From the IMG/VR virus record IMGVR_UViG_3300014043_000277: a DNA stretch of 64,000 nucleotides; one strand, given 5' to 3'. Shown here one piece after another: positions 1 through 64,000 of this stretch (within the stretch, counting starts at the first letter, position 1; the number at the start of each line of letters is the position of its first letter). The position numbers and the translations under genes are program-made. Origin of the DNA: a virus (lineage: Duplodnaviria > Heunggongvirae > Uroviricota > Caudoviricetes). The notes beneath the pieces are model-generated. The model was not told where the DNA came from. It was given only the letters and a program-made list of their open reading frames with translations, and did no database searches.

Positions 1-251
1 GCATAAGTTTGGGCGAGTTTATTCGCAACACCGCCTTCTCCTTTACCGTTACCGCCGAGAATGGCCGCTGTTCGAGCGCCTTGACGCAAATCATTCTGCA
101 ACAGGTTCCGGTTTGAGAAGAAAATCGGCATTTCAATCATTGTTATAAGCATCATTAACAATATAGGGAAAATCAGCACAGTGCTGATGATAGTGGAATC
201 GGCATCATCGCTGCTTATTTCCCTGTGAACATATGTTAAATATGATTTCAT
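1..251 (-). CDS. Partial TadE-like (Flp pilus assembly) pseudopilin; N-terminal part, gene continues beyond the window start
   Basis: The reverse complement of 1..251 translates as MKSYLTYVHREISSDDADSTIISTVLIFPILLMMLITMIEMPIFFSNRNLLQNDLRQGARTAAILGG. An acidic residue followed by a hydrophobic segment and the L..GAR.AAI pattern fits the TadE N-terminal family. GGAGG lies 9 nt upstream of the ATG at 249-251. Confidence 0.5.
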   Translation of the reverse strand, partial: MKSYLTYVHREISSDDADSTIISTVLIFPILLMMLITMIEMPIFFSNRNLLQNDLRQGARTAAILGGNGKGEGGVANKLAQTY

Positions 252-407
252 TTTGTAATTCCTCCGAAAATTTCATTCGTATAATATCTATCAAATACAA
301 TGGAACCCGTGCAGTCATGGGGACATTTGCATTCATGACAGCACGGGTTCCATTTTGATTATTTGTCAGTGGGAATGCCATGACATCGAATCATGGCATT
401 CCTGCGA

Positions 408-2864
408 TTATTCCGCTGTCGCGCGGATGAACTGGATGAGAACCGCACGGGCGAACTCGTCCGAACCATCCAGCTTCCGGTCGATTTCGTCCGTTGTCCC
501 GGCTCCGGTATACTGATAGTTCTTATCATCGGTGTTCTTATAATTGCCGGTGACAGTCGCATCGCATTTACCATCAGAGGTTGCATACACTGTTGTCAAT
601 GATGGAATTTCACCATTCGCGCCGGTTCCTTTGAAACCAGCTACGACAGTGGCGCTATTCTTAACGTCATATTCATAGCGAATGTTGAACCTGATTGGCA
701 TTTGCGCATCTGACGCCCATGGCGCTTTAATACGATAATCATTAACTTGCCCGTTCATGATTGCCGTCAATGCGCCTTCGCTTGTCCCTGAACTGTTGCC
801 ATATACGCCAATTTCAGAGGAGGATGGGGATGTCTGCGTGGAAACATGCTTAGTGCTTGTCATGTTCGGATTCAGAACATCCGCATATGATGATGCTCCC
901 TGTGCTTTTCCTTGCAATGACGCGCCATTAGCTTTCTTCCATGGTGTCGCATCCTCATTCCTGATGATTATTGTGCGTTTCGCAAGATTACCATCATATT
1001 TCATGCTTTCCTGCGATTTCGGTGTCCATGCGTCAACCCGGAATGTATTCCAATAATTATTACGGAAGAAAGTCATGTCCGCGCTGACTTTGCTTTCGTC
1101 CTGCACTTTACCTTTCGTGTCAGTCGGTGATTCCTTAACTCCCTGACGGTTCAATGCAGGATCATACTTATTATCGGTTCCATTGCCGACATTGCCTGCA
1201 ATCGCGGCGTTCGATGTTCCTTCCGGGACGCAATCAAACGGGCATTCCTTCGAATATAAGGGGTCTTTCTCACCGCTGTAATTTGAATATAGTTTCATAA
1301 TGGAATGATCATCAGTCCCGGCATAATGCCATCCAGCAAGTTTGCCTTTACTTGTCAGGAATTCAGCCATGCGCGGGAATTCGCCGCGACCTGTGACAGT
1401 GGTTCCATTATCATAGTAAATCGGTGATTGCATGCTTGCCTGGAAACGATTGGTTGAATCCTGTTTGTGTTCAGTGTATCCACCCGTGAAACCGAATTCG
1501 GCATAATAGCTCCGATATGTTTCATAATCCGTTTTATTGCATAGAATATTCAGAATATAATAATGCAATATAGGGAAGAATGAAATGGCATTATATTTTA
1601 CTGTCGTCTGACTTTTAACATTATTCCAGCATCCAGTTGAATATTCCGCGCCAGATGTTTGTCTTCCTGTATCATAGCAATAATATGATAATAGTTTACC
1701 GGTATGCTGCCGATGGTAGCCATTATCAGACTGCCATCCTTCTGGACGCCACCCTGTTACCGGCTCATTACTGTTCCTGTGTTTTCCTGTCATACATGTG
1801 AAATAGTGTCCATCCATGTTAACCGCGCGAGCGCCGCGGCAATTACGATAATGACGGATTACCCGTGTAACTTTACGCCAATACCATTTATTTTCAGCTG
1901 TAGGATATGAAATTGATTGTTTCTTACCGGTTTTCATGATTTTCTCAATGCCGCCTTTCGCCAATGCGGTTGATAGCTCATGATCCGTCGGAATTGTAAT
2001 GGATGTTGTCGTGTTATCAGTCCGTTTGCAAGCAGCTTCAACAGCAGAGGTAAGCTCATCATAATTCTTATTAGTCTCATCCTTGCTTCCAGCCCCATGA
2101 GCGTATTTGGATGATTCCAATGAATCGACAAGTTCGCCATATGGTGTTACAACAACATTACCTCCATCCGCAATATGACCATCACTTGGACTATTCTCTT
2201 TTGAATAACCAGCGACGGTTTTCGGATACCCGTCAGTTCCAGTTGCGGAATTATCAAACTGAATAAAGCATGTATCCAATTGTTTCCTGTTCACAGTGCT
2301 TTTAGAAGCAAGATCGTAAGCCACTTCCGTTGTGTCATACCATCCATAGGAATCAGAGGGTTCCAATCGGCAACCAGCAACCCAGCCGGAATTGCCTGCC
2401 CCGAAATGAGGCACAAGATAATTATAATAATAATCATTCCACCATGGATGACCGCCACCAACGTGTCCGCCGTCCCAGTTGCTACCAAAGGACGGGTTCA
2501 TAATTACGTAGCCGGGAGTAAGAACAACAGGCGGATGTCCTGGACCTCCTCTATAATAAGCATACCATACGACACCTCCCTGACATTGGAAATTATTTCC
2601 TTTTGTTTGAATGAGTTTCGTTATGACTCTATCAGCTTCCGAGCCATTGCCACCTTTTGGATTACCATAAGCGAGCTTATACGCCGGCGAGGACCATATG
2701 CCTCCGCCTCCTCCTGATGATGGTATGCCAGCATATTCTGTTGCATTCGCAGTGTTATCATTTGAATCCGATGACATCATTATCACGCTGGTTGCAATAC
2801 CTGTTATCATTGCAACCAGCGTGAACAATGCTATCAGATGTTTCTTCCTGATTTTCCTTATCAT
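408..2864 (-). CDS. Secreted 818-aa protein with an N-terminal CHAP/NlpC-P60-like peptidase motif; likely peptidoglycan hydrolase
   Basis: The N-terminus is basic then hydrophobic (MIRKIRKKHLIALFTLVAMITGIATSVIMM). The motif NNFQCQGGVVWYAYYRGG is followed about 55 aa later by GHVGGGHPWW, which matches the Cys...His spacing of CHAP domains. The rest of the protein is unassigned. Confidence 0.4.
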   Translation of the reverse strand: MIRKIRKKHLIALFTLVAMITGIATSVIMMSSDSNDNTANATEYAGIPSSGGGGGIWSSPAYKLAYGNPKGGNGSEADRVITKLIQTKGNNFQCQGGVVWYAYYRGGPGHPPVVLTPGYVIMNPSFGSNWDGGHVGGGHPWWNDYYYNYLVPHFGAGNSGWVAGCRLEPSDSYGWYDTTEVAYDLASKSTVNRKQLDTCFIQFDNSATGTDGYPKTVAGYSKENSPSDGHIADGGNVVVTPYGELVDSLESSKYAHGAGSKDETNKNYDELTSAVEAACKRTDNTTTSITIPTDHELSTALAKGGIEKIMKTGKKQSISYPTAENKWYWRKVTRVIRHYRNCRGARAVNMDGHYFTCMTGKHRNSNEPVTGWRPEGWQSDNGYHRQHTGKLLSYYCYDTGRQTSGAEYSTGCWNNVKSQTTVKYNAISFFPILHYYILNILCNKTDYETYRSYYAEFGFTGGYTEHKQDSTNRFQASMQSPIYYDNGTTVTGRGEFPRMAEFLTSKGKLAGWHYAGTDDHSIMKLYSNYSGEKDPLYSKECPFDCVPEGTSNAAIAGNVGNGTDNKYDPALNRQGVKESPTDTKGKVQDESKVSADMTFFRNNYWNTFRVDAWTPKSQESMKYDGNLAKRTIIIRNEDATPWKKANGASLQGKAQGASSYADVLNPNMTSTKHVSTQTSPSSSEIGVYGNSSGTSEGALTAIMNGQVNDYRIKAPWASDAQMPIRFNIRYEYDVKNSATVVAGFKGTGANGEIPSLTTVYATSDGKCDATVTGNYKNTDDKNYQYTGAGTTDEIDRKLDGSDEFARAVLIQFIRATAE

Positions 2865-2877
2865 AATTGTTTCCTTA

Positions 2878-3960
2878 TTATTCCTGATTTATGCTTGTAA
2901 TGAGAAGACGGCGCGGTGACGAATCCGTGTAATTCGGTTTATATGAAATAGTCAACGTTTTATTCACTACAATGGGATTATCCTCATCATTAATGTTCCT
3001 ACCGTAATATGTGATGGGAACAGTACATTTAATGGAATCATCCAATGTGTTCTGAATGTTGAATTCGCATGACATTCTACTCGATTGCGTTCCGATGAAC
3101 AACGAATGATCCCAATCTTTATATTGACCTCCGAATTCATCCTTATTCCAATCCGCGAAAAGCGGGACGAGTTGTTTCGCAGTGTTCAAATCGGATGTGT
3201 TAACTGCTTCTTTCATGTCATCACCGAACATGTCAGTGAAATCTTTCAATGGCAATGATGCATAATCATCCCAATCACCAACTGCCTGCAATGTAGTCCA
3301 ACCGCCATAAACTGGATTTATTATGCGTTCAATATCATCATTAATGAGTGATGACACGTTCTCCGCTGTGAGATATGAATAATTCGGATTTGCGGTGCCA
3401 TCCTCATTATGCGCCTTACTTGCATCATCTGTTAATTTCGGATTAGTATTTGAACTGGCGAATTGTGTTGTCATGTTCTCAGATGACATTATGAGCGCCT
3501 GTGAATCCGCTTCTTTCTTCTGTTCATCGGGCATATCATCATGTGATTGCATGTAATATTCAGGTATTCCTATTTGTTTCATGAATGTTTTCACGATTTC
3601 ATCCGTACCAGCGGATTCAGTTTCTGTTTTAGCGATATTTGATGTGCTGGCATATCTTGAGCCTGTATCCGGCTTGTTCGCTTCATTACGATTATTCTGC
3701 CATATTATGATTCCTGTTGTCATTGCGATTGCAATCAATGCAAACAGCATGATGAGAAGAATATTGCGTTTCCGGTTATCTTTTCTAACCGGTGTATAAG
3801 CGATATCGGATGATTCCATGGAATCATTATCATTTGATTCATCAGCCGGATTATCTTGCGGTCTCCCCCCGGTGATGATTTCATCCTCTTCCGTCAGGAT
3901 GAAATCATCATTCTCATTAGTCATAATAAAACTCCTTCCGTTGATAAAAATGGAAACCAT
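2878..3960 (-). CDS. Hypothetical single-pass membrane protein with an acidic N-terminus
   Basis: Long ORF with a transmembrane segment (ILLIMLFALIAIAMTTGIIIW) after an acidic N-terminal region. The true start may be the internal MTNEND. Confidence 0.4.
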   Translation of the reverse strand: MVSIFINGRSFIMTNENDDFILTEEDEIITGGRPQDNPADESNDNDSMESSDIAYTPVRKDNRKRNILLIMLFALIAIAMTTGIIIWQNNRNEANKPDTGSRYASTSNIAKTETESAGTDEIVKTFMKQIGIPEYYMQSHDDMPDEQKKEADSQALIMSSENMTTQFASSNTNPKLTDDASKAHNEDGTANPNYSYLTAENVSSLINDDIERIINPVYGGWTTLQAVGDWDDYASLPLKDFTDMFGDDMKEAVNTSDLNTAKQLVPLFADWNKDEFGGQYKDWDHSLFIGTQSSRMSCEFNIQNTLDDSIKCTVPITYYGRNINDEDNPIVVNKTLTISYKPNYTDSSPRRLLITSINQE

Positions 3961-4021
3961 TAAAGCAAAATGGCATCAATGCATTCAATTTACTATTAAA
4001 CTATCTATCAAACCATGTGTT

Positions 4022-4273
4022 TTAGAATCCAGCGGCTTTCCATCCGAAATACGCAACCGCTATCATGACAGCGATGCATGCAATGACTCCAATGATTCCA
4101 ATGAGTTTGTTTAAAAATCCGAATGATGCGTCACGAACCTGACGAGCGGCATGGCGTTTCTCTTCTAATCGTGATTTCTTATGAGCGCTTGGCATTTTCT
4201 CAACCGGACGCGCAGCACGTTGATCATCAGGCATTGACGCATCGAACAACGGGTCAAAATCCAAATCAGCCAT
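4022..4273 (-). CDS. Small tail-anchored membrane protein
   Basis: 83 aa with a C-terminal transmembrane segment (LNKLIGIIGVIACIAVMIAVAYFGW). Its start abuts the stop of 4273..4971. Confidence 0.3.
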   Translation of the reverse strand: MADLDFDPLFDASMPDDQRAARPVEKMPSAHKKSRLEEKRHAARQVRDASFGFLNKLIGIIGVIACIAVMIAVAYFGWKAAGF

Positions 4274-4971
4274 TATCTCTGTTCTCCTTCCGTGTTATCA
4301 TTGGATGCATTGCTATCATTTGAATCCTGCTGGAAACCATCATCACCGAAACTTTCCTTATCATTCATGGTGTTCTTCTCTGCTGGAATGCTATCAGGAT
4401 TGTTTACAATGCCTGCAACTGAATTCACCGGCATAAGATATGATTTTCCGGGTTCGCATGAACCGGTTCTGCATTTAATGATATATTGATCTTTCAAATA
4501 TTGTCTATTCCAATCAGGTTTCTCATCCAATATGAGTCCTGTTTTCACGCCATCAATGCTGACATGATTCAAACCATCATCATTCACCTGATAGAATTCC
4601 ATTTTACCTGTCGGACCGGCTTCGATTTCCCCGATGGCGATTGACTGAGGTGGTAAAGTCGCAAGTTCCAACCTGCCTGTCGCCGTATCATACTTGTCAT
4701 CACCTGCTTCCGTGATTCCAGCATCAAACACTATCACATCATTTTTCGCAAGCGTATCGGTTTTCTGATTGCTTGTGAGAACATAACCGACATCATAAAT
4801 ATACACGAATCGAGCGGCTGTAATGACAACCGCTCCGTAAACCAATACGGCAAGCGCAAGCATGACAAGAAGTATTTTGAATATTTTCTTTATTATTCCG
4901 AAAGCAAGCTGCCAAACCGGATACTTGTATTCACCTGATGACAGCCTGTCCGCTGAACTTCTACCGGCCAA
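4273..4971 (-). CDS. Hypothetical membrane-anchored protein with an N-terminal transmembrane segment and an extracytoplasmic domain
   Basis: The N-terminal hydrophobic segment is IFKILLVMLALAVLVYGAVVITA. The C-terminus is acidic and Asn-rich. Confidence 0.4.
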   Translation of the reverse strand: MAGRSSADRLSSGEYKYPVWQLAFGIIKKIFKILLVMLALAVLVYGAVVITAARFVYIYDVGYVLTSNQKTDTLAKNDVIVFDAGITEAGDDKYDTATGRLELATLPPQSIAIGEIEAGPTGKMEFYQVNDDGLNHVSIDGVKTGLILDEKPDWNRQYLKDQYIIKCRTGSCEPGKSYLMPVNSVAGIVNNPDSIPAEKNTMNDKESFGDDGFQQDSNDSNASNDNTEGEQR

Positions 4972-5028
4972 TTTCCATTCCTTTCAAATTCAATGTCCGC
5001 ATAATGCATTCAATGCAAGCATTGAATA

Positions 5029-6240
5029 TCATAGCATTATCGCATAATATGATAATATTTCACCGCCATTTTCCGTTTGGAAAGTCGCTGTCCGTGTGAA
5101 ACCGACAGCGCGCAGCAAACCGGCATGTACACTTCCTTCCTCAACCATAACGGCAACCATGTCATACCGATCCTTGTTCTCATCTGATTGCAATATTGAG
5201 AACAGTTCCTTATATAATTCCTGCATTTGCATGAAACCTGCACGGGTTAGTTTCCTGTGTGAGCCTGTCTGGCACATGACTAATGGGATGAACACGACAC
5301 GTTCAGGGCTTATCCATGTCGCGTCTTTCGGTGTGGATGCCGGTGTTGAATACCCTGCGATAGCAGCCATGAGCGCGACAATGTTTCCTTTCGGATTAGT
5401 GAGTTTCAGAAATTGCGCATCAGCTGTCAATGAATCCACATAATCCTTAATGTTGCCCTTGTTCGGCGGGAAACATGATTGCATATATGAAACCCTGTCC
5501 GCGAGACTGGGATGCTCCCATTCCGCGTTCCTATCACAGAAATCAAAAATCTTATTATATTCATTGCCATAACGTTTAACCCTGCCGACGAACGTCAATA
5601 AACCGCCGTTCTGGCGGCGTTTCGGCAATATGGCTGATTGCACTAATGGATGCATGCCTTCAACATCCGCGTCATCCAAATAAGGCAACGGCGAGACAAC
5701 CCTGTTCTTACCGGTTTCAGGGTCGATGTCCCGTAAACGTTTCATGAATGAGAAACCATCACCGAGATCCTGTAATCCTTCCATGAGAAGTTTCCTGCGT
5801 GCATGCAGGTAAATGGTTGCGTTCATTTGTGTGTCAAGGCGAACAACCAAATCCAATCGGCTTGCCTTAGATTGTTTCTCAACGAACTGGGATAGCATTC
5901 TCAAACTTGTTGACATGCTTGAAAACGCTTTTTTCTTCGACGGATCAATAATGCAATAATCGACCGTAGTTATGGTATGCCATATTGCACGGCGTTCACG
6001 GACAATCCGGAACAGGATGGCGGATTTCCAGCTTGTCTCCCCTGTTGTCAGATTGGTTTCACTGCATACAATCGCACGGTAATTATCCTCAATTAGTGAA
6101 TACACGGATGGAATCGGAATGTTCTCCAGATGATAACTGGAAAAATTATGAATCAAATCACGTAAGCGGCGCATGTAATAGATTTTGCTTAAATCCTTAA
6201 CAAGTGTGTATTTTTCACGAATGTCATCAACCATTAACAT
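5029..6240 (-). CDS. Hypothetical protein, 403 aa
   Basis: Long ORF with a GGGAG Shine-Dalgarno before the ATG. No convincing NTPase or reverse-transcriptase motif; the YLDD sits too close to the SP to be an RT motif C. Confidence 0.4.
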   Translation of the reverse strand: MLMVDDIREKYTLVKDLSKIYYMRRLRDLIHNFSSYHLENIPIPSVYSLIEDNYRAIVCSETNLTTGETSWKSAILFRIVRERRAIWHTITTVDYCIIDPSKKKAFSSMSTSLRMLSQFVEKQSKASRLDLVVRLDTQMNATIYLHARRKLLMEGLQDLGDGFSFMKRLRDIDPETGKNRVVSPLPYLDDADVEGMHPLVQSAILPKRRQNGGLLTFVGRVKRYGNEYNKIFDFCDRNAEWEHPSLADRVSYMQSCFPPNKGNIKDYVDSLTADAQFLKLTNPKGNIVALMAAIAGYSTPASTPKDATWISPERVVFIPLVMCQTGSHRKLTRAGFMQMQELYKELFSILQSDENKDRYDMVAVMVEEGSVHAGLLRAVGFTRTATFQTENGGEILSYYAIML

Positions 6241-6453
6241 GGACTCCCATCAAAATAAGCATTCCTTTGATTCATAATATCATTAAAACATGATATTCTC
6301 ATCATATAATCACAACCACATTGCACATGATGGATTCGATGAATGCAGATAAGTATAATGTAGCGCATGAATTATTATTGATTTACCTCATGCTGCTATC
6401 ATCATGTTGTGATTGTTATCCGTTCCATGTATTGATGCCATTTGACAAAGCGA

Positions 6454-6592
6454 ATTTGACTTCCTCCCACGCCTTCAGGCGTGGGATTCCTACGCCGTTC
6501 GCCTTAATGGAGGCTTGCGGTTCGGTGGGTTCCCGCATCATTGGCGTCAGCGTTGCGACTGGCTTGCGCCAGCCTCCGTCTTACATCACCTC
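6454..6592 (-). ncRNA. GC-rich structured element of about 135 nt, copy A; candidate cis-regulatory leader or small RNA
   Basis: GC-rich against an AT-rich background. Nested hairpins include cccacgcc-ttca-ggcgtggg, ctggc-ttgc-gccag and a ggaggc...gcctcc enclosure. A second copy lies at 63863-64000. Confidence 0.4.
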
Positions 6593-6882
6593 TACGGGCG
6601 TTTAACGACTCGGCTAGCCCAGCCGCGTCAAGAATATTCAAAGCAGCCGATAATTATAACGCCTGTATGAACTCATGCTTACTATAATATCATATTCTTT
6701 TGGTTAATGCAAAGTTTGATTTAAAAATATCAGATAACATTCTCGATTGAAAGCACCATATAGAGAGCTGGTTATGCGTGTGTGATTCATCGCCGCCCTG
6801 AAGTGCGGTGTCCTCTCACATGATTGATAGCATAATGATGGCAATGCATTCATTTGATCATTGCCATCATTATTTTAATTTT

Positions 6883-8463
6883 TCAGCTTTTCATAGTTGA
6901 CAGGACTATCGCAAGCGAATCCCTGTAATCATCCGTCAGCATTGCACTCATTGAACTCATGAGCGCGGAACCGAGTGATGATGAATGATTCAACATCATG
7001 AGCATGAGACGGCCATCAATTGTTTTCCCTGATAGGATGGTTGCTTTCACTATAGCATGTTGAATCCGGCTGGATTCGGAATTGCGTTTCAGCATCGCAT
7101 CATCCAAATCCTGTTTCTCATCATTGAATCGTTTCTCCTCGCCGGTTTCAGTCCATTCCAAACCACTCATGTGTTTCATCTGCTGCCATGTTTTCAATTC
7201 CTCATCCAATTGACTGTATTTCTTCTTGTCAATCTGATAATCGGGATAATTCTGATGCATCATGTCGATTATCTGATTGACAGTGTACCATTCACCTTCT
7301 GAATATTTCTTATTCAACGCTTTCACGGCTTTCGCTTTCATGTTCTGGAATTTAGCGAGTTCGTCGCCTATGACGGTTTTTGGAATGTCATTCACACGGT
7401 TATTCGCAATCATTTGCAAATACGCTGCGAATGGACTGCCGCATTTCTCATCATAATGTTGAATCGCCCAGATAATCCATTTATTCAATTGACTGATAAC
7501 ATCTGAATCACCATTGCCATCATCCAAATACACTTTCAATGTTTTATAAGAGGATGGTTGCAGGATGGCTGGCCGCAGTTCACCAGTGGATGAAACCGTC
7601 TGGAAAGTCAAATAGAATCTGACTATCTGATCGATTGCACGATGATCGATTTCATTCAAATCACGCTGTAAACCATTATTGTAAATGTTCGGTCTTCCAG
7701 TCAAGGCGAACACTTTGCCTTTACCGCCGCGTTCCTTCTCATAATCCTCCAGTTTTTTCTTAGCCCAGTCAGCCGAAAGGCAAATGACGGTCCACCGGTT
7801 CTCACCAATGTTAATGAACTGACCGATGTAACGCAGATTATCAAGGATATCATGAATGTCATCACTGTTCACAAGCGTGAATTTCACGCTGCCGAATCTG
7901 TGCCGTTTCACAGGCAGGAAAACCTCCTGTTCGGTGATTGTTTTCCTGCCTATCGTGATAAGTCGCGGATACAGGATGCTCTGAACTATTTGAGCATCCA
8001 ATGGAATATGATGATTATAACGCCATTCATGCAGTTGATCATAAGTCATGCGATATGATTCACTGGAATCAGATGGCACTATCAAATCATTCTCCAGCAT
8101 GTCATCAATGATGTCCTGCACTGGTTCCAAACTGGTTTCATGTGCTATTTTACGTATTTTATCCGCATCATACCATTGTCCATCCGATAGAATGGCTCCA
8201 ATCCGGAAATACAAATCCTTCTCAATGAACTGTTCATCCGTGAACATCGGTTTCGTCCGTTTGAAATCATGCCTTGAACCTGCATAACCACGTTCATTTG
8301 ACATCAATGCAGGCATGTGCGCATCAGATTCATCATCCTGTTCATCTGCAACATTATCCTGTTTGTCAATTATCTCATCATTTTCAGGTTCCTCATACAA
8401 TGAACTCGCCGCGTCATCGGAGTCCCATTCATTCTCATTATTTAATATAACAATACCGTCCAT
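6883..8463 (-). CDS. Hypothetical acidic protein, 526 aa
   Basis: Long ORF with no recognised motifs. A hairpin terminator follows at 6837-6868. Confidence 0.4.
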   Translation of the reverse strand: MDGIVILNNENEWDSDDAASSLYEEPENDEIIDKQDNVADEQDDESDAHMPALMSNERGYAGSRHDFKRTKPMFTDEQFIEKDLYFRIGAILSDGQWYDADKIRKIAHETSLEPVQDIIDDMLENDLIVPSDSSESYRMTYDQLHEWRYNHHIPLDAQIVQSILYPRLITIGRKTITEQEVFLPVKRHRFGSVKFTLVNSDDIHDILDNLRYIGQFINIGENRWTVICLSADWAKKKLEDYEKERGGKGKVFALTGRPNIYNNGLQRDLNEIDHRAIDQIVRFYLTFQTVSSTGELRPAILQPSSYKTLKVYLDDGNGDSDVISQLNKWIIWAIQHYDEKCGSPFAAYLQMIANNRVNDIPKTVIGDELAKFQNMKAKAVKALNKKYSEGEWYTVNQIIDMMHQNYPDYQIDKKKYSQLDEELKTWQQMKHMSGLEWTETGEEKRFNDEKQDLDDAMLKRNSESSRIQHAIVKATILSGKTIDGRLMLMMLNHSSSLGSALMSSMSAMLTDDYRDSLAIVLSTMKS

Positions 8464-8476
8464 ATTTTCAATTATA

Positions 8477-8773
8477 TCAATTCAAACTCATGACCGGCGT
8501 GTAATCAACAAGCAAATCAAAAAGTCTATCCGCAGTCTGGAAAAACGACATGTCCGACGCGGCATCATTGGCCGGTTCAAACAGAATGGTAACATAATCA
8601 TCATCAATTGAATGCAATGATGCGCTCAAATCATTAATGGAAGCTATATGTTCACATGAATTCATTATATGCTTCTCAGTATGAGTGAGAACACTCATGT
8701 TGAAAGTCATGAGCATGCTTTCAATTGGTGATTTCATTTGCAAACGGACACTGGATTCATTCAAATCATTCAT
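8477..8773 (-). CDS. Hypothetical small protein
   Basis: 98-aa ORF immediately downstream of 8770..9309 with overlapping stop and start, consistent with translational coupling. Confidence 0.3.
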   Translation of the reverse strand: MNDLNESSVRLQMKSPIESMLMTFNMSVLTHTEKHIMNSCEHIASINDLSASLHSIDDDYVTILFEPANDAASDMSFFQTADRLFDLLVDYTPVMSLN

Positions 8774-9309
8774 TTAACAGAATCCTCCTTGCTTGAACTA
8801 ATGACACGCGGGCAAGGATGACTGTTATCAGTGGGTTCAATTGGTTTCATGGATGATACTGGAACCATTGTTCTAATATTGGATGATTCCATTGTTTCCG
8901 GTTTCTTCTGTGACCGCATGGTTCCAATGGAATACAGTTTCACTGGCATTCCACCGATTAGCATAAGTCCCGCGTTCACCAACAGTATCATCATTATTTC
9001 ATATAATAACCGCAGGGTTCCCACGGCGGCTGCGAAAACGCCGGACAGCATGAACAGCTTACCTGTTGTGAAAGCCGTCATTGTTGAACCGAGCAATCGG
9101 TTAATCATGTCAAGCATGCCTGTTCCATCAATAAGCAGAATGAACACGGCGCAAGCAGCGAACACCATTAATGCGACGACAATGGATAATAGTAATTGCA
9201 ATAGGACAAAAGGAATGAATCCAATGTTTCCAATTGTTATGACAGACCGTCCTTTGTTGTCTTTATCAATAATTGAATCAATCATGTTAACAATGATATC
9301 ATTATTCAT
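8770..9309 (-). CDS. Hypothetical polytopic membrane protein
   Basis: Several hydrophobic segments (FIPFVLLQLLLSIVVALMVFAACAVFILLI, LFMLSGVFAAAVGTLRLLYEIMMILLVNAGLMLIGG). Confidence 0.4.
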   Translation of the reverse strand: MNNDIIVNMIDSIIDKDNKGRSVITIGNIGFIPFVLLQLLLSIVVALMVFAACAVFILLIDGTGMLDMINRLLGSTMTAFTTGKLFMLSGVFAAAVGTLRLLYEIMMILLVNAGLMLIGGMPVKLYSIGTMRSQKKPETMESSNIRTMVPVSSMKPIEPTDNSHPCPRVISSSKEDSVK

Positions 9310-9611
9310 TCACCACTGTGAAACCATGAGTCTGGATTGAACAACACGGAATCGAGACAAGGTTCATCCGGTAATGATGTTTTTATGTATTCAATCCAGT
9401 ATTCAACCGGATATTCCGAATCCAGAACATGCTGCAATATTCGTGTCATGTTCATGACATAAACATCATGGAACACATCGTATGAAAAATCCAGCCATAA
9501 TGGGATTTCCTCTCTGTTGAAATAATCAAGAAAATCATTCCTGCTATGGTATTCGCCATCATGCAAACCATGCATGATGTCATCGGAAATACAATTATAA
9601 TAATAACTCAT
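9306..9611 (-). CDS. Hypothetical small protein
   Basis: 101-aa ORF whose stop overlaps the start of the downstream gene. Confidence 0.3.
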   Translation of the reverse strand: MSYYYNCISDDIMHGLHDGEYHSRNDFLDYFNREEIPLWLDFSYDVFHDVYVMNMTRILQHVLDSEYPVEYWIEYIKTSLPDEPCLDSVLFNPDSWFHSGE

Positions 9612-9646
9612 AATGCAATCATAACATGAATGATGCTGATTGTCAA

Positions 9647-12388
9647 TCAGGATAGGATGTTCCCATCAGTCAAACCGAACCATGCCCGTGAATCATTCAC
9701 AGCCTGCATTGCATCCGGTGAATCCAATGCTTTCAGCGCGGCGTCCCTCGCAGCGTTAATCCATCGTCCATTCGCAATGAGATCCGCGAACATGAAATCA
9801 CTGGAACCGGATTGCGATTCCCCGAACAGGGTTCCTGCGCCACGGTTCTTCAAATCCTTCTGAGATAGTTTCCAACCATCTAATGTTTCAGTGAGCGCCT
9901 CCATTCTGTTCTGCGCATCCTGAGTGAACGCCATGCTGACAAGATAACATGTTGATGGCAGATTACCTCGTCCGATACGCCCGCGAATCTGATGCAATGA
10001 CGCGATGCCGAACCTGTTAGCATCCAATACGATCATCCGGGTCGCTTGTTCACAGGACACTCCGACCTCAACGACACTGGATGCAACCAATACCTGAATT
10101 TCGCCTTTGCGGAACCTGTCAATCATTTCGGCTTGTTCGTCTTTCGGCTGTGAACCATACACTAAACCGATTTTCACGCCAGTGAGAATGCCTTTCACTG
10201 TATCATAAGTCGTTTTAACGCTTGCCGCCGCGAGTTTCTCCGATTCCTCAACCATGGGACAGATAATGAAAGTACCATGACCTATGTTCGCCTCACCTTG
10301 AATGTCATGCCAGATTTCATTATATTTATCCTCCAGCAGATCCTTGCCTTTCATTTTCACCCATTCAGTGCCAATCGGAAGCCTTCCCGCTGGCAGTTCA
10401 TCCAAATGCATGTAGGCAATGTTCCCATAGAACACCTGCGCGATGGAACGCGGAATCGGCGTAGCGGTCTGCATGAGCATGTCAGGCACTTTACCATCAT
10501 CACGGACTTTCAACAGTCGTGAACGCTGCTCGGCTCCGAATTTATGCTGTTCGTCAATTCCGACGAAACACAGATCATGCCATTTTATATCATCGTTCAA
10601 CACGGAATGCGTACCGAACACAACATTCGCATCACCTGATTCCATTGCTTTCAAATTAGCGCGTTTCAAACCGGCGGCGGATGGTTTCTTTCCCTGCTTG
10701 CCGTTCCTCTCCCATTCATCAATGAGTTTCAAGGATTGATCCTTATAGGATGAATGCAGAATAGGATGAATACGTGATTGCATTGCCATTGGCATGTGAG
10801 CAATGATGTCAATGAACACATCATATAATTGCCTTGCGAGAATTTCAGTCGGAGCACAAATAACCGCCTGTTTCCCTGCTTCCACTGCTTTCAAAGCAGC
10901 CATGTGAATCACAGTCGTTTTACCGCTTCCGACATCACCGACAAGCAACGCATGCATTGGTTCCGGTGAACGCATCCTATTATCAATGTCCCTGATGACA
11001 CGAGCCTGCGCGCCAGTCAAATCATATTTCAAACAATCAACATACGCTCCAGTCAGTTCCCCTGTCGTGCGCATGCTGATTCCCTCAACTGGTTTCTCAC
11101 CACGCCGGTCATTCTCAATTATCGTCATCATTTGAACAAGCTCGCAGAAGGACAGCGAATCATCCGCTTTCCTTAAATCATCCATTGAACGCGGCGCATG
11201 CATTGTTTTCAACGCTTCACCATAAGACATGCGGCCATCCATGGGAATCCGGTTCCCGTTCTCATCATCCAGTTCCGCGTTCATGAAAGCATCCTCCAGC
11301 CATTTCGGTCCACGGAAATCACCGAGTCTGTCAACGAGTTCACGTTCACATGCCGTTATCATCCATGAGTTCACACCAATGGCACCTGATTGCCTGTACA
11401 CTGGAATCACCGGCATTGAATCAACATCCGCGAAATCAATCTGAGGATGCTGCATTTGAGGTTTAACATCACCATATTTCGTATAATAAGGCTTATACAC
11501 GCCATTGATTATCACATCATCACCCGGATGGTAAATCCTTGTTAAATACTTAGCATTGAAAAACGAACAATCAATCGTGCGCCCGTCCCTGTCCTCAACT
11601 GTCACCAGAATGAGCTTATCGGAATGCGCGGCTGCACCAACTGATAATACCCTACCGATTATCGTGGCGCGTTCACCATCAATCAAATCACGGATGTCAA
11701 CAGGTTCGCTGCGATCAATATAACGTAAAGGCGGACGGACAATGAGATCATGCAGGTTCCTATAACCCATTTTATGCATTTTCTCCAGCATGGTTCCTTT
11801 TTTCTCACGCATGTTCCATGGTTGAGCATCCAAACGAACATAATCCAACGCATCAAGATCAACATGGCGCAATGATTCATCGGAACCATCATACGGTGCC
11901 GGGATCGGCGCATGAACCATCGCGAGAACATCATCATTCGCTTTAATTTTGAATGCATCCGGCAACATTGAATTCAATGATAGGAAATCACGGATACGAG
12001 CAGGCGGAATGCTCACCTGCATGTTCGCACGGAAGGACGCGCCGCTTTTCCTGCACAGGGAATCCCACATTGGAGTATGAGGAATCATTCCAATTACCTT
12101 ACCATCCTTCAAGCCAATCATCGGATGAGGAAGTTTCACGCGATTCCCCGCAATGACTTGCTTAGCATCATCATTGAAATCAACCGGATAACCATCATGA
12201 TGAATAAGATACAATTGCTGCATCAGACCAGTCATGCTTATAGGATTCGGCTGGAATGAACACATGAAACCATGCTTCGCCGTTTCATGCCTGTAACCGG
12301 GAATCTCATCCATATCATATTTCCCGAACACATTAACATTGGATGACACGATGACGCGCTCACCATCAAATGACACTTTCAAACTCAT
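9647..12388 (-). CDS. recG: ATP-dependent DNA helicase RecG, long form with an N-terminal extension
   Basis: Contains Walker A GDVGSGKT, DEQH plus FG..QR, the RecG/Mfd signature TATPIPRS, and an OB wedge region (ATIIGRVLSV...ILVTVEDRDGRTIDCSFFNAKYL). 913 aa. Confidence 0.75.
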   Translation of the reverse strand: MSLKVSFDGERVIVSSNVNVFGKYDMDEIPGYRHETAKHGFMCSFQPNPISMTGLMQQLYLIHHDGYPVDFNDDAKQVIAGNRVKLPHPMIGLKDGKVIGMIPHTPMWDSLCRKSGASFRANMQVSIPPARIRDFLSLNSMLPDAFKIKANDDVLAMVHAPIPAPYDGSDESLRHVDLDALDYVRLDAQPWNMREKKGTMLEKMHKMGYRNLHDLIVRPPLRYIDRSEPVDIRDLIDGERATIIGRVLSVGAAAHSDKLILVTVEDRDGRTIDCSFFNAKYLTRIYHPGDDVIINGVYKPYYTKYGDVKPQMQHPQIDFADVDSMPVIPVYRQSGAIGVNSWMITACERELVDRLGDFRGPKWLEDAFMNAELDDENGNRIPMDGRMSYGEALKTMHAPRSMDDLRKADDSLSFCELVQMMTIIENDRRGEKPVEGISMRTTGELTGAYVDCLKYDLTGAQARVIRDIDNRMRSPEPMHALLVGDVGSGKTTVIHMAALKAVEAGKQAVICAPTEILARQLYDVFIDIIAHMPMAMQSRIHPILHSSYKDQSLKLIDEWERNGKQGKKPSAAGLKRANLKAMESGDANVVFGTHSVLNDDIKWHDLCFVGIDEQHKFGAEQRSRLLKVRDDGKVPDMLMQTATPIPRSIAQVFYGNIAYMHLDELPAGRLPIGTEWVKMKGKDLLEDKYNEIWHDIQGEANIGHGTFIICPMVEESEKLAAASVKTTYDTVKGILTGVKIGLVYGSQPKDEQAEMIDRFRKGEIQVLVASSVVEVGVSCEQATRMIVLDANRFGIASLHQIRGRIGRGNLPSTCYLVSMAFTQDAQNRMEALTETLDGWKLSQKDLKNRGAGTLFGESQSGSSDFMFADLIANGRWINAARDAALKALDSPDAMQAVNDSRAWFGLTDGNILS

Positions 12389-12507
12389 ACATACAATGAT
12401 ACCATAATGCCGTCATGATAAGGAACCTGAACGCATGAAAACCAGCAATCATGAGCATTGAATCCATTCTAATGCAATCAGAGCAGCTTCGCGATTTTTT
12501 TTGCGTT

Positions 12508-12655
12508 GATGAAAATCCGTGAAAATCGATGGCGTCCACAGAGCCGAATATTACGGGCGCTGTGGACGCCTGATTAAATCAGAATCGAGGAAAACCTGGT
12601 TTTCGATGTGGGGTCATGAAACGATTAAAATTTCCGTCAGAATCGAAATGCGATG
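12508..12655. repeat. Intergenic repeat family 2, copy A, about 150 bp
   Basis: Homologous to 41203-41352. Shared blocks are atgaaaatccgYgaa, gYcgtccacagagc, ggaaaacc(c)tgtttt and cgtcagaatcgaa. Confidence 0.6.
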
Positions 12656-12811
12656 TTGCGCAGACACGATGAATAATGCGATTCTGAATTGAAATCAGCG
12701 TCATTCGCATCATCCATAATGATTACAATTTGCATCCAAAAAAAATAAGAGCGAACCGGAAAATGAATGCATTTTTCTGGTTCGCTCAACAAATATTTTC
12801 GATTCCTGCAA

Positions 12812-14107
12812 TCACATGCTTGCGGCTGTTATCAATGTAATCAGATTATACGTAACATGAACAAGCGCACCAGGCCAAATGGATTTGAATTTCACACAGG
12901 ACAACCAGCTCAGGAACGCCCCGAACATACTCATGAACACGAACAGGAATATGCTTTTCGCCACGCCATCCTGTCCTGTAACATGCCCGATACCGAACCA
13001 TAATCCTGCAAGCATGCATACAATGAGAACCTGCCACCATGAACGAGAGCCATCCTTCAAACGCATGAACCTGCTTTCAACGAGTGAACGCGCAATGAAA
13101 CCACGATAAACCATTTCCTCCAGAACCGGACTGATAGTCAATGAAAACAGCATTGTGAACAATGTGATTCCATTGAAACCAATCGCGCCGACATCCGCGC
13201 GAGGATCATTATCACCCGTCAACGCGGTTTCCGTTGACCGGCTCATACCGGTAACATCCACGCCAATCGCATACAAACCATTCACCATTGCAAGATGAAC
13301 CATCCATACAACCATTCCGCCGAACACGCCGATGATGATGATCCACAGCCAGCTCATCGCGGTGTTCTTCTGATGCATGTCCCTGTTCAAGGATTCAGGT
13401 TTCAAACTTGCATGATAGCCCCCGTTCAATTTCACGATATCCCTGACCGCAGGTGAGAACATGACAACAGCAATTCCCAGTAATGCGACTGGAATTCCCA
13501 GATAAGTATTATAGAAATGCGATGCAGGTTCATTGGCATCAGCGAATGACAACCCACTGAACAGCATGTAACCGAGCAGTAATCCATAACTTATCATGAT
13601 TGTGAAAAAACCCGTTATAATTTTCAAAAACACCGGTGTCAGGACAAACGCGAGTTTCCTATCCCTGTCATCCTTGTTCTTGTTCGAATCGGATGCCCAT
13701 CTCCGGTATTTATCAGGCAGTTCACTCTTCCATAATTGGAATCTCACATATAATGCCAGCATTGATTTATCATCAGACGGACAGGCACCCGATAACGCAT
13801 CATCAGTCTCATTGCCTTCAATGCTTCCATTATCAGCATCAGTTTGCTTATCAACATCATCAACAGGTGAAACCCCAGCATTATCATTAATACTGTCATC
13901 CGTCGCAGCATCGGATGCATCATCAGCGCCGATTGCATTCGTTGGCGTAAGGGCGTCCGCAATCCCGGCATCGGAACCAGTGACCGGTATTGCATTCATG
14001 CTCTCATTGGAATCATCATAATCGCTCATATCATGAGAATATCCATGGGTTCGTGTTGAAACCACGCCGGAACAACAGTTCAACACGCGAACCAGTGTCA
14101 TTATCAC
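12812..14107 (-). CDS. CPBP family (CAAX/Abi) intramembrane metalloprotease with a long N-terminal region
   Basis: The C-terminal domain carries EEMVYRG, FGIGH and HVTYN, the three conserved CPBP motifs. The annotated start overlaps the upstream ORF by 76 nt, so the real start is probably an internal Met. Confidence 0.6.
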   Translation of the reverse strand: MIMTLVRVLNCCSGVVSTRTHGYSHDMSDYDDSNESMNAIPVTGSDAGIADALTPTNAIGADDASDAATDDSINDNAGVSPVDDVDKQTDADNGSIEGNETDDALSGACPSDDKSMLALYVRFQLWKSELPDKYRRWASDSNKNKDDRDRKLAFVLTPVFLKIITGFFTIMISYGLLLGYMLFSGLSFADANEPASHFYNTYLGIPVALLGIAVVMFSPAVRDIVKLNGGYHASLKPESLNRDMHQKNTAMSWLWIIIIGVFGGMVVWMVHLAMVNGLYAIGVDVTGMSRSTETALTGDNDPRADVGAIGFNGITLFTMLFSLTISPVLEEMVYRGFIARSLVESRFMRLKDGSRSWWQVLIVCMLAGLWFGIGHVTGQDGVAKSIFLFVFMSMFGAFLSWLSCVKFKSIWPGALVHVTYNLITLITAASM

Positions 14108-15599
14108 GTTGCGTCATGCAACCAGATGCAATCATGAAATCAAACCATGCATCCGGCAATAAAGTCAAAATCGTTCCAACCGCTATCTTACGACCATACG
14201 CGGCGGCGACAGGACGGGACAAATCAGCTATCCGTGTTTTCTCCTCACGTGTAATCTTCCCCTGACGGACAAGCACATTCAAACCTTGTTTAATCATGCT
14301 TACAATGTCCTCAATGCATCGTTTCAACGTGGAACGGCTGATATCCAATCGTTCCGCGATGATGCACAGACTGCCATTGCTGAACCTGCCGCCTGCTTTC
14401 AAATGCTTCAACGCGTTACCGCCGCCAGCCGAAAGATAAGCCATGACTTTATCACGATTCAACGCCCTTGCTCGCTTGCTTGCCTGTGTACCACGGTTAA
14501 GATTCGCTTTCCTGCTTGCATTCTGCTCATCAGTGTTCGCATTCCCGCCCTTACGTCCGAGCGCACGCAGGGTTTCACGAGCGGAATCATGAATAATCCT
14601 GCTTGCGGTGAATGGCTTCTTACGCGCGGATGAATCCTTACGAACAGGAATGGCTTTCTTTGCTTCCTTCTTAGCGGATTTCACAATGCTTTTGATTTCT
14701 TTATCCGGTAATGCCGGAACGCAGCGCACGGCTCTTGCCGCCGCATCCGGATCATTGCCATTCCTTGCAGCCCTGATAGCGGCAGCGAACGCAGCATTAT
14801 TCCTGTTGCCCTCCATGACAACACCAGACGCGAACGCATAACCATACTTCTGCGCATTTGTATAATAATGACTACTGTCATATTCCATGACATGATTAAC
14901 AAGATTCCATGAATGCCTCGTAGCGGAACCATCATTGAAAGAACCCGTCTTATCAAGGAAATCAGCGATTTCACGCAATGAATATTCAGGAACATCCTCA
15001 TTGAGCTTATAACCACCGCCATCAATTGTCTCCACAACGCAATCAGATGGCATCATGACACGAATATTGCTCTTATTGCAATAAAAAGGATTCCTGTATC
15101 TTAATCTCCTGAAATTGGAATCCGCATGCAGGATTGAACGCATGCTTTCATAGCACCTGTCAAGAAGGAACATCTGCGCGGCGCAGACACCGAACTGATT
15201 AACCGGGAACGGGGAATAACGCCAGAAAGCCTGCGCATGCCCGTTCTTATCATTCACAATATAGAATGACGGCAACGGAATCAAACCATCATTAACCGCA
15301 AACGCAAGGATGGTTTCAGAATTCTTATCATCCATGTCAATCACAAGCAAACCATTATTCCAACTGGAACCATCGCATTCCATGTACATGAACGATGGAA
15401 TGTCAGTCGGAGAGATTCTGTCCACGGTGAGTGAAAATCCCTTCTTACCTTTACTGACGCCAGTCATGGCATTGATATGATCAAATAGAACATGATTATC
15501 GGACGGTAATCCCGCTGAAATGACAGGCACATACATCGCATCAGCGTAATCATAATCGCAACTCATGGTTAAATTAATCCTTTCTGTCCCCATGAACAT
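14031..15599 (-). CDS. Replication-initiator-like protein: AEP primase-polymerase (Replicase-family) N-domain, basic linker and C-terminal HTH
   Basis: LLVIDMDD fits the hhhDhD motif I of the AEP fold. NGHAQAFW fits an sxH-like motif II. The basic K/R-rich linker is followed by an HTH (GSLCIIAERLDISRSTLKRCIEDIV). An AT-rich region and tandem repeats lie immediately upstream. Confidence 0.4.
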   Translation of the reverse strand: MFMGTERINLTMSCDYDYADAMYVPVISAGLPSDNHVLFDHINAMTGVSKGKKGFSLTVDRISPTDIPSFMYMECDGSSWNNGLLVIDMDDKNSETILAFAVNDGLIPLPSFYIVNDKNGHAQAFWRYSPFPVNQFGVCAAQMFLLDRCYESMRSILHADSNFRRLRYRNPFYCNKSNIRVMMPSDCVVETIDGGGYKLNEDVPEYSLREIADFLDKTGSFNDGSATRHSWNLVNHVMEYDSSHYYTNAQKYGYAFASGVVMEGNRNNAAFAAAIRAARNGNDPDAAARAVRCVPALPDKEIKSIVKSAKKEAKKAIPVRKDSSARKKPFTASRIIHDSARETLRALGRKGGNANTDEQNASRKANLNRGTQASKRARALNRDKVMAYLSAGGGNALKHLKAGGRFSNGSLCIIAERLDISRSTLKRCIEDIVSMIKQGLNVLVRQGKITREEKTRIADLSRPVAAAYGRKIAVGTILTLLPDAWFDFMIASGCMTQRDNDTGSRVELLFRRGFNTNPWIFS

Positions 15600-15927
15600 T
15601 CCACTGGACTCATGTTATCCATGAGAACAGGCAACCGGACGGCACGGAATGCTAAAATATTATGAAAACCGATGAAACACGAGTGATTGATTATTAACCA
15701 AAATTGATAAAATGCAGGCATGTCAACAAAACAGGAATTATGCTGATATTCACAATACTTTCACAATTATGAGCAGTTTAAACATGAATGCAAATGGTAA
15801 TAACATTGATTACATATGAAAACCACTTAGACAAAAATAGAATGATGAATAGAGCGGTTTTTGCTTTGCGACATATGCATGAGAGAATGAACATTGGTTA
15901 AAATAAAAATATAGCCATCATGATTTC

Positions 15928-16262
15928 AAAAAATAATGGTGCCGCCGTCAGTGGTAGCTCATGAACAATGCTTGGTTTTCAAAAAATAATGGTGCCGCCG
16001 TCAGTGGTAGCTCATGAACAATGCTTGGTTTTCAAAAAATGAATCGCCGCCGTCACCGGTCGCTCATGTCAACACTGCTCCCATCCCTGCGGGACACGAG
16101 AACAGGCGCACTCCACGCAGGAGCACAGTGCCACGAGGGCAAGACCGCATGTGAGCACGGTGAGGAAGAGACGATGCGATACAGCTGCGGACGGCAGGCG
16201 TGCTGGTTACTAAAACTCACAGGGGTACTCCCTGCTTGCTTTCAGGTGAACCAGGTCAAAAT
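15928..16262. repeat. Left arm of an imperfect inverted repeat of about 330 bp, partner at 20990-21262
   Basis: The outer iteron block and the inner block aaactcacaggggtactccctgcttgctttcaggtgaaccaggtcaaaata reappear as reverse complement at 20998-21048 and 21203-21262. The GC-rich core of about 140 bp is diverged between the two arms. Confidence 0.7.
15933..16075. repeat. Tandem direct repeat of about 54 bp, iteron-like; two full copies and one degenerate copy
   Basis: ttcaaaaaataatggtgccgccgtcagtggtagctcatgaacaatgcttggttt occurs twice in tandem (15933-15986, 15987-16040). A diverged third copy (gaatcgccgccgtcaccggtcgctcatg) follows. Confidence 0.7.
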
Positions 16263-17219
16263 AAGTCTTCAATAGACACGATTATCAGTATATTAATAGT
16301 TGATATAATGTATGAAATATGTGAATACATTACACTTGGCCGCTTTCAGGTGAACCGCACTTCGGACAAAATCCTGAAAACAATGTTTGCAGGAACGCGA
16401 TAATGTGATATTGTTGATGACAACAGGAACGGAACAAGTATCATCCGATTCCGACATAACAGAAAACAAACCATCCAGTTTACACATGATTAAGTTCATG
16501 TCCACACGGAAAGGAAAACACAGCATGACAGCTGCATGCACATTGACAACAAAGAACAACATTGATGACATTGACATCACGGAAAACCTGATTCTGAAAT
16601 CGGATTCATACAAGTATTCCCACTGGTTGCAGTATCCCACGGGATTGACTTATATGTTCGATTATCTTGAATCACGCGGAACAAACCATAACATTGATAA
16701 GCATGTCATGGATGAAACCCGCTTTTTCGGATTACAATACTATGTTAAAAAGTATCTTTCTCGACCAATCACAATGGGAATGATTAATCAGGCAGAGGAA
16801 ATCATCGCCGGGCAGGGATTGCCTTTCAGCAGGGAAGGATGGGAATTGATTCTGAACGAACACAATGGTTTCATTCCAATCCGCATCCGCGCCGCCAAGG
16901 AAGGCGCATTGATCCCGGCGCATAATGTGTTGATGACCATTGAATCCACTGATGACAGGATTCCATGGATTGTCGGATGGGCGGAAACACTGCTCATGAA
17001 AGTATGGTATCCGACTACTGTTGCGACATTATCATATTCAATTCATGAACTCATTAAGAAATATTTGGATTTTACCAGATTGTTGTGGGAATGCCCCTGC
17101 TTTTTAAGTATGAGGGTTAAAAAGCATAACCTGCTTGCAATTAATAGCATAATTAATATAATCAACCAGCATGATTGATAATGTGATATCATTGAGAACA
17201 ACACCGGGAAGGAGGAAAC

Positions 17220-18590
17220 GTGATGACACCAGAGGAACGCGAGCTGAAGAACAAGCACATTAGCGAGAGCATTAAAGCTACTCGTGAGAAGCGCAAGAAT
17301 CAGCGTGCGATGGTGTTCATCATGAAAATCAACAAGGGTAAACTCACTCATCAGCAGCGGAAACTGCTTAACCGCGTGTTCCTTGAGGCGAAATGGCTCA
17401 GGAATGATATCATTAGCAGTCAGGATGTACTCAAGTATAACCCAGCAATCAGGAAGGTTAAGGTAATCATCCCGGAACCCGCGAAGCAGCGTGACCCGAA
17501 ACTACATGATAGGACTGAGCACCTGATTGCACTCGGTAGTCAAGTCAAACAGGGCGTTCTCAAGCAAGTGAAGGATGACATACGCGGTTTGCATGCTGTT
17601 AGGGTGAAGGGCGGTAAGGTTGGCTCACTGAAATTCACCAGTGAGGTGAACTCAATTAACCTACCGCAGTATGGTATCACGTGGCGGGTTAAGGGAAACT
17701 CTAATAAGATTAAAATACAGGGAATCCCCGGTTACTTGTATGTTAAGAACCTGCAACATGAACTCTTTAACACGCAGTATGATTATAATCTCGCGAACGC
17801 GAAATTATTGCGTCGTTCGGATGGTTATTATATTGCCATAACGGCTTACCTGAGTAATGATGATTATAAGAATAGGAGAATTAATCATGATAGGAAGGTA
17901 ATGAGGAAGGAACCAGCATCGGATACTTACATTGGTATTGATGCTGGTTTGCAGCATCAGTTCATTATGAGCACGAATGGTGAGCCTGTTTACAAGGACG
18001 CATACCGGAGTGAATCGAAGCGGTCTAAACGCGCGAGAGCGCACCAGAAAATGAAGAAGCACGGCTCGAAACGGTATGATAAGTGTAAGCGGGTTATTCG
18101 GCAGGATGGTGAACGCAGGCAAGCATGGAAGAGAATAACAGCGCATCAGTTCGTCCTATGGTTATTAAGCATGTTTGAAACTATTTGTATTCAGGATGAG
18201 CATTTTCAATCATGGTTCAGAGTGAATGGTTGTAAGATGAGCGATGGTATCCTCGGTCGGGTTTACGCTGAATTACGTGGGCTTGCTGGTGAGTCATCGC
18301 CGCGTGTGCTCATGTGTGATGAGTGGCAACCCACGACACAGTATTGCCCGTTCTGCGGGCATTGTACTAAGCATAAACTATCAGAGCGCGTGTTCCATTG
18401 CGCGTATTGCGGTTTTGAAATGGATCGGGATACTCATGCGGCATTGAACATGATTATCCTCGCGCTGGAACCATTGCCTGCTTACTGGTGGCGATTATCT
18501 GAGTTTAAACCACTGGACTCAGTTAAAAGGATTAATAGTGGTTTAACCGTGCGTGAGAGCGCGGTTATTAATCACGCTGGTCTGCATTAA
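17220..18590 (+). CDS. tnpB: TnpB (OrfB), the IS200/IS605-family RNA-guided endonuclease
   Basis: 456 aa. The C-terminal zinc finger CPFCGHCTKHKLSERVFHCAYCGFEMDRDTHAALNM sits next to a RuvC-III region, and the basic HTH-like N-terminus is typical of TnpB. A strong AGGAGG lies 7 nt upstream of GTG-ATG. Confidence 0.8.
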   Translation: MMTPEERELKNKHISESIKATREKRKNQRAMVFIMKINKGKLTHQQRKLLNRVFLEAKWLRNDIISSQDVLKYNPAIRKVKVIIPEPAKQRDPKLHDRTEHLIALGSQVKQGVLKQVKDDIRGLHAVRVKGGKVGSLKFTSEVNSINLPQYGITWRVKGNSNKIKIQGIPGYLYVKNLQHELFNTQYDYNLANAKLLRRSDGYYIAITAYLSNDDYKNRRINHDRKVMRKEPASDTYIGIDAGLQHQFIMSTNGEPVYKDAYRSESKRSKRARAHQKMKKHGSKRYDKCKRVIRQDGERRQAWKRITAHQFVLWLLSMFETICIQDEHFQSWFRVNGCKMSDGILGRVYAELRGLAGESSPRVLMCDEWQPTTQYCPFCGHCTKHKLSERVFHCAYCGFEMDRDTHAALNMIILALEPLPAYWWRLSEFKPLDSVKRINSGLTVRESAVINHAGLH

Positions 18591-18760
18591 ATTGCAGGGA
18601 ATGTGAGCCGATTGGTTACACTGTTTGATACTCTCGTGTCTGATGGTGATTACTGTCCAATCGCGTTTCCCGGCCAGTGAACCCACAGTGTTAACACTTG
18701 TTAATTCTGAGCATTATGCTGAAGCCCCGTGCTTCAGCGCTGGGGTATCTCACAGCGGAT
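18591..18760 (+). ncRNA. Candidate TnpB omega-RNA (right-end element RNA) scaffold
   Basis: Placed by analogy: omega RNAs derive from the 3' end of tnpB and the right end of the element. This region holds stable hairpins including gctgaagc-cccgt-gcttcagc. The extent is not determined. Confidence 0.3.
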
Positions 18761-19448
18761 GATCGAGGTAAGCTACCGTTCATGTTGCAGGATTTCGGTT
18801 ATCGTGGCGTATCCAGTGATGAATCAGCCGGTATTGGCGGAATGGCTCATTTGACTAATTTCAAGGGAACGGATACCGTCGCCGCCGCCGCTTACGCGCG
18901 TAAATACTATCATGCGGACATTGCCGGTGTCAGCATTCCCGCATCCGAGCATTCCACCATAACATCCTGGGGTGCCGGGCGTGAGAGATGGACAGGAAGC
19001 ATTTGAAAACATGATTAACCGGTTCGGGGATTATGCGAATTATGCTTGCGTGTCCGATTCATGGAATTATGATCGCGCATTGCGCACATGGATTTCATTG
19101 AAACCATTGATTGAACGGCATGATGGCATTCTTGTCGTGCGTCCTGATTCCGGTGATAATGTCAGGAATGTGCTTGTAGCATTACACGCATATTGGATGA
19201 GGGATTCGGAAGCACTGTGAACAGCAAGGGCTACAAGGTTCTGAATCATGTCGCCGTCATTCAAGGTGATGGTTGTGATTATGATAGCATTGAACGCATT
19301 CTGCAAGCGACAATGGATGCTGGTTATTCCGTGCAGAATCTTGCATTCGGAATGGGTGGCGCGCTGTTGCAGGGTGGTGATCATTCATCCGTGAACCGCG
19401 ACACACATAAATCTTTCAAGGACGTCATCTAAGAGACAACATCAAGCC

Positions 19449-19488
19449 AAGAAAAAGACCGAGTGATTCATCACTCGGTCTTTTTCTT
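19449..19488. terminator. Bidirectional intrinsic terminator after the nadV remnant
   Basis: aagaaaaagaccgagtga-ttca-tcactcggtctttttctt forms a perfect 18-bp stem flanked by an A-run and a T-run. Confidence 0.7.
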
Positions 19489-19516
19489 ATCCTCAGACAT
19501 ATTACGATGTCGATAC

Positions 19517-19846
19517 CTAAGTATCAACCATACCACTATCGTAACACTTACACCAATAACAAACGGAATACCTGTGATTAAAAACCAAGCATAGTAAACA
19601 AACACCAAGCCACCAGTAAAACTCAACGCAGTTTGTTGCCCAAAAAAAACTCGTATAAAGACTATCTGTTACGGCTAAAAATCCCGTGATAAGAAAGGGA
19701 ATCATTAAATAAATTCCTAATATTACAAAACTTATATTGCGCCGTACCTTTATATTTTTCATATCAGCAACAATATCGCTAAGCGACATCGGCTCTTCGG
19801 TCAACGTAAACTGCATACCAGCGACTCGCAAAACAGGAGAACGCAC
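19517..19846 (-). CDS. Possible small hydrophobic protein
   Basis: Contains FVILGIYLMIPFLITGFLAV and WWLGVCLLCLV. It sits in a rearranged region and partly overlaps a duplicated gene fragment, so it may be spurious. Confidence 0.2.
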   Translation of the reverse strand: MRSPVLRVAGMQFTLTEEPMSLSDIVADMKNIKVRRNISFVILGIYLMIPFLITGFLAVTDSLYTSFFWATNCVEFYWWLGVCLLCLVFNHRYSVCYWCKCYDSGMVDT

Positions 19847-20083
19847 ACATTACATTGGCTGTAAGCGGCACATCAAATGATGAACGGTGACAATAAAGCC
19901 ATCTGCTTGCATACATCGCAGGCGTGTATGATGGCAGTGTCCTATGCGATTATGATTTCAAAGACATTCAACTGAGCGCATGATAACATTTGATGAATTG
20001 AAATAAAATGAGCGGAACGCAATCACTATTTGCATTCCGCTCATTCGCTTCGGTCAGTCCGCCCTCCCCGATATCAATAATTA

Positions 20084-20902
20084 TCACATTGAAACAGGAA
20101 TGGAAATAATGCCATCCTTGCCTATGCTGAAATATGGTTTCATTCTGTTGATTGTTTTCTTGAATGGTTTCACGTATGCGTCGTGGACATCACGAATGTG
20201 ATTCTGAAAAGCCGTCAGCTCCTTTTCATTATTACGGATTTTCAAATCATGTTCGCTTGTTTCCATTTTAGTGGTTTCCTTGCTGTATTCAACAGGCCAT
20301 CCATCCGCGAGCATGACGGAACCTTTCGCGAGCGCGTTCACTCCGACAAGTCCTATCCTGCCATCAGTGTTCCGATATGCTGATTCTCCTATTTTCATGT
20401 TATTGAATGAGAAATCAGCCTCATCGCTCATGAGCGCAGCCGCAATGTCAAATGACGCGGAGAACGCACACATTACATTGGCTGTAAGCGGCACATCAAA
20501 TGATGAACGGTGACAATAAAGCCATCTGCTTGCATACATCGCAGGCGTGTATGATGCCCGTCCGAGGGAATATGCGATTATCACGTCATCCTCAGTGAAC
20601 ATGCCATCATATGAATCCAGATCCATGAATTTTTCCAATTCCTGCATTTGAATCATGGCACGGAACGCGCCTTCCATTATGTAGTCCTTTTCACTGTTAT
20701 ATAAGGAATTATAAGCATCCTTGCTGATATTTGCGGTTTTAAATGCGGCATTCACGGCGAGTTCAGCCGCCATCCTCATTGATCCGGCTTCCATGCTGTC
20801 AACTTTCTTGCTTAATTCCAATGCCTTCTCATGTACTGTTGTCATGAATTCAATGATATCATACCGAATCAACCATGTCAACATGAAATCAGCATTATTC
20901 AT
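20084..20902 (-). CDS. Hypothetical protein, 272 aa
   Basis: Long ORF with a hairpin at 20010-20043 downstream. An internal 102-bp segment is duplicated at 19836-19937. Confidence 0.4.
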   Translation of the reverse strand: MNNADFMLTWLIRYDIIEFMTTVHEKALELSKKVDSMEAGSMRMAAELAVNAAFKTANISKDAYNSLYNSEKDYIMEGAFRAMIQMQELEKFMDLDSYDGMFTEDDVIIAYSLGRASYTPAMYASRWLYCHRSSFDVPLTANVMCAFSASFDIAAALMSDEADFSFNNMKIGESAYRNTDGRIGLVGVNALAKGSVMLADGWPVEYSKETTKMETSEHDLKIRNNEKELTAFQNHIRDVHDAYVKPFKKTINRMKPYFSIGKDGIISIPVSM

Positions 20903-20989
20903 GTCATGTCCAATTTAATTCTAATTAATACAGCGTAATTCATTCACGCTTTTAGACATGCTGATACTGTTTCGCCAACCGTTTGAAAA

Positions 20990-21262
20990 CGTATTTTAAC
21001 CTGGTTCACCTGAAAGCAAGCAGGGAGTACCCCTGTGAGTTTCAGCAACCGTTAGATTAAGCGCACGGCATCTGATACTGCAATCCTATGCGCCTGCGCT
21101 GGCGCGTTGCCTGTCTGTCCATGCCGTGTGCGCGTGTACAGTGTTTGCGGTATTGCGTGCATGAACGGCCATGAGAGCAGCAAGGGGTGACGGTGGCGAT
21201 TATTTTTTTTGAAAACCAAGCATTGTTCATGAGCGACCAGTGACGGCGGCAATATTATTTTA
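20990..21262. repeat. Right arm of the imperfect inverted repeat, partner at 15928-16262
   Basis: The reverse complement of 21203-21262 matches the iteron unit at about 90% identity. The reverse complement of 20998-21048 matches 16209-16262 almost exactly. Confidence 0.7.
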
Positions 21263-21400
21263 TCGCATTTATTTTCTGTTGGCGATGTGCGTATTATAAT
21301 AGAAGTCCTGTGTGAGCCGTTTCAATGCGTCTCTGACAGGGTTTCGGTTCAATCATGATGATTCATATGCGTTCATGCTCTCAGGCCGTCAGAATGCCGT

Positions 21401-22897
21401 TTATTTGCTTTTATGCCATCCAATACGGTTCAACGCCTGTTCATTGTTCTTCGTTAGCCATTGTTCCGGTGATGCGGGTGATTGTATTCCGCAGGATTTA
21501 CACATCAGCATACGTGTTCCATCAACTGTTTTGATTTTATAACTGGTTAATGGTTTACGGCATTGGATGCATTTTCCTGATTGCAGAATTGCGAGGCGTT
21601 CAGCCGTATTCGCTTGTTCAGGTTCCATTCCGCGTTCATGAATATGCAGTATGATTGTATACAATGCGTTCAAATCAATGCTGCTGTCCAATGCGGTTAT
21701 TTTATCATTGAAAGTGCATTTGTTCATCAGCGCCTTGATTATTGTTCCGTTCTTCGCGCGATGCTTGCGTTTTTCAGCGATTATCATGTTAATCTGATTC
21801 AATGCGTTATCAAGCCATTTGATTGCAATGGCGTTCTGTTGTTGCTGTTTCGCGCTTGCTTTATCCGGATTCACCAATATTTTCTTTATTGCGGATTCTT
21901 TAAGATTGTTTCCTTTCCTGTAATCATTGATTCGTCCGATTGCATTCCGAATGACATCATGGGTGACGCGTTCAATTGGAATTGATTGCAGGTTATGGAT
22001 TTCATTCATGGCGAAACGGCTGCAATCCGGCGTCATTGGTTTATAACCGGCGTAATCCATGAATGCATGGATGTTATCATGTATCCTTGCGGCGCGGGTC
22101 GGTTCGAATCGTCTGTTGAGCCATTCGCCTAGTTCAAGATGATCCTTGTCGGCATTGCATGCATGACAGCATATGATGACATTGCCGAATATGGTTTCTC
22201 CGATTCCGAGTTCTACTGGATTTGCAATTGGAATGATATGATCGCCTGTTCTGCGTCTATCGCCACTGTCAGTCATTTTATGGCCGCAATAAGCGCATCT
22301 TCCATTGAACCATAGGACGGTTCTGATGAATTGCTCATATGTGAAACCGTTGTTCAACGCCGTCATTATGCATCTTGCGATTCCACTACGGATTGATGCT
22401 TTGTTCATGCTTAATGGCTTCCCTGCTGCGATGATAGTGAAAATGTCATCAACATGCATTTCGCCGTTGAATTCAATGTAATCCTTGTATTGCGGGATTG
22501 TCCGGATGTTCCGTTTGCACCAGTCTGTTCCTTTTGGATTGTTTTTCATGATGAATGCAGCCAATGCGTTCACTGTGACGCCATATTGCAGCCATTCGCG
22601 TTTATCATGCCGTTTCATTGGGTCCGTGCCATCAGCATTGTTCACGGCGGTGATTTTTGTCTCAGGCATGTCGATATGGTTGCTTAGCGCGCCGAGCATG
22701 AGGTTCAACGCGCTTTTATCGCCTTCCAGCGTTTTCGGCATGTTCTGCGTGATGGCTAATGCGATTGCGGTGTCATCATGCGGGTCGATTCCTGCCTTAT
22801 CGCATAGTTCAAGCCATTCTGTTTGATCATATGTCATTCCGAGGCATAATTGCATGAGGCCGGGGATTATTTCACGAGCGGATTGTTTGTCAGTCAT
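21401..22897 (-). CDS. HNH endonuclease-domain protein, 498 aa, actinobacterial DUF222/13E12-like architecture
   Basis: The HNH core is FNGRCAYCGHKMTDSGDRRRTGDHIIPIANPVELGIGETIFGNVIICCHACNADKDH. It is a paralogue of 26464..27903. Confidence 0.6.
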   Translation of the reverse strand: MTDKQSAREIIPGLMQLCLGMTYDQTEWLELCDKAGIDPHDDTAIALAITQNMPKTLEGDKSALNLMLGALSNHIDMPETKITAVNNADGTDPMKRHDKREWLQYGVTVNALAAFIMKNNPKGTDWCKRNIRTIPQYKDYIEFNGEMHVDDIFTIIAAGKPLSMNKASIRSGIARCIMTALNNGFTYEQFIRTVLWFNGRCAYCGHKMTDSGDRRRTGDHIIPIANPVELGIGETIFGNVIICCHACNADKDHLELGEWLNRRFEPTRAARIHDNIHAFMDYAGYKPMTPDCSRFAMNEIHNLQSIPIERVTHDVIRNAIGRINDYRKGNNLKESAIKKILVNPDKASAKQQQQNAIAIKWLDNALNQINMIIAEKRKHRAKNGTIIKALMNKCTFNDKITALDSSIDLNALYTIILHIHERGMEPEQANTAERLAILQSGKCIQCRKPLTSYKIKTVDGTRMLMCKSCGIQSPASPEQWLTKNNEQALNRIGWHKSK

Positions 22898-22963
22898 GAT
22901 TTCATGGTATCATAATCGTTATCGTCATGCAAATAATGTATGATATCATGTTATTTTGTTATT

Positions 22964-23707
22964 TCATGATGCGTGTTCATGATTATCGTTCTTATGCATT
23001 TTATGTTCTTTCAATAATTCCGATACTGCGCCTGCCATGGTTGCCGCGCCTGTTATTCCTAAAGTATCGGATATTGCGTTTCTATGATTGCCTTTATCCA
23101 CATTATTTTCACTTTTCATGAACCGTGGATTGCTGTCTCCGTCAATTTTGATTGAGCTGGAACCATATATTCCTGTTTTCACTTGCACTGCAGTGCCATA
23201 AGCGCCTTTTTCTATTTTCTTACTTGTGAGTACAGTTATTATGCTTCCATCTTGTTTTCGTATTTCTGTTTTATAACCGCGTTTCGTATGCCAGCGTTTT
23301 CCAACGCGATACATTTGAATTGAATATGATGAATCCTGATGTGTTACTGTCGCTGATTGAGATTGTCCGCTTGTCGTATAATTCAAACCGACTGTCAATG
23401 CCGCTCCGATAAGCAATCCGCATAAACCATATTTCGCGGCCTGCATTGCAACGCTCGCTTTATCGGATTTGAATTTCCTTTCATGTGGTTTCATATTGAA
23501 CACACTGGAACTGCTCATTCCCATGTTGTTGTTCCCAATGGTGTAAGCATGGGCTGCGGTTTCCTCGTTTCTGTGTTCCGCTTCCTGTTTCGTCATGTTC
23601 CCATGTTGCGTATGATACGGGCAATTATTCGGATCTTTCGCCCTGCATCTGCTCCAATTCCCGTTCTTATCCAATCCGTATCGGGGTTTGATTGACATTA
23701 ACGCCAT
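22964..23707 (-). CDS. Hypothetical protein with an N-terminal Cys/His motif, one transmembrane segment and an extracytoplasmic domain
   Basis: The N-terminus reads GNWSRCRAKDPNNCPYHTQHGNMTKQEAEHRNEETAAHAY. The transmembrane segment is AAKYGLCGLLIGAALTVGL. Confidence 0.4.
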   Translation of the reverse strand: MALMSIKPRYGLDKNGNWSRCRAKDPNNCPYHTQHGNMTKQEAEHRNEETAAHAYTIGNNNMGMSSSSVFNMKPHERKFKSDKASVAMQAAKYGLCGLLIGAALTVGLNYTTSGQSQSATVTHQDSSYSIQMYRVGKRWHTKRGYKTEIRKQDGSIITVLTSKKIEKGAYGTAVQVKTGIYGSSSIKIDGDSNPRFMKSENNVDKGNHRNAISDTLGITGAATMAGAVSELLKEHKMHKNDNHEHAS

Positions 23708-23769
23708 GAGTTATTCCTGTTCTCTCCTTTTAATCAAAATGAAAATCAATGCATTTGATTATCTATCAA

Positions 23770-23809
23770 AATTGTCCACATGCATTCAAATGCTTGCATG
23801 TGGACAATT
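23770..23809. terminator. Intrinsic terminator at the end of the glycosylation operon
   Basis: aattgtccacatgca-ttcaaatgct-tgcatgtggacaatt forms a perfect 15-bp stem directly after the stop of 23824..24120. On the minus strand it is followed by TTTTGAT. Confidence 0.7.
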
Positions 23810-23823
23810 ATTCATGATTGTTC

Positions 23824-24120
23824 TCATTCATTATGATTATCATCAATGAGCGATAGAACAAGATTCGCGAGTGCGTCCGGTAGCGAGTATGGGTCAATTC
23901 CCGGTTCCATGACTATTGGTATGAGCGCGGTGATGACTGCTGTCCGTGTAATCATGTCATCGGTGATTCCGGCTTCCTTGCAGCGTTGTTTCCAATCCTG
24001 TCGGCATGCTTCCAATTGCCTGTTCATGTCCGTATCCGCATGGATTGCCATTAATGCTGGCATGAGTGCTTTCCGGATGTCATTGACCCATTCGTTCATA
24101 TCATTCATATCATTGTTCAT
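23824..24120 (-). CDS. Hypothetical small acidic protein
   Basis: 98-aa ORF whose start overlaps the stop of the upstream GT-C gene. Confidence 0.35.
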   Translation of the reverse strand: MNNDMNDMNEWVNDIRKALMPALMAIHADTDMNRQLEACRQDWKQRCKEAGITDDMITRTAVITALIPIVMEPGIDPYSLPDALANLVLSLIDDNHNE

Positions 24121-25724
24121 GCGTCAATAATATCCTTCCATTCTGCAGGTTCGCGTTTCTTTCTGACGGCATTGCATGCATCCGTTAACACTTCCAATCC
24201 TATTCCGGCATATGGGATGAGCAATAGGAAATACGTGTAAGCATACTCAGGTTGCGTTTCCCAGAATACATGGAATATGAATCCGCCGAGGATGCATAAT
24301 GCGGGTAACGCGGCCATGATATCATGTTTTCGTTTCGCAATCGGCAATCCGATTAACGCCATTATGCTGATGATTATGCATGCGGCATCAGCGATTGTCC
24401 GCGTTGAAACCATGAATGCACTTGATGTAACTATTTTCTCACCTGCCGTGAGTTTCATTTTACCTTGCAGCTCTTTATTGTTGGCAACATTCAGGAATAT
24501 TGAATTACCGACGCGAACCTGATATGAGAATGTCGGTTCCGCCCATGTTTGAGCGATTTTAACAGAGAAGAAATTAATCGCGTATAACGGGTTTGTTGTA
24601 AGTTTGCTGATTTGACGGGATAGGGTTTCATTCGCGTTCCGATTAATGGTTTTAGCATCAGTCCATGCGTAACCGGCCTTCTGATAATAGAATCCTTTAC
24701 CATGATCACTGCCGTCATTCAATCCCATCGCAATGAAATTCCTCATTGGCTGTGCTTCTGATTGTTCAAATTTAATGCCTGAAATCATTTCCATGCTGTT
24801 CACGGCGATAGTCTTACCTGTCATCATGCATGGTATTATGAGAATCCCTGCGATTATCAGAATTATTGTCTTTTTCAATTGAACATGATGAATACATGCA
24901 TACAGGATGAAACTGATGGTTAATGCTATGCCGATTATCATGTTGTTCGGTTTGATGAAACCGGCTATGATTGCAAGAATGAGAATGCTCAGGATTCTCA
25001 TTATGAATGGTTTGAATGTCTTGTTATCATTAATGCTGATTGCAAGCAGTATCATTCCTGTGATGAGAGGCAGGGACATGATGTTTCCATAAACCTGAAT
25101 CATGCTTAACGGCAAGGGAATGAACATCATGAGAATCAATGCTGTCCATTTCGCGGTTTTCTCACCGTTCAACCGTTTCGCTATGAAAATCAGATTAAGC
25201 ATGGTGATTATCATGAGGATCATGTTCGCATATGACATCATGAGATACACGCCATTCAGGTTCATGTTCTGGAACAGCATGATGAATGGAAGCATTATGA
25301 TGAGGACACCTGATTGATATGGATAACGCTGCAGGTAAATATAATTCTTATCATGATAATCATTTCTGATGATGTCAAAACCGATTTTCATCATGTTTTC
25401 ACCGTCTCCCCTATCACGGAAACCGGATAATGTCAACCATGTGAATGCAATGATTACAGTGAATGCAATGCTTATCATGATAACGTGTTTCAGTTTCATC
25501 CTGCTAATGAACCCGGTCATTCGGTTCAATGCATACATGATTGCAATCGCAATGATGATTCCTATTATTGCCGCTGTCATATCAAAATATGGATTTCTGA
25601 CAGTGAATGAACCCGTGTAGCACATTGTCAGGAACACGTTCAGGAATGCGATGATTATAAGGATGATGAATGACAGCGCATATGAGAATCCGAACAGCAC
25701 TTTCCCTATTTTCTCAACATTCAT
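24117..25724 (-). CDS. GT-C-fold-like polytopic membrane glycosyltransferase, paralogue 1
   Basis: 535 aa with more than 10 predicted transmembrane segments. It shares the RYPYQSGV motif and the C-terminal WETQPEYAYTYFLLLIPYAG with 28066..29691 and 29716..31308. Confidence 0.5.
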   Translation of the reverse strand: MNVEKIGKVLFGFSYALSFIILIIIAFLNVFLTMCYTGSFTVRNPYFDMTAAIIGIIIAIAIMYALNRMTGFISRMKLKHVIMISIAFTVIIAFTWLTLSGFRDRGDGENMMKIGFDIIRNDYHDKNYIYLQRYPYQSGVLIIMLPFIMLFQNMNLNGVYLMMSYANMILMIITMLNLIFIAKRLNGEKTAKWTALILMMFIPLPLSMIQVYGNIMSLPLITGMILLAISINDNKTFKPFIMRILSILILAIIAGFIKPNNMIIGIALTISFILYACIHHVQLKKTIILIIAGILIIPCMMTGKTIAVNSMEMISGIKFEQSEAQPMRNFIAMGLNDGSDHGKGFYYQKAGYAWTDAKTINRNANETLSRQISKLTTNPLYAINFFSVKIAQTWAEPTFSYQVRVGNSIFLNVANNKELQGKMKLTAGEKIVTSSAFMVSTRTIADAACIIISIMALIGLPIAKRKHDIMAALPALCILGGFIFHVFWETQPEYAYTYFLLLIPYAGIGLEVLTDACNAVRKKREPAEWKDIIDA

Positions 25725-26434
25725 TTCATTTTCCTTCTCCGTGTTTTGAATGCAAGCATTTCCTTGATGGCGTCAATGCCTTTCGCACCCATGTTCCGAA
25801 TGTTCACGCTGTTCACGCCTGTATCACGTGGTTTGAATGATGTTTCAATGAATTCAATGTGCTCATGATTGCCGATGAACGCGGCGGTGAGCAGAATGTT
25901 CGTGAAATCAGGTTCCGGCTGCATCATATGCATGGCATTCTTGAACGCATCATATTTCATGAGCCGGAATGGCGTGTTTGAATCAACAACATGATGATGG
26001 AACAGGATTGCGAATACTAATCTAAGCACTCTTGTGCTGAACATTCTGAACAATCCATCCTGACGGTGTTTCCTGTATCCCATGATGACATTATTGTCAT
26101 TGCGTGCGTCCCATAGTTTTTTGAAATCAGCCGGGTCAGTCTGACCATCGGAATCAGTTTGGAAAATCCAATCAGGCTTCATGTTCAATGCCTGCATGTA
26201 ACCATGATATAATGCCTTGCCATGACCGCTGTTCGGTTGGGACATGAGAATTATATGAGGATCATGCATTCCGGTGATTTTCACGGATGTCTCATCACGA
26301 CTTCCATCATCAACGATGATTATCCTGTAATCATCGGTTCCAATCGCATCATTGAATTCATGCATCCATGATTCCAACACGTTCCGTATTGCTTTTTCCT
26401 CATTATAAGCAGGCATCACCATTATCAGTTTCAC
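25721..26434 (-). CDS. GT2-family glycosyltransferase (polyprenyl-phosphate sugar synthase, Ppm1/DPM1/GtrB-like)
   Basis: MPAYNEE...IIIVDDGSRDET..., the canonical GT2 N-terminal DxD region. 237 aa with no C-terminal transmembrane segments. Confidence 0.65.
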   Translation of the reverse strand: MKLIMVMPAYNEEKAIRNVLESWMHEFNDAIGTDDYRIIIVDDGSRDETSVKITGMHDPHIILMSQPNSGHGKALYHGYMQALNMKPDWIFQTDSDGQTDPADFKKLWDARNDNNVIMGYRKHRQDGLFRMFSTRVLRLVFAILFHHHVVDSNTPFRLMKYDAFKNAMHMMQPEPDFTNILLTAAFIGNHEHIEFIETSFKPRDTGVNSVNIRNMGAKGIDAIKEMLAFKTRRRKMK

Positions 26435-26463
26435 GTAATGAGAATATCATGAAACTAATATTA

Positions 26464-27903
26464 TCATGCTTGTTGGATGCGCATGGTTTCAATGGCGAGT
26501 TCCTTTCTGATGTCATCAGCTGGAACTCCATCATGTTTCATTTTCTCCAATCGTTTCACGGCGACATTAACGGCTTTCGCTTTCATTGTATCCATGCGTT
26601 CATACATGGCGAAATCACGGAATGATTGGATGCCGAGCATCGCCGCGCGCCGTTGTTCATCAGTCAGCATTCTTGTTTTATGAATCCATGATTTCAATGG
26701 TTGGTTCGCCTTGTCATTATTGCATTTATGACAGCATAATGCCATGTTGCCGAATTTCGTTTCACCGGGCGGATTGCCATCCAATGGATCAAGATGCTCG
26801 CCTGTCGCGGCGTTCGCCGCCTGTCTACCGCTTCCTGAATTCTTAATCAATGGTTTGCTGCAATAACAGCATCGCCCACCGAAAAACATGACACTGGCGA
26901 TATACTTTTTCTTATTCATGTCATTCGCGGTATTGCTTAGCAAACAGCGCCGAACGTTTTTCTCGCTTCCATATCCAAACCTGCGTGTCATCGCACCGAC
27001 ATTATTGGAAATCAATGCCGCCATGTCCTCCATGCGGACATCCTTACCGCAATACGCCCGGAAACGCACGGCGTTATCATCATCGGATTTCAAATACGAC
27101 AGTATTTTATTTTCAATTTTCCCCTGATTCCGTTCATTCTGGATGCTGTTCATCATTCTGTCAGTCATTGCTTGCAAATGTTTCCAATCATCATCCGTTA
27201 TCGTGGAATTCACACTGGCGACAGCCCCATTGAAATGTCTGCGTTCAATCGGTTCTCCTTGTTTCCATGCTGGTTGCAATGGTTTGCCGAAACGGGATTT
27301 ATCCTGTAATTGTTTCCTTTTGATTGGTTTACGAATCATTCCTTCCTTACCGCAATCCACAGTGAACGGTTTCACTGGTTTGAAATCGAGTTTCGCGGTG
27401 TCAACGGGTTTGCCGTTCCGAGATGTGCTTAAAGTGATATGCATGGTTTCGGCACCATGATAGTATTTGCGTTTGTTTTCAGGAATTCGAACAAGTACAC
27501 CCTCATTCACGCCATCATTGGCATAACCGATGATTTGAATGTTTCGCATTGGTTTACCATGACCGAATTCCGGTTCGGGTTCCTGATTGAAACCGAATGT
27601 TATATGAGGTTTTCTGATTTCGTTTTCCAATGGTTCACGGCTTATATGCTGGTTTATTTCCTCAAAAAACTTATCCCTGTTGAAAAACACGCCATAATAC
27701 ACTGTCCTGTATTCAGTTTTGTTTCTATTATGCATTCCAATGCCGTCATTGCGCTCATTGAAATTCTCATAAGCCTGTTCAATGGTATCAGCTTTAATGT
27801 CCGTGCCTTGATGACAGGGAATTGGACATGGATCGGATGCGCATTTAGCCAGTTTCCCTGTATGCGTTCCGTCTTTACTAATGATTTCATGCCAGCATGT
27901 CAT
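26464..27903 (-). CDS. HNH endonuclease-domain protein, 479 aa, paralogue of 21401..22897
   Basis: HNH core FFGGRCCYCSKPL...GEHLDPLDGNPPGETKFGNMALCCHKCNNDKAN. It carries an N-terminal Cys/His motif CASDPCPIPCH. Confidence 0.6.
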   Translation of the reverse strand: MTCWHEIISKDGTHTGKLAKCASDPCPIPCHQGTDIKADTIEQAYENFNERNDGIGMHNRNKTEYRTVYYGVFFNRDKFFEEINQHISREPLENEIRKPHITFGFNQEPEPEFGHGKPMRNIQIIGYANDGVNEGVLVRIPENKRKYYHGAETMHITLSTSRNGKPVDTAKLDFKPVKPFTVDCGKEGMIRKPIKRKQLQDKSRFGKPLQPAWKQGEPIERRHFNGAVASVNSTITDDDWKHLQAMTDRMMNSIQNERNQGKIENKILSYLKSDDDNAVRFRAYCGKDVRMEDMAALISNNVGAMTRRFGYGSEKNVRRCLLSNTANDMNKKKYIASVMFFGGRCCYCSKPLIKNSGSGRQAANAATGEHLDPLDGNPPGETKFGNMALCCHKCNNDKANQPLKSWIHKTRMLTDEQRRAAMLGIQSFRDFAMYERMDTMKAKAVNVAVKRLEKMKHDGVPADDIRKELAIETMRIQQA

Positions 27904-28065
27904 ATTACGAATCTATCATATGTTTCCAATGTAATGGCTATGGTATTATTGAAATCATGATGCCTGCATATGGAATGCATAAAATGGATATTTTAATGTG
28001 AGAATCCAACAATGATGATTACCAGTGATAATCCTGAACTGATTTTTAACAATATTCATTCTGTT

Positions 28066-29691
28066 TTAATCATGCTGAAAACTTTTTATTAATGATTTTT
28101 TATCGTTGTTTTTGCCAGCAATGTTATCAATGCTGAAATCGTTTGTTATCATTGCGGCGTATGGTATTAGCAGTATGAAATACGTGTAAGCATATTCAGG
28201 TTTCGTCTCCCAGATTAAATGGAACAGGAACCCTCCGAGAATGCAAACACCGAGAAGTATTCCATAAGCATCATGACGATTCCGCATTATTCCGATGATT
28301 GCGAATGATGATATGAGAATACATAAACCATCCAACCATGATCGAGTTATTATCATGAAAGCATTGGAATCAATTATTTTCTGCCCGATTGTCTCATGCA
28401 ACACTGGTTCTTTCGCGTTTTCAACGATTCCATCCTTATCATCATTATCAATGTTATTCTGTTTTACATATTCACTATAATAATATGATTCAGCTGGCCG
28501 TGTCACGTATGAGAATGTAGGTTCCGCCCATGTTTCCATTGTTTTCACACGGAAGAAATCAATTAAATATGACGGTTGTTTGAATTTCACTGATTGTTTA
28601 CGCCATGTGTTATCAGCGTTCCTGTTGGATTCATCCAATGTGTATCTTGTTGACCCGATATTCCATTTAAAGAAACCATAACCGCCAGCCGCATCATCAT
28701 TCAAACCCATGATCATGAAATTCTTTGCCGGTGCTTTCATGTTCTCATTATAATCAACACCGGTGATTCCCTGTAATAATGCGGGAGCTAGTGCAGCACC
28801 GATCATCATAAATGGAATTATGATGATTCCGGTGATTGTATGTTTCCAGTTTATTCTAATCATTGAACAAACTATGAGAATGATTGTTATGGCAATGCCG
28901 ATTATCATGTTGTTCGGTTTGATGAAACCCAGTATGACAGCAACAAGCATGATGATTATCGCATTCCGCCAATTGAATGATTTCATTAGTCTGATTGCGG
29001 TTAATAATGCTAATAGGATTAACGGAACGCTTAACGTATTACCATATACTTGAATCGCGCTCATTGGAATCACTATGAATCCCATTGATAACAGGATAGC
29101 CGCGCATCCGGCATTCTCGTCTTTTAATTCTTTTGTTATCAATCCTATTAACGGTATGATTGTCGCTGTCCATAATGTGTTCAATGTCATCATGATGCCA
29201 TATGCGAACCATATGTCTCTTCCAATGGCGTGCGATAATAATGCGAATGGATACATGATTAAACCGACACCTGATTGATACTGGTATCGTTCCATGTATT
29301 TCAGATATGTCGTTCTCCAATCATCATTATTATCTATAATGCTCCAATCGAACCGCAGTATTGATGTTGAATCATCCTCCGGATGGTATCCGCTCATAAT
29401 CAACCATATCATTGACATGATGAATGAGAACATGAAACCAATTATAATAAGCCGTTTGAATCCAATTCGTTCAATGATGGCATTAATTTTTTGAATCATT
29501 GACAGCATTATGATTCCAATGCTGGCTCCCATGATTGCAATAATGTAATTATTGGAAGTGAATGCAAATGAATATGGCGTTGAATAACATACTGTAAATA
29601 TGATGTTCAATAATGCGATGATGGCAATGGCGATGATTGAGAACCATGCTCCGATATTGTTCATGAATTGTCCGATTCTCTTAATCATCAT
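28066..29691 (-). CDS. GT-C-fold-like polytopic membrane glycosyltransferase, paralogue 2
   Basis: 541 aa and multi-pass. Carries the YQYQSGVG motif and the C-terminal WETKPEYAYTYFILLIPYAA. Confidence 0.5.
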   Translation of the reverse strand: MMIKRIGQFMNNIGAWFSIIAIAIIALLNIIFTVCYSTPYSFAFTSNNYIIAIMGASIGIIMLSMIQKINAIIERIGFKRLIIIGFMFSFIMSMIWLIMSGYHPEDDSTSILRFDWSIIDNNDDWRTTYLKYMERYQYQSGVGLIMYPFALLSHAIGRDIWFAYGIMMTLNTLWTATIIPLIGLITKELKDENAGCAAILLSMGFIVIPMSAIQVYGNTLSVPLILLALLTAIRLMKSFNWRNAIIIMLVAVILGFIKPNNMIIGIAITIILIVCSMIRINWKHTITGIIIIPFMMIGAALAPALLQGITGVDYNENMKAPAKNFMIMGLNDDAAGGYGFFKWNIGSTRYTLDESNRNADNTWRKQSVKFKQPSYLIDFFRVKTMETWAEPTFSYVTRPAESYYYSEYVKQNNIDNDDKDGIVENAKEPVLHETIGQKIIDSNAFMIITRSWLDGLCILISSFAIIGIMRNRHDAYGILLGVCILGGFLFHLIWETKPEYAYTYFILLIPYAAMITNDFSIDNIAGKNNDKKSLIKSFQHD

Positions 29692-29715
29692 GTTTTCCTT
29701 ATCTTTTGACTTAAT

Positions 29716-31308
29716 TCATATTTTTTTCAATTGGATTCCTGATGATAGGATACCGGCATATGGAAACATTAATAGGAAATACGTGTAAGCATACTCCGGT
29801 TGCGTTTCCCATAAATAATGGAACAGAAACCCGCCGATGAGAATCATGGCTGGAAGAACAATGGCTTCATTGCATTCATGCATTCTGATGAATTGGAACA
29901 GCATGATGCAAACGAGAACCATGACAAGCATTTGCAATCCATCCCAGTATAGCATGAACATGGTTTTGTTATCATTCATGAATGCAGTGAATACTTTATC
30001 CTGTCTGGTTCCTGATGCCTGTATGAGCGAACGTCCGAAAACCGCGAATGACGGTTCGCTCCATGAATACAATGTTTTCCTTACAAGCATTTGAATCCAC
30101 CAGTTATTCTCATTCAAACGATTCACATGTTCATTGAATAATTGTCTGGCGTTTTCCGATGCTTTATCCGGTGTCCAATCATCATTCCATGTTCCACCGA
30201 GATAATCCTCCTGATAGAAACCGGGCGTCGCAGTCAATGGATTGTAATCCGTTCCCATCGCAATCCAACTCATTGCAGGTTGACGTGAGTTTTTCAAATC
30301 GGCGTCAGTGAATGATTGCATGATGTTAACAGGAATGATTGAACCAAGAATGGCGGCGATGATGATAATCGGCATGAGAATGAGATTCCGTTTCCTATGT
30401 TTCAACAATCCGAGAATGAGAATGATTATCATTGCAATCACTGTAATCATCATGTTCGTTTTGAACCATAACATTCCGAATACCGAAATGAACAGGATTA
30501 TGGCTCTTCTGATGAATGCATGTGTGTTCATGTTCTCATCAGTGAGTTTTATTATCATCAGTATTCCGAGGAACAGGAATGGCAGGCATAGGATGTTCCC
30601 GTAGATTTTATAGCCGCTCATTGCGAACGGTGAATACAATGTAAGCATTATCATTGTCATGTTAAATGCGGAATTGCCACTGTGGCGCGTTTTAACGGCT
30701 ATTTCACGGGCGATCATGCTGATTAGTATCCCTGATATGGGAATGATGATTATCGCGTTTATAAGACGCATTACAAGCATGTTCATGGATGCTCCTGTGA
30801 ACATCATCATGAGCATCATGTATAATAGTACACCTGATTGATATGGATAATGGGTGATATACGCATAAGCGTCAGGCAGCGTGTCATCATATAACGGCGT
30901 GTCCGCTGTCAGGAAGCCATGCTCATGGATTTTCGCGGCGATTTCCATGAGTTCATATGAATCCTCCGGTTCCGTTTCCGCCGCGAACACCGTCCATGCG
31001 ATTCCTGTTAACATTATGATGGCAGTGCATACAATGCCTGTCATCATTGGTTTCAAACGGATTATGTCATCATGCAATGTCATTATCAAACCGAATATTG
31101 CGATTGCGATTATGATGCTGGCGATTATAATCACTGGATTCATGCCATTCATCCAATCGGCATTATCGAATGAACCATACCATGCGATGCTGTTCAATAT
31201 GATGATGACAGTGATGAACATTGTTATCATGAATGCGATGGATAACACCGACTTGCATAGGAATGAATGAATCCTGTCCATGAATCCATGTGAGTTCATT
31301 GATGACAT
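29716..31308 (-). CDS. GT-C-fold-like polytopic membrane glycosyltransferase, paralogue 3
   Basis: 530 aa and multi-pass. Carries the YPYQSGVL motif and the C-terminal WETQPEYAYTYFLLMFPYAG. Confidence 0.5.
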   Translation of the reverse strand: MSSMNSHGFMDRIHSFLCKSVLSIAFMITMFITVIIILNSIAWYGSFDNADWMNGMNPVIIIASIIIAIAIFGLIMTLHDDIIRLKPMMTGIVCTAIIMLTGIAWTVFAAETEPEDSYELMEIAAKIHEHGFLTADTPLYDDTLPDAYAYITHYPYQSGVLLYMMLMMMFTGASMNMLVMRLINAIIIIPISGILISMIAREIAVKTRHSGNSAFNMTMIMLTLYSPFAMSGYKIYGNILCLPFLFLGILMIIKLTDENMNTHAFIRRAIILFISVFGMLWFKTNMMITVIAMIIILILGLLKHRKRNLILMPIIIIAAILGSIIPVNIMQSFTDADLKNSRQPAMSWIAMGTDYNPLTATPGFYQEDYLGGTWNDDWTPDKASENARQLFNEHVNRLNENNWWIQMLVRKTLYSWSEPSFAVFGRSLIQASGTRQDKVFTAFMNDNKTMFMLYWDGLQMLVMVLVCIMLFQFIRMHECNEAIVLPAMILIGGFLFHYLWETQPEYAYTYFLLMFPYAGILSSGIQLKKI

Positions 31309-31359
31309 TCCCTTTCTTTTTGTTTTCTACTTACATATTATTTTAGTATTATGTAAGTT

Positions 31360-32358
31360 CTATCGGCATGATTGAATGCCTTTTTCCAATGCTTTCTTAT
31401 CCGCGGCAGTGATTGACAGATTGTATTTTAATGCTGTATCAATCCATTTAGCTGAATACAGGCAGGTGAATTTCTTATTCTTCGGCATCCATCCGGACGG
31501 ACCTTTGCTTCCTTTTGCCCTGTTCGCACTTGCATCCACTGCAACCAGTTGACTCATGTCATTTGCGAAAGCGGTTTTCTGCTCCGTATTCCATTTCGCC
31601 GCTCCATGTGAATTCGCATATTCGATGGGCACCAAATGGTCCACATCCAGGTCGCTTGGATTATTGAATTTCTTACCGGTATACGGGTCAGCGTATGAGA
31701 ACCCGTCCTTCTGCTCCGCCTTGCAGGTTTTCGCGTTACTGTTGAATCCGGCTGCTTTCAGAATGGTTTCACGAGTATCGCATTTCCCGGATTGAATAAT
31801 CCAATGAGGATAATCCGCGCGATTATAATCACTATTATCAGCATCAGCGATTGTTATTTGATTCAATTTAGCTTCCAATTCGGTTTTACTGTCATCAGTG
31901 CTCCCATCGCCGCCAACGGAACCGTCATTGTTCGCATTGGAACCATTATTCCCGGAATTATTGGTTGTTCCGGGGTCAAGATTACCGAGATTAGCGAATG
32001 GATTATTGGATTCATTGCCATTATTCGGGAACAGATTATCAAAATCGCCATGACTGGGTGCCGGGGCATCCCCCGGATCTGACAGCCCGCCACTGGGCGT
32101 GTTCACGCAATTGGAATTTTTAAGAATATTGCAGTTCAGCATTTCATCAAATTTGGCAACCACGTTATCTGAAAATTCCTGCATTGGATTCACGGACGCT
32201 TTTGAATTGTCAATGATTGATTCCGCGTCAGTGTTACCAGTGTAACGCAGGAATGAAACGACACAGGCGGCAACGATAATAATGGAAATACCAGCGGTTA
32301 TCGCGCCGACAATACCACCTGAACCTTTTTTCTTTCCGCCTGATTTTTTCTTAGCCAA
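31360..32358 (-). CDS. Membrane-anchored extracytoplasmic nuclease-like protein, DUF1524/GmrSD-C-type His-Me finger
   Basis: A basic N-terminus and transmembrane segment (IVGAITAGISIIIVAACVV) are followed by an Asn/Gly-rich linker. The motif DVDHLVP...W...NL..V....N..KG matches the DUF1524 pattern. Confidence 0.45.
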   Translation of the reverse strand: MAKKKSGGKKKGSGGIVGAITAGISIIIVAACVVSFLRYTGNTDAESIIDNSKASVNPMQEFSDNVVAKFDEMLNCNILKNSNCVNTPSGGLSDPGDAPAPSHGDFDNLFPNNGNESNNPFANLGNLDPGTTNNSGNNGSNANNDGSVGGDGSTDDSKTELEAKLNQITIADADNSDYNRADYPHWIIQSGKCDTRETILKAAGFNSNAKTCKAEQKDGFSYADPYTGKKFNNPSDLDVDHLVPIEYANSHGAAKWNTEQKTAFANDMSQLVAVDASANRAKGSKGPSGWMPKNKKFTCLYSAKWIDTALKYNLSITAADKKALEKGIQSCR

Positions 32359-32424
32359 TTTACAACTCCCATGATTCCAATGAATGCATTATGTTCTCAT
32401 AATATCTATCATTATCCATTGGAA

Positions 32425-34107
32425 TCATGCCACGCGGCGGCTTCGTTTGAACAACCATTCATAAGCGGAACGGTCATCATGGAACATGTCATCAGGTATG
32501 ATATGCTCATTCAGCCATTTATCAGCGGTTTTACGTGATTTGCCTTCCAATAACGGCGCTGCTATTTTCCTGTTGTTCATGTCCGCAATGAATTCAATGA
32601 GATTCTCACGGTTCTGTTTCGCGCGTTTACGCAGGACGATATCCGCTTTCAACGCATCCCTGTCCAATGCGAGCGCGGAACCGGTGACTTTATGCAGGAA
32701 AATGATGTCATTCAATGAATGCACACGTGAAACGGCAACATAACCGAGTCCGGGCTGGAAACATTCGCTTAAATCAATCACGGCTCCATCCAATGTCTGT
32801 CCTTGTGATTTATGGACTGTTATCGCCCATGCGAGTTTCAATGGAATGTATTCAACATAAGCATCAGTTATCGTTTTTATTCTGATGACGTTCTTACCTG
32901 CTTTTTCATCATATTCAACATAAGTCTCCTTATGTGTTTTCATTGCGCGTATCGGTTTGATTTCCGATTCGATGCCATCATTGAACCTCACGGTTACTGT
33001 CGCGGGGGATGTTATGGTTTCTTTTGTCATTGAAATCACTGTTCCCATGGAACCATTCACATGCTGCGGATTATCCGTGTCACCGTTATTTGATGTGAGC
33101 ATGACAACAGCTCCGTTGCGGAATGAAACGCTGTTAGGTATGCCGGATTGCCTGCGTAATTTCGCAGCTTCTTTCAAATCATCCCCACCGAGTTTCGCCG
33201 GTATTTTCAATTTCCATCCTGTGAGTTCATCCAGTTTCTCCTGATTGAATTTATCAACATTACGATTACGAGTATATAAACGAGTGTATGTTTTATCCTT
33301 TTCCAGCTCGGCCTGGAACCGGCTGTTCAACAGGTTGACATCATTGATGCCAATGTCCGCATTGCGAATGTCATTAAGGATTCCTGTTAAACGATCATCA
33401 TCACTGCGGTGAACCTCATCAAGATAACAATATGCAGGATGGCATGCTCCGAATGCGGGTGAATGGAAACATAATCTGCTATCCACCGGCGCTCCGTTCT
33501 TATCCAATGCGTGTTTGTCAACTGGTGGTAATTGCATGAAATCACCTACCATTATGATTTGGATTCCGCCGAATGGCTTCTCATTATGGCGTGCGAATTT
33601 AGTTATTTTATCCAGATTAGTCAGGAAATACGCTGGCAGCATGGAAATTTCATCAATGATGAGAATGTCGGTTGAACGGATTTCCTTCAAAGCATGCTTC
33701 CATTTATAATTTTTAAGTATTTCCGTTCCGTCCTCATCAGTATCACCCGGTTCAGGGCAATCCACGTCAATTCCAAGTCCGCTCCATGAATGAATCGTTT
33801 TGCCTTGAATCAATGCGGCTGCGGCTCCTGTTGACGCGGTTACAACAAGATTAATGGTTCTGTTCTCACCTGAAAGCAATGCGTTCATGTTTTCAATTAT
33901 TGAACGGAACATGTTGATAACCCAGCTTTTACCGGTTCCTGCCTGTCCGCATAACATGACATTATCGCCTCTAAGCATGTAATATAACGCTTCCATTTGG
34001 CTTGTCATTTCACTGCTTGCAATGCTGTCCTTGAAATCAATCATAGGTATGATGTCATGTTGTCCCGGCATTATCACGGCATTATTGTTCTTATTATCTG
34101 GCGTCAT
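32425..34107 (-). CDS. Pif1/RecD-family (AAA_30) DNA helicase
   Basis: Walker A GQAGTGKSW, the IIDEISM motif, the GDFMQLPPV motif and a C-terminal UvrD_C-like region (VHKSQGQTLD). Confidence 0.7.
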   Translation of the reverse strand: MTPDNKNNNAVIMPGQHDIIPMIDFKDSIASSEMTSQMEALYYMLRGDNVMLCGQAGTGKSWVINMFRSIIENMNALLSGENRTINLVVTASTGAAAALIQGKTIHSWSGLGIDVDCPEPGDTDEDGTEILKNYKWKHALKEIRSTDILIIDEISMLPAYFLTNLDKITKFARHNEKPFGGIQIIMVGDFMQLPPVDKHALDKNGAPVDSRLCFHSPAFGACHPAYCYLDEVHRSDDDRLTGILNDIRNADIGINDVNLLNSRFQAELEKDKTYTRLYTRNRNVDKFNQEKLDELTGWKLKIPAKLGGDDLKEAAKLRRQSGIPNSVSFRNGAVVMLTSNNGDTDNPQHVNGSMGTVISMTKETITSPATVTVRFNDGIESEIKPIRAMKTHKETYVEYDEKAGKNVIRIKTITDAYVEYIPLKLAWAITVHKSQGQTLDGAVIDLSECFQPGLGYVAVSRVHSLNDIIFLHKVTGSALALDRDALKADIVLRKRAKQNRENLIEFIADMNNRKIAAPLLEGKSRKTADKWLNEHIIPDDMFHDDRSAYEWLFKRSRRVA

Positions 34108-34191
34108 GCTATCAATGTTATCATTAAACGCGTGAAGCAGGGAACCGGATGGCTCCCTGCTTTTCGTTTTAACTGATTATATTATAATGTT

Positions 34192-35685
34192 TTATTCAAT
34201 TACCTGATAATCACCGAATTCATATCCTGTGTCAGACTGTTCGGCATAATCAGTGCTGTTCACATTGTCATCATTGATTTCAATGCGTCGGATATGTTTA
34301 TCATCAATTGGAATGATGACAGCGCCATCCAAATGCAGATTATGTTTGACTGCAATATCATTCAATCGTGTGATTTCATTAAGAACATCATCCGGTTTGA
34401 CATCTGATACTTGCATATTGGAATTGGACGCATCCGTGATTTCCAAATGGCGGTCATTCCTGATATGGAAGAATTTAGAATCACCATATTCACGATTCAC
34501 TGCACGGATGGTCATCGGCGGCATGTTGCAAATGAAATCAAAACCATGCCCGCGAATGGTTCCCTTATGGATGGGAATCAGGATTTTCGTGTCCTGTCCG
34601 ACGGTCGGAATTGAACTGCGATGATTTACGACAACCGGTTCCGGCGCATTTCTCTCATTATCGTCCGTGGTGCCATCCGGTGTCCAATTGCGGATTCGAT
34701 TAATAATGTTGATGTCGGATTCAGCCAAACCTGCAAGTTCAATGATGACATCAATGTTATCATCATCCATTTCACGGATTGAACGGATTATGCTTTCAAT
34801 GGTTCCATCACCAATGAACATTGACACCCGAGCCATGAAATCATTCATTTCATCCGCGCCAATGCCATAGGATGCAATGTCCACGGTCGCGTCCGTATTA
34901 TCATCCGTGGCTTCAGACGCGCTGGTAGCATCATCATTCGTTGCCGTGTCATAATCAGGGTTAATGAGAGCATTGATTGCATTGCGTTCATCCTGTGATG
35001 CGTTCAGCATGTTCAGAATCCATTTCTGATCATCCTGTGATGCGTTAATGAAAGCGTCAAAACCGGTTTCCGCGACATCCTCCATGAAATACCTGCTATC
35101 AGTGTCATCAATGTTGTCAAAATCGAAGAAAGTGATGTTTTTCATGCGTTCAATGTCATCATCACTAGCTGTTTCAGTCCATGATGGAATGCGGTAAAGC
35201 ACTTGTAGGATTGCGTCATTGGCAGCTTTATATGCAGGTGAATCATAATCAATGTTATCAGGATTGAAATCATTGGATTCATCAGTATCGGAATCAGCGG
35301 CATTATTAACGGGTTGTCCATTGATGAACACTGGAACCTGGTTTTCACTGCTTTCATTATTGCTATCAATACCATCATTGTCTTGTGTCATGGATGAATA
35401 CACGGCAAGGCAATGCCACATTTGCGGCGGATCGCAAGCCATTGTATAATCCAATGTCATTTCTGAACCATCAAGACTGAGAAATTCATCCTCTGAATCA
35501 GGAATATACAGATTATCCGGGTTCTTATCGATTTCATTGCTTTTATCATAATGCCATAATGCGAATGCACGTTTAATGCTTGTCACATTATCATCCAGCC
35601 GCGCGATTACTTTCTTTTCGCTGTTCGAACCGTATTGCGCGTCCTCCCATTCAATGAGATAATAAATAGCCAAAATCAACTCCAA
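34192..35685 (-). CDS. Hypothetical acidic protein, 497 aa
   Basis: Long Asp/Asn-rich ORF with no recognised domain. Confidence 0.4.
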   Translation of the reverse strand: MELILAIYYLIEWEDAQYGSNSEKKVIARLDDNVTSIKRAFALWHYDKSNEIDKNPDNLYIPDSEDEFLSLDGSEMTLDYTMACDPPQMWHCLAVYSSMTQDNDGIDSNNESSENQVPVFINGQPVNNAADSDTDESNDFNPDNIDYDSPAYKAANDAILQVLYRIPSWTETASDDDIERMKNITFFDFDNIDDTDSRYFMEDVAETGFDAFINASQDDQKWILNMLNASQDERNAINALINPDYDTATNDDATSASEATDDNTDATVDIASYGIGADEMNDFMARVSMFIGDGTIESIIRSIREMDDDNIDVIIELAGLAESDINIINRIRNWTPDGTTDDNERNAPEPVVVNHRSSIPTVGQDTKILIPIHKGTIRGHGFDFICNMPPMTIRAVNREYGDSKFFHIRNDRHLEITDASNSNMQVSDVKPDDVLNEITRLNDIAVKHNLHLDGAVIIPIDDKHIRRIEINDDNVNSTDYAEQSDTGYEFGDYQVIE

Positions 35686-35702
35686 TCATTTTTCATGTTT
35701 CG

Positions 35703-37160
35703 TTAATAACGATTATATTCCGTTTTCACTGGATTGTCAATTTTGAATTGTTCAATCACAAATTCCAATGGATAATCAATGAATTCATCCCGCATCCAAT
35801 ATGACAGGAAATCATAATATGAATAACCGGTGTAATGCTTATTGCTAATGCCATTAGTTGTCATTGCCTGTGAGATAAGACGAATGATGCTTTCCGGTGA
35901 ATGATTAGCATCTAATGCGCGTCCTATTGTTTCCATTATGCTTTCAAATGGATTCAAATCCATGTTGCCGAACCGGTACACCTGTCCGGCAACATTCATG
36001 AGAATCATTTTCGCGAATCCATGATAATCCGTTTCATTCAAATTATCACATGTTTCCAATAACTTGATGGCGGTGTCAGCTGCATAATCGCTTAACGGTG
36101 AACAATGCGATGATAATGACCCGTAATAATACTGTTCATAATACTGTTCAAACTCACTGTCATATGGAATATGATTGAACATAGCCATAATGACTCGCGC
36201 ATGAGCATGATTCCAATCATAATTGCTTCTGCTTGCATATGATGACATGTTATCATTATCATTCAGGCAATCAATATAACGTTTGTAATTCTCAATGACG
36301 AGTTTCACATTATCACGATTGAATGATTTCGCATCCCATGCGTTCCTGAATGAACATTGCATGAATTCAATGGCTGTATTAACATTATCTGAGAACAGTT
36401 TCTGTATTTCACTGCCATACGCTCCACCGAGAATGAAACCGAGTTTAGCTCCATAACTATCGGATGGTTGATTGATGATGTTTTCAATGACGTTCCATCG
36501 CACATCCATGTCAGTTTTATTCAACAGTTCAGTCATGTTATTCACGAATGACGTGCCGAATTTCAAACCTGTTGTTTTAACATTGCTGTTAATATGATCA
36601 CGTATATCCACTGGCATCAGTTGAATCCAATTCTCACCGAACACATTAGCCAACAATGAGTTTGCCATGCAGTATACAACAGGATTAATGTAAAAGCCAT
36701 TATTCATATCATGGAACCATGATTCCATGCGTGGTTCCATTGCGCGTTCATTGAACACGCTCATGTATCCGATGATGTTTGACAGGCTGCAATTGGATGA
36801 CAGCATTAAACCTTCAATGTGTTCAGGTTTGACATTATCCAATAATAATCCCGTCATTTTCTTTTTCGCGAGCTTGGTCATGACATTCAAACATGCCTGC
36901 ATTTCAATCGGCATGTTCCTGTTTTCATCATAATCAAACGAATGCAGTACATCATCATTATCCAATGCCATCCATTCACTTCCATTGCCTGAATATGATG
37001 TGATTGCCGCATTGGATTCCTTACCGGATTGTCGTGTGAGATAATGGGTTTTAATGTCATCAGTTGAAACCATCATTCCCTGCGATGGTTTGATAACCTC
37101 TTTTATGCCACAGCTACTCATGGTGTTCTGAATATATTTGCATTCATTGGTATTAAACAT
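35703..37160 (-). CDS. Hypothetical protein, 485 aa
   Basis: Long ORF with no recognised domain. Confidence 0.4.
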   Translation of the reverse strand: MFNTNECKYIQNTMSSCGIKEVIKPSQGMMVSTDDIKTHYLTRQSGKESNAAITSYSGNGSEWMALDNDDVLHSFDYDENRNMPIEMQACLNVMTKLAKKKMTGLLLDNVKPEHIEGLMLSSNCSLSNIIGYMSVFNERAMEPRMESWFHDMNNGFYINPVVYCMANSLLANVFGENWIQLMPVDIRDHINSNVKTTGLKFGTSFVNNMTELLNKTDMDVRWNVIENIINQPSDSYGAKLGFILGGAYGSEIQKLFSDNVNTAIEFMQCSFRNAWDAKSFNRDNVKLVIENYKRYIDCLNDNDNMSSYASRSNYDWNHAHARVIMAMFNHIPYDSEFEQYYEQYYYGSLSSHCSPLSDYAADTAIKLLETCDNLNETDYHGFAKMILMNVAGQVYRFGNMDLNPFESIMETIGRALDANHSPESIIRLISQAMTTNGISNKHYTGYSYYDFLSYWMRDEFIDYPLEFVIEQFKIDNPVKTEYNRY

Positions 37161-37220
37161 GATTACAATGTTAGCATGATGTCATGTGATTGTCAATGAG
37201 AAAAAGAATTCGTAAATATT

Positions 37221-37267
37221 AGAAAACGATGCGTGACAAACTTGGCAAAAATCACGCATCGTTTTCT
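37221..37267. terminator. Strong hairpin with a 15-bp stem
   Basis: agaaaacgatgcgtga-caaacttggcaaaaa-tcacgcatcgttttct. Confidence 0.6.
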
Positions 37268-37727
37268 CGTGGAGCTGACGGGAATTGCACCCGTGTCTTG
37301 TTCAATCGGTTCATTCCGGATTCACAATCATCCCCGGTTTCCTATTATGTCTTGCATCCGATAGACCGAACCGGGTTTGTCCGTATCGGATGCATGATGC
37401 ATTCAATGTCTCCTGTCATCGGCATGCATCATGCGTTTGACATCGCCGTTTCATATGCGACGTGGAACCGATTATTGAAACGATAATATTCATCGGTTCC
37501 ACGGATTACGCGGCAAGCGCGAAATCAGCCGAGTTAACCTTGGCGTTCATTGTTCGCATGCATCCATTCAAATCGGCGGTTAGCATGCTTCAACCGGATT
37601 GCCGGTATCTGAACTATCAATTGCCAATCGATACTATTCAGCCCCGTGATGCGAACATGATAACACTGATTATCAGTCAGAATGTCATCATGCTTGCATC
37701 GTGCTCATTATCAATAATATCACATTA

Positions 37728-38609
37728 CTATGATTCCTGCAACTTGCGTTCCGCAATGGATACGACATTATCCAACAGCATCGCGCGCGTCATCGGACCC
37801 ACACCGCCTGGATTCGGAGTGTAAGCCTTGCATACAGTATGGCAATAGGGATGGAAATCGCCATGAACATGATATTTCCCATCATTTTCCAATATGCGTG
37901 ACACCCCAACATCAACAAGGACTGTTTCAGCGTTAATCCATTCAGGTTGAATGAACCATTCCTTGCCAACGCAACTGATAACAATGTCAGCAGCGGCGAT
38001 ATGTTCAGGAAGATCACGGGTTCCGGTATGGCAAATGTCCACGCTTGCATTAACATGCTTATTTGTAAGCATTGCAGCCAATGGACGCCCTGCTGTCAAA
38101 CCGCGCCCGATAACGCAAATGTCAGCGCCGTTCAAATCAATATGGTTCATTTCCAATAAACGGATGATACCGGATGGCGTGCAAGGCATGGGATAACCGC
38201 CATTCCCATCAACATCCAGCATCAATCGACCAAGATTCAATGGATGCAGTCCATCCGCGTCCTTATCCGGATTCATGCTGTTAATGACGGCATTTGCATC
38301 CAAACCATCCGGCAAAGGCAATTGAGTGATGAAACCGGTTATCGCAGTATCATCATTGAAAGTCCGTACAGCCGCCTCAGCCTCATCCTGTGATGCGAAT
38401 GATGGCAGTTCACTGCGATAACTGGCGATTCCTGTTTTCTCGCAATCAGCATGTTTACCATTTACGTATTTGATTGACGCGGGATCATCACCAATTAGAA
38501 TGGTTCCGAGTCCGACTGTGATTCCATGTGATTTCAATGTCTGCACGCGGTTTTTCACATCATTCATGATGATGTCCGCTGCTTTCCGTCCATCCAGAAT
38601 AATAACCAT
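37728..38609 (-). CDS. folD: Bifunctional methylenetetrahydrofolate dehydrogenase/cyclohydrolase
   Basis: Carries the GGVGPMT signature, the central DVDG...HP and CTP.GI motifs, and the FolD layout MVIILDGRKAA.... Confidence 0.85.
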   Translation of the reverse strand: MVIILDGRKAADIIMNDVKNRVQTLKSHGITVGLGTILIGDDPASIKYVNGKHADCEKTGIASYRSELPSFASQDEAEAAVRTFNDDTAITGFITQLPLPDGLDANAVINSMNPDKDADGLHPLNLGRLMLDVDGNGGYPMPCTPSGIIRLLEMNHIDLNGADICVIGRGLTAGRPLAAMLTNKHVNASVDICHTGTRDLPEHIAAADIVISCVGKEWFIQPEWINAETVLVDVGVSRILENDGKYHVHGDFHPYCHTVCKAYTPNPGGVGPMTRAMLLDNVVSIAERKLQES

Positions 38610-38611
38610 GA

Positions 38612-39565
38612 TTATTTCTCCGTTCCAGTCGAATCGCTGGTTTCATCTTCTGTTTTCTTCGATTCTGTGCTATCAGATTCATCGGCAATTGGAAGCGCTT
38701 CATATTTTTTCAGTTCATCATCGGATGGAACTTTCAAACCGAGTCTGCTGGCAATATAAGAAGTCATGTCATCCTGATTGAAATCATCAAGCACTGCACC
38801 GTTAATGACGAGCAATGGCGTCATGAATGTTTTCGATCCGTTCGCATCACGATACAATGATTCATCCTTGGACAGATTCTCACTGTTCGCATCCACGTAA
38901 TTCTTATATTTACCGTCAATGACTTTCTGAGCGTTCTTCTTGCTTGCACCTGCTTTTTCAGCGTATTCCGCGATTTTCTCATCGGGAATGTCCTTGAAAG
39001 CGCTTTCATTCGGCTGGACGCCGGATTCATACATTATTTTCACGAAATCCAGATAATGATCAGGTTCCAGTTCCGCCATGCGATAGAACGCGGCTGCGAC
39101 ACGAGTTGAATATTCGGTGCCATTTGATAAACGGTTCAGAATGGAAATCGGCCAGCTCTTATAAACCAGTTTGCCATTATCAATCCAGTATTCAACGGCT
39201 GCACCGATTTCACGCTCCAATGCGCCGCAACCTGGGCATAATGGATCCTGTCCGTTCGTCAATACCGGTAAACCATTAATGGTGTTTGTTTTCGCGGAAT
39301 TCACATTATCCCATTTCTTGCCATCCTGTTCAATGCCATCCTTAGTGATGACAATGGCTCCATTACTGGTAACAAATGACGGCACGACATCGGCGGTTTT
39401 CGGCTGATGTCCCTTCCATATGAAAAATCCGCTTAACGCGATGATGAGAACAATGATTCCAACTGCTATCATTCCAATCATCTGCTGGCTACGTTGTTCC
39501 TTTTTCAGTGCGGCGAGTTCCAATGCTTCCTGTTCCGGTGTTTTCTTTTTAGTCCGTGATGCCAT
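38612..39565 (-). CDS. DsbA-like thiol:disulfide oxidoreductase, membrane-anchored
   Basis: An N-terminal basic region and transmembrane segment are followed by the CPGC active-site motif (DPLCPGCGALERE). It is adjacent to folD with a 3-nt gap. Confidence 0.65.
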   Translation of the reverse strand: MASRTKKKTPEQEALELAALKKEQRSQQMIGMIAVGIIVLIIALSGFFIWKGHQPKTADVVPSFVTSNGAIVITKDGIEQDGKKWDNVNSAKTNTINGLPVLTNGQDPLCPGCGALEREIGAAVEYWIDNGKLVYKSWPISILNRLSNGTEYSTRVAAAFYRMAELEPDHYLDFVKIMYESGVQPNESAFKDIPDEKIAEYAEKAGASKKNAQKVIDGKYKNYVDANSENLSKDESLYRDANGSKTFMTPLLVINGAVLDDFNQDDMTSYIASRLGLKVPSDDELKKYEALPIADESDSTESKKTEDETSDSTGTEK

Positions 39566-39666
39566 GAATGCATTTTCCTTTCATTGATATTCATAATATG
39601 ATTATTGTTATGAATTCAATGATATCATCAGAAATCAGAATATCCGTAATTGAAAAGGAGTCATCA

Positions 39667-41067
39667 ATGAAATTCAGAATTTGTCGCCGGTGGGGGGGTC
39701 TATCATATGGATTGATCTCCATGATAATCATTCTATCCATTGCATTCATGTTCCCATTGAACGCATATGCCTATAATACTGGTGGGATTGATTTGAATGT
39801 GATTGGCAATGAGAATTCGGATGCTGATGGAACCATTGGTGTCAATGATGACAATAAATCAAAAGCGATTAATAAGGAATGCGTCCCGTATTCAATTGAT
39901 GACTCCGTATGCAATGACAGCATTCCATTCGATAAAACACTGACGGATAAATTAAATATTCCGTATAAATATAAAAGACTTAAACTCGGATTGAATAATT
40001 ATTGTGATGGTAAGAAAAATGATTATAATAATTATATAATGTGTGGATTAACGTTCAATCCTGATGATTGGAATAAAACGTTCAATCCTTATGGTTGGAG
40101 GAATAGTCTTGATTATGGATATAATCCGAAACATAATGGACAGTCATTAACATTGCAAAATGTCGCATCATTCAATGATGCTAATGGCATTGAACATAAA
40201 ATAGATGTTAAAATGACAATTCTTGAATTTAAAGGCAACCCATCTATTAATTTACATTATATTACAAATGCAATTGGATGGAAAACAGAAGCCATATTTC
40301 CGAATCGCGAAGGTATGGAAATACAATTGGAATTATATTATGCTGGCACGAATAATCTGATTCCGAATGATACTCATGGTGTCACCGGGTTCACAGATTT
40401 AGATGGAAGAAAAACAAATAATTCTGATTATCCTCATAAAGGAGAAGTCATTGAATTGTTATCCGGATTTAATCATGTTTATGCTGTTCCGAATACTAAA
40501 ATAAAACGATTCGCGGATAATGGATTCGGAACATATTATGAAAATGGAAATAATGCTGATATTACATCCGATGATTACACTGGAAGCATGATAACAACGA
40601 CTTTCATTGGAAATACTTTACGATTCAGGTATACTGGAAGCGACAACTTTCACTCTAGCTCATTAGATTATCCTTTATTGCCGGAAGACATTAAATATAA
40701 TGTTAATGTTACCGCATATGATAAATATACTGGTAAACCCGTGAAATTCAATGATGGCAAAACCGAATGGATTCCCGTTTCCAATGTTTACAGTGGAGAT
40801 GATTATAATGTGAAGCCACCTGCCATCACCGGTTATGATTACACTGGTTTGCATGCTGGTTCAGATGCGTTGAATGGAATCATTAATGGACGCAATGTGA
40901 ACATTAAACTTGAGTATGTTTCACAAGTGGCATTACCGGGTTATCCGAATTATTTGCAATCTTTCCCGATGACTGGCTCCAATGGAATCATTCTTGTCAT
41001 CATTGGAATCAGCATGGCTGGAATCATAATAATTATAGTGAATAGGAGGTATCGTAATAATAAATAA
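39667..41067 (+). CDS. Wall-anchored surface protein (Asn/Tyr-rich adhesin-like) with a sortase-type sorting signal
   Basis: AAGGAG lies 6 nt before the ATG at 39667, upstream of a signal peptide. The C-terminus has FPMTG, then a hydrophobic segment and a basic tail (NRRYRNNK). The gene is AT-rich and is one of very few on the plus strand. Confidence 0.55.
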   Translation: MKFRICRRWGGLSYGLISMIIILSIAFMFPLNAYAYNTGGIDLNVIGNENSDADGTIGVNDDNKSKAINKECVPYSIDDSVCNDSIPFDKTLTDKLNIPYKYKRLKLGLNNYCDGKKNDYNNYIMCGLTFNPDDWNKTFNPYGWRNSLDYGYNPKHNGQSLTLQNVASFNDANGIEHKIDVKMTILEFKGNPSINLHYITNAIGWKTEAIFPNREGMEIQLELYYAGTNNLIPNDTHGVTGFTDLDGRKTNNSDYPHKGEVIELLSGFNHVYAVPNTKIKRFADNGFGTYYENGNNADITSDDYTGSMITTTFIGNTLRFRYTGSDNFHSSSLDYPLLPEDIKYNVNVTAYDKYTGKPVKFNDGKTEWIPVSNVYSGDDYNVKPPAITGYDYTGLHAGSDALNGIINGRNVNIKLEYVSQVALPGYPNYLQSFPMTGSNGIILVIIGISMAGIIIIIVNRRYRNNK

Positions 41068-41202
41068 TTCTTAACATGAACATTTAAGCGGAATGACATT
41101 AATCCAATCCTATCCATTGTCATTCCGCTTAACTTTTTTCATAATATTGGATTCAAATCTGAATCCAATGCAAACAGGATGAATTCACATGAAAATTACC
41201 GG

Positions 41203-41352
41203 TATGAAAATCCGCGAATTTTGATGCCGTCCACAGAGCACGGTATTTTCATCCCTGTGAACGAGTGTTTTAATTTGAATCGCGGAAAACCCTGTTTTTG
41301 ATATGTTGTTCATAAAACCCAGAAAATCGTCGTCAGAATCGAATTGAACGAT
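41203..41352. repeat. Intergenic repeat family 2, copy B
   Basis: See copy A. It lies in the convergent intergenic region between 39667..41067 (+) and 41510..43543 (-). Confidence 0.6.
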
Positions 41353-41460
41353 AAAAATCGCTCAATCACCGTGAACGAAATGCATAGTATTTTATTAATT
41401 GAAAATTATGTATTTTAGCAATCCGGGCATCATGTATTCAATGTCCACAAGTGTGGACAA

Positions 41461-41504
41461 AAGGAAACCGGAACCAGATAATATAAATGGTTCCGGTTTC
41501 CTTG
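41461..41504. terminator. Intrinsic terminator after the Clp-like ATPase gene
   Basis: aaggaaaccggaacc-agataatataaat-ggttccggtttcctt forms a 15-bp stem ending 6 nt from the stop of 41510..43543. Confidence 0.7.
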
Positions 41505-41509
41505 AATGC

Positions 41510-43543
41510 TTATTCAAATTTGAATGCGATTTTATTATCTATAATGCTTACATTAACATTAGCGGACAGACTATGTTCCAATCGTTTCTCCGCGAGAGGA
41601 TCCAATAGTTCGCTATTCATTGCGCGAAGAATGTTCCTTGCGCCGAATTTATCCTTACGTGAATTCTCCGCGAACCACATGCGGACATCATCATCAATGT
41701 GAACAATAGCTCTCTGTTCTTTCAAACGCTCAGCGAATGGTTGCCATTTAATGTCGAAAATCCGCGCAAGATCATTCACTGTCAATGGATTGAACACAAT
41801 GATTTCATCGAAACGGTTAATGAGTTCAGGACGGAATTTCTCCTTCATTGCCTGTTCAACCTCATTGCTTAACCGAGTGTCAATGTCAGTAACATCAATG
41901 GAAGTGAAACCATGTGAAACCATTCCGTCATCAGCCATTTTATCCGCTCCGAGATTAGATGTCATGATTACCATGCATCCAGTGCAGTCAACTGTTTCCT
42001 GTTTACCGGATGTGAGTCGTCCTGCATCCAATAATTGCAGTAGAATTGCGTCATAAATCGCAGGATCGGCTTTTTCAATTTCATCGAACAGCAGGACGCT
42101 GTTCGGATGTTTCATGACGAAATTTGATAATTGCCCACCCTGATCGGAACCGACATAACCCGGCATGGAACCGAGCAGACGGCTTACAGCCCATTTATCT
42201 GACAGTTCACCGCAGTCAATTCGCAGCATGTTTTCCTCATTGCCGAAAGCAGCATCCGCAATCGCTTTTGCAAGTTCAGTTTTACCGACGCCGGATGGAC
42301 CTGCGAACAGAACATTTGCAATTGGACGTTTCTGATCATTCAAACCTGCTTTCGCACGAATCAAAGGTTTGATAACCTTGTCAATGGCCTCATTCTGACC
42401 GATGACACGGGCACGCAGTTTATCAACGAGTTGTTGCTTGCTGTCAAATGTGAGCATGGAACCATCTTTTTTCTGTTGTTCATGCTGCGGTTGTTTATCC
42501 GGTTGTTGGCCGTTAACGGCTTTCTGAACCATTTCCATTATTTGATTCACTGCATCCTGCGGTGTTTGCGCTGAACGCATTGGAAGCATTGGCGGGATTT
42601 CATTATAATCCTGCATTGTCAAACCATAATTCTGTTCCAAATATTTGAACGCGGCGGTTTTATTAGGTCCACGTCCTGGCTTATGTGATGCGGCGTATTC
42701 ACCGCACATGGAGTCAATGATGGCAAGTGTATCCTCGAATGAGAAATCCTCAGCGGTTGAATTCAGACTCATGGCACGAGTCATTATGCGGATAATGTTC
42801 TCTGATGGAACCCATCCGAAACGTTCAATATAATGTTCACGGCGATCATTAATGACATTCACCATGACATTCTCATTTTCCGTAATGTTATTATCCGCGC
42901 AAATCGCAAGAACAGGATAATGCCCGTTTGATGGAACATTAATGCTTCCGAAAGTGAAATCCGCATGCATTTCAATCAATAGAGGGATTTTCAAACCGGG
43001 TTTGTTCAATAATGCTTCCGCGACATGCAAATCATCCGTGTATAGCATAACGCCTTTACAATCCTCAAAGCGGTAAGCGCGCAACCATGCGTCAAACGCA
43101 TCCGCTTCCGCTGTCCTGACCGGTTCTGACACGGATGGCAGAATTCTGAGCGTTTCACGCCCGGCAATGAGTTTCATGCATTGATTGCCAATTGTTTTCG
43201 CACGATATGCGAAATTCTTAGCGACGGTTGTCTTACCGGCGTATCGAGGGCCTGCAATGGCGACATACGGTGTGTCTCCTGCCGCCATGACTGCCTGCAT
43301 TGAATTCACGAAATCATCAATGTTATTCGGACGGACTGGAATTTCATTATCCGTAAGAAGAGGTTCAGTGAACGCATCAATCAGTTGACGTTTACGTGAC
43401 TCACGCGGAATCATGCCATCAGGCTCATTGAACAGCATGCTTTTACCATTCAATGTAATGTCAATGTCCGTGGGATCCTTACCATAACGTTCAGCGATAT
43501 CCAGAATGCAATCATCCATCCAATTGCGATTAGTTGAAACCAA
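41510..43543 (-). CDS. Clp-family AAA+ ATPase (ClpA/B D2-like domain) with an atypical N-terminal P-loop domain
   Basis: The C-terminal half reads VIGQNEAIDKV...VLFAGPSGVGKTELAKAIA...LLFDEIEKA...MTSN, a ClpA/B D2 signature. The N-terminal half has GPRYAGKT (Walker A) and VMLYTDDLH (Walker-B-like). Confidence 0.6.
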   Translation of the reverse strand: MVSTNRNWMDDCILDIAERYGKDPTDIDITLNGKSMLFNEPDGMIPRESRKRQLIDAFTEPLLTDNEIPVRPNNIDDFVNSMQAVMAAGDTPYVAIAGPRYAGKTTVAKNFAYRAKTIGNQCMKLIAGRETLRILPSVSEPVRTAEADAFDAWLRAYRFEDCKGVMLYTDDLHVAEALLNKPGLKIPLLIEMHADFTFGSINVPSNGHYPVLAICADNNITENENVMVNVINDRREHYIERFGWVPSENIIRIMTRAMSLNSTAEDFSFEDTLAIIDSMCGEYAASHKPGRGPNKTAAFKYLEQNYGLTMQDYNEIPPMLPMRSAQTPQDAVNQIMEMVQKAVNGQQPDKQPQHEQQKKDGSMLTFDSKQQLVDKLRARVIGQNEAIDKVIKPLIRAKAGLNDQKRPIANVLFAGPSGVGKTELAKAIADAAFGNEENMLRIDCGELSDKWAVSRLLGSMPGYVGSDQGGQLSNFVMKHPNSVLLFDEIEKADPAIYDAILLQLLDAGRLTSGKQETVDCTGCMVIMTSNLGADKMADDGMVSHGFTSIDVTDIDTRLSNEVEQAMKEKFRPELINRFDEIIVFNPLTVNDLARIFDIKWQPFAERLKEQRAIVHIDDDVRMWFAENSRKDKFGARNILRAMNSELLDPLAEKRLEHSLSANVNVSIIDNKIAFKFE

Positions 43544-43627
43544 ACCTGAATTCCTTTCAAATTACGCATTAACGTTTTCTGTTAATGTTCCTGTTTCATT
43601 TATTTTAACAATGCTATCATATGAGCT

Positions 43628-44578
43628 TCAATCATGCAAATAATCATTAATATAACCGATGAATGCCTCGATTTGAGTTTCAACCGGCAGTTCATGATAA
43701 GGATACATGTCATTGAACAGTTCAGTCAATGTATCCATTGAGCGCGTTGTCCACATGTAATCATAATGCCTGTCAAAACAACGATTGACATATTCATCAT
43801 ACAGGCACAGCATCCAATTCCTTGCACGTGCCATGTTAACATGACCGGCAGTCAGTTCATCAATGAAATTTATTGACAAATCATTCCATAATACATTATC
43901 CATATGCATGTTCAAACATGGATTCCAATCATGATGAGTGAAATCAATTGGATTCTGCATGAACGCAATAATATTATTCGCTTGCCCTGTCAGCATGTTA
44001 TCTTTATAAGCAAGTTTAATCATGGCATACCGATTGAAAACATCAAGAGTATTCAATGCATTCAATGCATGTAATGTCATATCATAATCCGATGCAATGG
44101 AATCACAAATCACATACGCGAGTTTACCATTGGAATAATCATAAATACGACTGTATTTGATGAATTCATTGAAATCAGTGCGTCCTGCACGTTGCATCAT
44201 TATGATTTTAGATGGAAAGAACGGATCGATATCAGTTATGTTTAATGTGAACAGCATTCTTAAATCATTCATTGTCAACCATGATGGAATTTCATCATGA
44301 TCATAATGACTCATCATGTTTCCAATGTGATTCCATACTGAACGCATGAAATCCTGTTCCGTGACCGCATTCATGGCATCATGCATGTCATCATGAAACC
44401 ATTCATACGCATCAATGGCATCGGATTGTTCAATGATGATGCGTTTCCTATCATTGAATGGCAACGCATCATAATCATTCCTGTCCAAGGATTTCCTCCT
44501 GTTCATCAATGATTCTGACGAGCGCCCCGTGTATTTCATCCGTGTCATCAGTGAGTATGCAAGTGTTGAACACTGCAT
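43628..44578 (-). CDS. Hypothetical acidic ORFan
   Basis: 316-aa ORF in an operon with the Clp-like ATPase. Confidence 0.35.
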   Translation of the reverse strand: MQCSTLAYSLMTRMKYTGRSSESLMNRRKSLDRNDYDALPFNDRKRIIIEQSDAIDAYEWFHDDMHDAMNAVTEQDFMRSVWNHIGNMMSHYDHDEIPSWLTMNDLRMLFTLNITDIDPFFPSKIIMMQRAGRTDFNEFIKYSRIYDYSNGKLAYVICDSIASDYDMTLHALNALNTLDVFNRYAMIKLAYKDNMLTGQANNIIAFMQNPIDFTHHDWNPCLNMHMDNVLWNDLSINFIDELTAGHVNMARARNWMLCLYDEYVNRCFDRHYDYMWTTRSMDTLTELFNDMYPYHELPVETQIEAFIGYINDYLHD

Positions 44579-45749
44579 GCAATGTGTCAGCGAGCATGTT
44601 CATGCCGAAATCAATGGATAATGCTTCACGGTAATCCGCATCCAATTCATCCCATGCATGAATGAACCTGAACACAAGTGAATTCATGCCATCAGTAGGA
44701 TAATCATAACGCATGTAATCCATTAGTCGAATGACTGCCATGCTATCACCATCCGGCATGTTCATGGTTTCACGGTAATTCCGGATGAGCATTGTGATGT
44801 ATTTCATTCCGCGTTTCTCATCGGATGGCTCAGGATTAATGCTCATATTATTGTGATCATGAATCCATCGTCCCAGTGAAATAAGCGCTTTCGCTTGCGA
44901 GCCATATTTATGAACATAATCCTGCTGTGCAATCATTGGCTTTGAACGTGTCCCGCTATTATGAATGCAACTGATTGCGAATTTATCATCTGATTCAAGA
45001 ATGTCCTTGATTGCCTTGTATGCAATGGCGTCATCAGCGGATTCAAACGCAATGACTGCCAGCGGGAATGAATCATCCCATGCTGAATTCTTATCATGAT
45101 TCATGGTTTCATCCTGAACCTGATTCTTATTTTCATTGGAATCCTCAGAATGATAATTTTCATCTGATTCATCATTGGTTTCAATTGGAACGAAACATGT
45201 TCCATCATCCTGAATAACCGTATTATCATTGGTTTCAATGGATTCATCTGATTCAGAAACCGGTTTGCCATCAAGCAATGGAACGAATTCCTCATCTGGT
45301 TCTTTCATGGAATCATAATAAGCGCCGATTTCAAGCAAATCATCAGTGAAACCATTTTCAATGAGATTAATGAAATAATCAATATGATTCAAAAACCTGC
45401 TGTTATCAACGGTATCGGAATGTTCAAAAATCCATAGCCATGCATCGACATGATTATCCATGCTGTTAATAATGTTTTCATTAATGGAATCAGTGAATGA
45501 TTCTGAAATCATTTCAACGACCTGTTTCCATTTACGTGGAATGAATCCATCCAAGTCCTCCGGTGTCGTGGAATCAGGGACATTCGAGAGACGTTCAATG
45601 ATTCCAGTCAAACGTTCACTGTCATCCTGTGGAAGTTCACGCAGAACAGCTCCTGTTCTTGCAACATACACGTTAGTCTGCTGCGCGATGGGACCATATG
45701 GATGCGCCGCGCAATACTTGTCATACATTTCATTGATAGCATTAGTCAT
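44475..45749 (-). CDS. Hypothetical acidic ORFan
   Basis: 424-aa ORF, very rich in Asp/Glu/Asn. It overlaps its neighbour by about 100 nt, so the start or stop is uncertain. Confidence 0.35.
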   Translation of the reverse strand: MTNAINEMYDKYCAAHPYGPIAQQTNVYVARTGAVLRELPQDDSERLTGIIERLSNVPDSTTPEDLDGFIPRKWKQVVEMISESFTDSINENIINSMDNHVDAWLWIFEHSDTVDNSRFLNHIDYFINLIENGFTDDLLEIGAYYDSMKEPDEEFVPLLDGKPVSESDESIETNDNTVIQDDGTCFVPIETNDESDENYHSEDSNENKNQVQDETMNHDKNSAWDDSFPLAVIAFESADDAIAYKAIKDILESDDKFAISCIHNSGTRSKPMIAQQDYVHKYGSQAKALISLGRWIHDHNNMSINPEPSDEKRGMKYITMLIRNYRETMNMPDGDSMAVIRLMDYMRYDYPTDGMNSLVFRFIHAWDELDADYREALSIDFGMNMLADTLHAVFNTCILTDDTDEIHGALVRIIDEQEEILGQE

Positions 45750-45782
45750 GTCATCAATGATAACATATGATGAATTATGTTG

Positions 45783-46628
45783 TCAAATGAGCGGATAATC
45801 ATTATCGTTAATGTCAAAAGCGATGAGTTTCAATCGTTGTTCGATATATTCCTGCGGCATTCCATCGGAATCATTCATCACGTCAATCAAATCAATGGTA
45901 GCCTGAGTCAAATCATGGGTTCCGAACCATTCCGGTTCACGTTTCAAATCAGAAATGAGCATGCTCAATAACGGAATCATGTTATCATATGCTTTCATGT
46001 AACCATAATCGGTCAAACCGGCATCATAAACCATGTTCAATGGTTTGCATCCCATGCATGATTTCAATCGTTCCAAATCATCATGTGAAATAATGGCTTT
46101 ATTGCGTTTACGTATTATTTCCAATGAAATCACATGGTTTATTTCAGTTTCCGCGCGTCCAGTGATTATGACAGGATTCTCGACTGCTTGTTTCATGATG
46201 TAATCATTGATGGCATTGGATTCATGGCATGCGGTTGAAATGTTCTGATATTGTTCCGGCGTGTCAGCGAACATCGCGTGATAAGGATTCGGATGGAATG
46301 AAAGATGATAGAATGAACGCATGTATTCAGAATGATCATCCATGATGCCATTATTGATGAGCCATTCGTCGCGTTCCATTTCATCCAGCGCGTTGAAATC
46401 AGCCGGAATGCCACCAATGAACGCATTGGATGCATTATGAATCATGATGAAATCAATCATGCTGTCATCATTCCAATCCGATGAAATAAACCGTTTCAAA
46501 TCATCAACGACATGCTCATCATCCTTCACATAACCGAGGAATTTCCTCATGAAACCAGCATGAACCTCATCAAACGATTCATCAAGAATCCTATGAAAAT
46601 TCTCAGCAACAACCCATTTTTCCGTCAT
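45783..46628 (-). CDS. Hypothetical acidic ORFan
   Basis: 281-aa ORF. Confidence 0.35.
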   Translation of the reverse strand: MTEKWVVAENFHRILDESFDEVHAGFMRKFLGYVKDDEHVVDDLKRFISSDWNDDSMIDFIMIHNASNAFIGGIPADFNALDEMERDEWLINNGIMDDHSEYMRSFYHLSFHPNPYHAMFADTPEQYQNISTACHESNAINDYIMKQAVENPVIITGRAETEINHVISLEIIRKRNKAIISHDDLERLKSCMGCKPLNMVYDAGLTDYGYMKAYDNMIPLLSMLISDLKREPEWFGTHDLTQATIDLIDVMNDSDGMPQEYIEQRLKLIAFDINDNDYPLI

Positions 46629-47542
46629 GCCTGCAATGATAATACGGAAATCATGGCATTCACAGATTCGTCATTGGTCCTTCTGCGTATTTTCACCGGT
46701 GGAATCACATGATTCAACAATACTGGTTTCAGCATGCCGGTTCTGATTCCAGTCAGGAAACCATCGATTTGCAGACAGCATGCCGTCAATGAAATCATAT
46801 CCTTGAACAGGAACGGTTCGCCGGAAAGTTCACGTATGATGCTGCGGCGCATTTCCGGATTATATCGGAAACGTTCAGTTTCCCATGATTCCGAATTGAT
46901 ATCCTCATCGGTCATATTGAATCGTTTAATCACGCCATAATCATCCATGTCAACTGTTATGACATGGAATCGGGATGGTTTATGGACATGCCATTCATCA
47001 GTGCCATGTTCAATCGCGGAACCGATATCCATTCCGAACCATGCCGCGTATTCCCTTGCATGCCTAATCATTGAACGCATGCCATCATTGGAATCATTCA
47101 TCATGAGAACAGGATCTGTTATGTTATGCATAATACGGTAATCATACATGTCGGATGCTATTCCCATCATCAAACCATATACTTCCCGTGTTTCGTCATA
47201 AACTGAATTCAATGCCGCCAATGCCGACAGCATACGCGCGTAATCATACGGTAAATGGCTTTCTAACAGCCGATCAGCCTCATACCATATCAGTTCATAC
47301 ATGTCATCATAAAACCCGTAGGAAAGGCGTTTAAGCATGAAATCGGCATCATTACGATATATTCTGCCAGCGTGTTCCCATGCTTCCTTTTCTTTCCTGT
47401 TCGCATGGTCATAATGACTGCAATTATCATCATTGCATGCAATGAAATCATTCCCTGAAATCCTGCCATAACGGACGGCATCATCGTCATCAATCACAAT
47501 CATATATCTATCAAAATCAATATTTTCATTATGTTCAATCAA
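46625..47542 (-). CDS. Hypothetical acidic ORFan
   Basis: 305-aa ORF whose stop overlaps the start of the next gene by 4 nt. Confidence 0.35.
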   Translation of the reverse strand: MIEHNENIDFDRYMIVIDDDDAVRYGRISGNDFIACNDDNCSHYDHANRKEKEAWEHAGRIYRNDADFMLKRLSYGFYDDMYELIWYEADRLLESHLPYDYARMLSALAALNSVYDETREVYGLMMGIASDMYDYRIMHNITDPVLMMNDSNDGMRSMIRHAREYAAWFGMDIGSAIEHGTDEWHVHKPSRFHVITVDMDDYGVIKRFNMTDEDINSESWETERFRYNPEMRRSIIRELSGEPFLFKDMISLTACCLQIDGFLTGIRTGMLKPVLLNHVIPPVKIRRRTNDESVNAMISVLSLQA

Positions 47543-47552
47543 TAATAGTATG

Positions 47553-47591
47553 AAAAAAAACGGAACGGGTTCATTTCCCGTTCCGTTTTTT
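47553..47591. terminator. Bidirectional intrinsic terminator
   Basis: aaaaaaaacggaacggg-ttcattt-cccgttccgtttttt. Confidence 0.75.
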
Positions 47592-47632
47592 CATCAGTTA
47601 GTCAACATGCATTCACATGTTAACATTTGTCA

Positions 47633-50600
47633 TCATTTGGTGAAACGGCGACGGATAGCCACGCCGACACCAGCGATGATTGCGAACACGCCGGCAGCGA
47701 TACCAGCGCCAGCTGCGGCGGCACCTGTCTTAGCGGTATCACGAGCAGTGGAATCATTCCTGTTCGCATCGGTATTCTTGACATTAGACGAGTTGTTGTT
47801 CGTATTGGAAACCTCATCCTTGTCAAGGAATGAATATGTTACCTTAGCGCCTGACGGAGCGACAAGAGTCACAACAGCGGCATCAGCACCATCTGCCTTT
47901 TCCTGCACCGCGCCGTTCTTGCTGTAAGCAATGGTTGCATTCCATGTTCCATCATCTGGCCATCCGAACACTTTCAGTGTTTCAATGGAACCATCAATGT
48001 CATAGGAAGCGCTCTTGGAAGCGTCGAATCCCTTGACATCAACGTAAGCGGAATCAGGATCGCCAATGTTCTTCTTATACTGAGCCTTGACTTTCTTCAA
48101 TGTTGCAAGTTCATCAGCTGTGAATTCAACATTATTGTTGTTATCATCATTGCCACCATTGTTTTCAGTGGTTTCAGTCCACTTGACATACACGGTGGTG
48201 TCAGCTGTAACCTTAGTCTTGCCGAATTCGAACTCGGTTCCTTTCTGGAAGTCTTCGGTTGTGTAATAACCGGCAACCTTATGTCCAGTCCAGACAGGAG
48301 CGCTAATGAGTCCAATGGTTTCACCGTCCTGAACCTCATATGTCTTGTCCTCAGCACCATTGTTGTTCTTAACGGTAACCTTCCAAACCTTAATTGCAGG
48401 TGTTTCAGCCTCAGCCGTGAATTTCACAGTGGAAGTGGTTTTGCCAACGGTGAATTTCACAGTGGCGACGCCATCCTTGACTTCAACTTCCGGCTTGACT
48501 TCATTGCCATCGGCATCAGTGAATTTCAGAGTGGACAGATCGGTTCCGGCAGGAAGCTTGTATTCAGCCTTGTCAGCGGAAGCATCAAAATCAGCAACCT
48601 CAACTTCCTTGCCGTCCTTGCCGGTGTAGGAAGCCTTGTAGCCTTTCAGGGTGCTCACATCTGATTCCACCACGGTGATGTCAATGCTGCCAGTGACGCC
48701 AGTCGGGGTTTCCCCTTCATCGGTTTCCGCGAGGGTTGCAACGGCATCATCCTTAGATGATACATCAGGTGAATCCTTAGCCGTAGCGTAAATGGTAACC
48801 TTGCCTGCTTTCAGAGTGGTAACAGTGCCATCATCATCAACAGTGGCAATTGACGGATTGGATGAATGCCAGACAACATTCTGATGAGCGCCAGCAGGCT
48901 CAACGGTGGCGTTCAGGCGGAACGCTGAACCAACCTGAATCTTAGAGGCATCGAAACCATCGGGCAGCGAAACTTTCACGGCTGTTGGTGCCGGAGCCTC
49001 ATTCACGACATTGACACGAGCCTGCTTAGTTCCGTCAACGGTTGAAATCGCCGTGATGGTGGTTGAACCTTCCTTAGTTCCCTGAGCGACAACGCCAGTG
49101 GTTGCATCCACTGTAGCCACGTTCGCATCACCGGTAATCCAGTAAACGCTATCAGAAGCATACTTAGGAGAAGCGGCAACGTTCAAATCAATGGTCTTTT
49201 TCCCACCGAGAGTCCATTTCAGATCAGTCACCGGAGTTTTCTTCTCATCAGCTGCATCATATGCAGTCAATGATTCCACAGCGGGACGAACCACTGAAAT
49301 GTAGGACGCGCCGATAACCGGTGCCTTATCACCGCCGACACCATGAGTGCTGGATGCGGTGATGACAACATTTCCGGGTTCGCCGGTGAATTTCACATTG
49401 CCAGCGTCGTCAACAGTGGCAACCTTAGTGTTTGAGGAAGCCCATTTGAGAGCCGGGTTAGCGAATTCAGGGGCGACTGTCGCTTTCAGAGCGAGTCCCT
49501 TTTCGGTTGCATCACCGAGAGTGATTACGCCGTCTTTCAAACCGGATTCGACGGTAACGGATTCCACGGAAGGGCGCTTGACGGTCACCTCAACTGTGGC
49601 CGTCTTAGCGGTTTCGCCCGGAATGGTTGTTGGAGCGGTGATGGTAATGGTAACCTTCTTAGAATCGCCTGCGCCGAGTCCTTCAACATGAGGGGTCAGA
49701 GTGCCATCAGCTGCGACAGTCAGGGTTTTCTCATCAGATGACTTGAAAGTCACATTCTGGTTAGCGGTTTCAACCGGGGCAACCTTAGCTGTAACCCTGT
49801 AAGTGCCTTCCTCACCGAGTGTGATTTCTGACGGAGCGGTCACTGAACCTTCCACGAAACCAGCCGCTGAATGATAGTTGGACACGAAATTCACGGAATC
49901 CGCAACGGTTTCCTTGCCAGTCACATTACCATCCTTGTCAACGGTAGGAGTGCTGTCCTCAGCGGTGAAAGTGACCTTAGCGGAACCGACTGAAACACCC
50001 TTAGCGTAGAACCTATAAGTGTCTTTCTGCCCCTCGACAGGAACCTTAACGATTTTCACGGCATCATTATCGGAAACGACATTAACAAGCTGCTTAGCCG
50101 CTTCGCCGTGCTTACCGGTGACTTTTCCTATGATTTCAGCGCCGTTTCCGTTATTGGCAGGATCGCCAATGAACAGAGTCTGGTTGCCTTCATATGCGGA
50201 AATGTCCACACGGCCTGCATAATCCCATGAATTCAGGGTCTGATCAAGCACAACCTGTGCCTCACCAGTGTTATCAGTTGTATTAGATGCTTTCACGGTG
50301 GTGTTTTTGATGACAACATGCTGATCAACGCCGCCGGTTGAATGCTTGACGGTGAGAGTCCAATGGGTGGTGCCATCGGAATCAGTCTTGCCCTTCTGGA
50401 CATCAAAAGCAGATGGCGCGTCAACCTCATAGTTCACATCGGCATCAGCCGGGACAACTTTCGTGGTGAACTCATACTTGTCGCCAATGTGTGTTTCCTT
50501 GATATTTTCAAGTCCCTTGACTTCGAAATGGTCGGCATACACGGTTTCTGCGTTCACGCTGAAATCAGTGATTCCAGCGACATCCTCTGCTGATGGAGCG

Positions 50601-51136
50601 TTCTCACCTGTTGCGGTGCTGGTTGTTTTATTCACTAAAACACGGACATAACGCGCTTTAACAGCAGTACCGGTCGCTGTCTTCTGGAATTCGCCAGTGG
50701 TGCCTTCAAGTCGTGCGAAATCCGTCCAATGCGAATCAGCACCAGCGTTCTCATCATTTGAATACTGGATGAAACCATCAACTCTTGCGTTTGAATTGAA
50801 GGAAACGCGAACTGATGAAAGATTACGTGAACGACCCAGATCAACCTGTACCCAGTATGAATCCGCTGTTCCTGACTTGTATGATGTTGATGCCGAGCCA
50901 TCGGTAATGTCATTCTTATTGACTTCGCCGGTTGATGCGGTGAACACGCCATCAACTTTTGCGTAATCGCGTGTCGGTGCCGTCGCAGGAACCTTGTTAG
51001 CATCCTCTGATGCTTTCGCGTCCTCAGCGTTCGCGAAAGTGCCGTTCACTGTCGCGACTGCAAGGGTTGCGAATGATGCAGTGGTAAGAACCGCTGCGAT
51101 GCCTTTCTTAAAGGCGGTGTTATTTGCTTCGCTCAT
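47633..51136 (-). CDS. Large cell-surface protein (1167 aa): discoidin/F5-8-like domain, repeated Big_2-type Ig-like domains and a C-terminal membrane anchor
   Basis: The signal peptide is TTASFATLAVATVNGTFA. The sequence TVDDAGNVKFTGEPGNVVITAS is typical of Big_2. The C-terminus reads AKTG, then a hydrophobic segment, then RRRFTK. Its GC content and amino-acid usage differ from the neighbouring ORFans. Confidence 0.55.
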   Translation of the reverse strand: MSEANNTAFKKGIAAVLTTASFATLAVATVNGTFANAEDAKASEDANKVPATAPTRDYAKVDGVFTASTGEVNKNDITDGSASTSYKSGTADSYWVQVDLGRSRNLSSVRVSFNSNARVDGFIQYSNDENAGADSHWTDFARLEGTTGEFQKTATGTAVKARYVRVLVNKTTSTATGENAPSAEDVAGITDFSVNAETVYADHFEVKGLENIKETHIGDKYEFTTKVVPADADVNYEVDAPSAFDVQKGKTDSDGTTHWTLTVKHSTGGVDQHVVIKNTTVKASNTTDNTGEAQVVLDQTLNSWDYAGRVDISAYEGNQTLFIGDPANNGNGAEIIGKVTGKHGEAAKQLVNVVSDNDAVKIVKVPVEGQKDTYRFYAKGVSVGSAKVTFTAEDSTPTVDKDGNVTGKETVADSVNFVSNYHSAAGFVEGSVTAPSEITLGEEGTYRVTAKVAPVETANQNVTFKSSDEKTLTVAADGTLTPHVEGLGAGDSKKVTITITAPTTIPGETAKTATVEVTVKRPSVESVTVESGLKDGVITLGDATEKGLALKATVAPEFANPALKWASSNTKVATVDDAGNVKFTGEPGNVVITASSTHGVGGDKAPVIGASYISVVRPAVESLTAYDAADEKKTPVTDLKWTLGGKKTIDLNVAASPKYASDSVYWITGDANVATVDATTGVVAQGTKEGSTTITAISTVDGTKQARVNVVNEAPAPTAVKVSLPDGFDASKIQVGSAFRLNATVEPAGAHQNVVWHSSNPSIATVDDDGTVTTLKAGKVTIYATAKDSPDVSSKDDAVATLAETDEGETPTGVTGSIDITVVESDVSTLKGYKASYTGKDGKEVEVADFDASADKAEYKLPAGTDLSTLKFTDADGNEVKPEVEVKDGVATVKFTVGKTTSTVKFTAEAETPAIKVWKVTVKNNNGAEDKTYEVQDGETIGLISAPVWTGHKVAGYYTTEDFQKGTEFEFGKTKVTADTTVYVKWTETTENNGGNDDNNNNVEFTADELATLKKVKAQYKKNIGDPDSAYVDVKGFDASKSASYDIDGSIETLKVFGWPDDGTWNATIAYSKNGAVQEKADGADAAVVTLVAPSGAKVTYSFLDKDEVSNTNNNSSNVKNTDANRNDSTARDTAKTGAAAAGAGIAAGVFAIIAGVGVAIRRRFTK

Positions 51137-51281
51137 TCAGATTGTTCCTTTCCGTTTTGAGCATTGTATTGTCCATTATTTATATCAGCAGGATGAACCC
51201 GCCGGGGCTTTTAATTGTCGGTTTCCATAATATCATTCGTGTTAACAATCACGGAAATATCATCAGCCACATTCAATAATA

Positions 51282-51884
51282 TCATGCGGCGTCAGTTTCT
51301 GGAATCATGACATCAATGTTATCATTATCATTCCGGCCAGTTCGCGTGTCGGTTATGCTTTCAATGACATGGGATTCACCGAGAAGATGCGATAGAACTG
51401 GTTTCATTGCGATTTGCACGCCGGTTCCTATTGTTGTAGCGGTCAAGTCATAAATTACATTAACTTCCAATCCTTCATTAATCATGACTGACGCCATTGG
51501 CAGAATGTTCACATCGGTTTCCATTCCGCATAGATACACTATCCTGTCATTAATGTGCTCAATGATTTCATGGATACCAGTGCTTGATGAATGTGAAAGT
51601 TTCGTGGAATGACGACGATTCAATGGCGGAACCAATCGTGATTGATACTGGTTCTTCAATGTTCTTGCACCACCGGCTTTACCATTGCGTTCAACTGGAT
51701 AATTCGCAGTATCGCCGTTTTCCAATTTAAGCATGATTATTTCATCAAACCATTTACCGTAATCCGTGATGAAATCATTAATGGCACCAGGCAGATAATC
51801 AGTGTTTTCATTCAGGAAACCATTCTGTACATCCGCTATTATGAGAACGGCATTATCAGGAATTGGATTCATGCTGTCATTCAT
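51282..51884 (-). CDS. Isochorismatase-family cysteine hydrolase (nicotinamidase PncA-like)
   Basis: The N-terminal AVLIIADVQNGF is the family signature, and CGMETDVNI contains the catalytic Cys. Confidence 0.55.
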   Translation of the reverse strand: MNDSMNPIPDNAVLIIADVQNGFLNENTDYLPGAINDFITDYGKWFDEIIMLKLENGDTANYPVERNGKAGGARTLKNQYQSRLVPPLNRRHSTKLSHSSSTGIHEIIEHINDRIVYLCGMETDVNILPMASVMINEGLEVNVIYDLTATTIGTGVQIAMKPVLSHLLGESHVIESITDTRTGRNDNDNIDVMIPETDAA

Positions 51885-52633
51885 GCATGCACCTCTAGAA
51901 TGTTAATGGTTCCTGCATTAAATTCATCACGCATGAAATCAAAAGCAGTTCCGAGTTCCACGTTCATAATCATTCTGTTATCGCCAGCAGTTCTGATATG
52001 CCAGCAGTCATATGATGATTCATTATTCACGATGATGAAAACAGTTCCCATCTCATTCATCCATGTCAGTGAAACAGAACGCCCCAGTATTCCAATAGCG
52101 GGAATACTGAAACCGGTTAGTTCATCAATGAGTCCTATTGCGCCTTGTACCGCATCCACGTTCACTTTTGTTTTGAATGCATATGAAAGCAGTTCATTAC
52201 GCCATGCAGGCAGATTATCATCCCATTCCCATGACGGTTCATAATCATCCTCACCGTCAACATGGCGTTGAATTGTTCTTCTGGTTATTCTCACTGATTT
52301 AACGGCTTTGTTAACAATTGGTTCATATTTTACGGGTTCCTGTGGTTTTTCCTTATCACCGGTTTCAACTGGTTTGGCTGAATTATCATTGGTTTGTTCA
52401 TATGATTCCTGTTGTTCATCAGACACAGGAATGGTTCCGGTGTTCTCATTGGATGTGTTCATGATTGATTCCGGTTCTGGCGATGATTCCGGTGGAACAT
52501 CATTGTTTTCGACTGGATTGTTTTCCTCCGGTTCATCAAAACTTAGTGTTTGATTATCATCAATAGCACTATTATATTCAGGTTCTTGTTCCTGTTCCGT
52601 GTTGTTTCCGAATAGCTTTTTGAAAATGCTCAT
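51881..52633 (-). CDS. Hypothetical protein with an acidic Pro/Glu-rich N-terminal half
   Basis: 250-aa ORF whose stop overlaps the start of 51282..51884. Confidence 0.35.
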   Translation of the reverse strand: MSIFKKLFGNNTEQEQEPEYNSAIDDNQTLSFDEPEENNPVENNDVPPESSPEPESIMNTSNENTGTIPVSDEQQESYEQTNDNSAKPVETGDKEKPQEPVKYEPIVNKAVKSVRITRRTIQRHVDGEDDYEPSWEWDDNLPAWRNELLSYAFKTKVNVDAVQGAIGLIDELTGFSIPAIGILGRSVSLTWMNEMGTVFIIVNNESSYDCWHIRTAGDNRMIMNVELGTAFDFMRDEFNAGTINILEVHA

Positions 52634-52655
52634 GATTCCAATGTTATCAGATATT

Positions 52656-52689
52656 AAAACGAACCGGAAAATATAATCCGGTTCGTTTT
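52656..52689. terminator. Bidirectional intrinsic terminator
   Basis: aaaacgaaccgg-aaaatataat-ccggttcgtttt. Confidence 0.7.
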
Positions 52690-52713
52690 AACTTTAAAAG
52701 TTTTTATTGTTTA

Positions 52714-54090
52714 TCAAATGCCAAAAGCATTAGTTTTATTCGCTTCATCAGTGTCACGCTTATGTGCGCGTTCCAGATATGGTTCGATTTTCTTCTGCTG
52801 ATCACCGAGAGTCTGAATTGTTTCAGCGAAGGTCTTATTCGCTTCCAACTGGAATGTATCCATTGAATCCATTGTGCGTGCAATGGATTCAAATGCGCGC
52901 TGCAAGGTTTCCGGGCGGACGCCTGATTTCACGGCGCGCTGTTGGATGCGGCTGGAATTCTGTTCAAGCATTTTCGCGTTATTCGCAATGAGATTATTAG
53001 TCGTGTTGTCAATTGCATCCAATGTATCCAACACGAGTTTCTGATTATCCAACGCGGCGGCGACAATGACGGCTGTGCGCAATGCAACCATTGTTGTTGA
53101 TTTAGCACGTTCAACGCCCTTGATGAGCTGTTTGTTGTTCTGCTGTATGACGCTCATGCTCATGTAAGCCTGAATGGTAACAGCGGCTTGTGTTTTCACG
53201 TCCATGCGGCGTTGGCGGACTGCGAACAGCGCATCTTTTTCAAGAGCGTCAGCAAGTTTCATATCCCCGGAATCACGGGCGGACTTAACCTGATTAACAA
53301 CTTCCTTATCAAGTTCTTCCAGTAGAGCATCGGCTTTCTTCAATGTTTCCATGTCTTTCCAGAGCTGTTGCTTCTGCGCGGCAAGTTCGCCATTATCACG
53401 CTGCAATGCATCCTGCCCGGCTGACAGATTATCCATGATTGCTTTCAGTTGGGCATCAGCGGATTCATACTGTTTGAAATAATCATGCACACTTCCGAAA
53501 CCAAGCTTTTTCAGGAAGGACGATTTGAAAGTGTTTGGTTTCGGCGCGATTTTATCAGTGATTTTACGGAGTTCAAGGAGTTCACTGGATACAACGCTTT
53601 TAGCACCGCCTTGCTGCTTATCCGCTTTAACGGACTGGCTCATGAATCGTTCTGTAACATCCGATGTTGAATTGAATGCATCCTGCCCGATTCGTCCGAT
53701 TTCATCCACGGAACGAGCGAAATCATCCGCAGATGGATTCAATGTGGACAGTTGCTTGCTGAAAGCAGTCGCTTTATCATTCAATGAAAGCAAGTCTTTT
53801 GGTTTCAGTTTAATCATTTGATCCAGCTGGTTATCTGATGCGGTTGTGTCCAATGTCGCTGTCGGGTCGGCGGTGTCCACTTGAATGAGCGGTTTCGGAG
53901 CTGAATATACTTTCAATGGTTCTTCTTCCGGTGGAGCCATGAGCACACTCATGTCATCAACGGTTTGAACGTTATTAGTTGTTGAATCGGCCATGTTGTA
54001 ATCCTTCTTGTTAATTTTGACTTCCTCCCCCGCGTTTAAAGCCGAGGGATTCCATGTGAACACTAATAGGACGCCACTCCTGATTCGCAT
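52714..54090 (-). CDS. TelA-like (toxic anion resistance/KlaA family) protein
   Basis: 458 aa, largely predicted coiled-coil. I judge it TelA-like on overall impression only, with no diagnostic motif. Confidence 0.35.
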   Translation of the reverse strand: MRIRSGVLLVFTWNPSALNAGEEVKINKKDYNMADSTTNNVQTVDDMSVLMAPPEEEPLKVYSAPKPLIQVDTADPTATLDTTASDNQLDQMIKLKPKDLLSLNDKATAFSKQLSTLNPSADDFARSVDEIGRIGQDAFNSTSDVTERFMSQSVKADKQQGGAKSVVSSELLELRKITDKIAPKPNTFKSSFLKKLGFGSVHDYFKQYESADAQLKAIMDNLSAGQDALQRDNGELAAQKQQLWKDMETLKKADALLEELDKEVVNQVKSARDSGDMKLADALEKDALFAVRQRRMDVKTQAAVTIQAYMSMSVIQQNNKQLIKGVERAKSTTMVALRTAVIVAAALDNQKLVLDTLDAIDNTTNNLIANNAKMLEQNSSRIQQRAVKSGVRPETLQRAFESIARTMDSMDTFQLEANKTFAETIQTLGDQQKKIEPYLERAHKRDTDEANKTNAFGI

Positions 54091-54663
54091 GACATTACCA
54101 TGATGAAATTAACTCATCATGCAGGTTTCGCTTCAACGCAAACGCCTCAACGCTCATATATAAGTATGGCATATCGGTCTTACAATGCTCCACGAGGGTT
54201 AATCCAACCCTGATTAATCAGAGAACTCACGCTCCTGATAACCATTAACAATGATACCACATGAGATTGCATTATGCAACACTATTATGCTGTGTTCACA
54301 TTATTTTCACAATTTTGCATGCGGTCGCCGCTTAAACTCCATGCTTGAAAGCGGTGGCAAGCGCGGCAAATTTGGTCATTCTTATTGGTTGCGGACAATG
54401 ATAGCACATGTTTCATTGTCCGCAAATATTAGATTTTCAGATTTTCATCCGTCAGATTCAGTTTCTCATGCAGGTATTCACGGGTATGTCGCATCCATTC
54501 GCGCCCCGTTCATCATGTGCTCCGCCATCATGTCAGCTGCTTTTGAAACAGTCTTTTCGTGAAACCAACGACGCTGACGGCAATGAACAGCATGGCTGTG
54601 AGCCATGCGATTATCCTGCCGAATGTTATTTTCCCATGTCAACAATGATATCCCATGAAAACA

Positions 54664-54702
54664 AATACACCAATAATCCGAAAGCGAATTATTGGTGTAT
54701 TT
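54664..54702. terminator. Intrinsic terminator for 54769..55098
   Basis: aaatacaccaataat-ccgaaagcg-aattattggtgtattt forms a 15-bp stem. Confidence 0.6.
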
Positions 54703-54768
54703 AATGTGAACGATAATCATTCATTACATAGTTCATACTATGAAAAATACTGAACTACGTTCTTTCTG

Positions 54769-55098
54769 TTATTCACCGTCAGGTTCCCCTGTCAGATCAT
54801 TATTCGAACCATCACCGTCATAGTCGGTTCCATAATCATCCTCATCGCTATCCGTGAAAATTTCCATGAGCATGTCGGAATCAATGTCCTGCCGTTTCAA
54901 CTCATGCAGGTCTTTTTCATGTCCGATGTTCCTGATGGTCGCTATTGGAATGTTAGCTTCGTCATCAATGCCATCATGATAAGTGTCAATGATGGCATTC
55001 TGATTTGATGATGATTGTGCTTTCAGTTCATGATGAGGTTTCACCGGTTTTCTTGTTTCCGGTTCATAATCATCCATGAATGGATTGTCGCTTGTCAT
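54769..55098 (-). CDS. Hypothetical small acidic protein
   Basis: 109-aa ORF. Confidence 0.3.
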   Translation of the reverse strand: MTSDNPFMDDYEPETRKPVKPHHELKAQSSSNQNAIIDTYHDGIDDEANIPIATIRNIGHEKDLHELKRQDIDSDMLMEIFTDSDEDDYGTDYDGDGSNNDLTGEPDGE

Positions 55099-55157
55099 AT
55101 TTTCAAAATCCTATCAATTATGCTTATTGTTCAAAAAGCATAATATCATGCCGTGTT

Positions 55158-56141
55158 TCAGCGCGTCAATGGATTATGAGGAATGTTGCGTTCCAGTTCA
55201 TCAGGGACTCCATTATGGTTCCTGTCATTGAACGGAACCGGTTTCGCGGTGCGTTGACGGTTAGTGAGTTCATTGGCCTGCAATGATGACATGAGCTGAG
55301 TTGACAATTGATTCATCGAATCCGCCCCGCCTGGAAGGAAAATGGTGCTGTTACCAGCCTGAGTTCCAATGCTTTCAACTGTATTCATATACTGCGTCAA
55401 TAGAAGAAGCTGCATGACTTGATCATTGGAAATGCCCTTAGCCTGCAATTCTGACATGTTAGCGCCGAGTCCTTCAATGATGGCTGAACGCTGGTCAGCA
55501 AGACCCTCACCTTCCAGTTTAGCGGCCTCGGCTTTCGCTTTCGCGGCGGTGACAAGTTTAATCCTGTCCGCTTCCGCGAGTTCCTGAGCGGCTGCACGGT
55601 TACGCTGCGCGGCGTTGATTGCGTTCATTGCATCCATGACGCTCTTATCCGGCGCGATGTTCACGACAAGAGTGCTGGTTATGATGAAACCATATGAAAG
55701 CATGCCCTCAGCGATGCTGCTCTGGACATCATGCGCTATGTCATCCTTCTTTTCAAACGCTTCATCCAATGTGAGTCGCGGGACGGATGAACGGATTGCA
55801 TCCTGAATGTATGATTCAATCTGTTCAATCGGGTTGCTCAAACGATAATATGAATCCTCAATGTGCTGGTTATCCACACGGAACTGGACGGCGATTTCCA
55901 ATGTGCAGAACACATTATCCTTGGTTTTGGTTGTCACTGTGATGTTATGCTGCTGTACACGCAGCGGGACTTTCGTCGCAACACGGTCAATGAACGGGAT
56001 TATCACATGGAAACCCGGCCCGAGCGTCTGTGAATATTTACCGAGTCTCTCCACGATTGCCGCGAAACCGGTTGACACGGTTGTCGCGCCCGCGAAAATC
56101 GTCGCGATGAGAAGCGCCGCGATTATTATTACTATTACCAT
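55158..56141 (-). CDS. SPFH/band-7 (stomatin/prohibitin-like) membrane protein
   Basis: An N-terminal transmembrane segment is followed by an SPFH core (IVERLGKYSQTLGPGFHVIIPFIDRV...). The C-terminus is an Ala/Glu-rich coiled coil. Confidence 0.65.
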   Translation of the reverse strand: MVIVIIIAALLIATIFAGATTVSTGFAAIVERLGKYSQTLGPGFHVIIPFIDRVATKVPLRVQQHNITVTTKTKDNVFCTLEIAVQFRVDNQHIEDSYYRLSNPIEQIESYIQDAIRSSVPRLTLDEAFEKKDDIAHDVQSSIAEGMLSYGFIITSTLVVNIAPDKSVMDAMNAINAAQRNRAAAQELAEADRIKLVTAAKAKAEAAKLEGEGLADQRSAIIEGLGANMSELQAKGISNDQVMQLLLLTQYMNTVESIGTQAGNSTIFLPGGADSMNQLSTQLMSSLQANELTNRQRTAKPVPFNDRNHNGVPDELERNIPHNPLTR

Positions 56142-56168
56142 TTTAGATTTTTTGCCTTTCAGATAGTT

Positions 56169-57530
56169 TTGTTTTCGTGCATGTACTATGATATCATTGC
56201 ATTCATGGCATCAGGAAAACGATTAACGAAAAACCAGCTGAAAGCGCGGACAGTGCATGAATTCAACAGGACTCATATGCTGTCACCACAACCATTGAAT
56301 AATTATGATCTTAAATATTTGAAATATGATTATGATTCAAATGTCCATGCGTTGAATTCATTGGATAAACTGCCGAACATGCTTTCAGTGGAATCAATGG
56401 AATCATTATTCTCATTATATGAACGAATAACTGATGACATTATGAACATGAATATTGTCGCTGCGATGAAATGGACGAAAAAAGCATTCTTGTTGAATTC
56501 ATTGAACGCATTCATCAAGGACATGAGCAAAACGCATGCCGGTATCAGTCGCATTCTGCGTTCCGGCGAACCATTCGGCATGTTCATCGCTTACATGGTT
56601 AATGATAACATCAATGCAAGCATTGACTGCATTGAAAAACATACTAATGACAAACCGGTGGAAGAATCCGCGAGGAGAATCATTGAAATGCTTCTGCCAG
56701 CGACAACTGACAGGTCTGATTTTACGAATGAGAGACTGAACAGGGAAACGCAGCTTGTGAGATTCGTGCCTGCCATTGTTGATGATTATGGTGCGGTGAT
56801 ACGCGAACGTATTATGAGATCATTCAATCCTGCGATTTTCATTGACATGGCTTATGTGAACATTGATGACATTGAACATGATTATCCGTCATTATTCCAT
56901 AATTCATCTCCTTCCATGCGTGATCATAAAACATTGAATGATTATTGCCGTGATTATGCGAGCCTGCAATCGCATGAATTATATGAACGCCGTTTGAATG
57001 AATGCGATGAAATGAATTCAATAATATGGTCCCGCGCAATTGATTTTGATGATTTGATTGAATGCGAGAAAATCCTGAAAGAAGGTGTGAATGATGATAT
57101 TCTAACCGCATTGGAGGATGTGTTGGAATATGACAGGATAGCGTTCCATCGCATTGTCGCCTCGATATCATCCAATGCTGTTCCCTCTGAGGATGATTAC
57201 AATGCAGTCATTGAATCCATGAAAGTGTTCAATGATGGTTGCGCGCCGGGCGTCATGCATTTCACTGTTGATTCCCTTATCATGATGATGTATGGCGCGA
57301 TTACATTCGGCAAATCTGAAATCGCAGGTATTTACGCCGCGTTGATTTCATTCCTGCGTAAATATAAGAAGGATGATAATGCACGTCATATAGGCCAGAT
57401 GATAACATTCAAGAACGGTGATATGAACAGTGATTTCCTATCAACTATTCATGATTTTCCATATGAATTCACAAGGGAACAATTCGGAGTGTTATTATCG
57501 CAATTGAATAATGTTTCAACTGTTGAATAA
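56169..57530 (+). CDS. Hypothetical protein, 453 aa, on the plus strand
   Basis: Long ORF with no recognised domain. Confidence 0.35.
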   Translation: MFSCMYYDIIAFMASGKRLTKNQLKARTVHEFNRTHMLSPQPLNNYDLKYLKYDYDSNVHALNSLDKLPNMLSVESMESLFSLYERITDDIMNMNIVAAMKWTKKAFLLNSLNAFIKDMSKTHAGISRILRSGEPFGMFIAYMVNDNINASIDCIEKHTNDKPVEESARRIIEMLLPATTDRSDFTNERLNRETQLVRFVPAIVDDYGAVIRERIMRSFNPAIFIDMAYVNIDDIEHDYPSLFHNSSPSMRDHKTLNDYCRDYASLQSHELYERRLNECDEMNSIIWSRAIDFDDLIECEKILKEGVNDDILTALEDVLEYDRIAFHRIVASISSNAVPSEDDYNAVIESMKVFNDGCAPGVMHFTVDSLIMMMYGAITFGKSEIAGIYAALISFLRKYKKDDNARHIGQMITFKNGDMNSDFLSTIHDFPYEFTREQFGVLLSQLNNVSTVE

Positions 57531-57792
57531 TGTTGTAATCATGCAGACCTTATGATTTCAGTGATTGACAGTCGATTATCATTTAGCTCATTGACTGGCA
57601 TCCATTGTTCCCCATCAAGCATTATTCCATTGATTGAACGAGACTGCGGTTTCAGGCATTTTATTATGCTGGTTAATGATAATGTTTTCTTATCATATGC
57701 TATGCCAACAGTGCCAATTGGATTATCAATGAGTTAATGAACGGTTTCCCTGTTAAGCAGATTCATTATGCAGATTGTCAATGTTGATGTAT

Positions 57793-58248
57793 TCATTGTT
57801 GATCGCCATTTTGTTCAGATTCCGCAGCTTGTGGTTGCGATTGCTCTTCTGATGGTTGCTGCTCCATTTGTTGTGATTGCGATGTTTTACCCTGTTGATT
57901 GTAAACAATGTAATCAGGTTTCATGTATATGATTGACAGGTACATGAAAAGTCCAATGATTAGAACCATCACACCGACAATCGTGCATTTACGGATGATT
58001 CTTATAATGCGGTTCCTATCCCGTTTTTTGAAAATCGTGCTTTTCATCCATTCATAATTATAATCCTCATTGGTCTTATCAATGAGTTGACTTAAAGGCA
58101 ATGCGTATTCCTCATCATCACGGGCGATATCCATGTATTCATCGAATGTTGATGGTTTCGGATTATCAACAACCATGTTAGCGTCATTATTGTTCCGTTG
58201 TGGTGGTAATGGTGGCATGAAAGGATTATCATTCGCGTAATTAACCAT
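57793..58248 (-). CDS. Hypothetical single-pass membrane protein
   Basis: Transmembrane segment VGVMVLIIGLFMYLSIIYM and a Gln/Glu-rich C-terminus. Confidence 0.35.
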   Translation of the reverse strand: MVNYANDNPFMPPLPPQRNNNDANMVVDNPKPSTFDEYMDIARDDEEYALPLSQLIDKTNEDYNYEWMKSTIFKKRDRNRIIRIIRKCTIVGVMVLIIGLFMYLSIIYMKPDYIVYNQQGKTSQSQQMEQQPSEEQSQPQAAESEQNGDQQ

Positions 58249-58271
58249 GATTGTAAATTCTTATTCTCCTA

Positions 58272-59150
58272 TCACATTCCGATTCCTGCAAGAACGGCAA
58301 GAAGAATAGTCATTGAATTATACACGGCATGAGTCGCCATTCCTGGGACAACGGTTTTGAATTTATATAATGACATCCATGATAGAAAAGCGCCGAGTGA
58401 ACCTGTCAGCAGCATGGTTGCAATGGAAACTATAGTATCACCGGGCTGCATATGCATGACGCCGAATAATGCTCCGGATAAAATAATTATAATCCACATG
58501 CGAACCTTATCGCTTTTCTTACGGAACATGATTGAATCACGGAATGACATTCCAATGAAACCACGGAACAGCAATTCCTCCATTATCGGACCGATTAAAC
58601 AAGCCATGAGTCCAACAAGGACTCCCTGAATGACATATGAACCCGTTCCGGCATTCTTTATTGAATCGACAATCATTGTTGTTGTAGTATCGGATTGATC
58701 CCTTCCATCCAATACGGGTGATAATGCGAGCTGAATGAGTCCCATGACAATGAACGCACCGATTCCAATGGCTGCACCGATTCCAATGGCTTTCAACCAT
58801 GCACCATGAACGGTTCTGGTATGCATTTTATCCTGCAAATCCTTAATGCCATAACCATGGACGAATTTGTGTTGGCGGCGAGCGAACGGGAACAACCATA
58901 TGAGTGGATATGCGAACATGCCTACAATAGTGGATACAAGCATCAGATTAGTCATGTCCGCGATGGCTGGTTCGCCATTATCAAAAGTTATGAGCGCCGG
59001 GCCTCCCAGCGCTTGCACTATCGCCCATCCTATCACCATAAGGAATGATGCTATGATGTTCACAATGAAAAACATGGGAACACCAGCCCATCCGTATAAT
59101 GTCAGTTTTTTACGTATGGTGTAATCATCATAATCATAATTCTTGCTCAT
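58272..59150 (-). CDS. CPBP family (CAAX/Abi) intramembrane metalloprotease, second copy
   Basis: Carries EELLFRG, FGVMH and HAVYN. Confidence 0.6.
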   Translation of the reverse strand: MSKNYDYDDYTIRKKLTLYGWAGVPMFFIVNIIASFLMVIGWAIVQALGGPALITFDNGEPAIADMTNLMLVSTIVGMFAYPLIWLFPFARRQHKFVHGYGIKDLQDKMHTRTVHGAWLKAIGIGAAIGIGAFIVMGLIQLALSPVLDGRDQSDTTTTMIVDSIKNAGTGSYVIQGVLVGLMACLIGPIMEELLFRGFIGMSFRDSIMFRKKSDKVRMWIIIILSGALFGVMHMQPGDTIVSIATMLLTGSLGAFLSWMSLYKFKTVVPGMATHAVYNSMTILLAVLAGIGM

Positions 59151-59212
59151 ATGAACGGAATCCGCCTTTCAGAATAACATGTCTGAAAGGTAATATCATT
59201 TATTCTCATAGT

Positions 59213-60940
59213 TTAAGCATTGAAGAATCGTTTCGCAATGCTTAATTTGAATTTCGCTTTATTGCGTGCAATGCTATCATGAATGATTTCACGAATGGTA
59301 ACACTACCGGCATCAGCCTCATAAGTATGCCATTCGGTTGTTGCAAGAATATGATCCGTCAGACTGGGACGAACCCATCGCGGCGCGTCAACGGAAATAT
59401 GTATGTTGTCCCGCATCCAATTATTATATAAATCGGCCTGATTCACTTTATCACCATCAACCTCATATCTGTTCTTCCATGGAATTCCGAGTTCATAGAA
59501 AGTATCATTAGCGAATTGCGGTAAACGCGGATTATCATAATTCTTACGTTTACGGATAGTCATAACGGGTTTATTCCCGGTTGTCGGTTTATAAGTAACA
59601 TGTTGACTGCGTTCATTGACATCAGTGTTCACAGGAACACGCACAGTGCCAGAGGCTTTTTGTTTCGGCGTATGTTGGACAAGAACAGTTCCGTCATCAC
59701 TCACAGGAACAATTGTTCGTCCCGATAATCCATGTTTTTCATTATATGAATGATTTAATAGTTCTTCGCGTGTTGCCGGTCTTCCTGGAACCATATACGG
59801 TATTGTATCATTTCCGTTAACATAACCTTTCGCTTTATTTTCACGATTCTGAGATTTTTCCAATTCGTTGTCATCAATGTTATCATAGCGGTCATTATCA
59901 ATGACTGTCTGAGACATGGTTTTCGGACGAGACGGCAATGGCGTTGAATGGCGTTTCGGTAAAGCAGGTGATGCTATCGGACGCGCCGGAATGGCAGGTG
60001 ATGCTGATGGCATTGGCGGCGGTGTAACCATTTTACGTTCCTCCGCTTTCTGCAGCATGTATTCAGCGGCATCCTTGCCGAATACTTTCACATACGCGCC
60101 ATAATGTTTAATACCGACATTCTTAGCTCGGCTGTTAATCCATTCATTACGCACCGCCGCCTCACTATTCGGATTGCGCGGCGGAATTGATGGCGGCATG
60201 GGAACATTGCGAACAGGTTTAATAACCGGTATTTCACTGGTTGGAGTCAAATCCGCTTTTGTAATATGTTCAATTGTTTTCGTTACCTGAGCATTTTTTA
60301 TTGTTTGTTCACGTTTGCTTAATTTAGTCGGTGGTGCCGGTGGCTGTAATGGTGGCGCGGGCGGATTAAGAAGTTCATTGAATGCATGTTGACGCGAATC
60401 ATCATTCACTTTTTTAATGAGTTCAGGACCGGCATCCTGCATTATGAGTTCACGTGCATCCAAATAATCCTGTGATGCATCATCTAATGGTTGTTTCATG
60501 ATTGATTTCAGGATTGTCCGTTCCAAATCCTGTTTTTCCGATTCAGTGATGTTCTTATTCTCGCGTCGTGTCCATGCGTCAATGAGATTTTCCGGTGAAC
60601 CATATCCTTTAATACTGTTATCCATGGCAATTACATCACGAATATTGCCATTTTTAATCATATCTTTACGGTATGCGGCTGCATCATCAGGCGCAAGAAT
60701 TGAATCCATGTTGACAGTGTTTAAATCCTTATAATCATTCCAATCATGAGTGTTTGATGTGCGTCCCAGCGACATGCTTCCATTATTGCGATTATAATAT
60801 ATTTCAGCGGCTTCCTCTGCTGTATTCGCTTCTACATGTTCGCTTGCGCTATGTTTCGTGCAATTCGGCACGCAAGGTGCCATTCCGAGTTGCACCCATT
60901 GTTTATTCGAGGTTCCTGTATATGGATGCCATGTAGTCAT
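59213..60940 (-). CDS. Hypothetical Pro-rich protein with an N-terminal Cys/His motif
   Basis: The N-terminus reads W..LGMAPCVPNCTKHSASEHVEANTAEEAAEIY. Pro-rich linkers include PPAPPLQPPAPP. Confidence 0.4.
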   Translation of the reverse strand: MTTWHPYTGTSNKQWVQLGMAPCVPNCTKHSASEHVEANTAEEAAEIYYNRNNGSMSLGRTSNTHDWNDYKDLNTVNMDSILAPDDAAAYRKDMIKNGNIRDVIAMDNSIKGYGSPENLIDAWTRRENKNITESEKQDLERTILKSIMKQPLDDASQDYLDARELIMQDAGPELIKKVNDDSRQHAFNELLNPPAPPLQPPAPPTKLSKREQTIKNAQVTKTIEHITKADLTPTSEIPVIKPVRNVPMPPSIPPRNPNSEAAVRNEWINSRAKNVGIKHYGAYVKVFGKDAAEYMLQKAEERKMVTPPPMPSASPAIPARPIASPALPKRHSTPLPSRPKTMSQTVIDNDRYDNIDDNELEKSQNRENKAKGYVNGNDTIPYMVPGRPATREELLNHSYNEKHGLSGRTIVPVSDDGTVLVQHTPKQKASGTVRVPVNTDVNERSQHVTYKPTTGNKPVMTIRKRKNYDNPRLPQFANDTFYELGIPWKNRYEVDGDKVNQADLYNNWMRDNIHISVDAPRWVRPSLTDHILATTEWHTYEADAGSVTIREIIHDSIARNKAKFKLSIAKRFFNA

Positions 60941-61065
60941 TTTGTTTCCATTTCGCTTCTGATATAATACTAATCATCAATCTATCATGGAAACAAGCAT
61001 TCATATGAAAAAGGAACCGGCTTAAAATAGTCCGATTCCTTTTAAAATGATTTATAATTTAATTT

Positions 61066-61476
61066 TTATTCAGTTTTGAAATTATTACGGATTCCATCCT
61101 GCAGAACAAGCATGAGATATGTTTCCAATGATGCGATATGATGAGCGCACATGGAAACAAGAATGCGTTGCGCCAGTTCCTTATCAATGTCAAGATGAAC
61201 TGGTGTCCCATCAAAATCAAGCCATGTCTCATTTCTGGCATCATCGCTTATGAATTCAATGTGCATATCATCACCATCATCATATGCAAGTGATTTCAAT
61301 GCTTTCAATCCAGCGAATTTATCATCATAACCATTATTCAAATCATAAGCGGCAGCGAGATGATATAAGCCGCTTTTGGATTTCGGTTTACCGTTCTTCC
61401 ATGCTGTTGAACCATAAACTTTATTAAATGCTCTGGCTGCTTTCATGCGTGTCTTTTTTGAAACATGTTTAACCAT
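61066..61476 (-). CDS. Hypothetical basic/acidic small protein
   Basis: 136-aa ORF. Confidence 0.3.
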   Translation of the reverse strand: MVKHVSKKTRMKAARAFNKVYGSTAWKNGKPKSKSGLYHLAAAYDLNNGYDDKFAGLKALKSLAYDDGDDMHIEFISDDARNETWLDFDGTPVHLDIDKELAQRILVSMCAHHIASLETYLMLVLQDGIRNNFKTE

Positions 61477-61536
61477 GATTCCACCTTGCTTTCCAATAGT
61501 TCCATGAGTTGATTATACCATCATGAATGATTAATG

Positions 61537-62238
61537 TCAAATCTGTCCTGTTTGCGCAACGGGAATCAAATCGGCAATTCCATTCACGACAGTGCTGGGA
61601 CGGAACGGGAATTGCTCAATTGTTTCCATTGTACTGATTCCAGTGAGAACAAGGAATGTATGCAACCCCGCTTCAATTCCGGCGACAACATCAGTATCCA
61701 TTCTATCGCCAATCATTGCAGTGGTTTCACTGTGAACATGCAGACGATTCATTGCTGTCCGGAACATTATCGGATTCGGTTTTCCGACATAATATGGTTC
61801 TTTCCCGGTTGCACGTTGAATGAGAGCTGCGACGGAACCAGCCGCTGGCAGTATACCGGTTTCAGATGGGCCTGTCGCATCAGGATTAGTGCAAATGAAC
61901 CGAGCGCCGTTTTCAATTAGTCGTATGGCTTTTGTGATGGCTTCAAATGAATAAGTGCGTGTTTCACCAAGAATGACATAATCCGGATTAACATCCGTGA
62001 GAATATAACCGGATTCATGTAAAGCAGTTGTCAAACCGGCTTCTCCGAGAACATACGCTTTACCGTATGGTATTTGAGACGAAACGAAATCGGCTGTCGC
62101 CAATGCGCTTGTCCAAATGTTCTCCTCTGGCAAATCAATCCCTGAATTATGCAATCTGTATGCAAGATCACGAGGTGTGAAAATCGGATTATTCGTGAGT
62201 ACAAGAAATGGTTTCCCTGATGCTTTCAATGTTTCCAC
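61537..62238 (-). CDS. HAD-superfamily hydrolase, subfamily IIA (NagD-like sugar/nucleotide phosphatase)
   Basis: Carries LVLTNN, GKPNP and GDRMDTD. The ORF may extend upstream of the listed start. Confidence 0.6.
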   Translation of the reverse strand: METLKASGKPFLVLTNNPIFTPRDLAYRLHNSGIDLPEENIWTSALATADFVSSQIPYGKAYVLGEAGLTTALHESGYILTDVNPDYVILGETRTYSFEAITKAIRLIENGARFICTNPDATGPSETGILPAAGSVAALIQRATGKEPYYVGKPNPIMFRTAMNRLHVHSETTAMIGDRMDTDVVAGIEAGLHTFLVLTGISTMETIEQFPFRPSTVVNGIADLIPVAQTGQI

Positions 62239-62350
62239 GAATTCAGCGGCACCGGGAAGCGCGGTGTTCTAATGAACGAGAACACCATCCATGTCTGTGA
62301 GCCATGCGTCAATTGTTTTAATATTCTGTGTATCCATGCTTACAATTATA

Positions 62351-63232
62351 TCATACAATCAGTTCATGAATCTGATTCACGGCATTATCCAGAATGTCCT
62401 TGCCGCGTATTTCATCACGCCATTTCAATGGAATATTATCATAACCATATAGGATTCCAGCGGCTGCACCGGCAATGCTTGCATTAGTGTCAGTATCACC
62501 GCCGAGTGCAGCGATGATACTGATGACATCAGCATATGATTCCTGTGAACCGAGCGCCCATACTGCTGTTTCCAGTGAATTCACAACATAGCCATTTGAT
62601 TTGATTTCATCCGCAGGTTGATTCCAAATTCCCGGTAGACGATCTGAAACAGGTTTCATTCCATTAACAGTCATGTAAGCCTGTGATTCAATGACTGCGG
62701 TCTTAAAACCATTGCCATTCAGCAGATTCCTGATAATGCGAATCCATTGGACGCATGCATTCAAACTGATTTCATTCGCATGTGTTACCGCGCTGATTTC
62801 CATGATGTCCCACACATTGAGATTCAGGAAAGCCATTGGACTGATTCTCATCAGACTGCCATTGCCATTATCACGTTCGTTCCTTCCTCCATAACCTTGC
62901 GTCAATGCTTTCATTGTTGTCATTCCGCAATCAGTGCATTCACCATCAAGAGTGTAATCGCCTTGACGCAGCCATGCGGTGTATTTCGCACGTAAATCCG
63001 CAGGATTGACATTACCATTGTTCTCATGGATACTGTCAATGGTTGCAATTGTCATGGATGTATCATCAGTCCATGTTCCCACTGGTGTTTTACCAATGAG
63101 TCCACCTCCTGTGATGGCGCAGCTTGTCCATGATGGTTTGAATGCATTACGTTGGAATGAATATTCAAATGGCGCGCCATACGCATCACCGATTGCAATT
63201 CCATAAATCATTGATTTAACATTATCAGCCAT
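62351..63232 (-). CDS. ADP-ribosylglycohydrolase family protein (DraG/ARH-like)
   Basis: The N-terminus (IYGIAIGDAYGAPFE), the TDDTSMT motif and the C-terminal GGDTDTNA..AGA are the family motifs. Confidence 0.65.
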   Translation of the reverse strand: MADNVKSMIYGIAIGDAYGAPFEYSFQRNAFKPSWTSCAITGGGLIGKTPVGTWTDDTSMTIATIDSIHENNGNVNPADLRAKYTAWLRQGDYTLDGECTDCGMTTMKALTQGYGGRNERDNGNGSLMRISPMAFLNLNVWDIMEISAVTHANEISLNACVQWIRIIRNLLNGNGFKTAVIESQAYMTVNGMKPVSDRLPGIWNQPADEIKSNGYVVNSLETAVWALGSQESYADVISIIAALGGDTDTNASIAGAAAGILYGYDNIPLKWRDEIRGKDILDNAVNQIHELIV

Positions 63233-63268
63233 ATATTATTATCTCCTTTTTTGAAATATTTATTAACA

Positions 63269-63859
63269 TTATTTAGTTTCTTTTGTTAAATTATCAATTG
63301 GATTCATTATGATTGTTGTTTCGCCTGTGTCTGTAATGTTGTCAGTGCCGGTATTCTTTTTCGCTGTGATTTTCCGTGGTTTGCGCGGCATTATGCGTTT
63401 GATTTCAAATTCGGGTTCAGCGCCTCTGAATAATGGTATTGTTTCAATTATCGGCGCGTTGGTCTCCAATCCGAACCATTCAACTGGATGGCTCATTAGT
63501 TTTTTCAATGATTGGAACATTCTTAATATGAAACGGTCATTATCCGGCATTTCAGATTCAGGACTCATTACACGGTGCATGATAACATATTTAACCGTTC
63601 CGATTCCCGCTTTTTCATTCTTGGATGCAAGTTCCATCCATTGAGGTGTAATTTTCGGAATGTCATGAGTCCGAATCATATCTTTCATTATTCGACGCAT
63701 ATATGCTTGTAATTCGTATTGCGGTTGTTTATAACCGAGCCGTATTTTCACATGATGCAGGATGCCTCCATATGATTTCACGGAATATTCACATGCATAT
63801 GGCGTGTCGGATTGAACAATTGAAACAATCCAATACATTCTTGCACGATGATGAACCAT
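63269..63859 (-). CDS. Hypothetical protein
   Basis: The likely start is MVHHRARM at 63859, preceded by GGGAGGAAG. The listed ORF extends to 63949 but runs into the structured repeat. Confidence 0.35.
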   Translation of the reverse strand: MVHHRARMYWIVSIVQSDTPYACEYSVKSYGGILHHVKIRLGYKQPQYELQAYMRRIMKDMIRTHDIPKITPQWMELASKNEKAGIGTVKYVIMHRVMSPESEMPDNDRFILRMFQSLKKLMSHPVEWFGLETNAPIIETIPLFRGAEPEFEIKRIMPRKPRKITAKKNTGTDNITDTGETTIIMNPIDNLTKETK

Positions 63860-63862
63860 GCT

Positions 63863-64000
63863 TTTGACTTCCTCCCACGCCTGAAGGCGTGGGATTCCTA
63901 CGCCGGTCGCCTTAATGGAGGCTTGCGGTTCGGTGGGTTCCCGCATCATTGGCGTTAACGTTGCGACTGGCTTGCGCCAGCCTCCGCCTTACATCACCTC
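63863..64000 (-). ncRNA. GC-rich structured element, copy B, truncated by the window end; directly abuts the start of 63269..63859
   Basis: About 95% identical to copy A. The hairpin loop is flipped (ttca to tgaa), and the substitutions sit in loops or as pairs that preserve the structure. Its minus-strand 3' end, gggaggaag, supplies the Shine-Dalgarno for the downstream ATG. Confidence 0.4.

What the first reader, a model, noticed from the sequence alone, without database searches (positions are those of the whole stretch)
6454..6592. GC-rich structured element of about 135 nt present in two copies, with structure-preserving differences, placed in 5' leaders of minus-strand genes
Copies at 6454-6592 and 63863-64000 are about 95% identical. 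The hairpin cccacgcc-ttca-ggcgtggg in copy A becomes cccacgcc-tgaa-ggcgtggg in copy B, so the loop is flipped while the stem is kept. Other differences fall in predicted loops. That argues for selection on RNA structure and against a simple att-site duplication. Read on the minus strand, copy B ends ...cccacgcctgaaggcgtGGGAGGaagtcaaaagcATG. The Shine-Dalgarno of gene 63269..63859 is therefore partly inside the hairpin's 3' arm. That geometry fits a riboswitch, thermosensor or attenuator. Copy A lies about 220 nt upstream of 5029..6240 with a possible 17-codon uORF between. I could not match it to a riboswitch class from memory.
Basis: seen in the sequence. Interest (0 to 1): 0.65.

Follow-up and report, generated by a model that had tools for sequence, protein, structure and literature searches.

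The report
Guide-RNA end of miniature TnpB transposon
The repeated GC-rich element is not a riboswitch: it is the guide-RNA (omega RNA) scaffold and right end of a small IS605-family TnpB transposon that has lost its gene, which is an already described kind of mobile element.

Summary
The two copies are real: 132 of 138 bases match, and the hairpin loop is flipped between them.

Read on the minus strand, the repeat is the last 147 nt of a tnpB gene plus 48 nt of transposon right end. That is the position of a TnpB omega (guide) RNA. In 97-99.5% identical rumen metagenome contigs, the same sequence ends intact 428-aa tnpB genes.

Window copy A (6456-6826, minus) is a 371-bp internal-deletion derivative. 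It keeps the left end, a promoter-like site, a 12-codon stub, the whole omega RNA scaffold and the right end. The same deletion joint occurs at several unrelated sites.

Insertion is always 3' of G-Y-T-A-T and leaves no target duplication. An empty/filled site pair confirms this.

Copy B interrupts a decayed kup potassium-transporter gene, in frame.

A covariance model built from the repeat hits the 3' end of nearly all of 80 Streptomyces tnpB loci (42% protein identity), with strong covariation.

The riboswitch, thermosensor or attenuator reading does not. PATE-like elements carrying omega RNAs are already described, so this is a new member of a known kind.

The parts
6456..6826 (-). Copy A, complete miniature (PATE-like) IS605-family element, 371 bp. 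It comprises left end, promoter-like site, 12-codon tnpB stub, omega RNA scaffold and right end.
   Evidence: tblastn of full-length TnpB matches 6838-6644 (N-terminal/upstream part) and 6653-6507 (last 49 codons). Boundaries come from aligning independent copies and from 10 LE and RE junctions.
6456..6652 (-).
   Evidence: CM R1 hit 6455-6652, 242.7 bits. Consensus structure. Covariation.
6504..6653 (-). Remnant of the last 49 codons of tnpB plus the stop codon (AALNILDAAGLAES...THRTASLH*), out of frame with the stub.
   Evidence: tblastn gives 94% identity to TnpB residues 436-484.
6638..6676 (-). tnpB start stub: ATG plus 9 native codons (MSSYRRYNYR), then LL-stop. The deletion joint lies between 6648 and 6647.
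   Evidence: Alignment of minis with the full-length element. Sequence read.
6684..6713 (-). Sigma-70-like promoter match (TTTGCA-18-TATTAT, with extended -10 TG) inside the left-end region, pointing toward the omega RNA.
   Evidence: This is a consensus match only: 4 sites were found against 2.6 expected in shuffles.
6791..6810 (-). Left-end subterminal hairpin (CACCGC-ACTTCAGG-GCGGYG), with a loop resembling the right-end hairpin loop.
   Evidence: Read from the alignments.
6827..6831 (-). Target/TAM-like pentanucleotide GCTAT immediately 5' of the left end.
   Evidence: Ten LE junctions, of which about 9 are separate sites, read G-Y-T-A-T. Empty/filled site pair.
6436..6455 (-). Right-end flank (AUUCGCUUUGUCAAAUGGCA), the guide-equivalent portion if the omega RNA is transcribed through the boundary.
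   Evidence: Geometry inferred by analogy with the L005/L001 pair, where the RE flank equals the TAM-adjacent sequence of the empty site.
63864..64000 (-). Copy B: 3' 137 nt of the omega RNA scaffold and right end of a second mini element. It is truncated by the window end and is inserted in the kup coding sequence.
   Evidence: CM R1 hit 63863-64000, 158.6 bits, 5'-truncated. The full mini is seen at the same site in L001, L005 and L006.
63269..63859 (-). 3' fragment of a kup (K+ transporter) pseudogene. It is not a separate gene, and the 'start' ATG is an internal Met codon.
   Evidence: Pfam K_trans_C, E=1.1e-07. Upstream K_trans fragments. The reading frame is continuous across the insertion...EKDIAI|SMVHHRARMYW.
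54017..54374 (-). Third PATE-like element of a different subfamily, 358 bp, sharing only the right-end tip (GGAAUCCC...GGGGGAGGAAGUCAA). It ends 23 nt upstream of the telA ATG.
   Evidence: Filled (window, L001, L005) versus empty (L002/L003) site.

Best explanation
Identity. The repeat is the right end of an IS200/IS605-family, TnpB-encoding insertion sequence, read on the window's minus strand. It comprises the omega RNA (reRNA) scaffold, which overlaps the last 147 nt of tnpB, plus 48 nt up to the transposon boundary. Both window copies belong to a non-autonomous, PATE/MITE-like derivative. In it, one internal deletion removed almost all of tnpB but kept the left end, the putative tnpB promoter and the entire omega RNA scaffold.

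Inferred mechanism, following the established IS605/TnpB model:
1. A Y1 TnpA supplied in trans excises the top strand and inserts it 3' of G-Y-T-A-T, without a target duplication.
2. Transcription through the right end yields an omega RNA whose 3' guide is the flanking DNA.
3. A TnpB made by a full-length copy elsewhere loads this RNA and cuts the vacated site (TAM plus flank).
4. Recombination with a sister copy then restores the element.

Shown here: homology to the tnpB 3' end, the element boundaries, the target motif, the absence of a target duplication, insertion polymorphism among strains, the conserved RNA structure, and an intact TnpB in sister contigs.

Inferred, not shown: transcription, TnpB loading in trans, and current TnpA activity.

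The flipped hairpin loop (UUCA/UGAA) is best explained as loop inversion by template switching at a perfect palindrome. A second hairpin shows the same kind of flip (GCAA/UUGC) in other copies.
For: 1. Position relative to tnpB. The repeat aligns to the tnpB 3' end plus about 48 nt in L002/L003 (tnpB 2729-4015) and in L005/L006. Those TnpBs carry HTH_OrfB_IS605, OrfB_IS605 and Cas12f1-like_TNB domains. The RuvC D/E/D residues and the zinc-finger motifs are visible in the sequence. They match ISDra2 TnpB structures 8H1J and 8BF8 at E=1e-57 over the full length.
2. Miniature derivative. Copy A matches TnpB only at the first ~67 codons of the extended upstream ORF (TnpB's own start retains 10 codons) and at its last 49 residues. 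The same joint occurs at other loci and in 6 contigs found with a joint-spanning pattern.
3. Empty versus filled site. L001 8406|8407 is empty and L005 3507-4993 is filled...GCTAT|CAAAATCATG...GGAAGTCAA|AATTCC..., with no duplication. Ten LE junctions, about 9 separate sites, all follow G-Y-T-A-T, and the RE flanks all differ.
4. Conservation. CM R1 hits the 3' end of nearly all of 80 Streptomyces tnpB loci, mostly at E from 1e-13 to 1e-5 and a few weaker. It also hits two IMG/VR loci with 58%-identical TnpB at 162-165 bits.
5. Covariation. 84% of cells are paired against 34-44% when slid, 45 of 58 pairs show double changes, and 0 of 500 shuffles reach the observed values. An independent MAFFT/RNAalifold alignment gives 10 of 25 pairs with compensatory changes.
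6. Family. Streptomyces relatives carry a divergent Y1_Tnp transposase (E=8e-44).
7. Literature. PATEs that encode omega RNAs acted on in trans by TnpB are described in Meers et al. 2023 (doi 10.1101/2023.03.14.532601).
Against: - No tnpA, and no full-length tnpB of this family, lies in the 64-kb window. No tnpA was found in the six sister loci either. Present-day mobility and TnpB supply in this genome are therefore unproven.
- Expression of the RNA is untested. The promoter match is a weak consensus hit.
- Copy A's flipped loop departs from the UUCA-type loop conserved in the other local copies (all but copy A) and approximately in Streptomyces (CUUCAG/CUUUAG). It could be a disabling change.
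- Alignment A3 was fitted to the model, which inflates the pairing counts.
- The terminal hairpin may be conserved for TnpA binding as single-stranded DNA rather than, or as well as, for RNA.
Confidence: 0.88

Rival explanations
1. Cis-regulatory leader RNA (riboswitch, thermosensor or attenuator) that controls the downstream minus-strand genes by sequestering their Shine-Dalgarno sequence.
For: The element is GC-rich and structured, with structure-preserving differences. GGGAGG lies 11 nt before an ATG at copy B. All three window copies are co-oriented with the gene downstream.
Against: - No Rfam family matches.
- The downstream 'gene' at copy B is a kup fragment, and the ATG is an internal codon.
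- GGGAGGAAGUCAA is the conserved transposon tip, present at all sites and in Streptomyces.
- The downstream genes are unrelated (kup, an ORFan, telA and others).
- Copies are insertion polymorphisms among 97-99.5% identical strains.
- 33 of the 35 large ORFs in the window are on the minus strand, so co-orientation is uninformative.
Confidence: 0.02
2. Inert fossils. The minis are dead remnants of IS605-family elements. The RNA is no longer made or used, and the apparent structure conservation only reflects recent common ancestry.
For: There is no tnpA or cognate tnpB in the window, and no tnpA in the sister loci. Copy A has an inverted loop, and some copies carry stem mismatches, for example L005_full A.A and L003_full A.C. 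The genome shows pseudogenisation of kup and NAMPT.
Against: - Intact full-length tnpB genes with catalytic residues exist in sister strains, 88-96% identical to one another.
- Insertions are polymorphic among near-identical strains, which indicates recent activity.
- Compensatory changes are seen even among the local copies, at 3 pairs.
- The mini retains exactly the full scaffold, including the closing helix 11 nt from the deletion joint.
Confidence: 0.3
3. The conserved hairpins serve only as single-stranded DNA signals for TnpA (subterminal palindromes). They do not function as RNA.
For: IS200/IS605 ends need subterminal hairpins. The left end has a similar hairpin with a related loop. The right-end terminal hairpin lies 13 nt from the boundary.
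Against: Covarying helices extend about 190 nt inward, into the tnpB coding sequence (helices 1, 3, 7 and 11). That is much further in than the subterminal hairpins TnpA recognises (own knowledge of IS608/ISDra2), and it matches the omega RNA position defined for ISDra2 and ISGst elements.
Confidence: 0.07
4. Exapted orphan guide RNA. The mini-borne omega RNAs have been co-opted, in a TldR-like way, to direct a TnpB-family protein to neighbouring genes for regulation.
For: The guide-equivalent flank of the third element covers the telA ribosome-binding region and start codon. Domesticated TnpB regulators are known (PMC10705468, listed).
Against: - The occupied site lacks the TAM. The flank is preceded by GTCAA, not GYTAT.
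- No trans targets were found in the window at up to 3 mismatches next to a GYTAT motif.
- The sister-contig TnpBs keep nuclease residues.
- The insertions are strain-polymorphic rather than fixed.
Confidence: 0.03

Closest known systems
IS200/IS605-family TnpB elements and their omega RNA/reRNA (ISDra2 of Deinococcus radiodurans; ISGst elements of Geobacillus stearothermophilus)
   Same: - TnpB has the same domain set and full-length similarity to ISDra2 TnpB.
- The structured RNA overlaps the tnpB 3' end and stops at the right-end boundary.
- Insertion is 3' of a short motif without a target duplication.
- The RE flank equals the TAM-adjacent target in the empty site.
- A Y1 TnpA is present in relatives.
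   Different: - The motif is G-Y-T-A-T rather than TTGAT (the ISDra2 value is from my own knowledge).
- The RNA sequence has no Rfam model.
- The window copies lack tnpB altogether.
- The closest cellular relatives are high-GC Streptomyces (42% identity), while the host replicon is 43% GC.
PATEs (palindrome-associated transposable elements): gene-less IS200/IS605 derivatives that often still encode omega RNAs (Meers et al. 2023, doi 10.1101/2023.03.14.532601)
   Same: Left and right ends are retained with no protein-coding capacity. There are multiple copies at distinct sites. The omega RNA is retained and would need TnpB in trans.
   Different: Here the derivation is explicit: a single deletion joint (codon 10 fused out of frame to codon -49) is shared by all copies of the subfamily. 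At 371 bp the element is relatively long because it keeps the full ~197-nt scaffold.
Riboswitches and RNA thermometers
   Same: A GC-rich, multi-helix RNA with compensatory changes, sometimes located upstream of a gene.
   Different: No family match. There is no consistent downstream gene. The element is mobile, polymorphic, bounded by transposon ends, and derived from a coding-sequence 3' end.

Membership tests
IS200/IS605 family (IS605 group) | Encodes TnpB (OrfB_IS605 with RuvC and a zinc finger) | tested here: met
   Full-length copies in sister contigs L002/L003 and L005/L006 carry the Pfam domains and match ISDra2 TnpB at E=1e-57. The window copies keep only the first 10 and last 49 codons.
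IS200/IS605 family (IS605 group) | Y1 (HUH) TnpA transposase associated with the element | tested here: inconclusive
   36 upstream ORFs carrying HUH and Y motifs lie divergently upstream of tnpB in the Streptomyces relatives; the one tested in Pfam matches Y1_Tnp at E=8e-44. None was found in the window or in L001-L006 by tblastn. The rest of the genome was not available.
IS200/IS605 family (IS605 group) | No terminal inverted repeats and no target-site duplication; insertion 3' of a specific 4-5-nt motif | tested here: met
   Empty/filled site pair L001 versus L005. Ten LE junctions, about 9 separate sites, all read G-Y-T-A-T|, with differing RE flanks.
IS200/IS605 family (IS605 group) | Subterminal hairpins in both the left and right ends | tested here: met
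   LE CACCGC-ACTTCAGG-GCGGYG and RE CCCACGCC-UUCA-GGCGUGGG. The RE hairpin covaries.
TnpB omega RNA / reRNA | Scaffold overlaps the 3' end of tnpB and ends at the right-end boundary, with the guide taken from flanking DNA | tested here: met
   Scaffold position shown. The RE flank of the L005 element equals the TAM-adjacent sequence of the empty site in L001.
TnpB omega RNA / reRNA | Conserved secondary structure supported by covariation across homologous elements | tested here: met
   84% paired against 34-44% slid, and 45 of 58 pairs with double changes. One search uses an independent alignment. Caveat: alignment A3 was fitted to the model.
TnpB omega RNA / reRNA | Transcribed, bound by TnpB, and directs TAM-dependent DNA cleavage | not testable with these tools
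   Only a promoter-like match was found. No expression or biochemical data are available.
PATE / MITE-like non-autonomous derivative | Both transposon ends, no intact ORF, and multiple copies at unrelated sites | tested here: met
   The 371-bp unit has a 12-codon stub. The same joint occurs at window A, the kup site and L001_a, and in L089, L091, L092, L093 and L094.
Riboswitch / cis-regulatory leader | Match to a known aptamer family, or consistent placement upstream of functionally related genes | tested here: not met
   Rfam gave nothing relevant at gathering or E<=10 thresholds. The flanking genes are unrelated, and one copy lies inside an ORF.
tRNA/tmRNA-derived att repeat of an integrated element | tRNA or tmRNA similarity and an adjacent integrase | tested here: not met
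   ARAGORN found 0 genes. The only Rfam tmRNA hit is at 37267-37645, unrelated to the repeat.

The most novel reading that the evidence does not exclude
The gene-less minis are maintained because their omega RNAs are used in trans by a TnpB-family protein for something other than homing. One example would be TldR-like occupancy near the genes they abut: telA, the 403-aa ORFan and the kup remnant. Alternatively, they mark an unusual, largely ORFan rumen replicon in which an actinobacterial IS605 lineage has recently expanded.
Probability: 0.04. Interest if true: 0.6.

Novelty: new member of a known kind. Interest (0 to 1): 0.2.

Why it matters
The main value is as a correction. A plausible-looking "new riboswitch" is a transposon guide-RNA module, and the apparent gene, start codon and Shine-Dalgarno sequence are by-products of an insertion into a dying kup gene.

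There are some modest positives:
- The finding defines a TnpB/omega RNA lineage with a G-Y-T-A-T target motif, precise boundaries and a covariance model.
- It links rumen-metagenome elements to Streptomyces IS605 relatives.
- It gives a clean example of a PATE whose origin by one internal deletion is traceable, and which keeps the whole guide-RNA scaffold.

Such compact TnpB/omega RNA pairs interest genome-editing tool discovery, but nothing here departs from the known mechanism.

Tried and rejected
- Rfam at gathering threshold on the whole window, and at E<=10 on 6200-6900. Only chance-level hits appeared (HgcC 14.8 bits, ARRPOF 17.6 bits).
- Single-sequence folding of either strand. The z-scores were only -2.3 and -1.7, which is uninformative alone.
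- tRNA/tmRNA scan for an att-site explanation. None was found.
- Megablast of 24 kb of the window against phage genomes. No match.
- GTDB species genomes and IMG/VR, searched for near-identical tnpB to name the host. Best hits were 42-44% (Streptomyces) and 58% (two IMG/VR contigs), so the host remains unidentified.
- PHROGs on 10 ORFans, to test a phage origin. Only an HNH domain matched.
- tblastn with two Streptomyces Y1 TnpAs against the window and sister loci. No hit.
- Search for an empty allele at site A through the exact 403-aa protein. Only identical, filled contigs were returned.
- Search for trans targets of the three guide-equivalent flanks in the window. Only the self sites matched, and those lack the TAM.
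- Group I intron (IStron) test on the second TnpB element. Negative.
- Considered and rejected: REP/BIME or a TIR-type MITE, because there are no terminal inverted repeats and no duplication. Also rejected a group II intron 3' end, because there is no domain V/VI-like Rfam hit and the homology is to tnpB.

Full report
**1. Observation**

The two copies are real. Window 6455-6592 and 63863-64000 share 132 of 138 bases. A 36-nt core occurs exactly twice, against zero expected in shuffles. On the + strand, copy A reads cccacgcc-ttca-ggcgtggg and copy B reads cccacgcc-tgaa-ggcgtggg.

Copy B looks only ~138 nt long because the window ends at 64000. Rfam gives no family for the element at the gathering threshold, nor at E<=10. 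ARAGORN finds no tRNA or tmRNA.

**2. The downstream "gene" at copy B**

The 196-aa ORF at 63269-63859 (minus) matches only the C-terminal domain of Kup potassium transporters (PF22776). I found contigs 97-99.5% identical to the window through the neighbouring ADP-ribosylglycohydrolase.

- In those contigs the region upstream of the repeat holds several K_trans fragments.
- In L005 and L006 it also holds a tnpB gene with OrfB_IS605 and Cas12f1-like_TNB domains.
- The kup reading frame runs straight across the insertion point...EKDIAI | SMVHHRARMYW.

**3. Identity of the repeat**

BLAST places the repeat, in the tnpB sense (window minus strand), over the last ~147 nt of tnpB plus ~48 nt downstream. 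This holds in L002/L003 (tnpB 2729-4015) and in L005/L006.

The evidence that these TnpBs are intact and typical:
- They are 428 aa and carry HTH_OrfB_IS605, OrfB_IS605 and TNB domains.
- The motifs GIDMG, AMETLN, DRDWNAALNIL and CxxC...CxxC are visible in the sequence.
- They match the ISDra2 TnpB structures 8H1J and 8BF8 at E=1e-57 over the full length.

This position is exactly where TnpB omega RNAs are encoded (Meers et al. 2023).

**4. The window copies are miniature derivatives**

tblastn with full-length TnpB hits the copy-A region twice. Window 6838-6644 matches the region upstream of tnpB and its first codons, and 6653-6507 matches the last 49 codons.

Alignment of independent copies shows one shared deletion joint. 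The sequence ATG AGT TCA TAC AGG CGT TAT AAT TAT CG is fused out of frame to GCTGCTTTGAATATT..., giving a 12-codon stub. A pattern spanning this joint finds six contigs in one rumen metagenome.

Copy A is therefore a 371-bp element at 6456-6826 (minus). It contains:
- a left end with a subterminal hairpin;
- a sigma-70-like match, TTTGCA-18-TATTAT, at 6713-6684 (weak evidence);
- the 12-codon stub;
- a ~197-nt scaffold;
- the right end.

**5. Transposition signature**

L001 (empty) and L005 (filled, 1487 bp) give an unambiguous pair. The filled site reads ...ACATGCTAT|CAAAATCATGTGAGAGG...GGGAGGAAGTCAA|AATTCCTGTC..., and the empty site reads ...ACATGCTAT|AATTCCTGTC....

- There is no target duplication and there are no terminal inverted repeats.
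- Across ten LE junctions (about 9 separate sites), the left flank is always G-Y-T-A-T: GCTAT eight times and GTTAT twice.
- The right flanks all differ.
- In the empty site, the motif is followed by exactly the sequence that flanks the right end in the filled site. This is the TAM-plus-guide relationship of the TnpB homing model.

Streptomyces relatives carry a divergent Y1_Tnp gene, which places the lineage in the IS605 group. No tnpA was found in the window or in six sister loci.

**6. RNA structure**

RNAalifold on ten local copies gives a multi-helix fold with three compensatory pairs, even at ~91% identity. I built a covariance model, R1, from these copies.

- R1 hits the 3' end of nearly all of 80 Streptomyces tnpB loci, whose TnpBs are only ~42% identical. 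Most E-values range from 1e-13 to 1e-5, with a few weaker.
- R1 also hits two IMG/VR loci with 58%-identical TnpB, at 162-165 bits.
- On the 83-sequence alignment, 84% of cells pair against 34-44% when partners are slid. 45 of 58 pairs show double changes, and no shuffle out of 500 reaches the observed values. This alignment was fitted to the model, which inflates the counts.
- An independent MAFFT/RNAalifold run on 19 sequences recovers the terminal hairpin, the first hairpin and the central hairpin, with 10 of 25 pairs compensatory.
- A long-range helix pairs the 5' UUGA, 11 nt from the deletion joint, with the terminal UCAA, and it covaries. The mini therefore keeps the whole scaffold.

The four non-loop differences between copies A and B are one G-C to G-U change and three unpaired positions.

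The loop flip is matched by a second flip, GCAA to UUGC, in another hairpin in the L001 copies. Among the local copies only copy A departs from UUCA, and Streptomyces has related CUUCAG/CUUUAG loops. My inference is that the flip is a palindrome template-switch mutation, not evidence of selection.

**7. Mechanism**

Shown: the identity, boundaries, target motif, strain-level insertion polymorphism and conserved RNA fold.

Inferred from the established IS605/TnpB model:
1. TnpA in trans moves the single-stranded element.
2. Read-through transcription makes an omega RNA whose guide is the flank. For copy A this is AUUCGCUUUGUCAAAU..., and for copy B AAGCAUGGUUCAUCAU....
3. TnpB from a full-length copy cuts the vacated GYTAT-plus-flank site.
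4. Recombination restores the element.

The occupied sites are not self-targets, because the flank is preceded by GTCAA rather than by the motif.

**8. Comparison and novelty**

This is an IS200/IS605-family TnpB element together with its PATE-like derivative. Meers et al. explicitly note PATEs that "often encode omega RNAs" needing TnpB in trans.

The specific points here are the G-Y-T-A-T motif, a traceable single-deletion origin, and an actinobacterial-type lineage (element 49% GC, scaffold 55-58%) in a 43% GC, largely ORFan rumen replicon. It is a new member of a known kind.

The riboswitch reading is rejected. The structured-RNA inference is upheld.

**9. Limits**

- The host replicon is unidentified.
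- No expression data are available.
- TnpA and a cognate full-length tnpB were not found inside this window.

Noticed in passing
window 54017-54374 (minus): A third gene-less IS605-type element of a different subfamily, 358 bp. It shares only the right-end tip with the finding's family and inserted after ...AATGAC. It is present in the window, L001 and L005 and absent in L002/L003 (empty site L003 18900|18901). It ends 23 nt before the likely telA start (ATG at 53993), so the listed telA ORF start at 54090 probably lies inside the element.
   Followed up: partly
window 17220-18590 (+), flanks 16387-17178 and 18698-19220: A second, unrelated TnpB (456 aa, PF07282, ~25% identical to the first family) splits a nicotinamide phosphoribosyltransferase gene into NAMPT_N and NAPRTase fragments, and the 3' part is further frameshifted. 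Rfam detected no group I intron, so this is not an evident IStron.
   Followed up: partly
window 63269-64000 and sister loci L001 7491-9033, L005 2921-6549: The kup potassium-transporter gene is a pseudogene, broken by frameshifts and a mini element. In some strains a full-length tnpB element is inserted in the opposite orientation. Together with the NAMPT split, this suggests ongoing gene decay with IS605 expansion.
   Followed up: partly
whole window: Most large ORFs have no Pfam or PHROG match. The recognisable ones are RecG, FolD, a ClpB-like ATPase, PIF1 helicase, Replicase+PriCT_1 primase, HNH proteins, TelA, Band_7 and a Big_2/galactose-binding protein. 33 of the 35 large ORFs are on the minus strand. 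The replicon has no close match in GTDB species genomes, IMG/VR or INPHARED, so whether it is a chromosome, a giant plasmid or a phage is unknown. It is common in rumen metagenomes (54 collection blocks carry the ADP-ribosylglycohydrolase).
   Followed up: partly
window 37267-37645 (minus): A tmRNA match sits just at Rfam's gathering score (47.4 against 47 bits, E=1.3e-15), but ARAGORN does not call it. It may be a divergent or degenerate tmRNA.
   Followed up: no
window 19836-19933 / 20459-20556; 15983-16272 vs 20983-21261: There is a perfect 98-nt direct repeat. Separately, a ~290-nt inverted repeat at 70% identity brackets the ~5-kb segment that holds the split NAMPT gene and the second TnpB.
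   Followed up: no
window 24117-25724, 28066-29691, 29716-31308 (minus): Three ORFan genes of ~530-540 aa share 78-83% identical DNA stretches near their 3' ends, with two of them also matching at internal stretches. They form a local paralogous family of unknown function.
   Followed up: no
window 6816-6891: A perfect 15-bp hairpin (ATAATGATGGCAATG...CATTGCCATCATTAT) overlapping the stop codon (3' end) of the 526-aa gene (6883-8463, minus). Copy A inserted directly after it, at ...CATTATGCTAT|. Rfam's weak miRNA 'hits' there simply reflect this hairpin.
   Followed up: partly

What the first reader, a model, noticed from the sequence alone, without database searches (positions are those of the whole stretch)
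15928..21262. A 5.3-kb segment bounded by roughly 330-bp imperfect inverted repeats encloses a dead nadV, an IS-borne tnpB and a duplicated gene fragment
The left arm (15928-16262) and right arm (20990-21262) are inverted copies. The outer part of each is a tandem repeat of about 54 bp. The inner 55 bp are almost identical (aaactcacaggggtactccctgcttgctttcaggtgaacc). The GC-rich cores of about 140 bp have diverged but keep local similarity. Both cores keep a short Arg/His-rich ORF in the equivalent frame, at 16021..16275 (+) and 21052..21252 (-). Inside the segment lie a NAMPT gene interrupted by the IS and then frameshifted, a bidirectional terminator, a possible small membrane ORF, a 102-bp exact duplicate of an internal piece of 20084..20902, and that gene itself. 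This is either an invertible or recombining cassette, a decayed composite element, or a pair of inverted ncRNA or small-peptide genes whose homology promotes rearrangement. A replication-initiator-like gene and iterons are adjacent, so the repeats may instead relate to replication or partition.
Basis: seen in the sequence. Interest (0 to 1): 0.65.

Follow-up and report, generated by a model that had tools for sequence, protein, structure and literature searches.

The report
Inverted origin-region repeats flanking decaying cassette
The two inverted arms are real. They are copies of a non-coding backbone module found next to the replication gene in an undescribed family of giant plasmid-like elements, and they enclose a small accessory cassette that is decaying here and lies flipped in a distant relative.

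Summary
The inverted arms exist at 15924-16272 (+) and 20983-21261 (-). Each has 53-bp repeat unit(s), a GC-rich spacer of about 136 nt, and a 68-bp block that is 93% identical between the arms. The spacers are not significantly similar (p about 0.1). The Arg/His ORFs are not equivalent.

The arms are not transposon ends. The block core CCCTGYTTGCTYYCAKGTG is the only intergenic DNA shared by five lineages of an undescribed family of giant elements. These have 39-65% GC, contigs up to about 225 kb for block-carrying lineages, and conserved Rep-Rce1-RecG synteny. The rep-proximal copy always points away from rep.

Between the arms lie two convergent genes, nadV and orf272. In this window nadV is dead: it carries a 1676-bp TnpB insertion sequence placed 3' of TTAC, two frameshifts, and a 3' end replaced by 515 bp. 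Close relatives have it intact.

In relative L005 (Rep 40% identical) the cassette is inverted relative to syntenic flanks. Six assemblies of the window's own lineage show only one orientation, and no recombinase is encoded in the 39 window proteins scanned.

There is no RNA signal from Rfam, folding z-scores or covariation. My best reading is that these are origin or replication-control cis sites for the primase-type Rep, whose inverted homology occasionally flips the cassette. The function is inferred, not shown.

The parts
14031..15599 (-). rep gene: Replicase (PF03090) plus PriCT_1 initiator. The start codon is probably at 15566, giving 511 aa as called in L002.
   Evidence: Pfam E 2e-9 and 3.5e-5. 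Gene call in L002. Only 4 clusters of relatives among 5.8 billion proteins.
15924..16068 (+). Left arm, outer part: 2.8 tandem copies of a 53-bp unit. The third copy is degenerate. Close relatives L003 and L004 have one copy fewer.
16069..16204 (+). Left arm, GC-rich core: 136 nt, 63% GC, 11% T. It is not alignable to the right core.
16205..16272 (+). Left arm, conserved block. The family-conserved core CCCTGCTTGCTTTCAGGTGA lies at 16230-16249 and points away from rep, towards nadV.
16335..16358 (+). Partial third copy of the block's 3' half (GCTTTCAGGTGAACC), inside the AT-rich stretch upstream of nadV.
16525..17076 (+). nadV (NAMPT) pseudogene, 5' part, up to the insertion-sequence insertion point.
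   Evidence: NAMPT_N E 1.4e-23. tblastn with the intact L005 nadV.
17077..18752 (+). 1676-bp TnpB-only IS200/IS605-type insertion sequence (tnpB 17220-18590). It is inserted 3' of TTAC, ends in TCAC and has no target duplication.
   Evidence: Empty site in L003, L004, L015 and L016. TnpB families.
18753..19412 (+). nadV pseudogene, middle part, with two frameshifts (about 18985 and about 19190).
   Evidence: Three frames in tblastn.
19413..19927 (.). 515-bp replacement of the last 206 bp of nadV present in relatives. It contains a perfect hairpin terminator (19449-19488), a frameshifted small membrane ORF (19471-19846, minus strand), and a 103-bp copy (19836-19938) of an internal piece of orf272. 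The first 423 bp have no source in the sequences held.
19928..19983 (+). Remnant of the nadV 3' end (..DYDFKDIQLSA, then stop).
20006..20046 (.). 17-bp-stem hairpin between the convergent nadV and orf272. It is the native terminator-like site of the cassette.
20084..20902 (-). orf272, of unknown function. It is the conserved partner of nadV (28% identical to the L005 289-aa protein, E 3e-27). The source of the duplicate is at 20459-20561.
20983..21050 (-). Right arm, conserved block, pointing towards orf272 and convergent with the left block 4710 bp away.
21051..21187 (-). Right arm, GC-rich core (137 nt, 58% GC).
21188..21261 (-). Right arm, outer part: one full and one degenerate 53-bp unit.
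21401..22897 (-). HNH-domain protein. It is the syntenic flank gene on the far side of the right arm.

Best explanation
The segment is not a mobile element. It is a two-gene accessory cassette (nadV and orf272, convergent) lying between two convergently oriented copies of a non-coding backbone module of a giant plasmid-like replicon.

Each module has 53-bp iteron-like unit(s), a GC-rich and T-poor spacer of about 136 nt that is free to vary, and a block of 45-68 bp. The asymmetric core of the block, CCCTGYTTGCTYYCAKGTG, is conserved across lineages whose Rep proteins are only about 40% identical.

I infer that the modules are cis-acting sites of the replication or replication-control region. 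On this reading they are read in a strand- and orientation-specific way by a replicon-encoded protein, most likely the primase-type Rep. [quoted passage not shown]

As a by-product, the inverted homology (57-68 bp at 93%) allows occasional homologous recombination that flips the enclosed cassette. This has happened between lineages.

In this window the cassette is decaying through an insertion sequence in nadV, frameshifts, and replacement of the nadV 3' end with a local duplication.

Shown: the architecture, the conservation, the orientation rule, the inversion between lineages, and the decay. Inferred: binding by Rep and a role in replication.
For: - Arms and block are real and non-random.
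- The block is found in five lineages with 39-65% GC: window, L005, L021, L022 and L019. It is the only cross-lineage similarity in the intergenic DNA.
- The rep-proximal copy points away from rep in 5 of 5 lineages.
- L005 and L021 have a convergent pair of blocks separated only by an AT-rich spacer of 195-310 bp. This is the same geometry as the window, without the cassette.
- In L019 the block is directly followed by four DnaA boxes within 110 bp, where 16 hits were found in the locus against 7.3 expected.
- AT-rich tracts flank the left module.
- The copy number of the 53-bp unit varies between close relatives.
- Rep carries Replicase PF03090 plus PriCT_1. ColE2 Rep and RSF1010 RepB' are AEP primases that recognise specific origin sites (PMC4538821).
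- The cassette is inverted relative to fully syntenic flanks in L005.
- nadV is intact and lacks the insertion sequence in L003, L004, L015 and L016.
Against: - There is no direct evidence of replication function.
- Extra copies lie 4-5 kb from rep (winR, L005 module A). In L019 the block is 5.7 kb from rep.
- There is no DnaA-box cluster near the blocks in the window, L005, L021 or L022.
- There is no hairpin of the kind seen in ssi sites.
- The GC-skew change across the locus is explained by local gene orientation.
- The block lies upstream of nadV in both lineages, so a regulatory role is equally compatible there.
- The Rep structure model was too poor to confirm an AEP fold.
Confidence: 0.45

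Rival explanations
1. The modules are shared promoter/operator or leader regions. The block would be the binding site of an element-encoded transcription factor (or the promoter for a dedicated sigma factor or RNA polymerase) that co-regulates the flanking genes: nadV, orf272, and divergently the rep operon.
For: - A block lies 254-278 bp upstream of nadV in both the window and L005, and 80 bp upstream of orf272 in the window.
- In L019 and L022 the block sits at the head of the rep-containing run of genes, in divergent orientation.
- The sequence shows linear conservation without RNA structure.
- A TTGCTY-N15-(T/C/G)AAAAT arrangement can be read in most copies (read).
Against: - In L005 and L021, blocks B and C face each other across a poorly conserved spacer with no gene.
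- The block occurs only near rep in 64 kb, so it is not a general promoter.
- Conservation extends well beyond promoter hexamers.
- nadV has its own promoter-like site downstream of the block.
Confidence: 0.2
2. The block is a site-specific recombination site. The cassette would then be an invertible or exchangeable module, like a shufflon or a dif module, moved by a recombinase encoded elsewhere or by the host.
For: - The cassette is bounded by blocks in both lineages: an inverted pair in the window and a direct pair (A and B) in L005. It has opposite orientation relative to the flanks.
- Block copies within one element are near-identical.
- Several assemblies break inside the block (L006, L016, L021, L022).
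- Acinetobacter dif modules show that short asymmetric sites can shuffle and invert plasmid modules (PMC13141974).
Against: - No integrase or resolvase was found among the 39 proteins of the window that were scanned.
- Six assemblies of the window lineage have one orientation.
- The block has no dyad symmetry or 11-6-11 layout.
- Contig breaks are expected at any repeat.
- Blocks are also present where no cassette exists.
Confidence: 0.12
3. Each arm is a gene for a small non-coding RNA of about 200 nt, for example a copy-number or antisense regulator of rep. The promoter would lie in the 53-bp unit, and the block would form the 3' end.
For: - There is a GC-rich island in an AT-rich genome with strong strand asymmetry: T is 11-19% in six cores, at or below the 2nd percentile.
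- TGAACA-17-AATAAT promoter-like sites lie in the 53-bp units, and a terminator-like hairpin lies in the block.
- A conserved hairpin plus T-tract is present in module C of L005 and L021.
- The left module is antisense to any long rep leader.
Against: - There is no Rfam hit, even at E up to 5.
- Folding z-scores range from -0.2 to -2.0 on both strands for all five modules.
- The consensus fold of seven blocks is -0.04 kcal/mol with no covarying pair.
- The cores are unalignable and carry a 47-nt indel between moderately related lineages.
- The block hairpin is broken by a G-to-T change in L003 and L004 and is absent in L005.
- The strand asymmetry is reversed in L019.
Confidence: 0.1
4. The segment is a decayed composite transposon whose arms are remnants of insertion-sequence ends.
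For: The flanking repeats are inverted, and an insertion sequence and pseudogenes lie inside.
Against: - The arms encode nothing transposase-like and have no terminal inverted repeats.
- There is no target-site duplication.
- The arms are conserved next to rep in lineages with 40% Rep identity, including a pair with no cassette.
- The only insertion sequence is a recent, separately bounded insertion that is absent from close relatives.
Confidence: 0.02

Closest known systems
ColE2-type plasmid origin, recognised by the plasmid's own Rep primase (AEP superfamily, Pfam Replicase PF03090)
   Same: The initiator gene hits the same Pfam family. There is a short asymmetric conserved cis sequence close to rep with a fixed orientation. 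It has no dyad symmetry and no need for many iterons.
   Different: - There are two or three copies per element here, against one in ColE2.
- The copies are embedded in 280-350-bp modules with 53-bp repeats and a GC-rich spacer.
- The replicon is over 200 kb rather than about 7 kb.
- Rep has no detectable similarity to any plasmid in PLSDB.
- Binding and priming are untested, and the block was not compared with the ColE2 ori sequence.
[quoted passage not shown]
   Same: Both combine direct repeats, GC-rich and AT-rich tracts, and two copies of a specific site for a plasmid-encoded primase-type protein. The opposite-strand placement of ssiA and ssiB is from my own knowledge. The paper read (PMC4538821) states only that there are two RepB' recognition sites.
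   Different: ssi sites act as ssDNA hairpins, and no conserved hairpin exists in the block. There are no RepA-helicase or RepC homologues next to rep here. In the window the two sites are 4.7 kb apart.
Inversion of plasmid or phage segments by homologous recombination between inverted repeats
   Same: Short inverted homology bounds a segment that is found in both orientations among related replicons.
   Different: The repeats here are not insertion sequences or rRNA-type repeats. They are conserved functional cis modules. Both orientations are seen only between distant lineages.
Acinetobacter pdif (XerC/D) modules
   Same: Accessory genes next to the rep/iteron backbone are bounded by short asymmetric sites, and the modules are found inverted or relocated between related plasmids (PMC13141974).
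   Different: The block has no XerC-spacer-XerD layout. There is no evidence of frequent shuffling, and only one cassette is seen.
IS200/IS605-family TnpB-only elements (for the insertion inside nadV)
   Same: The element carries TnpB with a Cas12f-like TNB domain. It is inserted 3' of TTAC without target duplication, and precise empty sites exist in relatives.
   Different: There is no TnpA in the element. The TnpB scores fall below the NCBIfam cut-offs, so it is a divergent member.

Membership tests
Composite transposon | The arms are insertion-sequence copies with a transposase or terminal inverted repeats. | tested here: not met
   The arms hold only short unconserved ORFs. The only IS-type protein found among the proteins scanned around the segment is TnpB, which lies inside the separately bounded insertion sequence.
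Composite transposon | A target-site duplication flanks the whole unit. | tested here: not met
   The flanks 15900-15923 and 21262-21285 share no direct repeat.
Composite transposon | The unit is present or absent as a whole in relatives, or occurs at other loci. | tested here: not met
   The arms are backbone features next to rep in L005, L021, L022 and L019. A convergent pair without a cassette is present in L005 and L021.
Site-specific invertible DNA segment (Hin/Gin, Fim, shufflon) | Inverted copies of a recombination site lie at both boundaries. | tested here: inconclusive
   Inverted 68-bp blocks are present. The block lacks dyad symmetry or a recognisable core.
Site-specific invertible DNA segment (Hin/Gin, Fim, shufflon) | A dedicated recombinase is encoded nearby. 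| tested here: not met
   No integrase or resolvase hit was found among the 39 window proteins scanned.
Site-specific invertible DNA segment (Hin/Gin, Fim, shufflon) | Both orientations coexist in populations of one strain or lineage. | tested here: not met
   The window/L002, L001, L003, L004, L015 and L016 all show the same orientation. The opposite orientation is seen only in L005, whose Rep is 40% identical.
Iteron-type plasmid origin (oriV) | It lies adjacent to the rep gene. | tested here: met
   The left arm starts about 330-360 bp upstream of the rep start. The same holds in L005, L021 and L022.
Iteron-type plasmid origin (oriV) | It has an array of direct repeats (iterons). | tested here: inconclusive
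   There are 2.8 copies of a 53-bp unit, or 1.8 in close relatives. The unit is long for an iteron and is not shared by other lineages.
Iteron-type plasmid origin (oriV) | It has an AT-rich unwinding region. | tested here: met
   GC is 27-32% at 15650-15920 and 23-27% at 16250-16340.
Iteron-type plasmid origin (oriV) | It has DnaA boxes. | tested here: not met
   There is no cluster near the arms in the window, L005, L021 or L022. A cluster is present only in L019.
Iteron-type plasmid origin (oriV) | Rep binds the repeats, and the region supports replication. | not testable with these tools
   This needs EMSA and mini-replicon assays.
Primase-type (AEP) Rep with a specific origin site (ColE2 ori, RSF1010 ssi) | The initiator belongs to the AEP/Replicase family. 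| tested here: inconclusive
   Pfam Replicase E 2e-9 and PriCT_1 E 3.5e-5, both above their cut-offs. There is no PDB sequence hit. The AlphaFold model has pLDDT 41 and is unusable.
Primase-type (AEP) Rep with a specific origin site (ColE2 ori, RSF1010 ssi) | A short asymmetric conserved recognition sequence lies near rep. | tested here: met
   A 19-20-nt core is invariant apart from 3-4 positions across five lineages, with fixed orientation relative to rep.
Primase-type (AEP) Rep with a specific origin site (ColE2 ori, RSF1010 ssi) | The site forms an ssDNA hairpin (ssi type). | tested here: not met
   DNA folds of seven blocks share no hairpin, with z-scores from +0.9 to -1.4.
Primase-type (AEP) Rep with a specific origin site (ColE2 ori, RSF1010 ssi) | Site-specific primer synthesis occurs. 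| not testable with these tools
   This needs an in-vitro priming assay.
Structured ncRNA / sRNA gene | It matches a known family, or folds significantly better than shuffled sequence. | tested here: not met
   Rfam gives nothing. Folding z-scores are -0.18 to -1.96.
Structured ncRNA / sRNA gene | It has a conserved structure with covariation. | tested here: not met
   The consensus fold is -0.04 kcal/mol with 0 compensatory pairs. The cores are unalignable, with large indels.
Small-peptide genes | An ORF is conserved in frame and length between copies and relatives. | tested here: not met
   The ORFs end at different points. Relatives have frame-shifting indels, and the block substitutions are all non-synonymous.
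pdif (XerC/D) module | It has a 28-bp XerC arm - 6-bp spacer - XerD arm site. | tested here: not met
   The alignment of eight blocks shows one continuous asymmetric conserved run with no two-arm layout.
IS200/IS605 family (the insertion in nadV) | It carries TnpB and is inserted 3' of a TTAC-type tetranucleotide without target duplication. | tested here: met
   TnpB families. The empty site reads GGATTTTAC|AGCGG in L004, against TTAC|CAGATTG...TCTCAC|AGCGG in the window.

The most novel reading that the evidence does not exclude
The block may be the recognition site of a new origin architecture for an undescribed family of 200-500-kb extrachromosomal elements. On this reading, paired convergent, strand-specific initiator/primase sites flank the unwinding region. 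The same sites would double as docking points where accessory cassettes (here nadV-orf272) are captured, relocated and flipped. That would be a replication-origin-linked cassette exchange system.
Probability: 0.12. Interest if true: 0.7.

Novelty: new variant of a known kind. Interest (0 to 1): 0.4.

Why it matters
The IR-bounded segment itself is an ordinary, decaying accessory region. It does, however, expose a 19-20-nt cis element that is conserved across elements ranging from 39% to 65% GC. These belong to a family of giant plasmid-like replicons absent from PLSDB, INPHARED, IMG/VR and GTDB genomes.

If the block is the Rep recognition site, it gives a concrete handle for three things. It would help find origins. 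It would help build mini-replicons for elements whose hosts are unknown. And it would help explain how accessory genes are rearranged next to the origin.

Tried and rejected
- **Known collections.** Megablast of 11 kb against phages and plasmids found nothing. Exact-pattern scans for the 35-40-mer and for the degenerate block in viral contigs and genome contigs found nothing. Rep and RecG alignments against viral contigs found no relatives. tblastn of Rep against plasmids and phages found nothing, and the RecG hits in 'phages' are ordinary bacterial RecG at about 31% identity.
- **Structure models.** The orf272 model (single sequence, pLDDT 36.7) and the Rep model (4-sequence alignment, pLDDT 41) were too poor for fold search.
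- **53-bp unit as a degenerate copy of the block.** The local alignment gives p=0.21, so I rejected this.
- **Sigma-54 promoter reading of the block.** The GG-to-GC spacing is 12 nt in the window and 11 nt in L005, against the required 10. I rejected this by inspection.
- **MOBP-type nick site (YATCCTG|Y).** This is only a one-mismatch resemblance recalled from memory, and no relaxase is present. I did not pursue it.
- **HNH protein as IscB/Cas9-like with the arm as its guide RNA.** Only the HNH domain matches, at 19-20 bits against cut-offs of 175-375. The arm lies downstream of the gene, not upstream.
- **DnaA boxes near the arms.** There is no cluster except in L019.
- **CsrA-type GGA motif enrichment in the cores.** The count equals the expectation from composition (hand count).
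- **Literature search for the element family.** Nothing relevant turned up.

Full report
**1. The observation**

The arms are real. The repeat finder reports two inverted pairs. One is 16205-16272 with 20983-21050 (68 nt, 93%, 4710 nt apart). The other is 15983-16039 with 21205-21261 (57 nt, 93%). TRF finds 2.8 copies of a 53-bp unit at 15924-16068.

The formal alignment shows the architecture of each arm: 53-bp unit(s), then a GC-rich core of about 136 nt, then a 68-bp block. The left arm has two full units and one degenerate unit. The right arm has one full and one degenerate unit. The block motifs occur only at the arms in 64 kb, with 0 expected by chance. A partial third copy lies at 16335-16358.

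The cores are 136 and 137 nt, with 63% and 58% GC. They are not significantly similar: local p=0.12, global p=0.08, and no BLAST hit.

The left ORF runs through the block, and the right ORF stops before it. Close relatives carry 1-nt indels in the A-run at 16033-16038. The three variable positions of the block core would all be non-synonymous in that frame.

**2. What lies inside**

Pfam identifies the following:

| Coordinates | Strand | Feature |
|---|---|---|
| 14031-15599 | - | Rep (Replicase PF03090 plus PriCT_1) |
| 16387-17178 | + | NAMPT N-terminal domain |
| 17220-18590 | + | TnpB |
| 21401-22897 | - | HNH protein |

orf272 (20084-20902, minus strand) has no family.

Five further contigs of the same element are 94-99% identical to the window (L001, L003, L004, L015, L016), and L002 is the window's own source. 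They were obtained through exact-protein and pattern look-ups.

L003, L004, L015 and L016 lack the insertion sequence. Three of these also encode an intact nadV; the L016 contig ends inside the gene. The empty site reads GGATTTTAC|AGCGG. The window reads TTAC|CAGATTG...TCTCAC|AGCGG. The insertion sequence is therefore 17077-18752 (1676 bp), inserted 3' of TTAC with no target duplication. This is the IS200/IS605 signature.

nadV in the window also has two frameshifts (three frames in tblastn). Its last 206 bp are replaced by 515 bp at 19413-19927. This piece holds a perfect 19-bp hairpin, a frameshifted small membrane ORF, and a 103-bp copy of an internal part of orf272. The other 423 bp have no source in the sequences held.

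Without these lesions, the distance between the blocks would be about 2.7 kb. It would hold just nadV and orf272, convergent on a hairpin at 20006-20046.

**3. The arms are backbone features of a family of giant elements**

Rep has only four relatives among 5.8 billion clusters. One of them (40% identity) lies on a 225-kb contig, L005. A tblastn of all L005 proteins against the window shows complete synteny of the flanks: CHIM-like, 126-aa, HNH, Rep, Rce1-like, RecG-like and seven more proteins. All are on the opposite strand, as expected from the locus orientation.

L005 has three modules, each a GC-rich core followed by the block CCCTGTTTGCTCTCATGTGAC:
- A(+) is upstream of nadV.
- B(+) and C(-) face each other across a 195-bp AT-rich spacer next to rep.

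The RecG-like helicase has a series of relatives at 42-66% identity on contigs of up to 517 kb. Look-ups of five of these found the block again in three lineages:

| Locus | GC | Block positions |
|---|---|---|
| L021 | 39% | B(+) at the contig start; C(-) 400 bp upstream of rep |
| L022 | 65% | At the contig end, 960 bp upstream of rep |
| L019 | 51% | In a 0.9-kb intergenic region, 5.7 kb upstream of rep |

A cross-lineage BLAST of all these intergenic regions finds the block as the only shared DNA. There is one exception, a hairpin region shared by L005 and L021. An nhmmer profile of the block finds no other copies in the sequences held.

In all five lineages, the copy nearest rep points away from rep. 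In L019 the block is immediately followed by four DnaA boxes within 110 bp, then a hairpin and two 101-bp direct repeats. No such cluster exists near the blocks in the other lineages.

Several contigs end inside the block, as expected of a repeat (L006, L016, L021, L022). In a lineage without a recognisable block (L023/L025), the 517-kb contig starts at a different 100-bp direct repeat upstream of rep.

**4. Inversion**

In L005, nadV and the orf272 homologue (28% identity, E 3e-27) map to the same strands as in the window. Every flank gene maps to the opposite strand. nadV is HNH-proximal in L005 and rep-proximal in the window. The cassette is therefore inverted between the two lineages, with blocks at its boundaries.

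Within the window's own lineage, all six assemblies agree on one orientation. None of the 39 window proteins scanned is an integrase or resolvase.

I therefore read the inversion as a rare event. The most economical mechanism is homologous recombination between the 57-68-bp inverted homologies, rather than a programmed switch.

**5. RNA or peptide?**

- Rfam finds nothing in the arms, even at E up to 5.
- Minimum-free-energy z-scores for all five modules range from -0.18 to -1.96.
- RNAalifold on seven blocks gives -0.04 kcal/mol and no compensatory pair.
- ssDNA folds share no hairpin.
- The small hairpin inside the window's block is broken by a G-to-T change in L003 and L004 and is absent in L005.
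- Between the moderately related L005 and L021, only the block plus about 30 nt, and one hairpin with a T-tract, are conserved. The core carries a 47-nt indel.

One feature favours a strand-specific role. Six cores of the low-GC lineages are strongly T-depleted on the block strand (11-19% T, at or below the 2nd percentile). This is reversed in L019 and absent in L022.

**6. Mechanism**

The block is a linear, asymmetric sequence conserved far beyond its surroundings. It is tied in position and orientation to rep. It occurs in one to three copies, twice as a convergent pair around an AT-rich spacer and once beside a DnaA-box cluster. Rep belongs to the Replicase/PriCT class.

ColE2 Rep binds a specific origin and makes the primer there. 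RSF1010 RepB' recognises two sites, ssiA and ssiB (PMC4538821). By analogy, I take the modules to be origin or replication-control sites read by Rep. In the window lineage, the accessory cassette lies between the two convergent sites.

This step is inferred, and I put it at about 0.45. The rivals are:

| Rival | Probability |
|---|---|
| Shared operator/promoter | 0.2 |
| Recombination site for cassette exchange, compare dif modules (PMC13141974) | 0.12 |
| sRNA genes | 0.1 |
| Composite transposon | 0.02 |

**7. Novelty**

The replicon family, its Rep and the block have no counterpart in PLSDB, INPHARED, IMG/VR or the GTDB genomes.

The finding as stated is an ordinary kind of structure: an IR-bounded segment with dead genes next to an origin-like region. 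The conserved block is the new and potentially useful part.

Noticed in passing
whole window; loci L005, L017, L019, L021-L025: The window belongs to an apparently undescribed family of giant elements. Contigs reach 200-517 kb, GC ranges from 39% to 65%, and Rep-Rce1-RecG synteny is conserved. Most proteins have no Pfam hit. No relatives were found in PLSDB, INPHARED, IMG/VR or GTDB genomes.
   Followed up: partly
window 37267-37645 (-): A tmRNA-like gene scores 47.4 bits in Rfam against a gathering score of 47. It has a convincing acceptor stem and T-arm. ARAGORN reports nothing.
   Followed up: partly
L019 1428-2000: An oriC-like region lies 5.7 kb upstream of rep. It holds four DnaA boxes (three perfect TTATCCACA) within 110 bp directly after the block, then a 24-bp-arm hairpin (1781-1838) and two 101-bp direct repeats (94% identical).
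   Followed up: partly
L004 1-99 (equivalent to window about 21499, at the 3' end of the HNH gene): A second, 88%-identical copy of the TnpB insertion sequence's left end sits at a different site in a closely related element. The contig ends in it. This suggests the insertion-sequence family is active in this population.
   Followed up: partly
L001 1-2852 versus window 17997: Contig L001 follows the window through the left arm, nadV and the first 780 bp of tnpB. It then continues into unrelated genes (Bax1-I and others). This is either another insertion-sequence copy elsewhere or an assembly chimera.
   Followed up: no
window 51282-51884, plus the nadV locus and the ADP-ribosylglycohydrolase hit: Several NAD-related functions are scattered on the element: an isochorismatase/nicotinamidase-like protein, an ADP-ribosylglycohydrolase and nadV. 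Loss of nadV may therefore matter for an element-encoded NAD salvage or ADP-ribosylation theme.
   Followed up: no
window 24117-31308: Three paralogous genes of about 530-540 aa (24117-25724, 28066-29691, 29716-31308) share 80-84% DNA-identical stretches. They are annotated CHIM_prot (PF27792) in the precomputed tables, and a glycosyltransferase gene lies among them.
   Followed up: no
L025 4410-5180: In the lineage without a recognisable block, two direct repeats of about 100 bp lie 615 bp apart upstream of rep. They contain CCACCCCTGTTTTGAAACC, which faintly resembles the block. The 517-kb contig L023 begins exactly at the second repeat.
   Followed up: partly
window 16069-16204 and the cores of L005 and L021: The GC-rich cores are strongly T-depleted on the block strand (11-19% T against about 30% background). 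This strand asymmetry is unexplained, and it is reversed in L019.
   Followed up: partly

What the first reader, a model, noticed from the sequence alone, without database searches (positions are those of the whole stretch)
17070..18760. An orphan TnpB insertion has pseudogenised nadV and supplies a candidate omega-RNA for a defined target
The NAMPT reading frame stops at about 17070 and resumes at about 18760. The 1.7-kb gap holds only tnpB, with no tnpA. Subterminal hairpins lie in both flanks. The downstream NAMPT portion also carries two frameshifts, so the gene is decaying. The omega-RNA scaffold should span the 3' end of tnpB and the right-end element at 18591-18760. If so, its guide would be the adjacent nadV sequence at about 18760 onward.
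Basis: partly seen in the sequence, partly recalled or inferred. Interest (0 to 1): 0.55.

Follow-up and report, generated by a model that had tools for sequence, protein, structure and literature searches.

The report
TnpB insertion sequence splitting phage nadV
A 1.7-kb transposase-less mobile element carrying an RNA-guided nuclease gene (tnpB) has split a large phage's NAD-salvage gene, and related phages still carry the exact uninterrupted site its guide RNA should recognise; it is an ordinary kind of element in an unusually well-documented natural setting.

Summary
I could fix it to the base by comparing independent copies and uninterrupted alleles from other metagenomes.

- **Element:** window 17076-18753 (1678 bp) is a non-autonomous IS200/IS605-family element. 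It sits immediately 3' of TTAC (17072-17075) in nadV, with no target duplication.
- **Contents:** it carries only tnpB (17223-18590). The RuvC D-E-D triad and zinc finger are intact. There is no tnpA here or in 279 kb of related phage DNA.
- **Empty site:** joining 17075 to 18754 reproduces the majority intact allele exactly (TTTAC|AGCGGATGATCGAGGT, L088-L091).
- **Guide RNA:** the predicted guide therefore starts at 18754, not 18760. The right-end region is conserved and strongly folded. Covariation support is weak, and no Rfam family matches.
- **The +2 lesion:** it lies at a second TTAC that the same element family occupies in three other samples, so it is probably an imprecise-loss footprint.
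- **Family size:** at least 14 insertion sites and a 528-bp miniature derivative exist.
- **Near-twin contig:** L095 differs from the window at 35 positions over 20.8 kb, all inside the element.

Verdict: a new member of a known kind, of moderate interest.

The parts
16525..17075 (+). nadV (NAMPT) 5' fragment. ATG at 16525; an upstream in-frame ATG at 16417 is used in some gene calls.
   Evidence: Pfam NAMPT_N E=1.4e-23. One mismatch in 798 nt against intact allele L006. Alignment to intact NAMPTs.
17072..17075 (+). TTAC target/transposon-adjacent motif (TAM) abutting the left end. It is TTTAC here and ATTAC at seven other sites.
   Evidence: Invariant in all copies at independent sites. Retained in the empty site of L088-L091.
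17076..18753 (+). Non-autonomous IS200/IS605-family element (1678 bp) carrying tnpB only.
   Evidence: Homology among copies starts at 17076 and ends at 18753. The excised join equals the intact allele.
17076..17222 (+). Left end. It holds an imperfect hairpin at about 17093-17117 (GCCCCTGCT...AGTATGAGGGT), a promoter-like site at 17135-17162 and a GGAGG ribosome-binding site at 17212-17216.
   Evidence: Consensus fold of left-end copies, DNA fold, promoter scan 10/12 match.
17223..18590 (+). tnpB, 455 aa from ATG 17223 (GTG at 17220 also in frame). RuvC residues D241/E327/D404 and CxxC...CxxC are intact (residues numbered from GTG 17220). The TAA stop at 18588 ends it 29 codons before the stop in the twin contig.
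   Evidence: Pfam TNB domain. 139 homologs. Catalytic columns. Family profile against ISDra2 TnpB structures E=2.8e-29. Third-codon variation of 130 against 53 and 38 at first and second positions.
18384..18753 (+). Candidate omega-RNA scaffold region (3' end of tnpB plus right end). 18384 is an outer limit set by the miniature derivative; the true 5' end is unknown.
   Evidence: Fold z=-5.17 for 18500-18753. 99.2% of cells paired in 12 copies, with 2 compensatory pairs. Retained in the 528-bp miniature copies. The C-terminal protein tail is not conserved while the DNA is.
18718..18753 (+). Right-end subterminal hairpin(s), GCTGAAGC/GCTTCAGC overlapping GCCCCGTGC/GCGCTGGGGT, and the terminal motif CTCAC (18749-18753).
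   Evidence: DNA fold. Invariant in 12 copies. Right flanks diverge immediately after CTCAC at 14 or more sites.
18754..18773 (+). Predicted guide segment, AGCGGATGATCGAGGTAAGC, which is the first nadV bases after the element.
   Evidence: Position by analogy with IS605-family TnpB (PMC10055086). Identical for 21 nt to the TTTAC-flanked intact allele L088-L091. Unique in the window.
18754..19412 (+). nadV 3' fragment with an extra G at 18987 (+1) and an extra AC at 19186-19187 (+2).
   Evidence: Pfam NAPRTase. Column-by-column comparison with L006, L092, L088 and L093.
19182..19187 (+). Second TTAC site in nadV (19182-19185) followed by the extra AC. This is the probable footprint of a lost copy of the same element.
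   Evidence: In L096-L098 the element's left end starts right after this TTAC. The window shares the upstream synonymous haplotype GTGCTTGTAG with them.
19413..19927 (.). Segment of 515 bp that replaces the last ~100 codons of nadV. It includes a strong hairpin terminator (19448-19489) and a copy (19836-19938) of part of the neighbouring 272-aa gene.
   Evidence: blastn against intact L006. Found only in insertion-bearing haplotypes: window, L095 and L092. Terminator scan. Repeat D7.

Best explanation
Window 17076-18753 is a non-autonomous IS200/IS605-family insertion sequence with tnpB only (IS1341-like organisation). It lies in the nadV gene of a large phage-like genome. SHOWN: it sits immediately 3' of TTAC with no target duplication. 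It has related imperfect hairpins near both ends. It encodes a TnpB with an intact RuvC triad and zinc finger. It is one of many copies in this phage lineage. The uninterrupted site exists in related phages. INFERRED from the family: the 3' end of tnpB plus the right end are transcribed into an omega-RNA whose guide is the adjoining AGCGGATGATCGAGGT. TnpB loaded with it would cut any nadV copy that reads TTAC followed by that sequence, whether produced by excision or carried by a co-infecting phage. Recombinational repair from the interrupted copy would then restore or spread the element. Movement to new TTAC sites needs a Y1 TnpA supplied in trans, presumably by the host. nadV itself is dead: it is split, frameshifted twice and 3'-truncated.
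For: Boundaries and TTAC come from 8 independent left junctions and 14 or more right junctions. The exact empty site TTTAC|AGCGGATGATCGAGGT is in L088-L091, and its protein occurs on 47+ contigs. The TnpB family profile matches ISDra2 TnpB structures 8BF8/8EXA/8H1J at E=2.8e-29. D241, E327 and D404 and four cysteines are conserved. Codon-position pattern 53/38/130 indicates purifying selection. Eight of 80 distant relatives in cellular genomes have an adjacent Y1 transposase. None is found in the window or in 279 kb of related phage loci. The right end is less variable (27/163 columns) than third codon positions (130/456). Its fold has z=-5.17. Substitutions in stems are almost all pair-preserving. 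A 528-bp miniature copy keeps the left end plus the last 370 nt. The mechanism follows Meers et al. (PMC10055086).
Against: Neither RNA expression nor nuclease activity is shown. No curated RNA family matches. Covariation is statistically weak because the copies are over 86% identical. A model built from them finds nothing in distant relatives. This copy has a TAA stop 29 codons before the stop in its twin L095, which could reduce function. However, the tail varies freely across the family, with 440-, 455-, 485- and 493-aa forms. No cognate TnpA has been identified.
Confidence: 0.8

Rival explanations
1. The copy is an inert relic. The insertion is real, but this tnpB is inactivated by a premature stop and lacks a transposase, so it has no present activity. 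It is simply decaying together with nadV.
For: TAA at 18588-18590 where the twin contig and close homologs read TCA. No TnpA in 64 kb plus 279 kb of related DNA. The surrounding gene is clearly decaying.
Against: Catalytic and zinc-binding residues are intact. The lost tail is not conserved as protein in the family, and another copy ends at the same stop. Across copies the gene shows purifying selection. Copies in otherwise identical genomes have exchanged sequence recently.
Confidence: 0.13
2. The phage uses the TnpB and guide as a weapon or drive against co-infecting relatives that carry intact nadV, rather than only for restoring the element after excision. This is the reading developed under the novel case.
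For: Natural intact alleles carry a perfect TTAC plus a 21-nt match. The element alone differs between two otherwise identical 20.8-kb genomes. An intact allele on the insertion-bearing haplotype has lost TTAC at both used sites. The concept is discussed as 'non-restorative homing' in PMC13565253.
Against: All evidence is circumstantial. Substitutions are not significantly enriched in the TAM-plus-target window between alleles (P=0.14 and 0.045). Ordinary recombination between copies explains the mosaic pattern equally well.
Confidence: 0.3
3. The element is an IStron-like self-splicing insertion that leaves nadV functional at the RNA level.
For: It lies in a coding region, in the same orientation as the gene.
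Against: No group I intron or other ribozyme match in 16000-20000 at E<=1. The left end is only 147 nt. nadV has two frameshifts and a 3' truncation regardless.
Confidence: 0.02

Closest known systems
ISDra2 TnpB and its right-end (omega) RNA, Deinococcus radiodurans
   Same: Homologous over nearly the whole protein (profile E=2.8e-29 against 8BF8/8EXA/8H1J). It has the same RuvC triad and zinc finger. The predicted guide RNA sits at the 3' end of tnpB and the right end. The motif 5' of the left end is expected to double as the nuclease's TAM.
   Different: Relatives in cellular genomes are at most about 37% identical, and this clade fails Pfam's OrfB_IS605 model. The motif is TTAC rather than TTGAT (the ISDra2 motif is from my own knowledge). 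ISDra2 carries tnpA and this element does not. The RNA shows no detectable sequence similarity to anything curated.
IS608 of Helicobacter pylori (IS200/IS605 family)
   Same: Insertion 3' of TTAC without target duplication, subterminal imperfect hairpins at both ends, and a different tetranucleotide ending the right end (here TCAC). The IS608 details are from my own knowledge of Ton-Hoang, Barabas and colleagues.
   Different: IS608 encodes TnpA and is autonomous. Here no TnpA is found.
Non-autonomous tnpB-only ISGst elements and PATE-like miniatures of Geobacillus stearothermophilus (Meers et al., PMC10055086)
   Same: Elements carrying tnpB alone plus miniature derivatives, mobilised in trans. 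The empty site ('donor joint') equals the TAM plus the right flank and matches the guide. The right-end motif differs from the TAM by one or two bases.
   Different: These copies reside in a large phage-like genome rather than a bacterial chromosome. The trans-acting TnpA has not been identified.
Free-standing homing endonucleases of T-even phages (SegF, SegB and others)
   Same: The predicted outcome is similar: cutting the allele of a co-infecting phage and copying the endonuclease gene into it (reviewed in PMC13565253).
   Different: Those enzymes recognise DNA through protein contacts. Here recognition would be RNA-guided and is so far only predicted.

Membership tests
IS200/IS605 family insertion sequence | Inserts 3' of a fixed 4-5 nt motif, with no target-site duplication | tested here: met
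   TTAC precedes 8 independent left ends. The empty site L088-L091 equals the left flank plus the right flank exactly.
IS200/IS605 family insertion sequence | Subterminal imperfect palindromes at both ends instead of terminal inverted repeats | tested here: met
   Left end GCCCCTGCT...GAGGGT (about 17093-17117) and right end GCCCCGTGC...GCTGGGGT (18724-18746). No terminal inverted repeat was reported.
IS200/IS605 family insertion sequence | Y1 (HUH) transposase TnpA encoded by the element | tested here: not met
   An HMM built from 8 TnpAs adjacent to distant relatives gives no hit in the window or in 279 kb of related phage loci. The element is therefore non-autonomous, as most tnpB-bearing members are (PMC10055086).
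TnpB (OMEGA RNA-guided nuclease) | RuvC-like D-E-D catalytic triad and C-terminal zinc finger | tested here: met
   D241, E327, D404 and C376/C379/C394/C397 are aligned in 30 homologs.
TnpB (OMEGA RNA-guided nuclease) | Homology to experimentally characterised TnpB | tested here: met
   Profile against the PDB: ISDra2 TnpB E=2.8e-29 over positions 42-379. Pfam PF07282. PHROG 506 'transposase'.
TnpB (OMEGA RNA-guided nuclease) | Structured guide RNA encoded at the 3' end of tnpB and the right end, with the guide read from the flank | tested here: inconclusive
   Stable fold (z=-5.17). High conservation. 99.2% paired cells, but shuffles reach this value in 54 of 500. No Rfam hit. No expression data.
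TnpB (OMEGA RNA-guided nuclease) | RNA-guided cleavage of a TAM-flanked target | not testable with these tools
   Needs a biochemical or plasmid-interference assay.
IStron (IS605-family element fused to a group I intron) | Group I intron ribozyme at the 5' end | tested here: not met
   No intron family at E<=1 in 16000-20000. The left end is 147 nt.
Nuclease-dead TnpB derivatives (TldR-like regulators) | Loss of RuvC catalytic residues | tested here: not met
   The triad is intact.

The most novel reading that the evidence does not exclude
This tnpA-less element behaves as an RNA-guided homing drive among co-infecting large phages. Its TnpB-guide complex would cut intact nadV alleles that read TTAC-AGCGGATGATCGAGGT and copy the element in. 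The population would then carry the traces: element-only sequence replacement between otherwise identical genomes; an intact allele on the insertion haplotype whose TTAC has become the right-end motif CTCAC at site 1 and TTCC at site 2, and so would be immune; and an AC footprint at site 2 in the window.
Probability: 0.3. Interest if true: 0.7.

Novelty: new member of a known kind. Interest (0 to 1): 0.42.

Why it matters
Mechanistically this is a textbook tnpB-only IS605-family element, so it adds no new principle.

Its value is as a natural test case. The same gene is available in filled, empty, motif-altered and footprint states across many metagenomes. The predicted TAM and guide are defined to the base, and a miniature derivative and more than a dozen other insertion sites are known.

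That makes one idea directly testable: TnpB elements may spread between co-infecting phages by RNA-guided homing without their transposase. So far this idea is discussed mainly in theory (PMC13565253).

It also shows that an auxiliary NAD-salvage gene of these phages is repeatedly disrupted by the same element family, so the gene is evidently dispensable in some settings.

Tried and rejected
- **Rfam:** scans of 16000-20000 and 15600-16450 at E<=1 gave only chance hits or nothing.
- **Phage records:** megablast of the locus against GenBank phage records found no match.
- **IMG/VR:** searches with the protein, the empty-site pattern and the right-end 23-mer all found nothing.
- **Exact protein look-up:** the window's TnpB is not on record.
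- **Covariance model:** a model of the right end searched in 80 distant cell-genome loci found no significant hit, so wider covariation could not be assessed.
- **TAM-plus-target enrichment:** substitutions are not convincingly enriched in the 21-nt window between intact alleles (P=0.14 and 0.045).
- **TTAC turnover:** TTAC is the least or second-least retained tetranucleotide between nadV alleles. The neighbouring control region has only 3 sites, and 2 of them also vary, so this is left as inconclusive.
- **Second copy or tnpA in the window:** neither was found.
- **tRNA genes in the window:** none were found.
- **IStron and nuclease-dead readings:** both were considered and rejected.

Full report
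**What is at the coordinates**

Three sets of ORFs occupy the region.
- ORF 16387-17178 (+) carries the NAMPT N-terminal domain.
- ORF 17220-18590 (+) carries the TnpB/Cas12f TNB domain.
- ORFs 18698-19006, 18972-19220 and 19193-19432 carry the rest of NAMPT in frames 2, 0 and 2.

The surrounding genes encode a RecG-like helicase, a primase/replicase, a Dda-like helicase, a ClpB-like ATPase, TelA, an Ig-domain structural protein and an HNH protein. This fits a large phage or phage-like element. Related contigs reach 90-400 kb. No GenBank phage record or IMG/VR contig is close.

**Exact boundaries**

Close TnpB homologs (83-96% identical) lie at different places in related contigs. Six copies share sequence from just after an invariant TTAC to ...GGGGTATCTCAC.
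- In the window this puts the element at 17076-18753, 1678 bp.
- TTAC lies at 17072-17075.
- The right flank begins at 18754.

A scan of JGI metagenomes with the last 23 nt of the element found 12 more copies. Their right flanks all diverge immediately after CTCAC, giving at least 14 distinct sites. Eight independent left junctions read ATTAC (seven) or TTTAC (one).

**The empty site exists**

A search with the conceptually repaired NAMPT found intact relatives of up to 97% identity. The commonest, P0242, is on 47+ contigs. Its locus L088 is a 188-kb contig syntenic with the window. There the site reads ...AAATATTTGGATTTTAC|AGCGGATGATCGAGGTAAGCT..., which is window 17075 joined to 18754. The insertion is therefore precise, has no target duplication, and removing it restores the reading frame (D-F-T|A-D-D).

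**The element**

- *Contents.* It holds only tnpB.
- *TnpB identity.* A profile of 30 homologs matches the solved ISDra2 TnpB structures at E=2.8e-29 over almost the full length.
- *Catalytic residues.* D241, E327 and D404 and the four zinc-finger cysteines are present.
- *Selection.* Variable columns per codon position are 53, 38 and 130 across copies, which indicates purifying selection.
- *Relatives.* The nearest relatives in cellular genomes are at most 37% identical (Aquificota, Synergistaceae, Asgard archaea). Eight of those 80 have a Y1 HUH transposase next to tnpB, which ties the family to IS200/IS605.
- *No TnpA here.* An HMM of those TnpAs finds nothing in the window or in 279 kb of related phage loci.
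- *Ends.* Both ends carry related imperfect hairpins (GCCCC...GGGGT type) at about 17093-17117 and 18724-18746.
- *Expression signals.* The left end has a promoter-like site and a GGAGG site upstream of ATG 17223. These are consensus matches only.
- *Miniature copy.* A 528-bp derivative in L108/L109 fuses 17076-17241 to 18384-18753. This implies mobilisation in trans and marks the last 370 nt as the part kept in cis.

**The candidate guide RNA**

- The right end (18591-18753) varies at 27 of 163 columns, against 130 of 456 third codon positions.
- The stretch 18500-18753 folds at -94 kcal/mol with z=-5.17.
- In 12 copies, 99.2% of cells in the consensus structure pair, two pairs show compensatory changes and most other changes are G-U compatible. 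The shuffle control is weak, with 54 of 500 shuffles reaching the observed value.
- The protein tail beyond about residue 430 differs in frame and length among copies (440, 455, 485 and 493 aa) although the DNA is conserved. This fits constraint on an RNA rather than on the protein.
- No Rfam family matches. A model built from these copies finds nothing in distant relatives.

In characterised IS605-family elements the guide is read from the flank next to the right end, and the TAM is the motif next to the left end (PMC10055086). By analogy the guide here is AGCGGATGATCGAGGT..., from 18754, and the target is TTAC followed by that sequence. This is exactly the L088-type allele, which matches for 21 nt. 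The occupied site is protected because the right end finishes in TCAC rather than TTAC. In the Geobacillus system single-base TAM changes abolish cleavage.

**State of nadV**

| Lesion | Window position | Evidence |
|---|---|---|
| Element insertion | 17076-18753 | |
| +1 frameshift, extra G | 18987 | |
| +2 frameshift, extra AC | 19186-19187 | |
| Last ~100 codons replaced by an unrelated 515-bp segment | 19413-19927 | |

Locus L092 comes from another sample. It has the same right junction and the same 3' replacement but no frameshifts. The frameshifts are therefore the most recent lesions.

**A second target site**

In L096-L098 (three samples) the same element family is inserted after GAATTAC, at the position matching window 19182-19185. 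The window reads TTAC-AC-GCAT there, and intact alleles read TTAC-GCAT. The window also shares the upstream synonymous haplotype GTGCTTGTAG with L096. The extra AC equals the last two bases of the element. I read the +2 frameshift as the footprint of an imprecise loss. This is an inference, and the mechanism is unknown.

**Signs of recent exchange**

- *Twin contig.* L095 (65.7 kb) aligns to window 6417-27178 with 35 mismatches, all inside the element, in two patches (17257-17723 and 18437-18629). At every one of them L095 carries the base found in L001, another copy of the element from the same sample; L002, a third copy from that sample, agrees at 33 of the 35. Copies therefore exchange sequence, or are replaced, much faster than the genome diverges.
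- *Altered intact allele.* L006 lies on the insertion-bearing haplotype, with 1 mismatch in 798 nt on the left and 0 in 295 nt on the right (against L092). It reads CTCAC instead of TTTAC at site 1 and TTCC instead of TTAC at site 2. I cannot separate three explanations:
  1. The element arrived by recombination with a very short co-conversion tract, under 131 nt on the left and 21 nt on the right.
  2. The element was lost imprecisely, leaving the right-end motif behind.
  3. Selection favoured alleles that lost the TAM.
- *Statistics.* Tests for TAM-centred diversification are suggestive but not robust.

**Comparison and verdict**

This is a non-autonomous IS200/IS605-family element with an apparently functional TnpB. 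It uses the same target motif as IS608 (from my own knowledge) and has the tnpB-only organisation described for Geobacillus elements. It is a new member of a known kind. Activity of the nuclease and RNA remains inferred. The wider reading, RNA-guided homing between co-infecting phages, is discussed in theory in PMC13565253. It is compatible with the data but not demonstrated.

Noticed in passing
window 15930-16272 and 20983-21261; L007 7681-7725 and 11292-11336: Inverted repeats of about 340 bp (two conserved blocks, one tandemly doubled at 15930-16039) bracket the nadV plus 272-aa-gene module. A more distant phage (L007) has inverted repeats around the same module, in the opposite orientation relative to the replicase/RecG genes. 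Short Logan contigs end exactly in these repeats. This may be an invertible or recombination-prone cassette. There is no Rfam match.
   Followed up: partly
L095 versus window 6417-27178: A twin contig from sample ERZ28661605 is identical over about 19 kb of flanks but differs at 35 positions inside the element. Every difference matches L001, another copy of the element in the same sample (L002 matches at 33 of 35). This indicates patchy gene conversion or replacement confined to the element.
   Followed up: yes
L006 (site 1 at about 840-844; site 2 at about 1272-1275): An intact nadV allele on the insertion-bearing haplotype reads CTCAC (the element's terminal motif) instead of TTTAC at site 1 and TTCC instead of TTAC at site 2. 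A third allele (L093/L094) reads TTGAC|TGCGGATAATCGAGAT at site 1.
   Followed up: partly
L096-L098 about 5983 onward; window 19182-19187: The same element family occupies a second TTAC in nadV in three other samples. The window has an extra AC at exactly that point.
   Followed up: yes
L108 7552-8079 (-) and L109 3230-3757 (-): A 528-bp miniature derivative of the element (left end plus last 370 nt, no intact tnpB) is inserted after GGATTAC.
   Followed up: partly
L088 11002-13983; window 21401-22897: In L088 a different TnpB element (423 aa, with the HTH_OrfB_IS605 and OrfB_IS605 domains) appears to split the homolog of the window's 498-aa HNH-like gene into 292-aa and 183-aa pieces. L001 also carries a second, unrelated tnpB (488 aa) next to this family's copy.
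   Followed up: no
window 19413-19927: The segment replacing the nadV 3' end holds small membrane-protein-like ORFs on the minus strand (19471-19626, 19517-19846), a strong bidirectional terminator hairpin (19448-19489) and a 103-nt duplicate (19836-19938) of part of the 272-aa gene (20459-20561).
   Followed up: partly
nadV alleles L088, L006, L093: None of the 12 columns that hold TTAC in any allele is conserved in all three. TTAC ranks first or second lowest in retention among about 160 tetranucleotides. The numbers are small and the control region is uninformative.
   Followed up: partly
window 24117-25724, 28066-29691, 29716-31308: Three neighbouring ~535-aa genes on the minus strand share repeated segments (repeat families D1, D4, D5, D16, D20). 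They look like tandem paralogs. The L088 homolog is annotated PF27792 CHIM_prot.
   Followed up: no
window 6455-6592 and 63863-64000: A direct repeat of 138 nt (96% identical) runs into the end of the window.
   Followed up: no

What the first reader, a model, noticed from the sequence alone, without database searches (positions are those of the whole stretch)
23824..32358. Glycosylation island: one GT2 enzyme plus three paralogous GT-C-like membrane transferases, interleaved with HNH endonucleases and a secreted-type nuclease
Seven genes run on one strand. In order they are a DUF1524-like membrane nuclease, GT-C paralogue 3, GT-C paralogue 2, HNH endonuclease B, a soluble GT2 (Ppm1/GtrB-like), GT-C paralogue 1 and a small protein. 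A perfect 15-bp terminator closes the run. The three 530-541-aa polytopic proteins share the RYPYQSGV motif and the C-terminal WETxPEYAYTYFLL(L)xPYAG, so they are clear paralogues. This reads as one polyprenyl-phosphate-sugar synthase feeding three alternative extracytoplasmic transferases. That is a three-component envelope glycosylation system, built with three alternative GT-C transferases and interrupted by an HNH gene (a second HNH lies just outside at 21401..22897). No GtrA/GtcA-type flippase is visible. The triplicated GT-C set and the HNH genes suggest a phase-variable or serotype-converting module. The repeated paralogues and HNH genes may drive recombination among them.
Basis: partly seen in the sequence, partly recalled or inferred. 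Interest (0 to 1): 0.7.

Follow-up and report, generated by a model that had tools for sequence, protein, structure and literature searches.

The report
Huge-phage cell-envelope glycosylation gene cluster
A giant, uncultured phage-like element carries one lipid-sugar synthase and three divergent membrane sugar-transferases that most likely decorate the surface of its (probably Gram-positive) host; this is a known kind of system in an unusual carrier and layout, and the nuclease genes mixed in with it are fixed neighbours, not mobile elements.

Summary
Seven minus-strand genes lie at the stated coordinates and a 15-bp hairpin closes the run.

The 237-aa GT2 has no transmembrane helix. Its best matches are polyprenyl-phosphate glycosyltransferases (ArnC, PgfS, GtrB-like PHROG). 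A 38%-identical bacterial homologue is flanked by two CHIM_prot genes.

The carrier is a novel huge-phage-like lineage (contigs of 88-495 kb). Four diverged lineages keep the core order: anchored DUF1524 nuclease, GT-C type A, "HNH-B", GT2, GT-C type B. GT-C copy number is 2, 2, 3 or 6.

HNH-B is a conserved 2H-phosphoesterase plus HNH fusion, not a homing endonuclease. I found no sign of phase variation and no flippase.

A GTC1/GTC2 chimera occurs in two assemblies, with its crossover in a 35-nt identical stretch. It is either recombination or an assembly artefact.

Verdict: an envelope glycosylation module, a new variant of a known kind, of moderate interest.

The parts
31360..32358 (-). Membrane-anchored extracytoplasmic nuclease. 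It has a Lys-rich N-terminus, one TM helix (residues ~16-34), an N/G/S/D-rich low-complexity linker and a C-terminal GmrSD_C/DUF1524 His-Me nuclease domain (DVDH...N...N...K). It lacks the DUF262/GmrS half of GmrSD.
   Evidence: Pfam PF07510 at 2.2e-11, residues 225-324. Sequence and hydropathy. Orthologues (54-57% identity) lie directly upstream of GT-C type A in L001, L089 and L119. No homologue in 161 bacterial CHIM_prot loci.
29716..31308 (-). GTC3, the 'type A' GT-C paralogue (530 aa).
   Evidence: Paralogy. Retains all family-invariant residues of alignment A2. Orthologues at 33-35% identity sit in the same position in L001, L089 and L119.
28066..29691 (-). GTC2, an extra 'type B' GT-C paralogue (541 aa). 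It is present in this lineage but absent at this position in L089 and L119.
   Evidence: 37-38% identical to GTC1. Weak PMT_2 hit at 0.0058. Near-identical orthologues carry PF27792 CHIM_prot. The lowest G+C of the region, 0.370, lies here.
26464..27903 (-). HNH-B (479 aa): an N-terminal G..L..C..P..C..H knuckle, a 2H-phosphoesterase domain (PHITFGF and MHITLS motifs), a helical linker and an HNH nuclease (CCYC...GEH...GN...CC..CN). It is a conserved neighbour, with no evident role in glycosylation.
25721..26434 (-). GT2 (237 aa, GTG start, no TM helix), the putative polyprenyl-phosphate sugar synthase. It carries DDGSRDE and TDSDG (DxD) motifs.
   Evidence: Pfam Glycos_transf_2 at 9e-20. PHROG 841 'GtrB-like O-antigen conversion' at 2e-22. 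NCBIfam best hits ArnC, PgfS, AglJ and PpgS, all below their cut-offs. PDB ArnC at 2.5e-9. 3574 homologues, many of ~235-245 aa and annotated dolichol-phosphate mannosyltransferase. The bacterial homologue P0324 is flanked by CHIM_prot genes.
24117..25724 (-). GTC1, the 'type B' GT-C paralogue (535 aa). It is translationally coupled to GT2.
23824..24120 (-). p98, a small acidic soluble protein of unknown role. Its start overlaps the GTC1 stop.
   Evidence: No family hit. A 42%-identical orthologue follows the last GT-C of L001. No homologue in the bacterial loci.
23770..23809 (-). Terminator-like hairpin with a perfect 15-bp stem.
   Evidence: Sequence. RNA fold -25.3 kcal/mol, z -5.3.
24928..24962 (.). 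35-nt stretch identical to 28895-28929 in GTC2 (encodes GFIKPNNMIIGI). It is the crossover point of the chimeric proteins P0004 and P0337.
   Evidence: A 36-nt identity lies at the same place in L002.
21401..22897 (-). HNH-A (498 aa), a paralogue of the HNH-B C-terminal half. It lies outside the finding but is conserved downstream of the module in L001 and L119.

Best explanation
This is a multi-component transmembrane glycosylation module carried by a novel huge phage-like element. The proposed steps are these:
1. The TM-less GT2 works at the cytoplasmic face and transfers a monosaccharide from a host nucleotide-sugar to undecaprenyl phosphate (inferred from homology).
2. A host flippase (GtrA/GtcA/CflA-type or Wzx-type) moves the lipid-linked sugar outwards (inferred; none is encoded in the window).
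3. The three GT-C enzymes share that donor and each attaches the sugar to a different acceptor or position on host surface glycopolymers: wall polysaccharide or teichoic acids of a probably Gram-positive, Bacillota-like host (inferred). They have an invariant Asp107 in a predicted outside loop.

The likely pay-off is remodelling of the infected cell's surface. That would mask receptors, giving superinfection exclusion or keeping progeny from sticking to debris. GT-C copy number expands and contracts between lineages as acceptors change.

The anchored DUF1524 nuclease and the 2H-HNH protein are conserved phage-specific neighbours. Their link to glycosylation is not shown.

Shown here: gene set, paralogy, GT-C fold, family membership, the bacterial genomic contexts of homologues, conserved core order and variable copy number. 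Inferred: donor, acceptor, flippase, host and biological role.
For: - Family: TIGR03766 'XrtG-associated glycosyltransferase' matches at 1.2e-10 over nearly the full length. PF27792 is recorded on orthologues. There are 7615 representatives at E<=1e-3.
- Conserved residues: 15 invariant columns, including D107, are shared by all three paralogues.
- Bacterial contexts of homologues: one lies at the end of an Rgp-type rhamnan cluster (L006). One lies next to GtrA (L008). In Streptococcus equinus one is followed by a PgfS/GtrB-like GT2. A GT2 is present in 63 of 161 loci. Tandem GT-C copies occur in 15 of 83 loci, and some loci have the GT-C-GtrA-GT2 arrangement.
- GT2. Its 38%-identical bacterial homologue lies between two CHIM_prot genes and a PMT_2 gene.
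- Coupling: GT2, GTC1 and p98 have overlapping start and stop codons.
- Conserved core order in L001, L089 and L119, with 6, 2 and 2 GT-C copies.
- Evolutionary rate: GT-C orthologues are only 33-43% identical, against 61-63% for GT2, 54-57% for the nuclease and 60% for PIF1.
- Precedents: one GT-A serving several GT-Cs, a shared flippase and a TM-less GT-A (GacI) are all documented (PMC8035078). Phage-borne gtr operons are documented too (PMC3688519, PMC11436027).
Against: - No biochemical evidence exists; donor sugar and acceptor are unknown.
- No flippase gene and no GacJ-like partner for the TM-less GT2 were found in the window.
- All NCBIfam hits are far below their equivalog cut-offs.
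- Phage identity is inferred, not proven. There is no capsid, portal or terminase gene in the 64 kb, most ORFs are orphans, and no GT-C relative is in IMG/VR.
- The host is unknown. Some distant relatives of the HNH family lie beside Lsr2-like genes, which points to Actinomycetota for those elements.
- The fixed link with two nucleases is unexplained by a pure glycosylation model.
Confidence: 0.65

Rival explanations
1. The chemistry is the same but the acceptor differs. The GT-Cs O-glycosylate extracytoplasmic disordered regions of membrane or surface proteins, as PgtC2 and PgfM1 do in streptococci. One possible target is the low-complexity linker of the adjacent membrane-anchored nuclease, which glycosylation could protect from proteolysis.
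For: The nuclease has a linker of ~130 residues, rich in N/G/S/D/T, between its TM anchor and its catalytic domain. It is always the gene directly upstream of GT-C type A in four lineages. GT2 plus GT-C protein glycosylation of such regions is established in streptococci (PMC12041528). The GT2's second-best NCBIfam hit is PgfS.
Against: The characterised protein-glycosylating GT-Cs are of the YfhO family, not CHIM_prot (PMC12041528). The linker is Asn/Gly-rich rather than poly-Ser/Thr. Bacterial CHIM_prot genes sit in polysaccharide loci (rhamnan, ABC exporter, RgpF) and never next to a DUF1524 gene.
Confidence: 0.15
2. One reading: a phase-variable or serotype-converting module in which HNH endonucleases and repeated paralogues drive recombination, so that alternative GT-Cs are swapped.
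For: A clean chimera (GTC1 residues 1-~268 joined to the GTC2 C-terminal half) appears in two Logan assemblies. 35-36-nt exact identities occur between paralogues that are otherwise 37% identical, and a 62-nt exact run occurs in L001. Copy number differs between lineages.
Against: The HNH genes are fixed in position and are divergent orthologues, so they are not recent mobile insertions. Short-form HNH relatives in IMG/VR huge phages have no GT-C or GT2 nearby. There are no simple-sequence repeats or invertible segments. The chimeric contig (GT2-chimera-TnpB) is exactly what a path switch at the 35-nt repeat would produce from an L117-like genome, in which both parents are intact. From memory, Logan assembles with k=31.
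Confidence: 0.08
3. The element is not a phage but a giant plasmid or other extrachromosomal or chromosomal island of a Bacillota bacterium. In that case the cluster would be ordinary cell-wall glycan decoration for the cell's own use.
For: The window has no capsid, portal, terminase or lysis gene. It does have TelA, an SPFH protein, CAAX proteases and a replicase/primase-like gene. The GT-C scans of IMG/VR found nothing.
Against: The window has no ribosomal, tRNA or housekeeping genes. Genes run almost entirely on one strand and most are orphans. The window encodes a 1167-aa Big_2 protein matching a PHROG 'structural protein with Ig domain' at 6e-27. It also encodes a PIF1/Dda-like helicase whose relatives are in jumbo phages, and NAMPT and ClpB-like genes typical of large phages. 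Relatives of its HNH family lie on 200-437-kb IMG/VR viral genomes. GmrSD_C, HNH-B and p98 have no homologue in 2.2 Mb of bacterial CHIM_prot loci.
Confidence: 0.1

Closest known systems
GtrABC O-antigen glucosylation operons of temperate Shigella and Salmonella phages (SfV, SfX, P22, BTP1)
   Same: Phage-borne. A GT2 makes the lipid-linked sugar and a polytopic membrane transferase adds it to a surface glycan outside the cytoplasm. The role is surface conversion or superinfection exclusion (PMC3688519, PMC11436027). PHROG 841 'GtrB-like' is the best phage-family hit of the GT2.
   Different: There is no GtrA flippase. The GT2 is 237 aa without the C-terminal TM helices of GtrB. There are 2-6 transferases per synthase rather than one. 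The transferases belong to a different family (CHIM_prot), typical of Gram-positive Bacillota. The carrier is a huge, probably virulent, element rather than a ~40-kb temperate phage.
Multi-component transmembrane glycosylation systems of Gram-positive bacteria (CsbB/GtcA/YfhO, GtlA/GtlB, CsdAB/CD/EF plus CflA, GacI/J/K/L, RgpI/RgpH)
   Same: A GT-A synthase, a flippase and a GT-C decorate LTA, WTA or rhamnose polysaccharides. One GT-A or one flippase can serve several GT-Cs. GacI is a TM-less GT-A (PMC8035078, PMC9574508). Bacterial homologues of the phage GT-C occupy the position at the end of rgp-type clusters, paired with a GtrB/PgfS-like GT2.
   Different: The module is encoded by a phage-like element. 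No flippase and no GacJ-like helper is present. It is linked to nucleases. Equivalence of the L006 and L075 genes with RgpH/SccN is inferred from gene order only and was not tested by sequence.
PF27792 CHIM_prot / NCBIfam TIGR03766 'XrtG-associated glycosyltransferase'
   Same: Full-length profile match for GTC1. PF27792 is precomputed on 93-98%-identical orthologues of GTC1 and GTC2. The C-terminal GGF[LI]FH..WE motif is shared.
   Different: The TIGR03766 score is 40.9 bits against a 500-bit equivalog cut-off. No PF27792 hit is recorded for orthologues of GTC3, and only weak hits for the L089 type A copy. The phage proteins are 23-28% identical to bacterial members.
ArnC/ArnT (lipid A aminoarabinose modification)
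   Different: Sequence identity to ArnT is about 10%. The host is probably Gram-positive, so lipid A is not the acceptor. The window has no Ara4N synthesis genes.
GmrSD/BrxU type IV restriction enzymes
   Same: The first gene of the module carries the C-terminal DUF1524 His-Me nuclease domain.
   Different: It has no DUF262/GmrS NTPase domain. It has a signal-anchor and linker that place the nuclease outside the cell. It has no PADLOC hit. It is not a GmrSD.

Membership tests
GT-C fold glycosyltransferases | Polytopic membrane protein with 8-13 or more TM helices | tested here: met
   About 10-12 hydrophobic segments in each paralogue. The model is all-helical with long TM helices.
GT-C fold glycosyltransferases | Structural similarity of the TM core to solved GT-C enzymes | tested here: met
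GT-C fold glycosyltransferases | Conserved acidic residue (DxD or a modified form) in an extracytoplasmic loop near the N-terminus | tested here: inconclusive
   D107 is invariant in 32 sequences, including all three paralogues. It lies in the loop after the third TM helix, which the positive-inside rule places outside. It is a single Asp rather than a DxD, and the topology was not tested experimentally.
GT-C fold glycosyltransferases | Uses a polyprenyl-phosphate-linked sugar donor | not testable with these tools
   Supported only by adjacency and translational coupling to a GT2 of the polyprenyl-phosphate class.
PF27792 CHIM_prot / TIGR03766 | Profile score above the curated threshold | tested here: not met
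   TIGR03766 scores 40.9 bits against a cut-off of 500, for GTC1 only. PF27792 is absent from the local Pfam copy. It is recorded on near-identical orthologues of GTC1 and GTC2 but not of GTC3. The proteins are therefore family relatives, not equivalogs.
Three-component (Gtr-type) glycosylation system | GT2 that makes the undecaprenyl-phosphate sugar | tested here: inconclusive
   The best hits are all of this class: PHROG 841 at 2e-22, and ArnC, PgfS, AglJ, PpgS and PDB ArnC. All are below equivalog cut-offs, and activity was not tested.
Three-component (Gtr-type) glycosylation system | GtrA/GtcA-type small flippase encoded with the system | tested here: not met
   No ORF in the 64-kb window has a GtrA-like profile. 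The only small ORF with three TM segments (8770-9309) hits DUF3566 weakly. None is seen in L001, L089 or L119.
GtrB/CsbB subfamily of GT2 | C-terminal pair of TM helices (protein of ~310-330 aa) | tested here: not met
   The protein is 237 aa with no hydrophobic segment. Bacterial GT2 neighbours of CHIM_prot genes are mostly 313-332 aa. The phage enzyme resembles the short, TM-less class (GacI- or DPM1-like, ~235-245 aa).
HNH homing endonucleases (mobile) | Sporadic presence or absence at a site among related genomes | tested here: not met
   HNH-B orthologues (47-50% identity) lie directly upstream of GT2 in L001, L089 and L119.
HNH nucleases | beta-beta-alpha-metal core with the catalytic His and Asn residues and Cys4 zinc site | tested here: met
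2H phosphoesterases | Two H-x-T/S-x motifs on a 2H fold | tested here: met
GmrSD type IV restriction enzymes | N-terminal DUF262 (GmrS) domain fused to DUF1524 (GmrD) | tested here: not met
   Only PF07510 is found, at residues 225-324. The N-terminus is a TM anchor plus a low-complexity linker.
Phase-variable surface-modification loci | Simple-sequence tract, invertible promoter or similar switch | tested here: not met
   TRF finds only arrays of about 2 copies of 6-11-nt units, scoring 30-40. There are no close inverted-repeat pairs apart from the terminator hairpin. Methylation-based switches were not tested.

The most novel reading that the evidence does not exclude
Huge phages of Gram-positive gut bacteria carry a conserved 'cell-surface island': an outward-facing anchored nuclease, an expandable battery of 2-6 GT-C transferases fed by one TM-less lipid-sugar synthase, and a 2H-phosphoesterase-HNH enzyme (plus type IV pilin-like genes in one lineage). 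On this reading they use it during infection to rewrite several wall glycopolymers at once and to destroy incoming or released DNA. That would be a multi-layer superinfection-exclusion system. New transferase specificities would arise by duplication and by recombination between paralogues at short identical tracts, as the GTC1/GTC2 chimera would show if it is real.
Probability: 0.2. Interest if true: 0.6.

Novelty: new variant of a known kind. Interest (0 to 1): 0.4.

Why it matters
Phage-borne surface glycosylation is well known from small temperate phages of enterobacteria. It changes serotype, immune recognition and phage susceptibility. Here the same logic appears in a previously undescribed huge-phage-like lineage, built from a transferase family (CHIM_prot/TIGR03766) for which I found no characterised member. 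The copy number is lineage-specific and the transferases evolve fast.

If the function holds, huge phages would remodel the walls of gut Bacillota. The family would also gain a first functional assignment that transfers to thousands of bacterial genes in wall-polysaccharide loci. Finally, it gives a tractable set of natural paralogues, and possibly a natural chimera, for mapping acceptor specificity in GT-C enzymes.

Tried and rejected
- DNA hypermodification (glycosyl- or arabinosyl-hmC) was my first alternative, because FolD and a GmrSD-type domain lie nearby. I rejected it. The transferases are polytopic GT-C enzymes with outside-facing conserved loops, the nuclease is anchored outside the cell, and the window has no hydroxymethylase. 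The 'GT-C' hits of the literature search were false matches to 'GT-containing'.
- A literature search for 'CHIM' was useless because it matched journal abbreviations.
- The PDB sequence search with the GT-C profile found nothing. Only the fold search worked.
- The afdb50 fold library was unavailable.
- megablast of the region against isolated phages found no match. tblastn with GTC1 found one 5-kb faecal contig at 26%. tblastn with HNH-B found none.
- IMG/VR scans with the GT-C alignment and with GTC1 found no relatives.
- PADLOC gave only generic PtuB-like HNH hits.
- The suspected homology between p98 and the N-terminus of HNH-A is not significant (E 0.27).
- I expected divergence between paralogues to be concentrated in the outside domain. 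It is spread throughout, and only the C-terminal TM segment is clearly more conserved, at 44-58%.
- The host could not be determined. The window has no tRNAs, there is no close isolated phage, and taxonomic hints conflict. GT-C and GT2 relatives point to Bacillota. Lsr2-like genes lie beside distant HNH relatives.

Full report
OBSERVATION. The region holds seven minus-strand ORFs exactly as listed. In transcription order they are as follows.
- 31360-32358: 332 aa, with a C-terminal GmrSD_C/DUF1524 domain (Pfam 2.2e-11). It has a Lys-rich N-terminus, one TM helix and an N/G/S/D-rich linker of ~130 residues. This is a type II anchored nuclease with its catalytic domain outside the cell.
- GTC3, 29716-31308: 530 aa.
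- GTC2, 28066-29691: 541 aa.
- HNH-B, 26464-27903: 479 aa.
- GT2, 25721-26434: 237 aa, with no hydrophobic segment.
- GTC1, 24117-25724: 535 aa.
- p98, 23824-24120.

GT2/GTC1 and GTC1/p98 overlap by 4 nt. A perfect 15-bp hairpin follows at about 23770-23809 (dG -25.3 kcal/mol, z -5.3). The three long proteins are 24-38% identical to one another. They share [RH]Y[PQ]YQSGV and the C-terminal WET.PEYAYTYF motif.

WHAT THE LONG PROTEINS ARE. Local Pfam gives only a sub-threshold PMT_2 hit for GTC2, and PHROGs gives nothing. NCBIfam matches GTC1 to TIGR03766 'XrtG-associated glycosyltransferase' over almost its whole length (1.2e-10, far below the equivalog cut-off). Near-identical database orthologues carry the new Pfam family PF27792 CHIM_prot.

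The family is large: 7615 representatives at 50% identity with E<=1e-3.

BACTERIAL RELATIVES AND THEIR CONTEXTS. A scan of GTDB species genomes found 480 loci. Nearly all are gut or rumen Bacillota, among them Lachnospiraceae, Clostridia, Butyrivibrio and Streptococcus equinus, at 23-28% identity. A metagenome scan found more than 500 further loci.

The contexts are informative:
- One homologue closes an Rgp-type rhamnan cluster containing RgpA-like, ABC exporter and RgpF genes (L006).
- One follows a GtrA gene (L008).
- In S. equinus Sb05 the homologue is followed by a 308-aa PgfS/GtrB-like GT2 (324 bits).

Of 161 bacterial loci, 63 hold a GT2 related to the phage GT2, mostly 313-332 aa long. 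Fifteen of 83 have two or three tandem GT-C copies, and some show the GT-C-GtrA-GT2 order. This is the signature of the multi-component transmembrane glycosylation systems that decorate LTA, WTA and rhamnose polysaccharides (PMC8035078, PMC9574508).

THE GT2. It has a Glycos_transf_2 domain (9e-20). Its best phage family is 'GtrB-like O-antigen conversion' (2e-22). Its best NCBIfam matches are ArnC, PgfS, AglJ and PpgS, all polyprenyl-phosphate glycosyltransferases and all below cut-off. Its best solved relative is ArnC (2.5e-9).

It has 3574 homologues at E<=1e-10. Many are bacterial proteins of the same short length (235-245 aa, 38-44% identity), annotated as dolichol-phosphate mannosyltransferase or as GT2 from Lachnospiraceae, Blautia and Clostridia. 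One of these (P0324, 38% identical) lies between two CHIM_prot genes and a PMT_2 gene, in a locus with sugar-modifying genes. The short-GT2 plus CHIM_prot pairing is therefore not peculiar to this window.

The enzyme lacks the TM helices of GtrB. In that respect it resembles GacI, which works with a small membrane partner (PMC8035078). No such partner and no flippase was found in the window.

THE CARRIER. The window has no tRNA, ribosomal or housekeeping genes, and most ORFs have no family. Recognisable genes are PIF1/Dda-like and RecG-like helicases, a primase/replicase, a ClpB-like ATPase, FolD, NAMPT, a nicotinamidase-like protein, TelA, an SPFH protein, CAAX proteases, an ADP-ribosylglycohydrolase and a 1167-aa Big_2 protein. 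The last matches a PHROG 'structural protein with Ig domain' at 6e-27.

Homologous contigs are 88-495 kb. Relatives of the HNH family lie on 200-437-kb IMG/VR viral genomes. No isolated phage is close. I therefore treat the element as a novel huge phage. That is an inference, because the window holds no capsid, portal or terminase gene.

COMPARATIVE ANATOMY. L002-L004, L117 and L118 are strains of the same phage (about 96% nt identity where measured, L002-L004; 93-100% protein identity in L117/L118) with the same order. Three further lineages are diverged: GT2 61-63%, nuclease 54-57%, PIF1 60% and HNH-B 47-50% identical. They keep the same core:
- L089: nuclease, GT-C type A, HNH-B, GT2, GT-C type B.
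- L119: the same core, with two type IV pilin-like genes and a knuckle-domain protein inserted.
- L001: nuclease, type A, two HNH-B copies, GT2, a second type A, a type B copy split into two ORFs, three more type B copies, a p98 orthologue and, further on, an HNH-A orthologue.

GT-C copy number is thus 2, 2, 3 (this window) and 6. GT-C orthologues are only 33-43% identical, so they evolve faster than their neighbours. That fits enzymes whose acceptor sites track a changing host surface.

THE 'HNH' GENES. HNH-B belongs to a family of 32 proteins, known only from large metagenomic contigs. The alignment shows three parts:
- an N-terminal G..L..C..P..C..H knuckle;
- a middle domain with two H-x-T/S motifs (PHITFGF and MHITLS);
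- a conserved C-terminal HNH with its zinc-binding Cys residues and the catalytic His and Asn residues.

None of the nuclease, HNH-B or p98 has a homologue in 2.2 Mb of bacterial CHIM_prot loci. So these are fixed, phage-specific neighbours, not homing endonucleases interrupting an operon. Whether they cooperate with glycosylation or simply share a conserved genome block remains open.

RECOMBINATION. P0004 and P0337 come from two Logan assemblies of neighbouring run accessions. Both are clean chimeras, essentially GTC1-type up to about residue 268 and GTC2-type after it. The crossover lies in the only long exact repeat between the genes: 35 nt at 24928-24962 = 28895-28929. The corresponding repeat in L002 is 36 nt.

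The chimeric contig reads GT2, chimera, TnpB. Strain L117 has intact GTC2 and GTC1 and the same TnpB in the GTC2/HNH-B gap. A de Bruijn path switch at the repeat would therefore produce exactly this contig. A real tandem duplication would too. This needs read-level evidence. An exact 62-nt run between diverged paralogues in L001 hints at gene conversion.

MECHANISM AND ROLE. Best reading (0.65):
1. The GT2 charges undecaprenyl phosphate with a host-derived sugar.
2. A host flippase exports the lipid-linked sugar.
3. The three GT-Cs put it on different acceptors of the host envelope, changing the surface of the infected cell.

Receptor masking or superinfection exclusion is the precedent from gtr-carrying phages (PMC3688519, PMC11436027). 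Precedents also exist for one GT-A serving several GT-Cs and for a shared flippase (PMC8035078).

The main rival (0.15) keeps the chemistry but makes proteins the acceptors, for instance the disordered linker of the adjacent nuclease, by analogy with GtrB/PgtC2 and Pgf in streptococci (PMC12041528). The phase-variation and HNH-shuffling model (0.08) and a non-phage carrier (0.10) are less likely.

VERDICT. The glycosylation reading is well supported at the level of fold, family and genomic association. The phase-variation and mobile-HNH parts are not supported. It is a new variant of a known kind of system: a flippase-less, TM-less-GT2, multi-GT-C module in a huge phage-like element. Interest is moderate (0.4).

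Noticed in passing
window 16387-19412: The NAMPT gene is split by an insertion of ~1.7 kb (about 17075-18752) carrying a TnpB/Cas12f-like ORF (17220-18590, +). The closely related strains L002-L004 have an intact 487-527-aa NAMPT.
   Followed up: partly
L117 2337-3746; L005 2444-2932 (equivalent to the window gap 27904-28065): In 98-99%-identical strains, a different 469-aa TnpB-like gene is inserted in the GTC2/HNH-B intergenic gap. IS605-type genes also lie near the module in L089 and beside an HNH relative in L092. TnpB elements therefore look active in this phage group.
   Followed up: partly
L005 641-2266 and L095 382-2007 (P0004, P0337); window 24928-24962 and 28895-28929: A chimeric GT-C (GTC1 N-terminal half, GTC2 C-terminal half) appears in two Logan assemblies. 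Its crossover lies in a 35-nt exact repeat. It is either a real recombinant or duplication, or a de Bruijn-graph artefact.
   Followed up: partly
window 26464-27903 (N-terminus), 22964-23707 (N-terminus); L119 8375-9463: A short N-terminal G..L..C..(D)P..C(P)..H knuckle heads otherwise unrelated proteins of these elements: HNH-B and all its relatives, p247, and a 362-aa L119 protein. It could be a zinc knuckle or a targeting tag.
   Followed up: partly
L119 4131-4640 and 4939-5433: Two type IV pilin/pseudopilin-like genes (N-termini KGFTLVELLVV...) lie between GT-C type A and HNH-B in one lineage. None is present in the window. Together with the outward-facing nuclease, this recalls competence-type DNA-uptake hardware.
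   Followed up: no
window 28001-30000: G+C drops to 0.370 over GTC2, against 0.42-0.44 on either side. GTC2 is also the copy missing at this position in L089 and L119.
   Followed up: no
window 16387-19412, 51282-51884, 62351-63232: The window carries an NAD-related gene set: a split NAMPT, an isochorismatase/nicotinamidase-like protein and an ADP-ribosylglycohydrolase. This suggests NAD salvage or counter-defence functions in the same element.
   Followed up: no
window 12812-14107 and 58272-59150; 52714-54090; 55158-56141: The window encodes two CAAX/Rce1-like membrane proteases, a TelA-like protein and an SPFH/Band 7 protein. That is an unusual load of membrane-associated proteins for a phage window.
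   Followed up: no
P0044, P0045 (database proteins, 1029-1043 aa): The top hits of the profile search are single polypeptides holding two complete CHIM_prot GT-C units. Tandem paralogues have therefore been fused in some genomes.
   Followed up: no
L091/L092 2089-3963: Huge IMG/VR phages that carry short-form HNH-B relatives also encode Lsr2-like DNA-binding proteins. This hints at an Actinomycetota host for those more distant elements.
   Followed up: no
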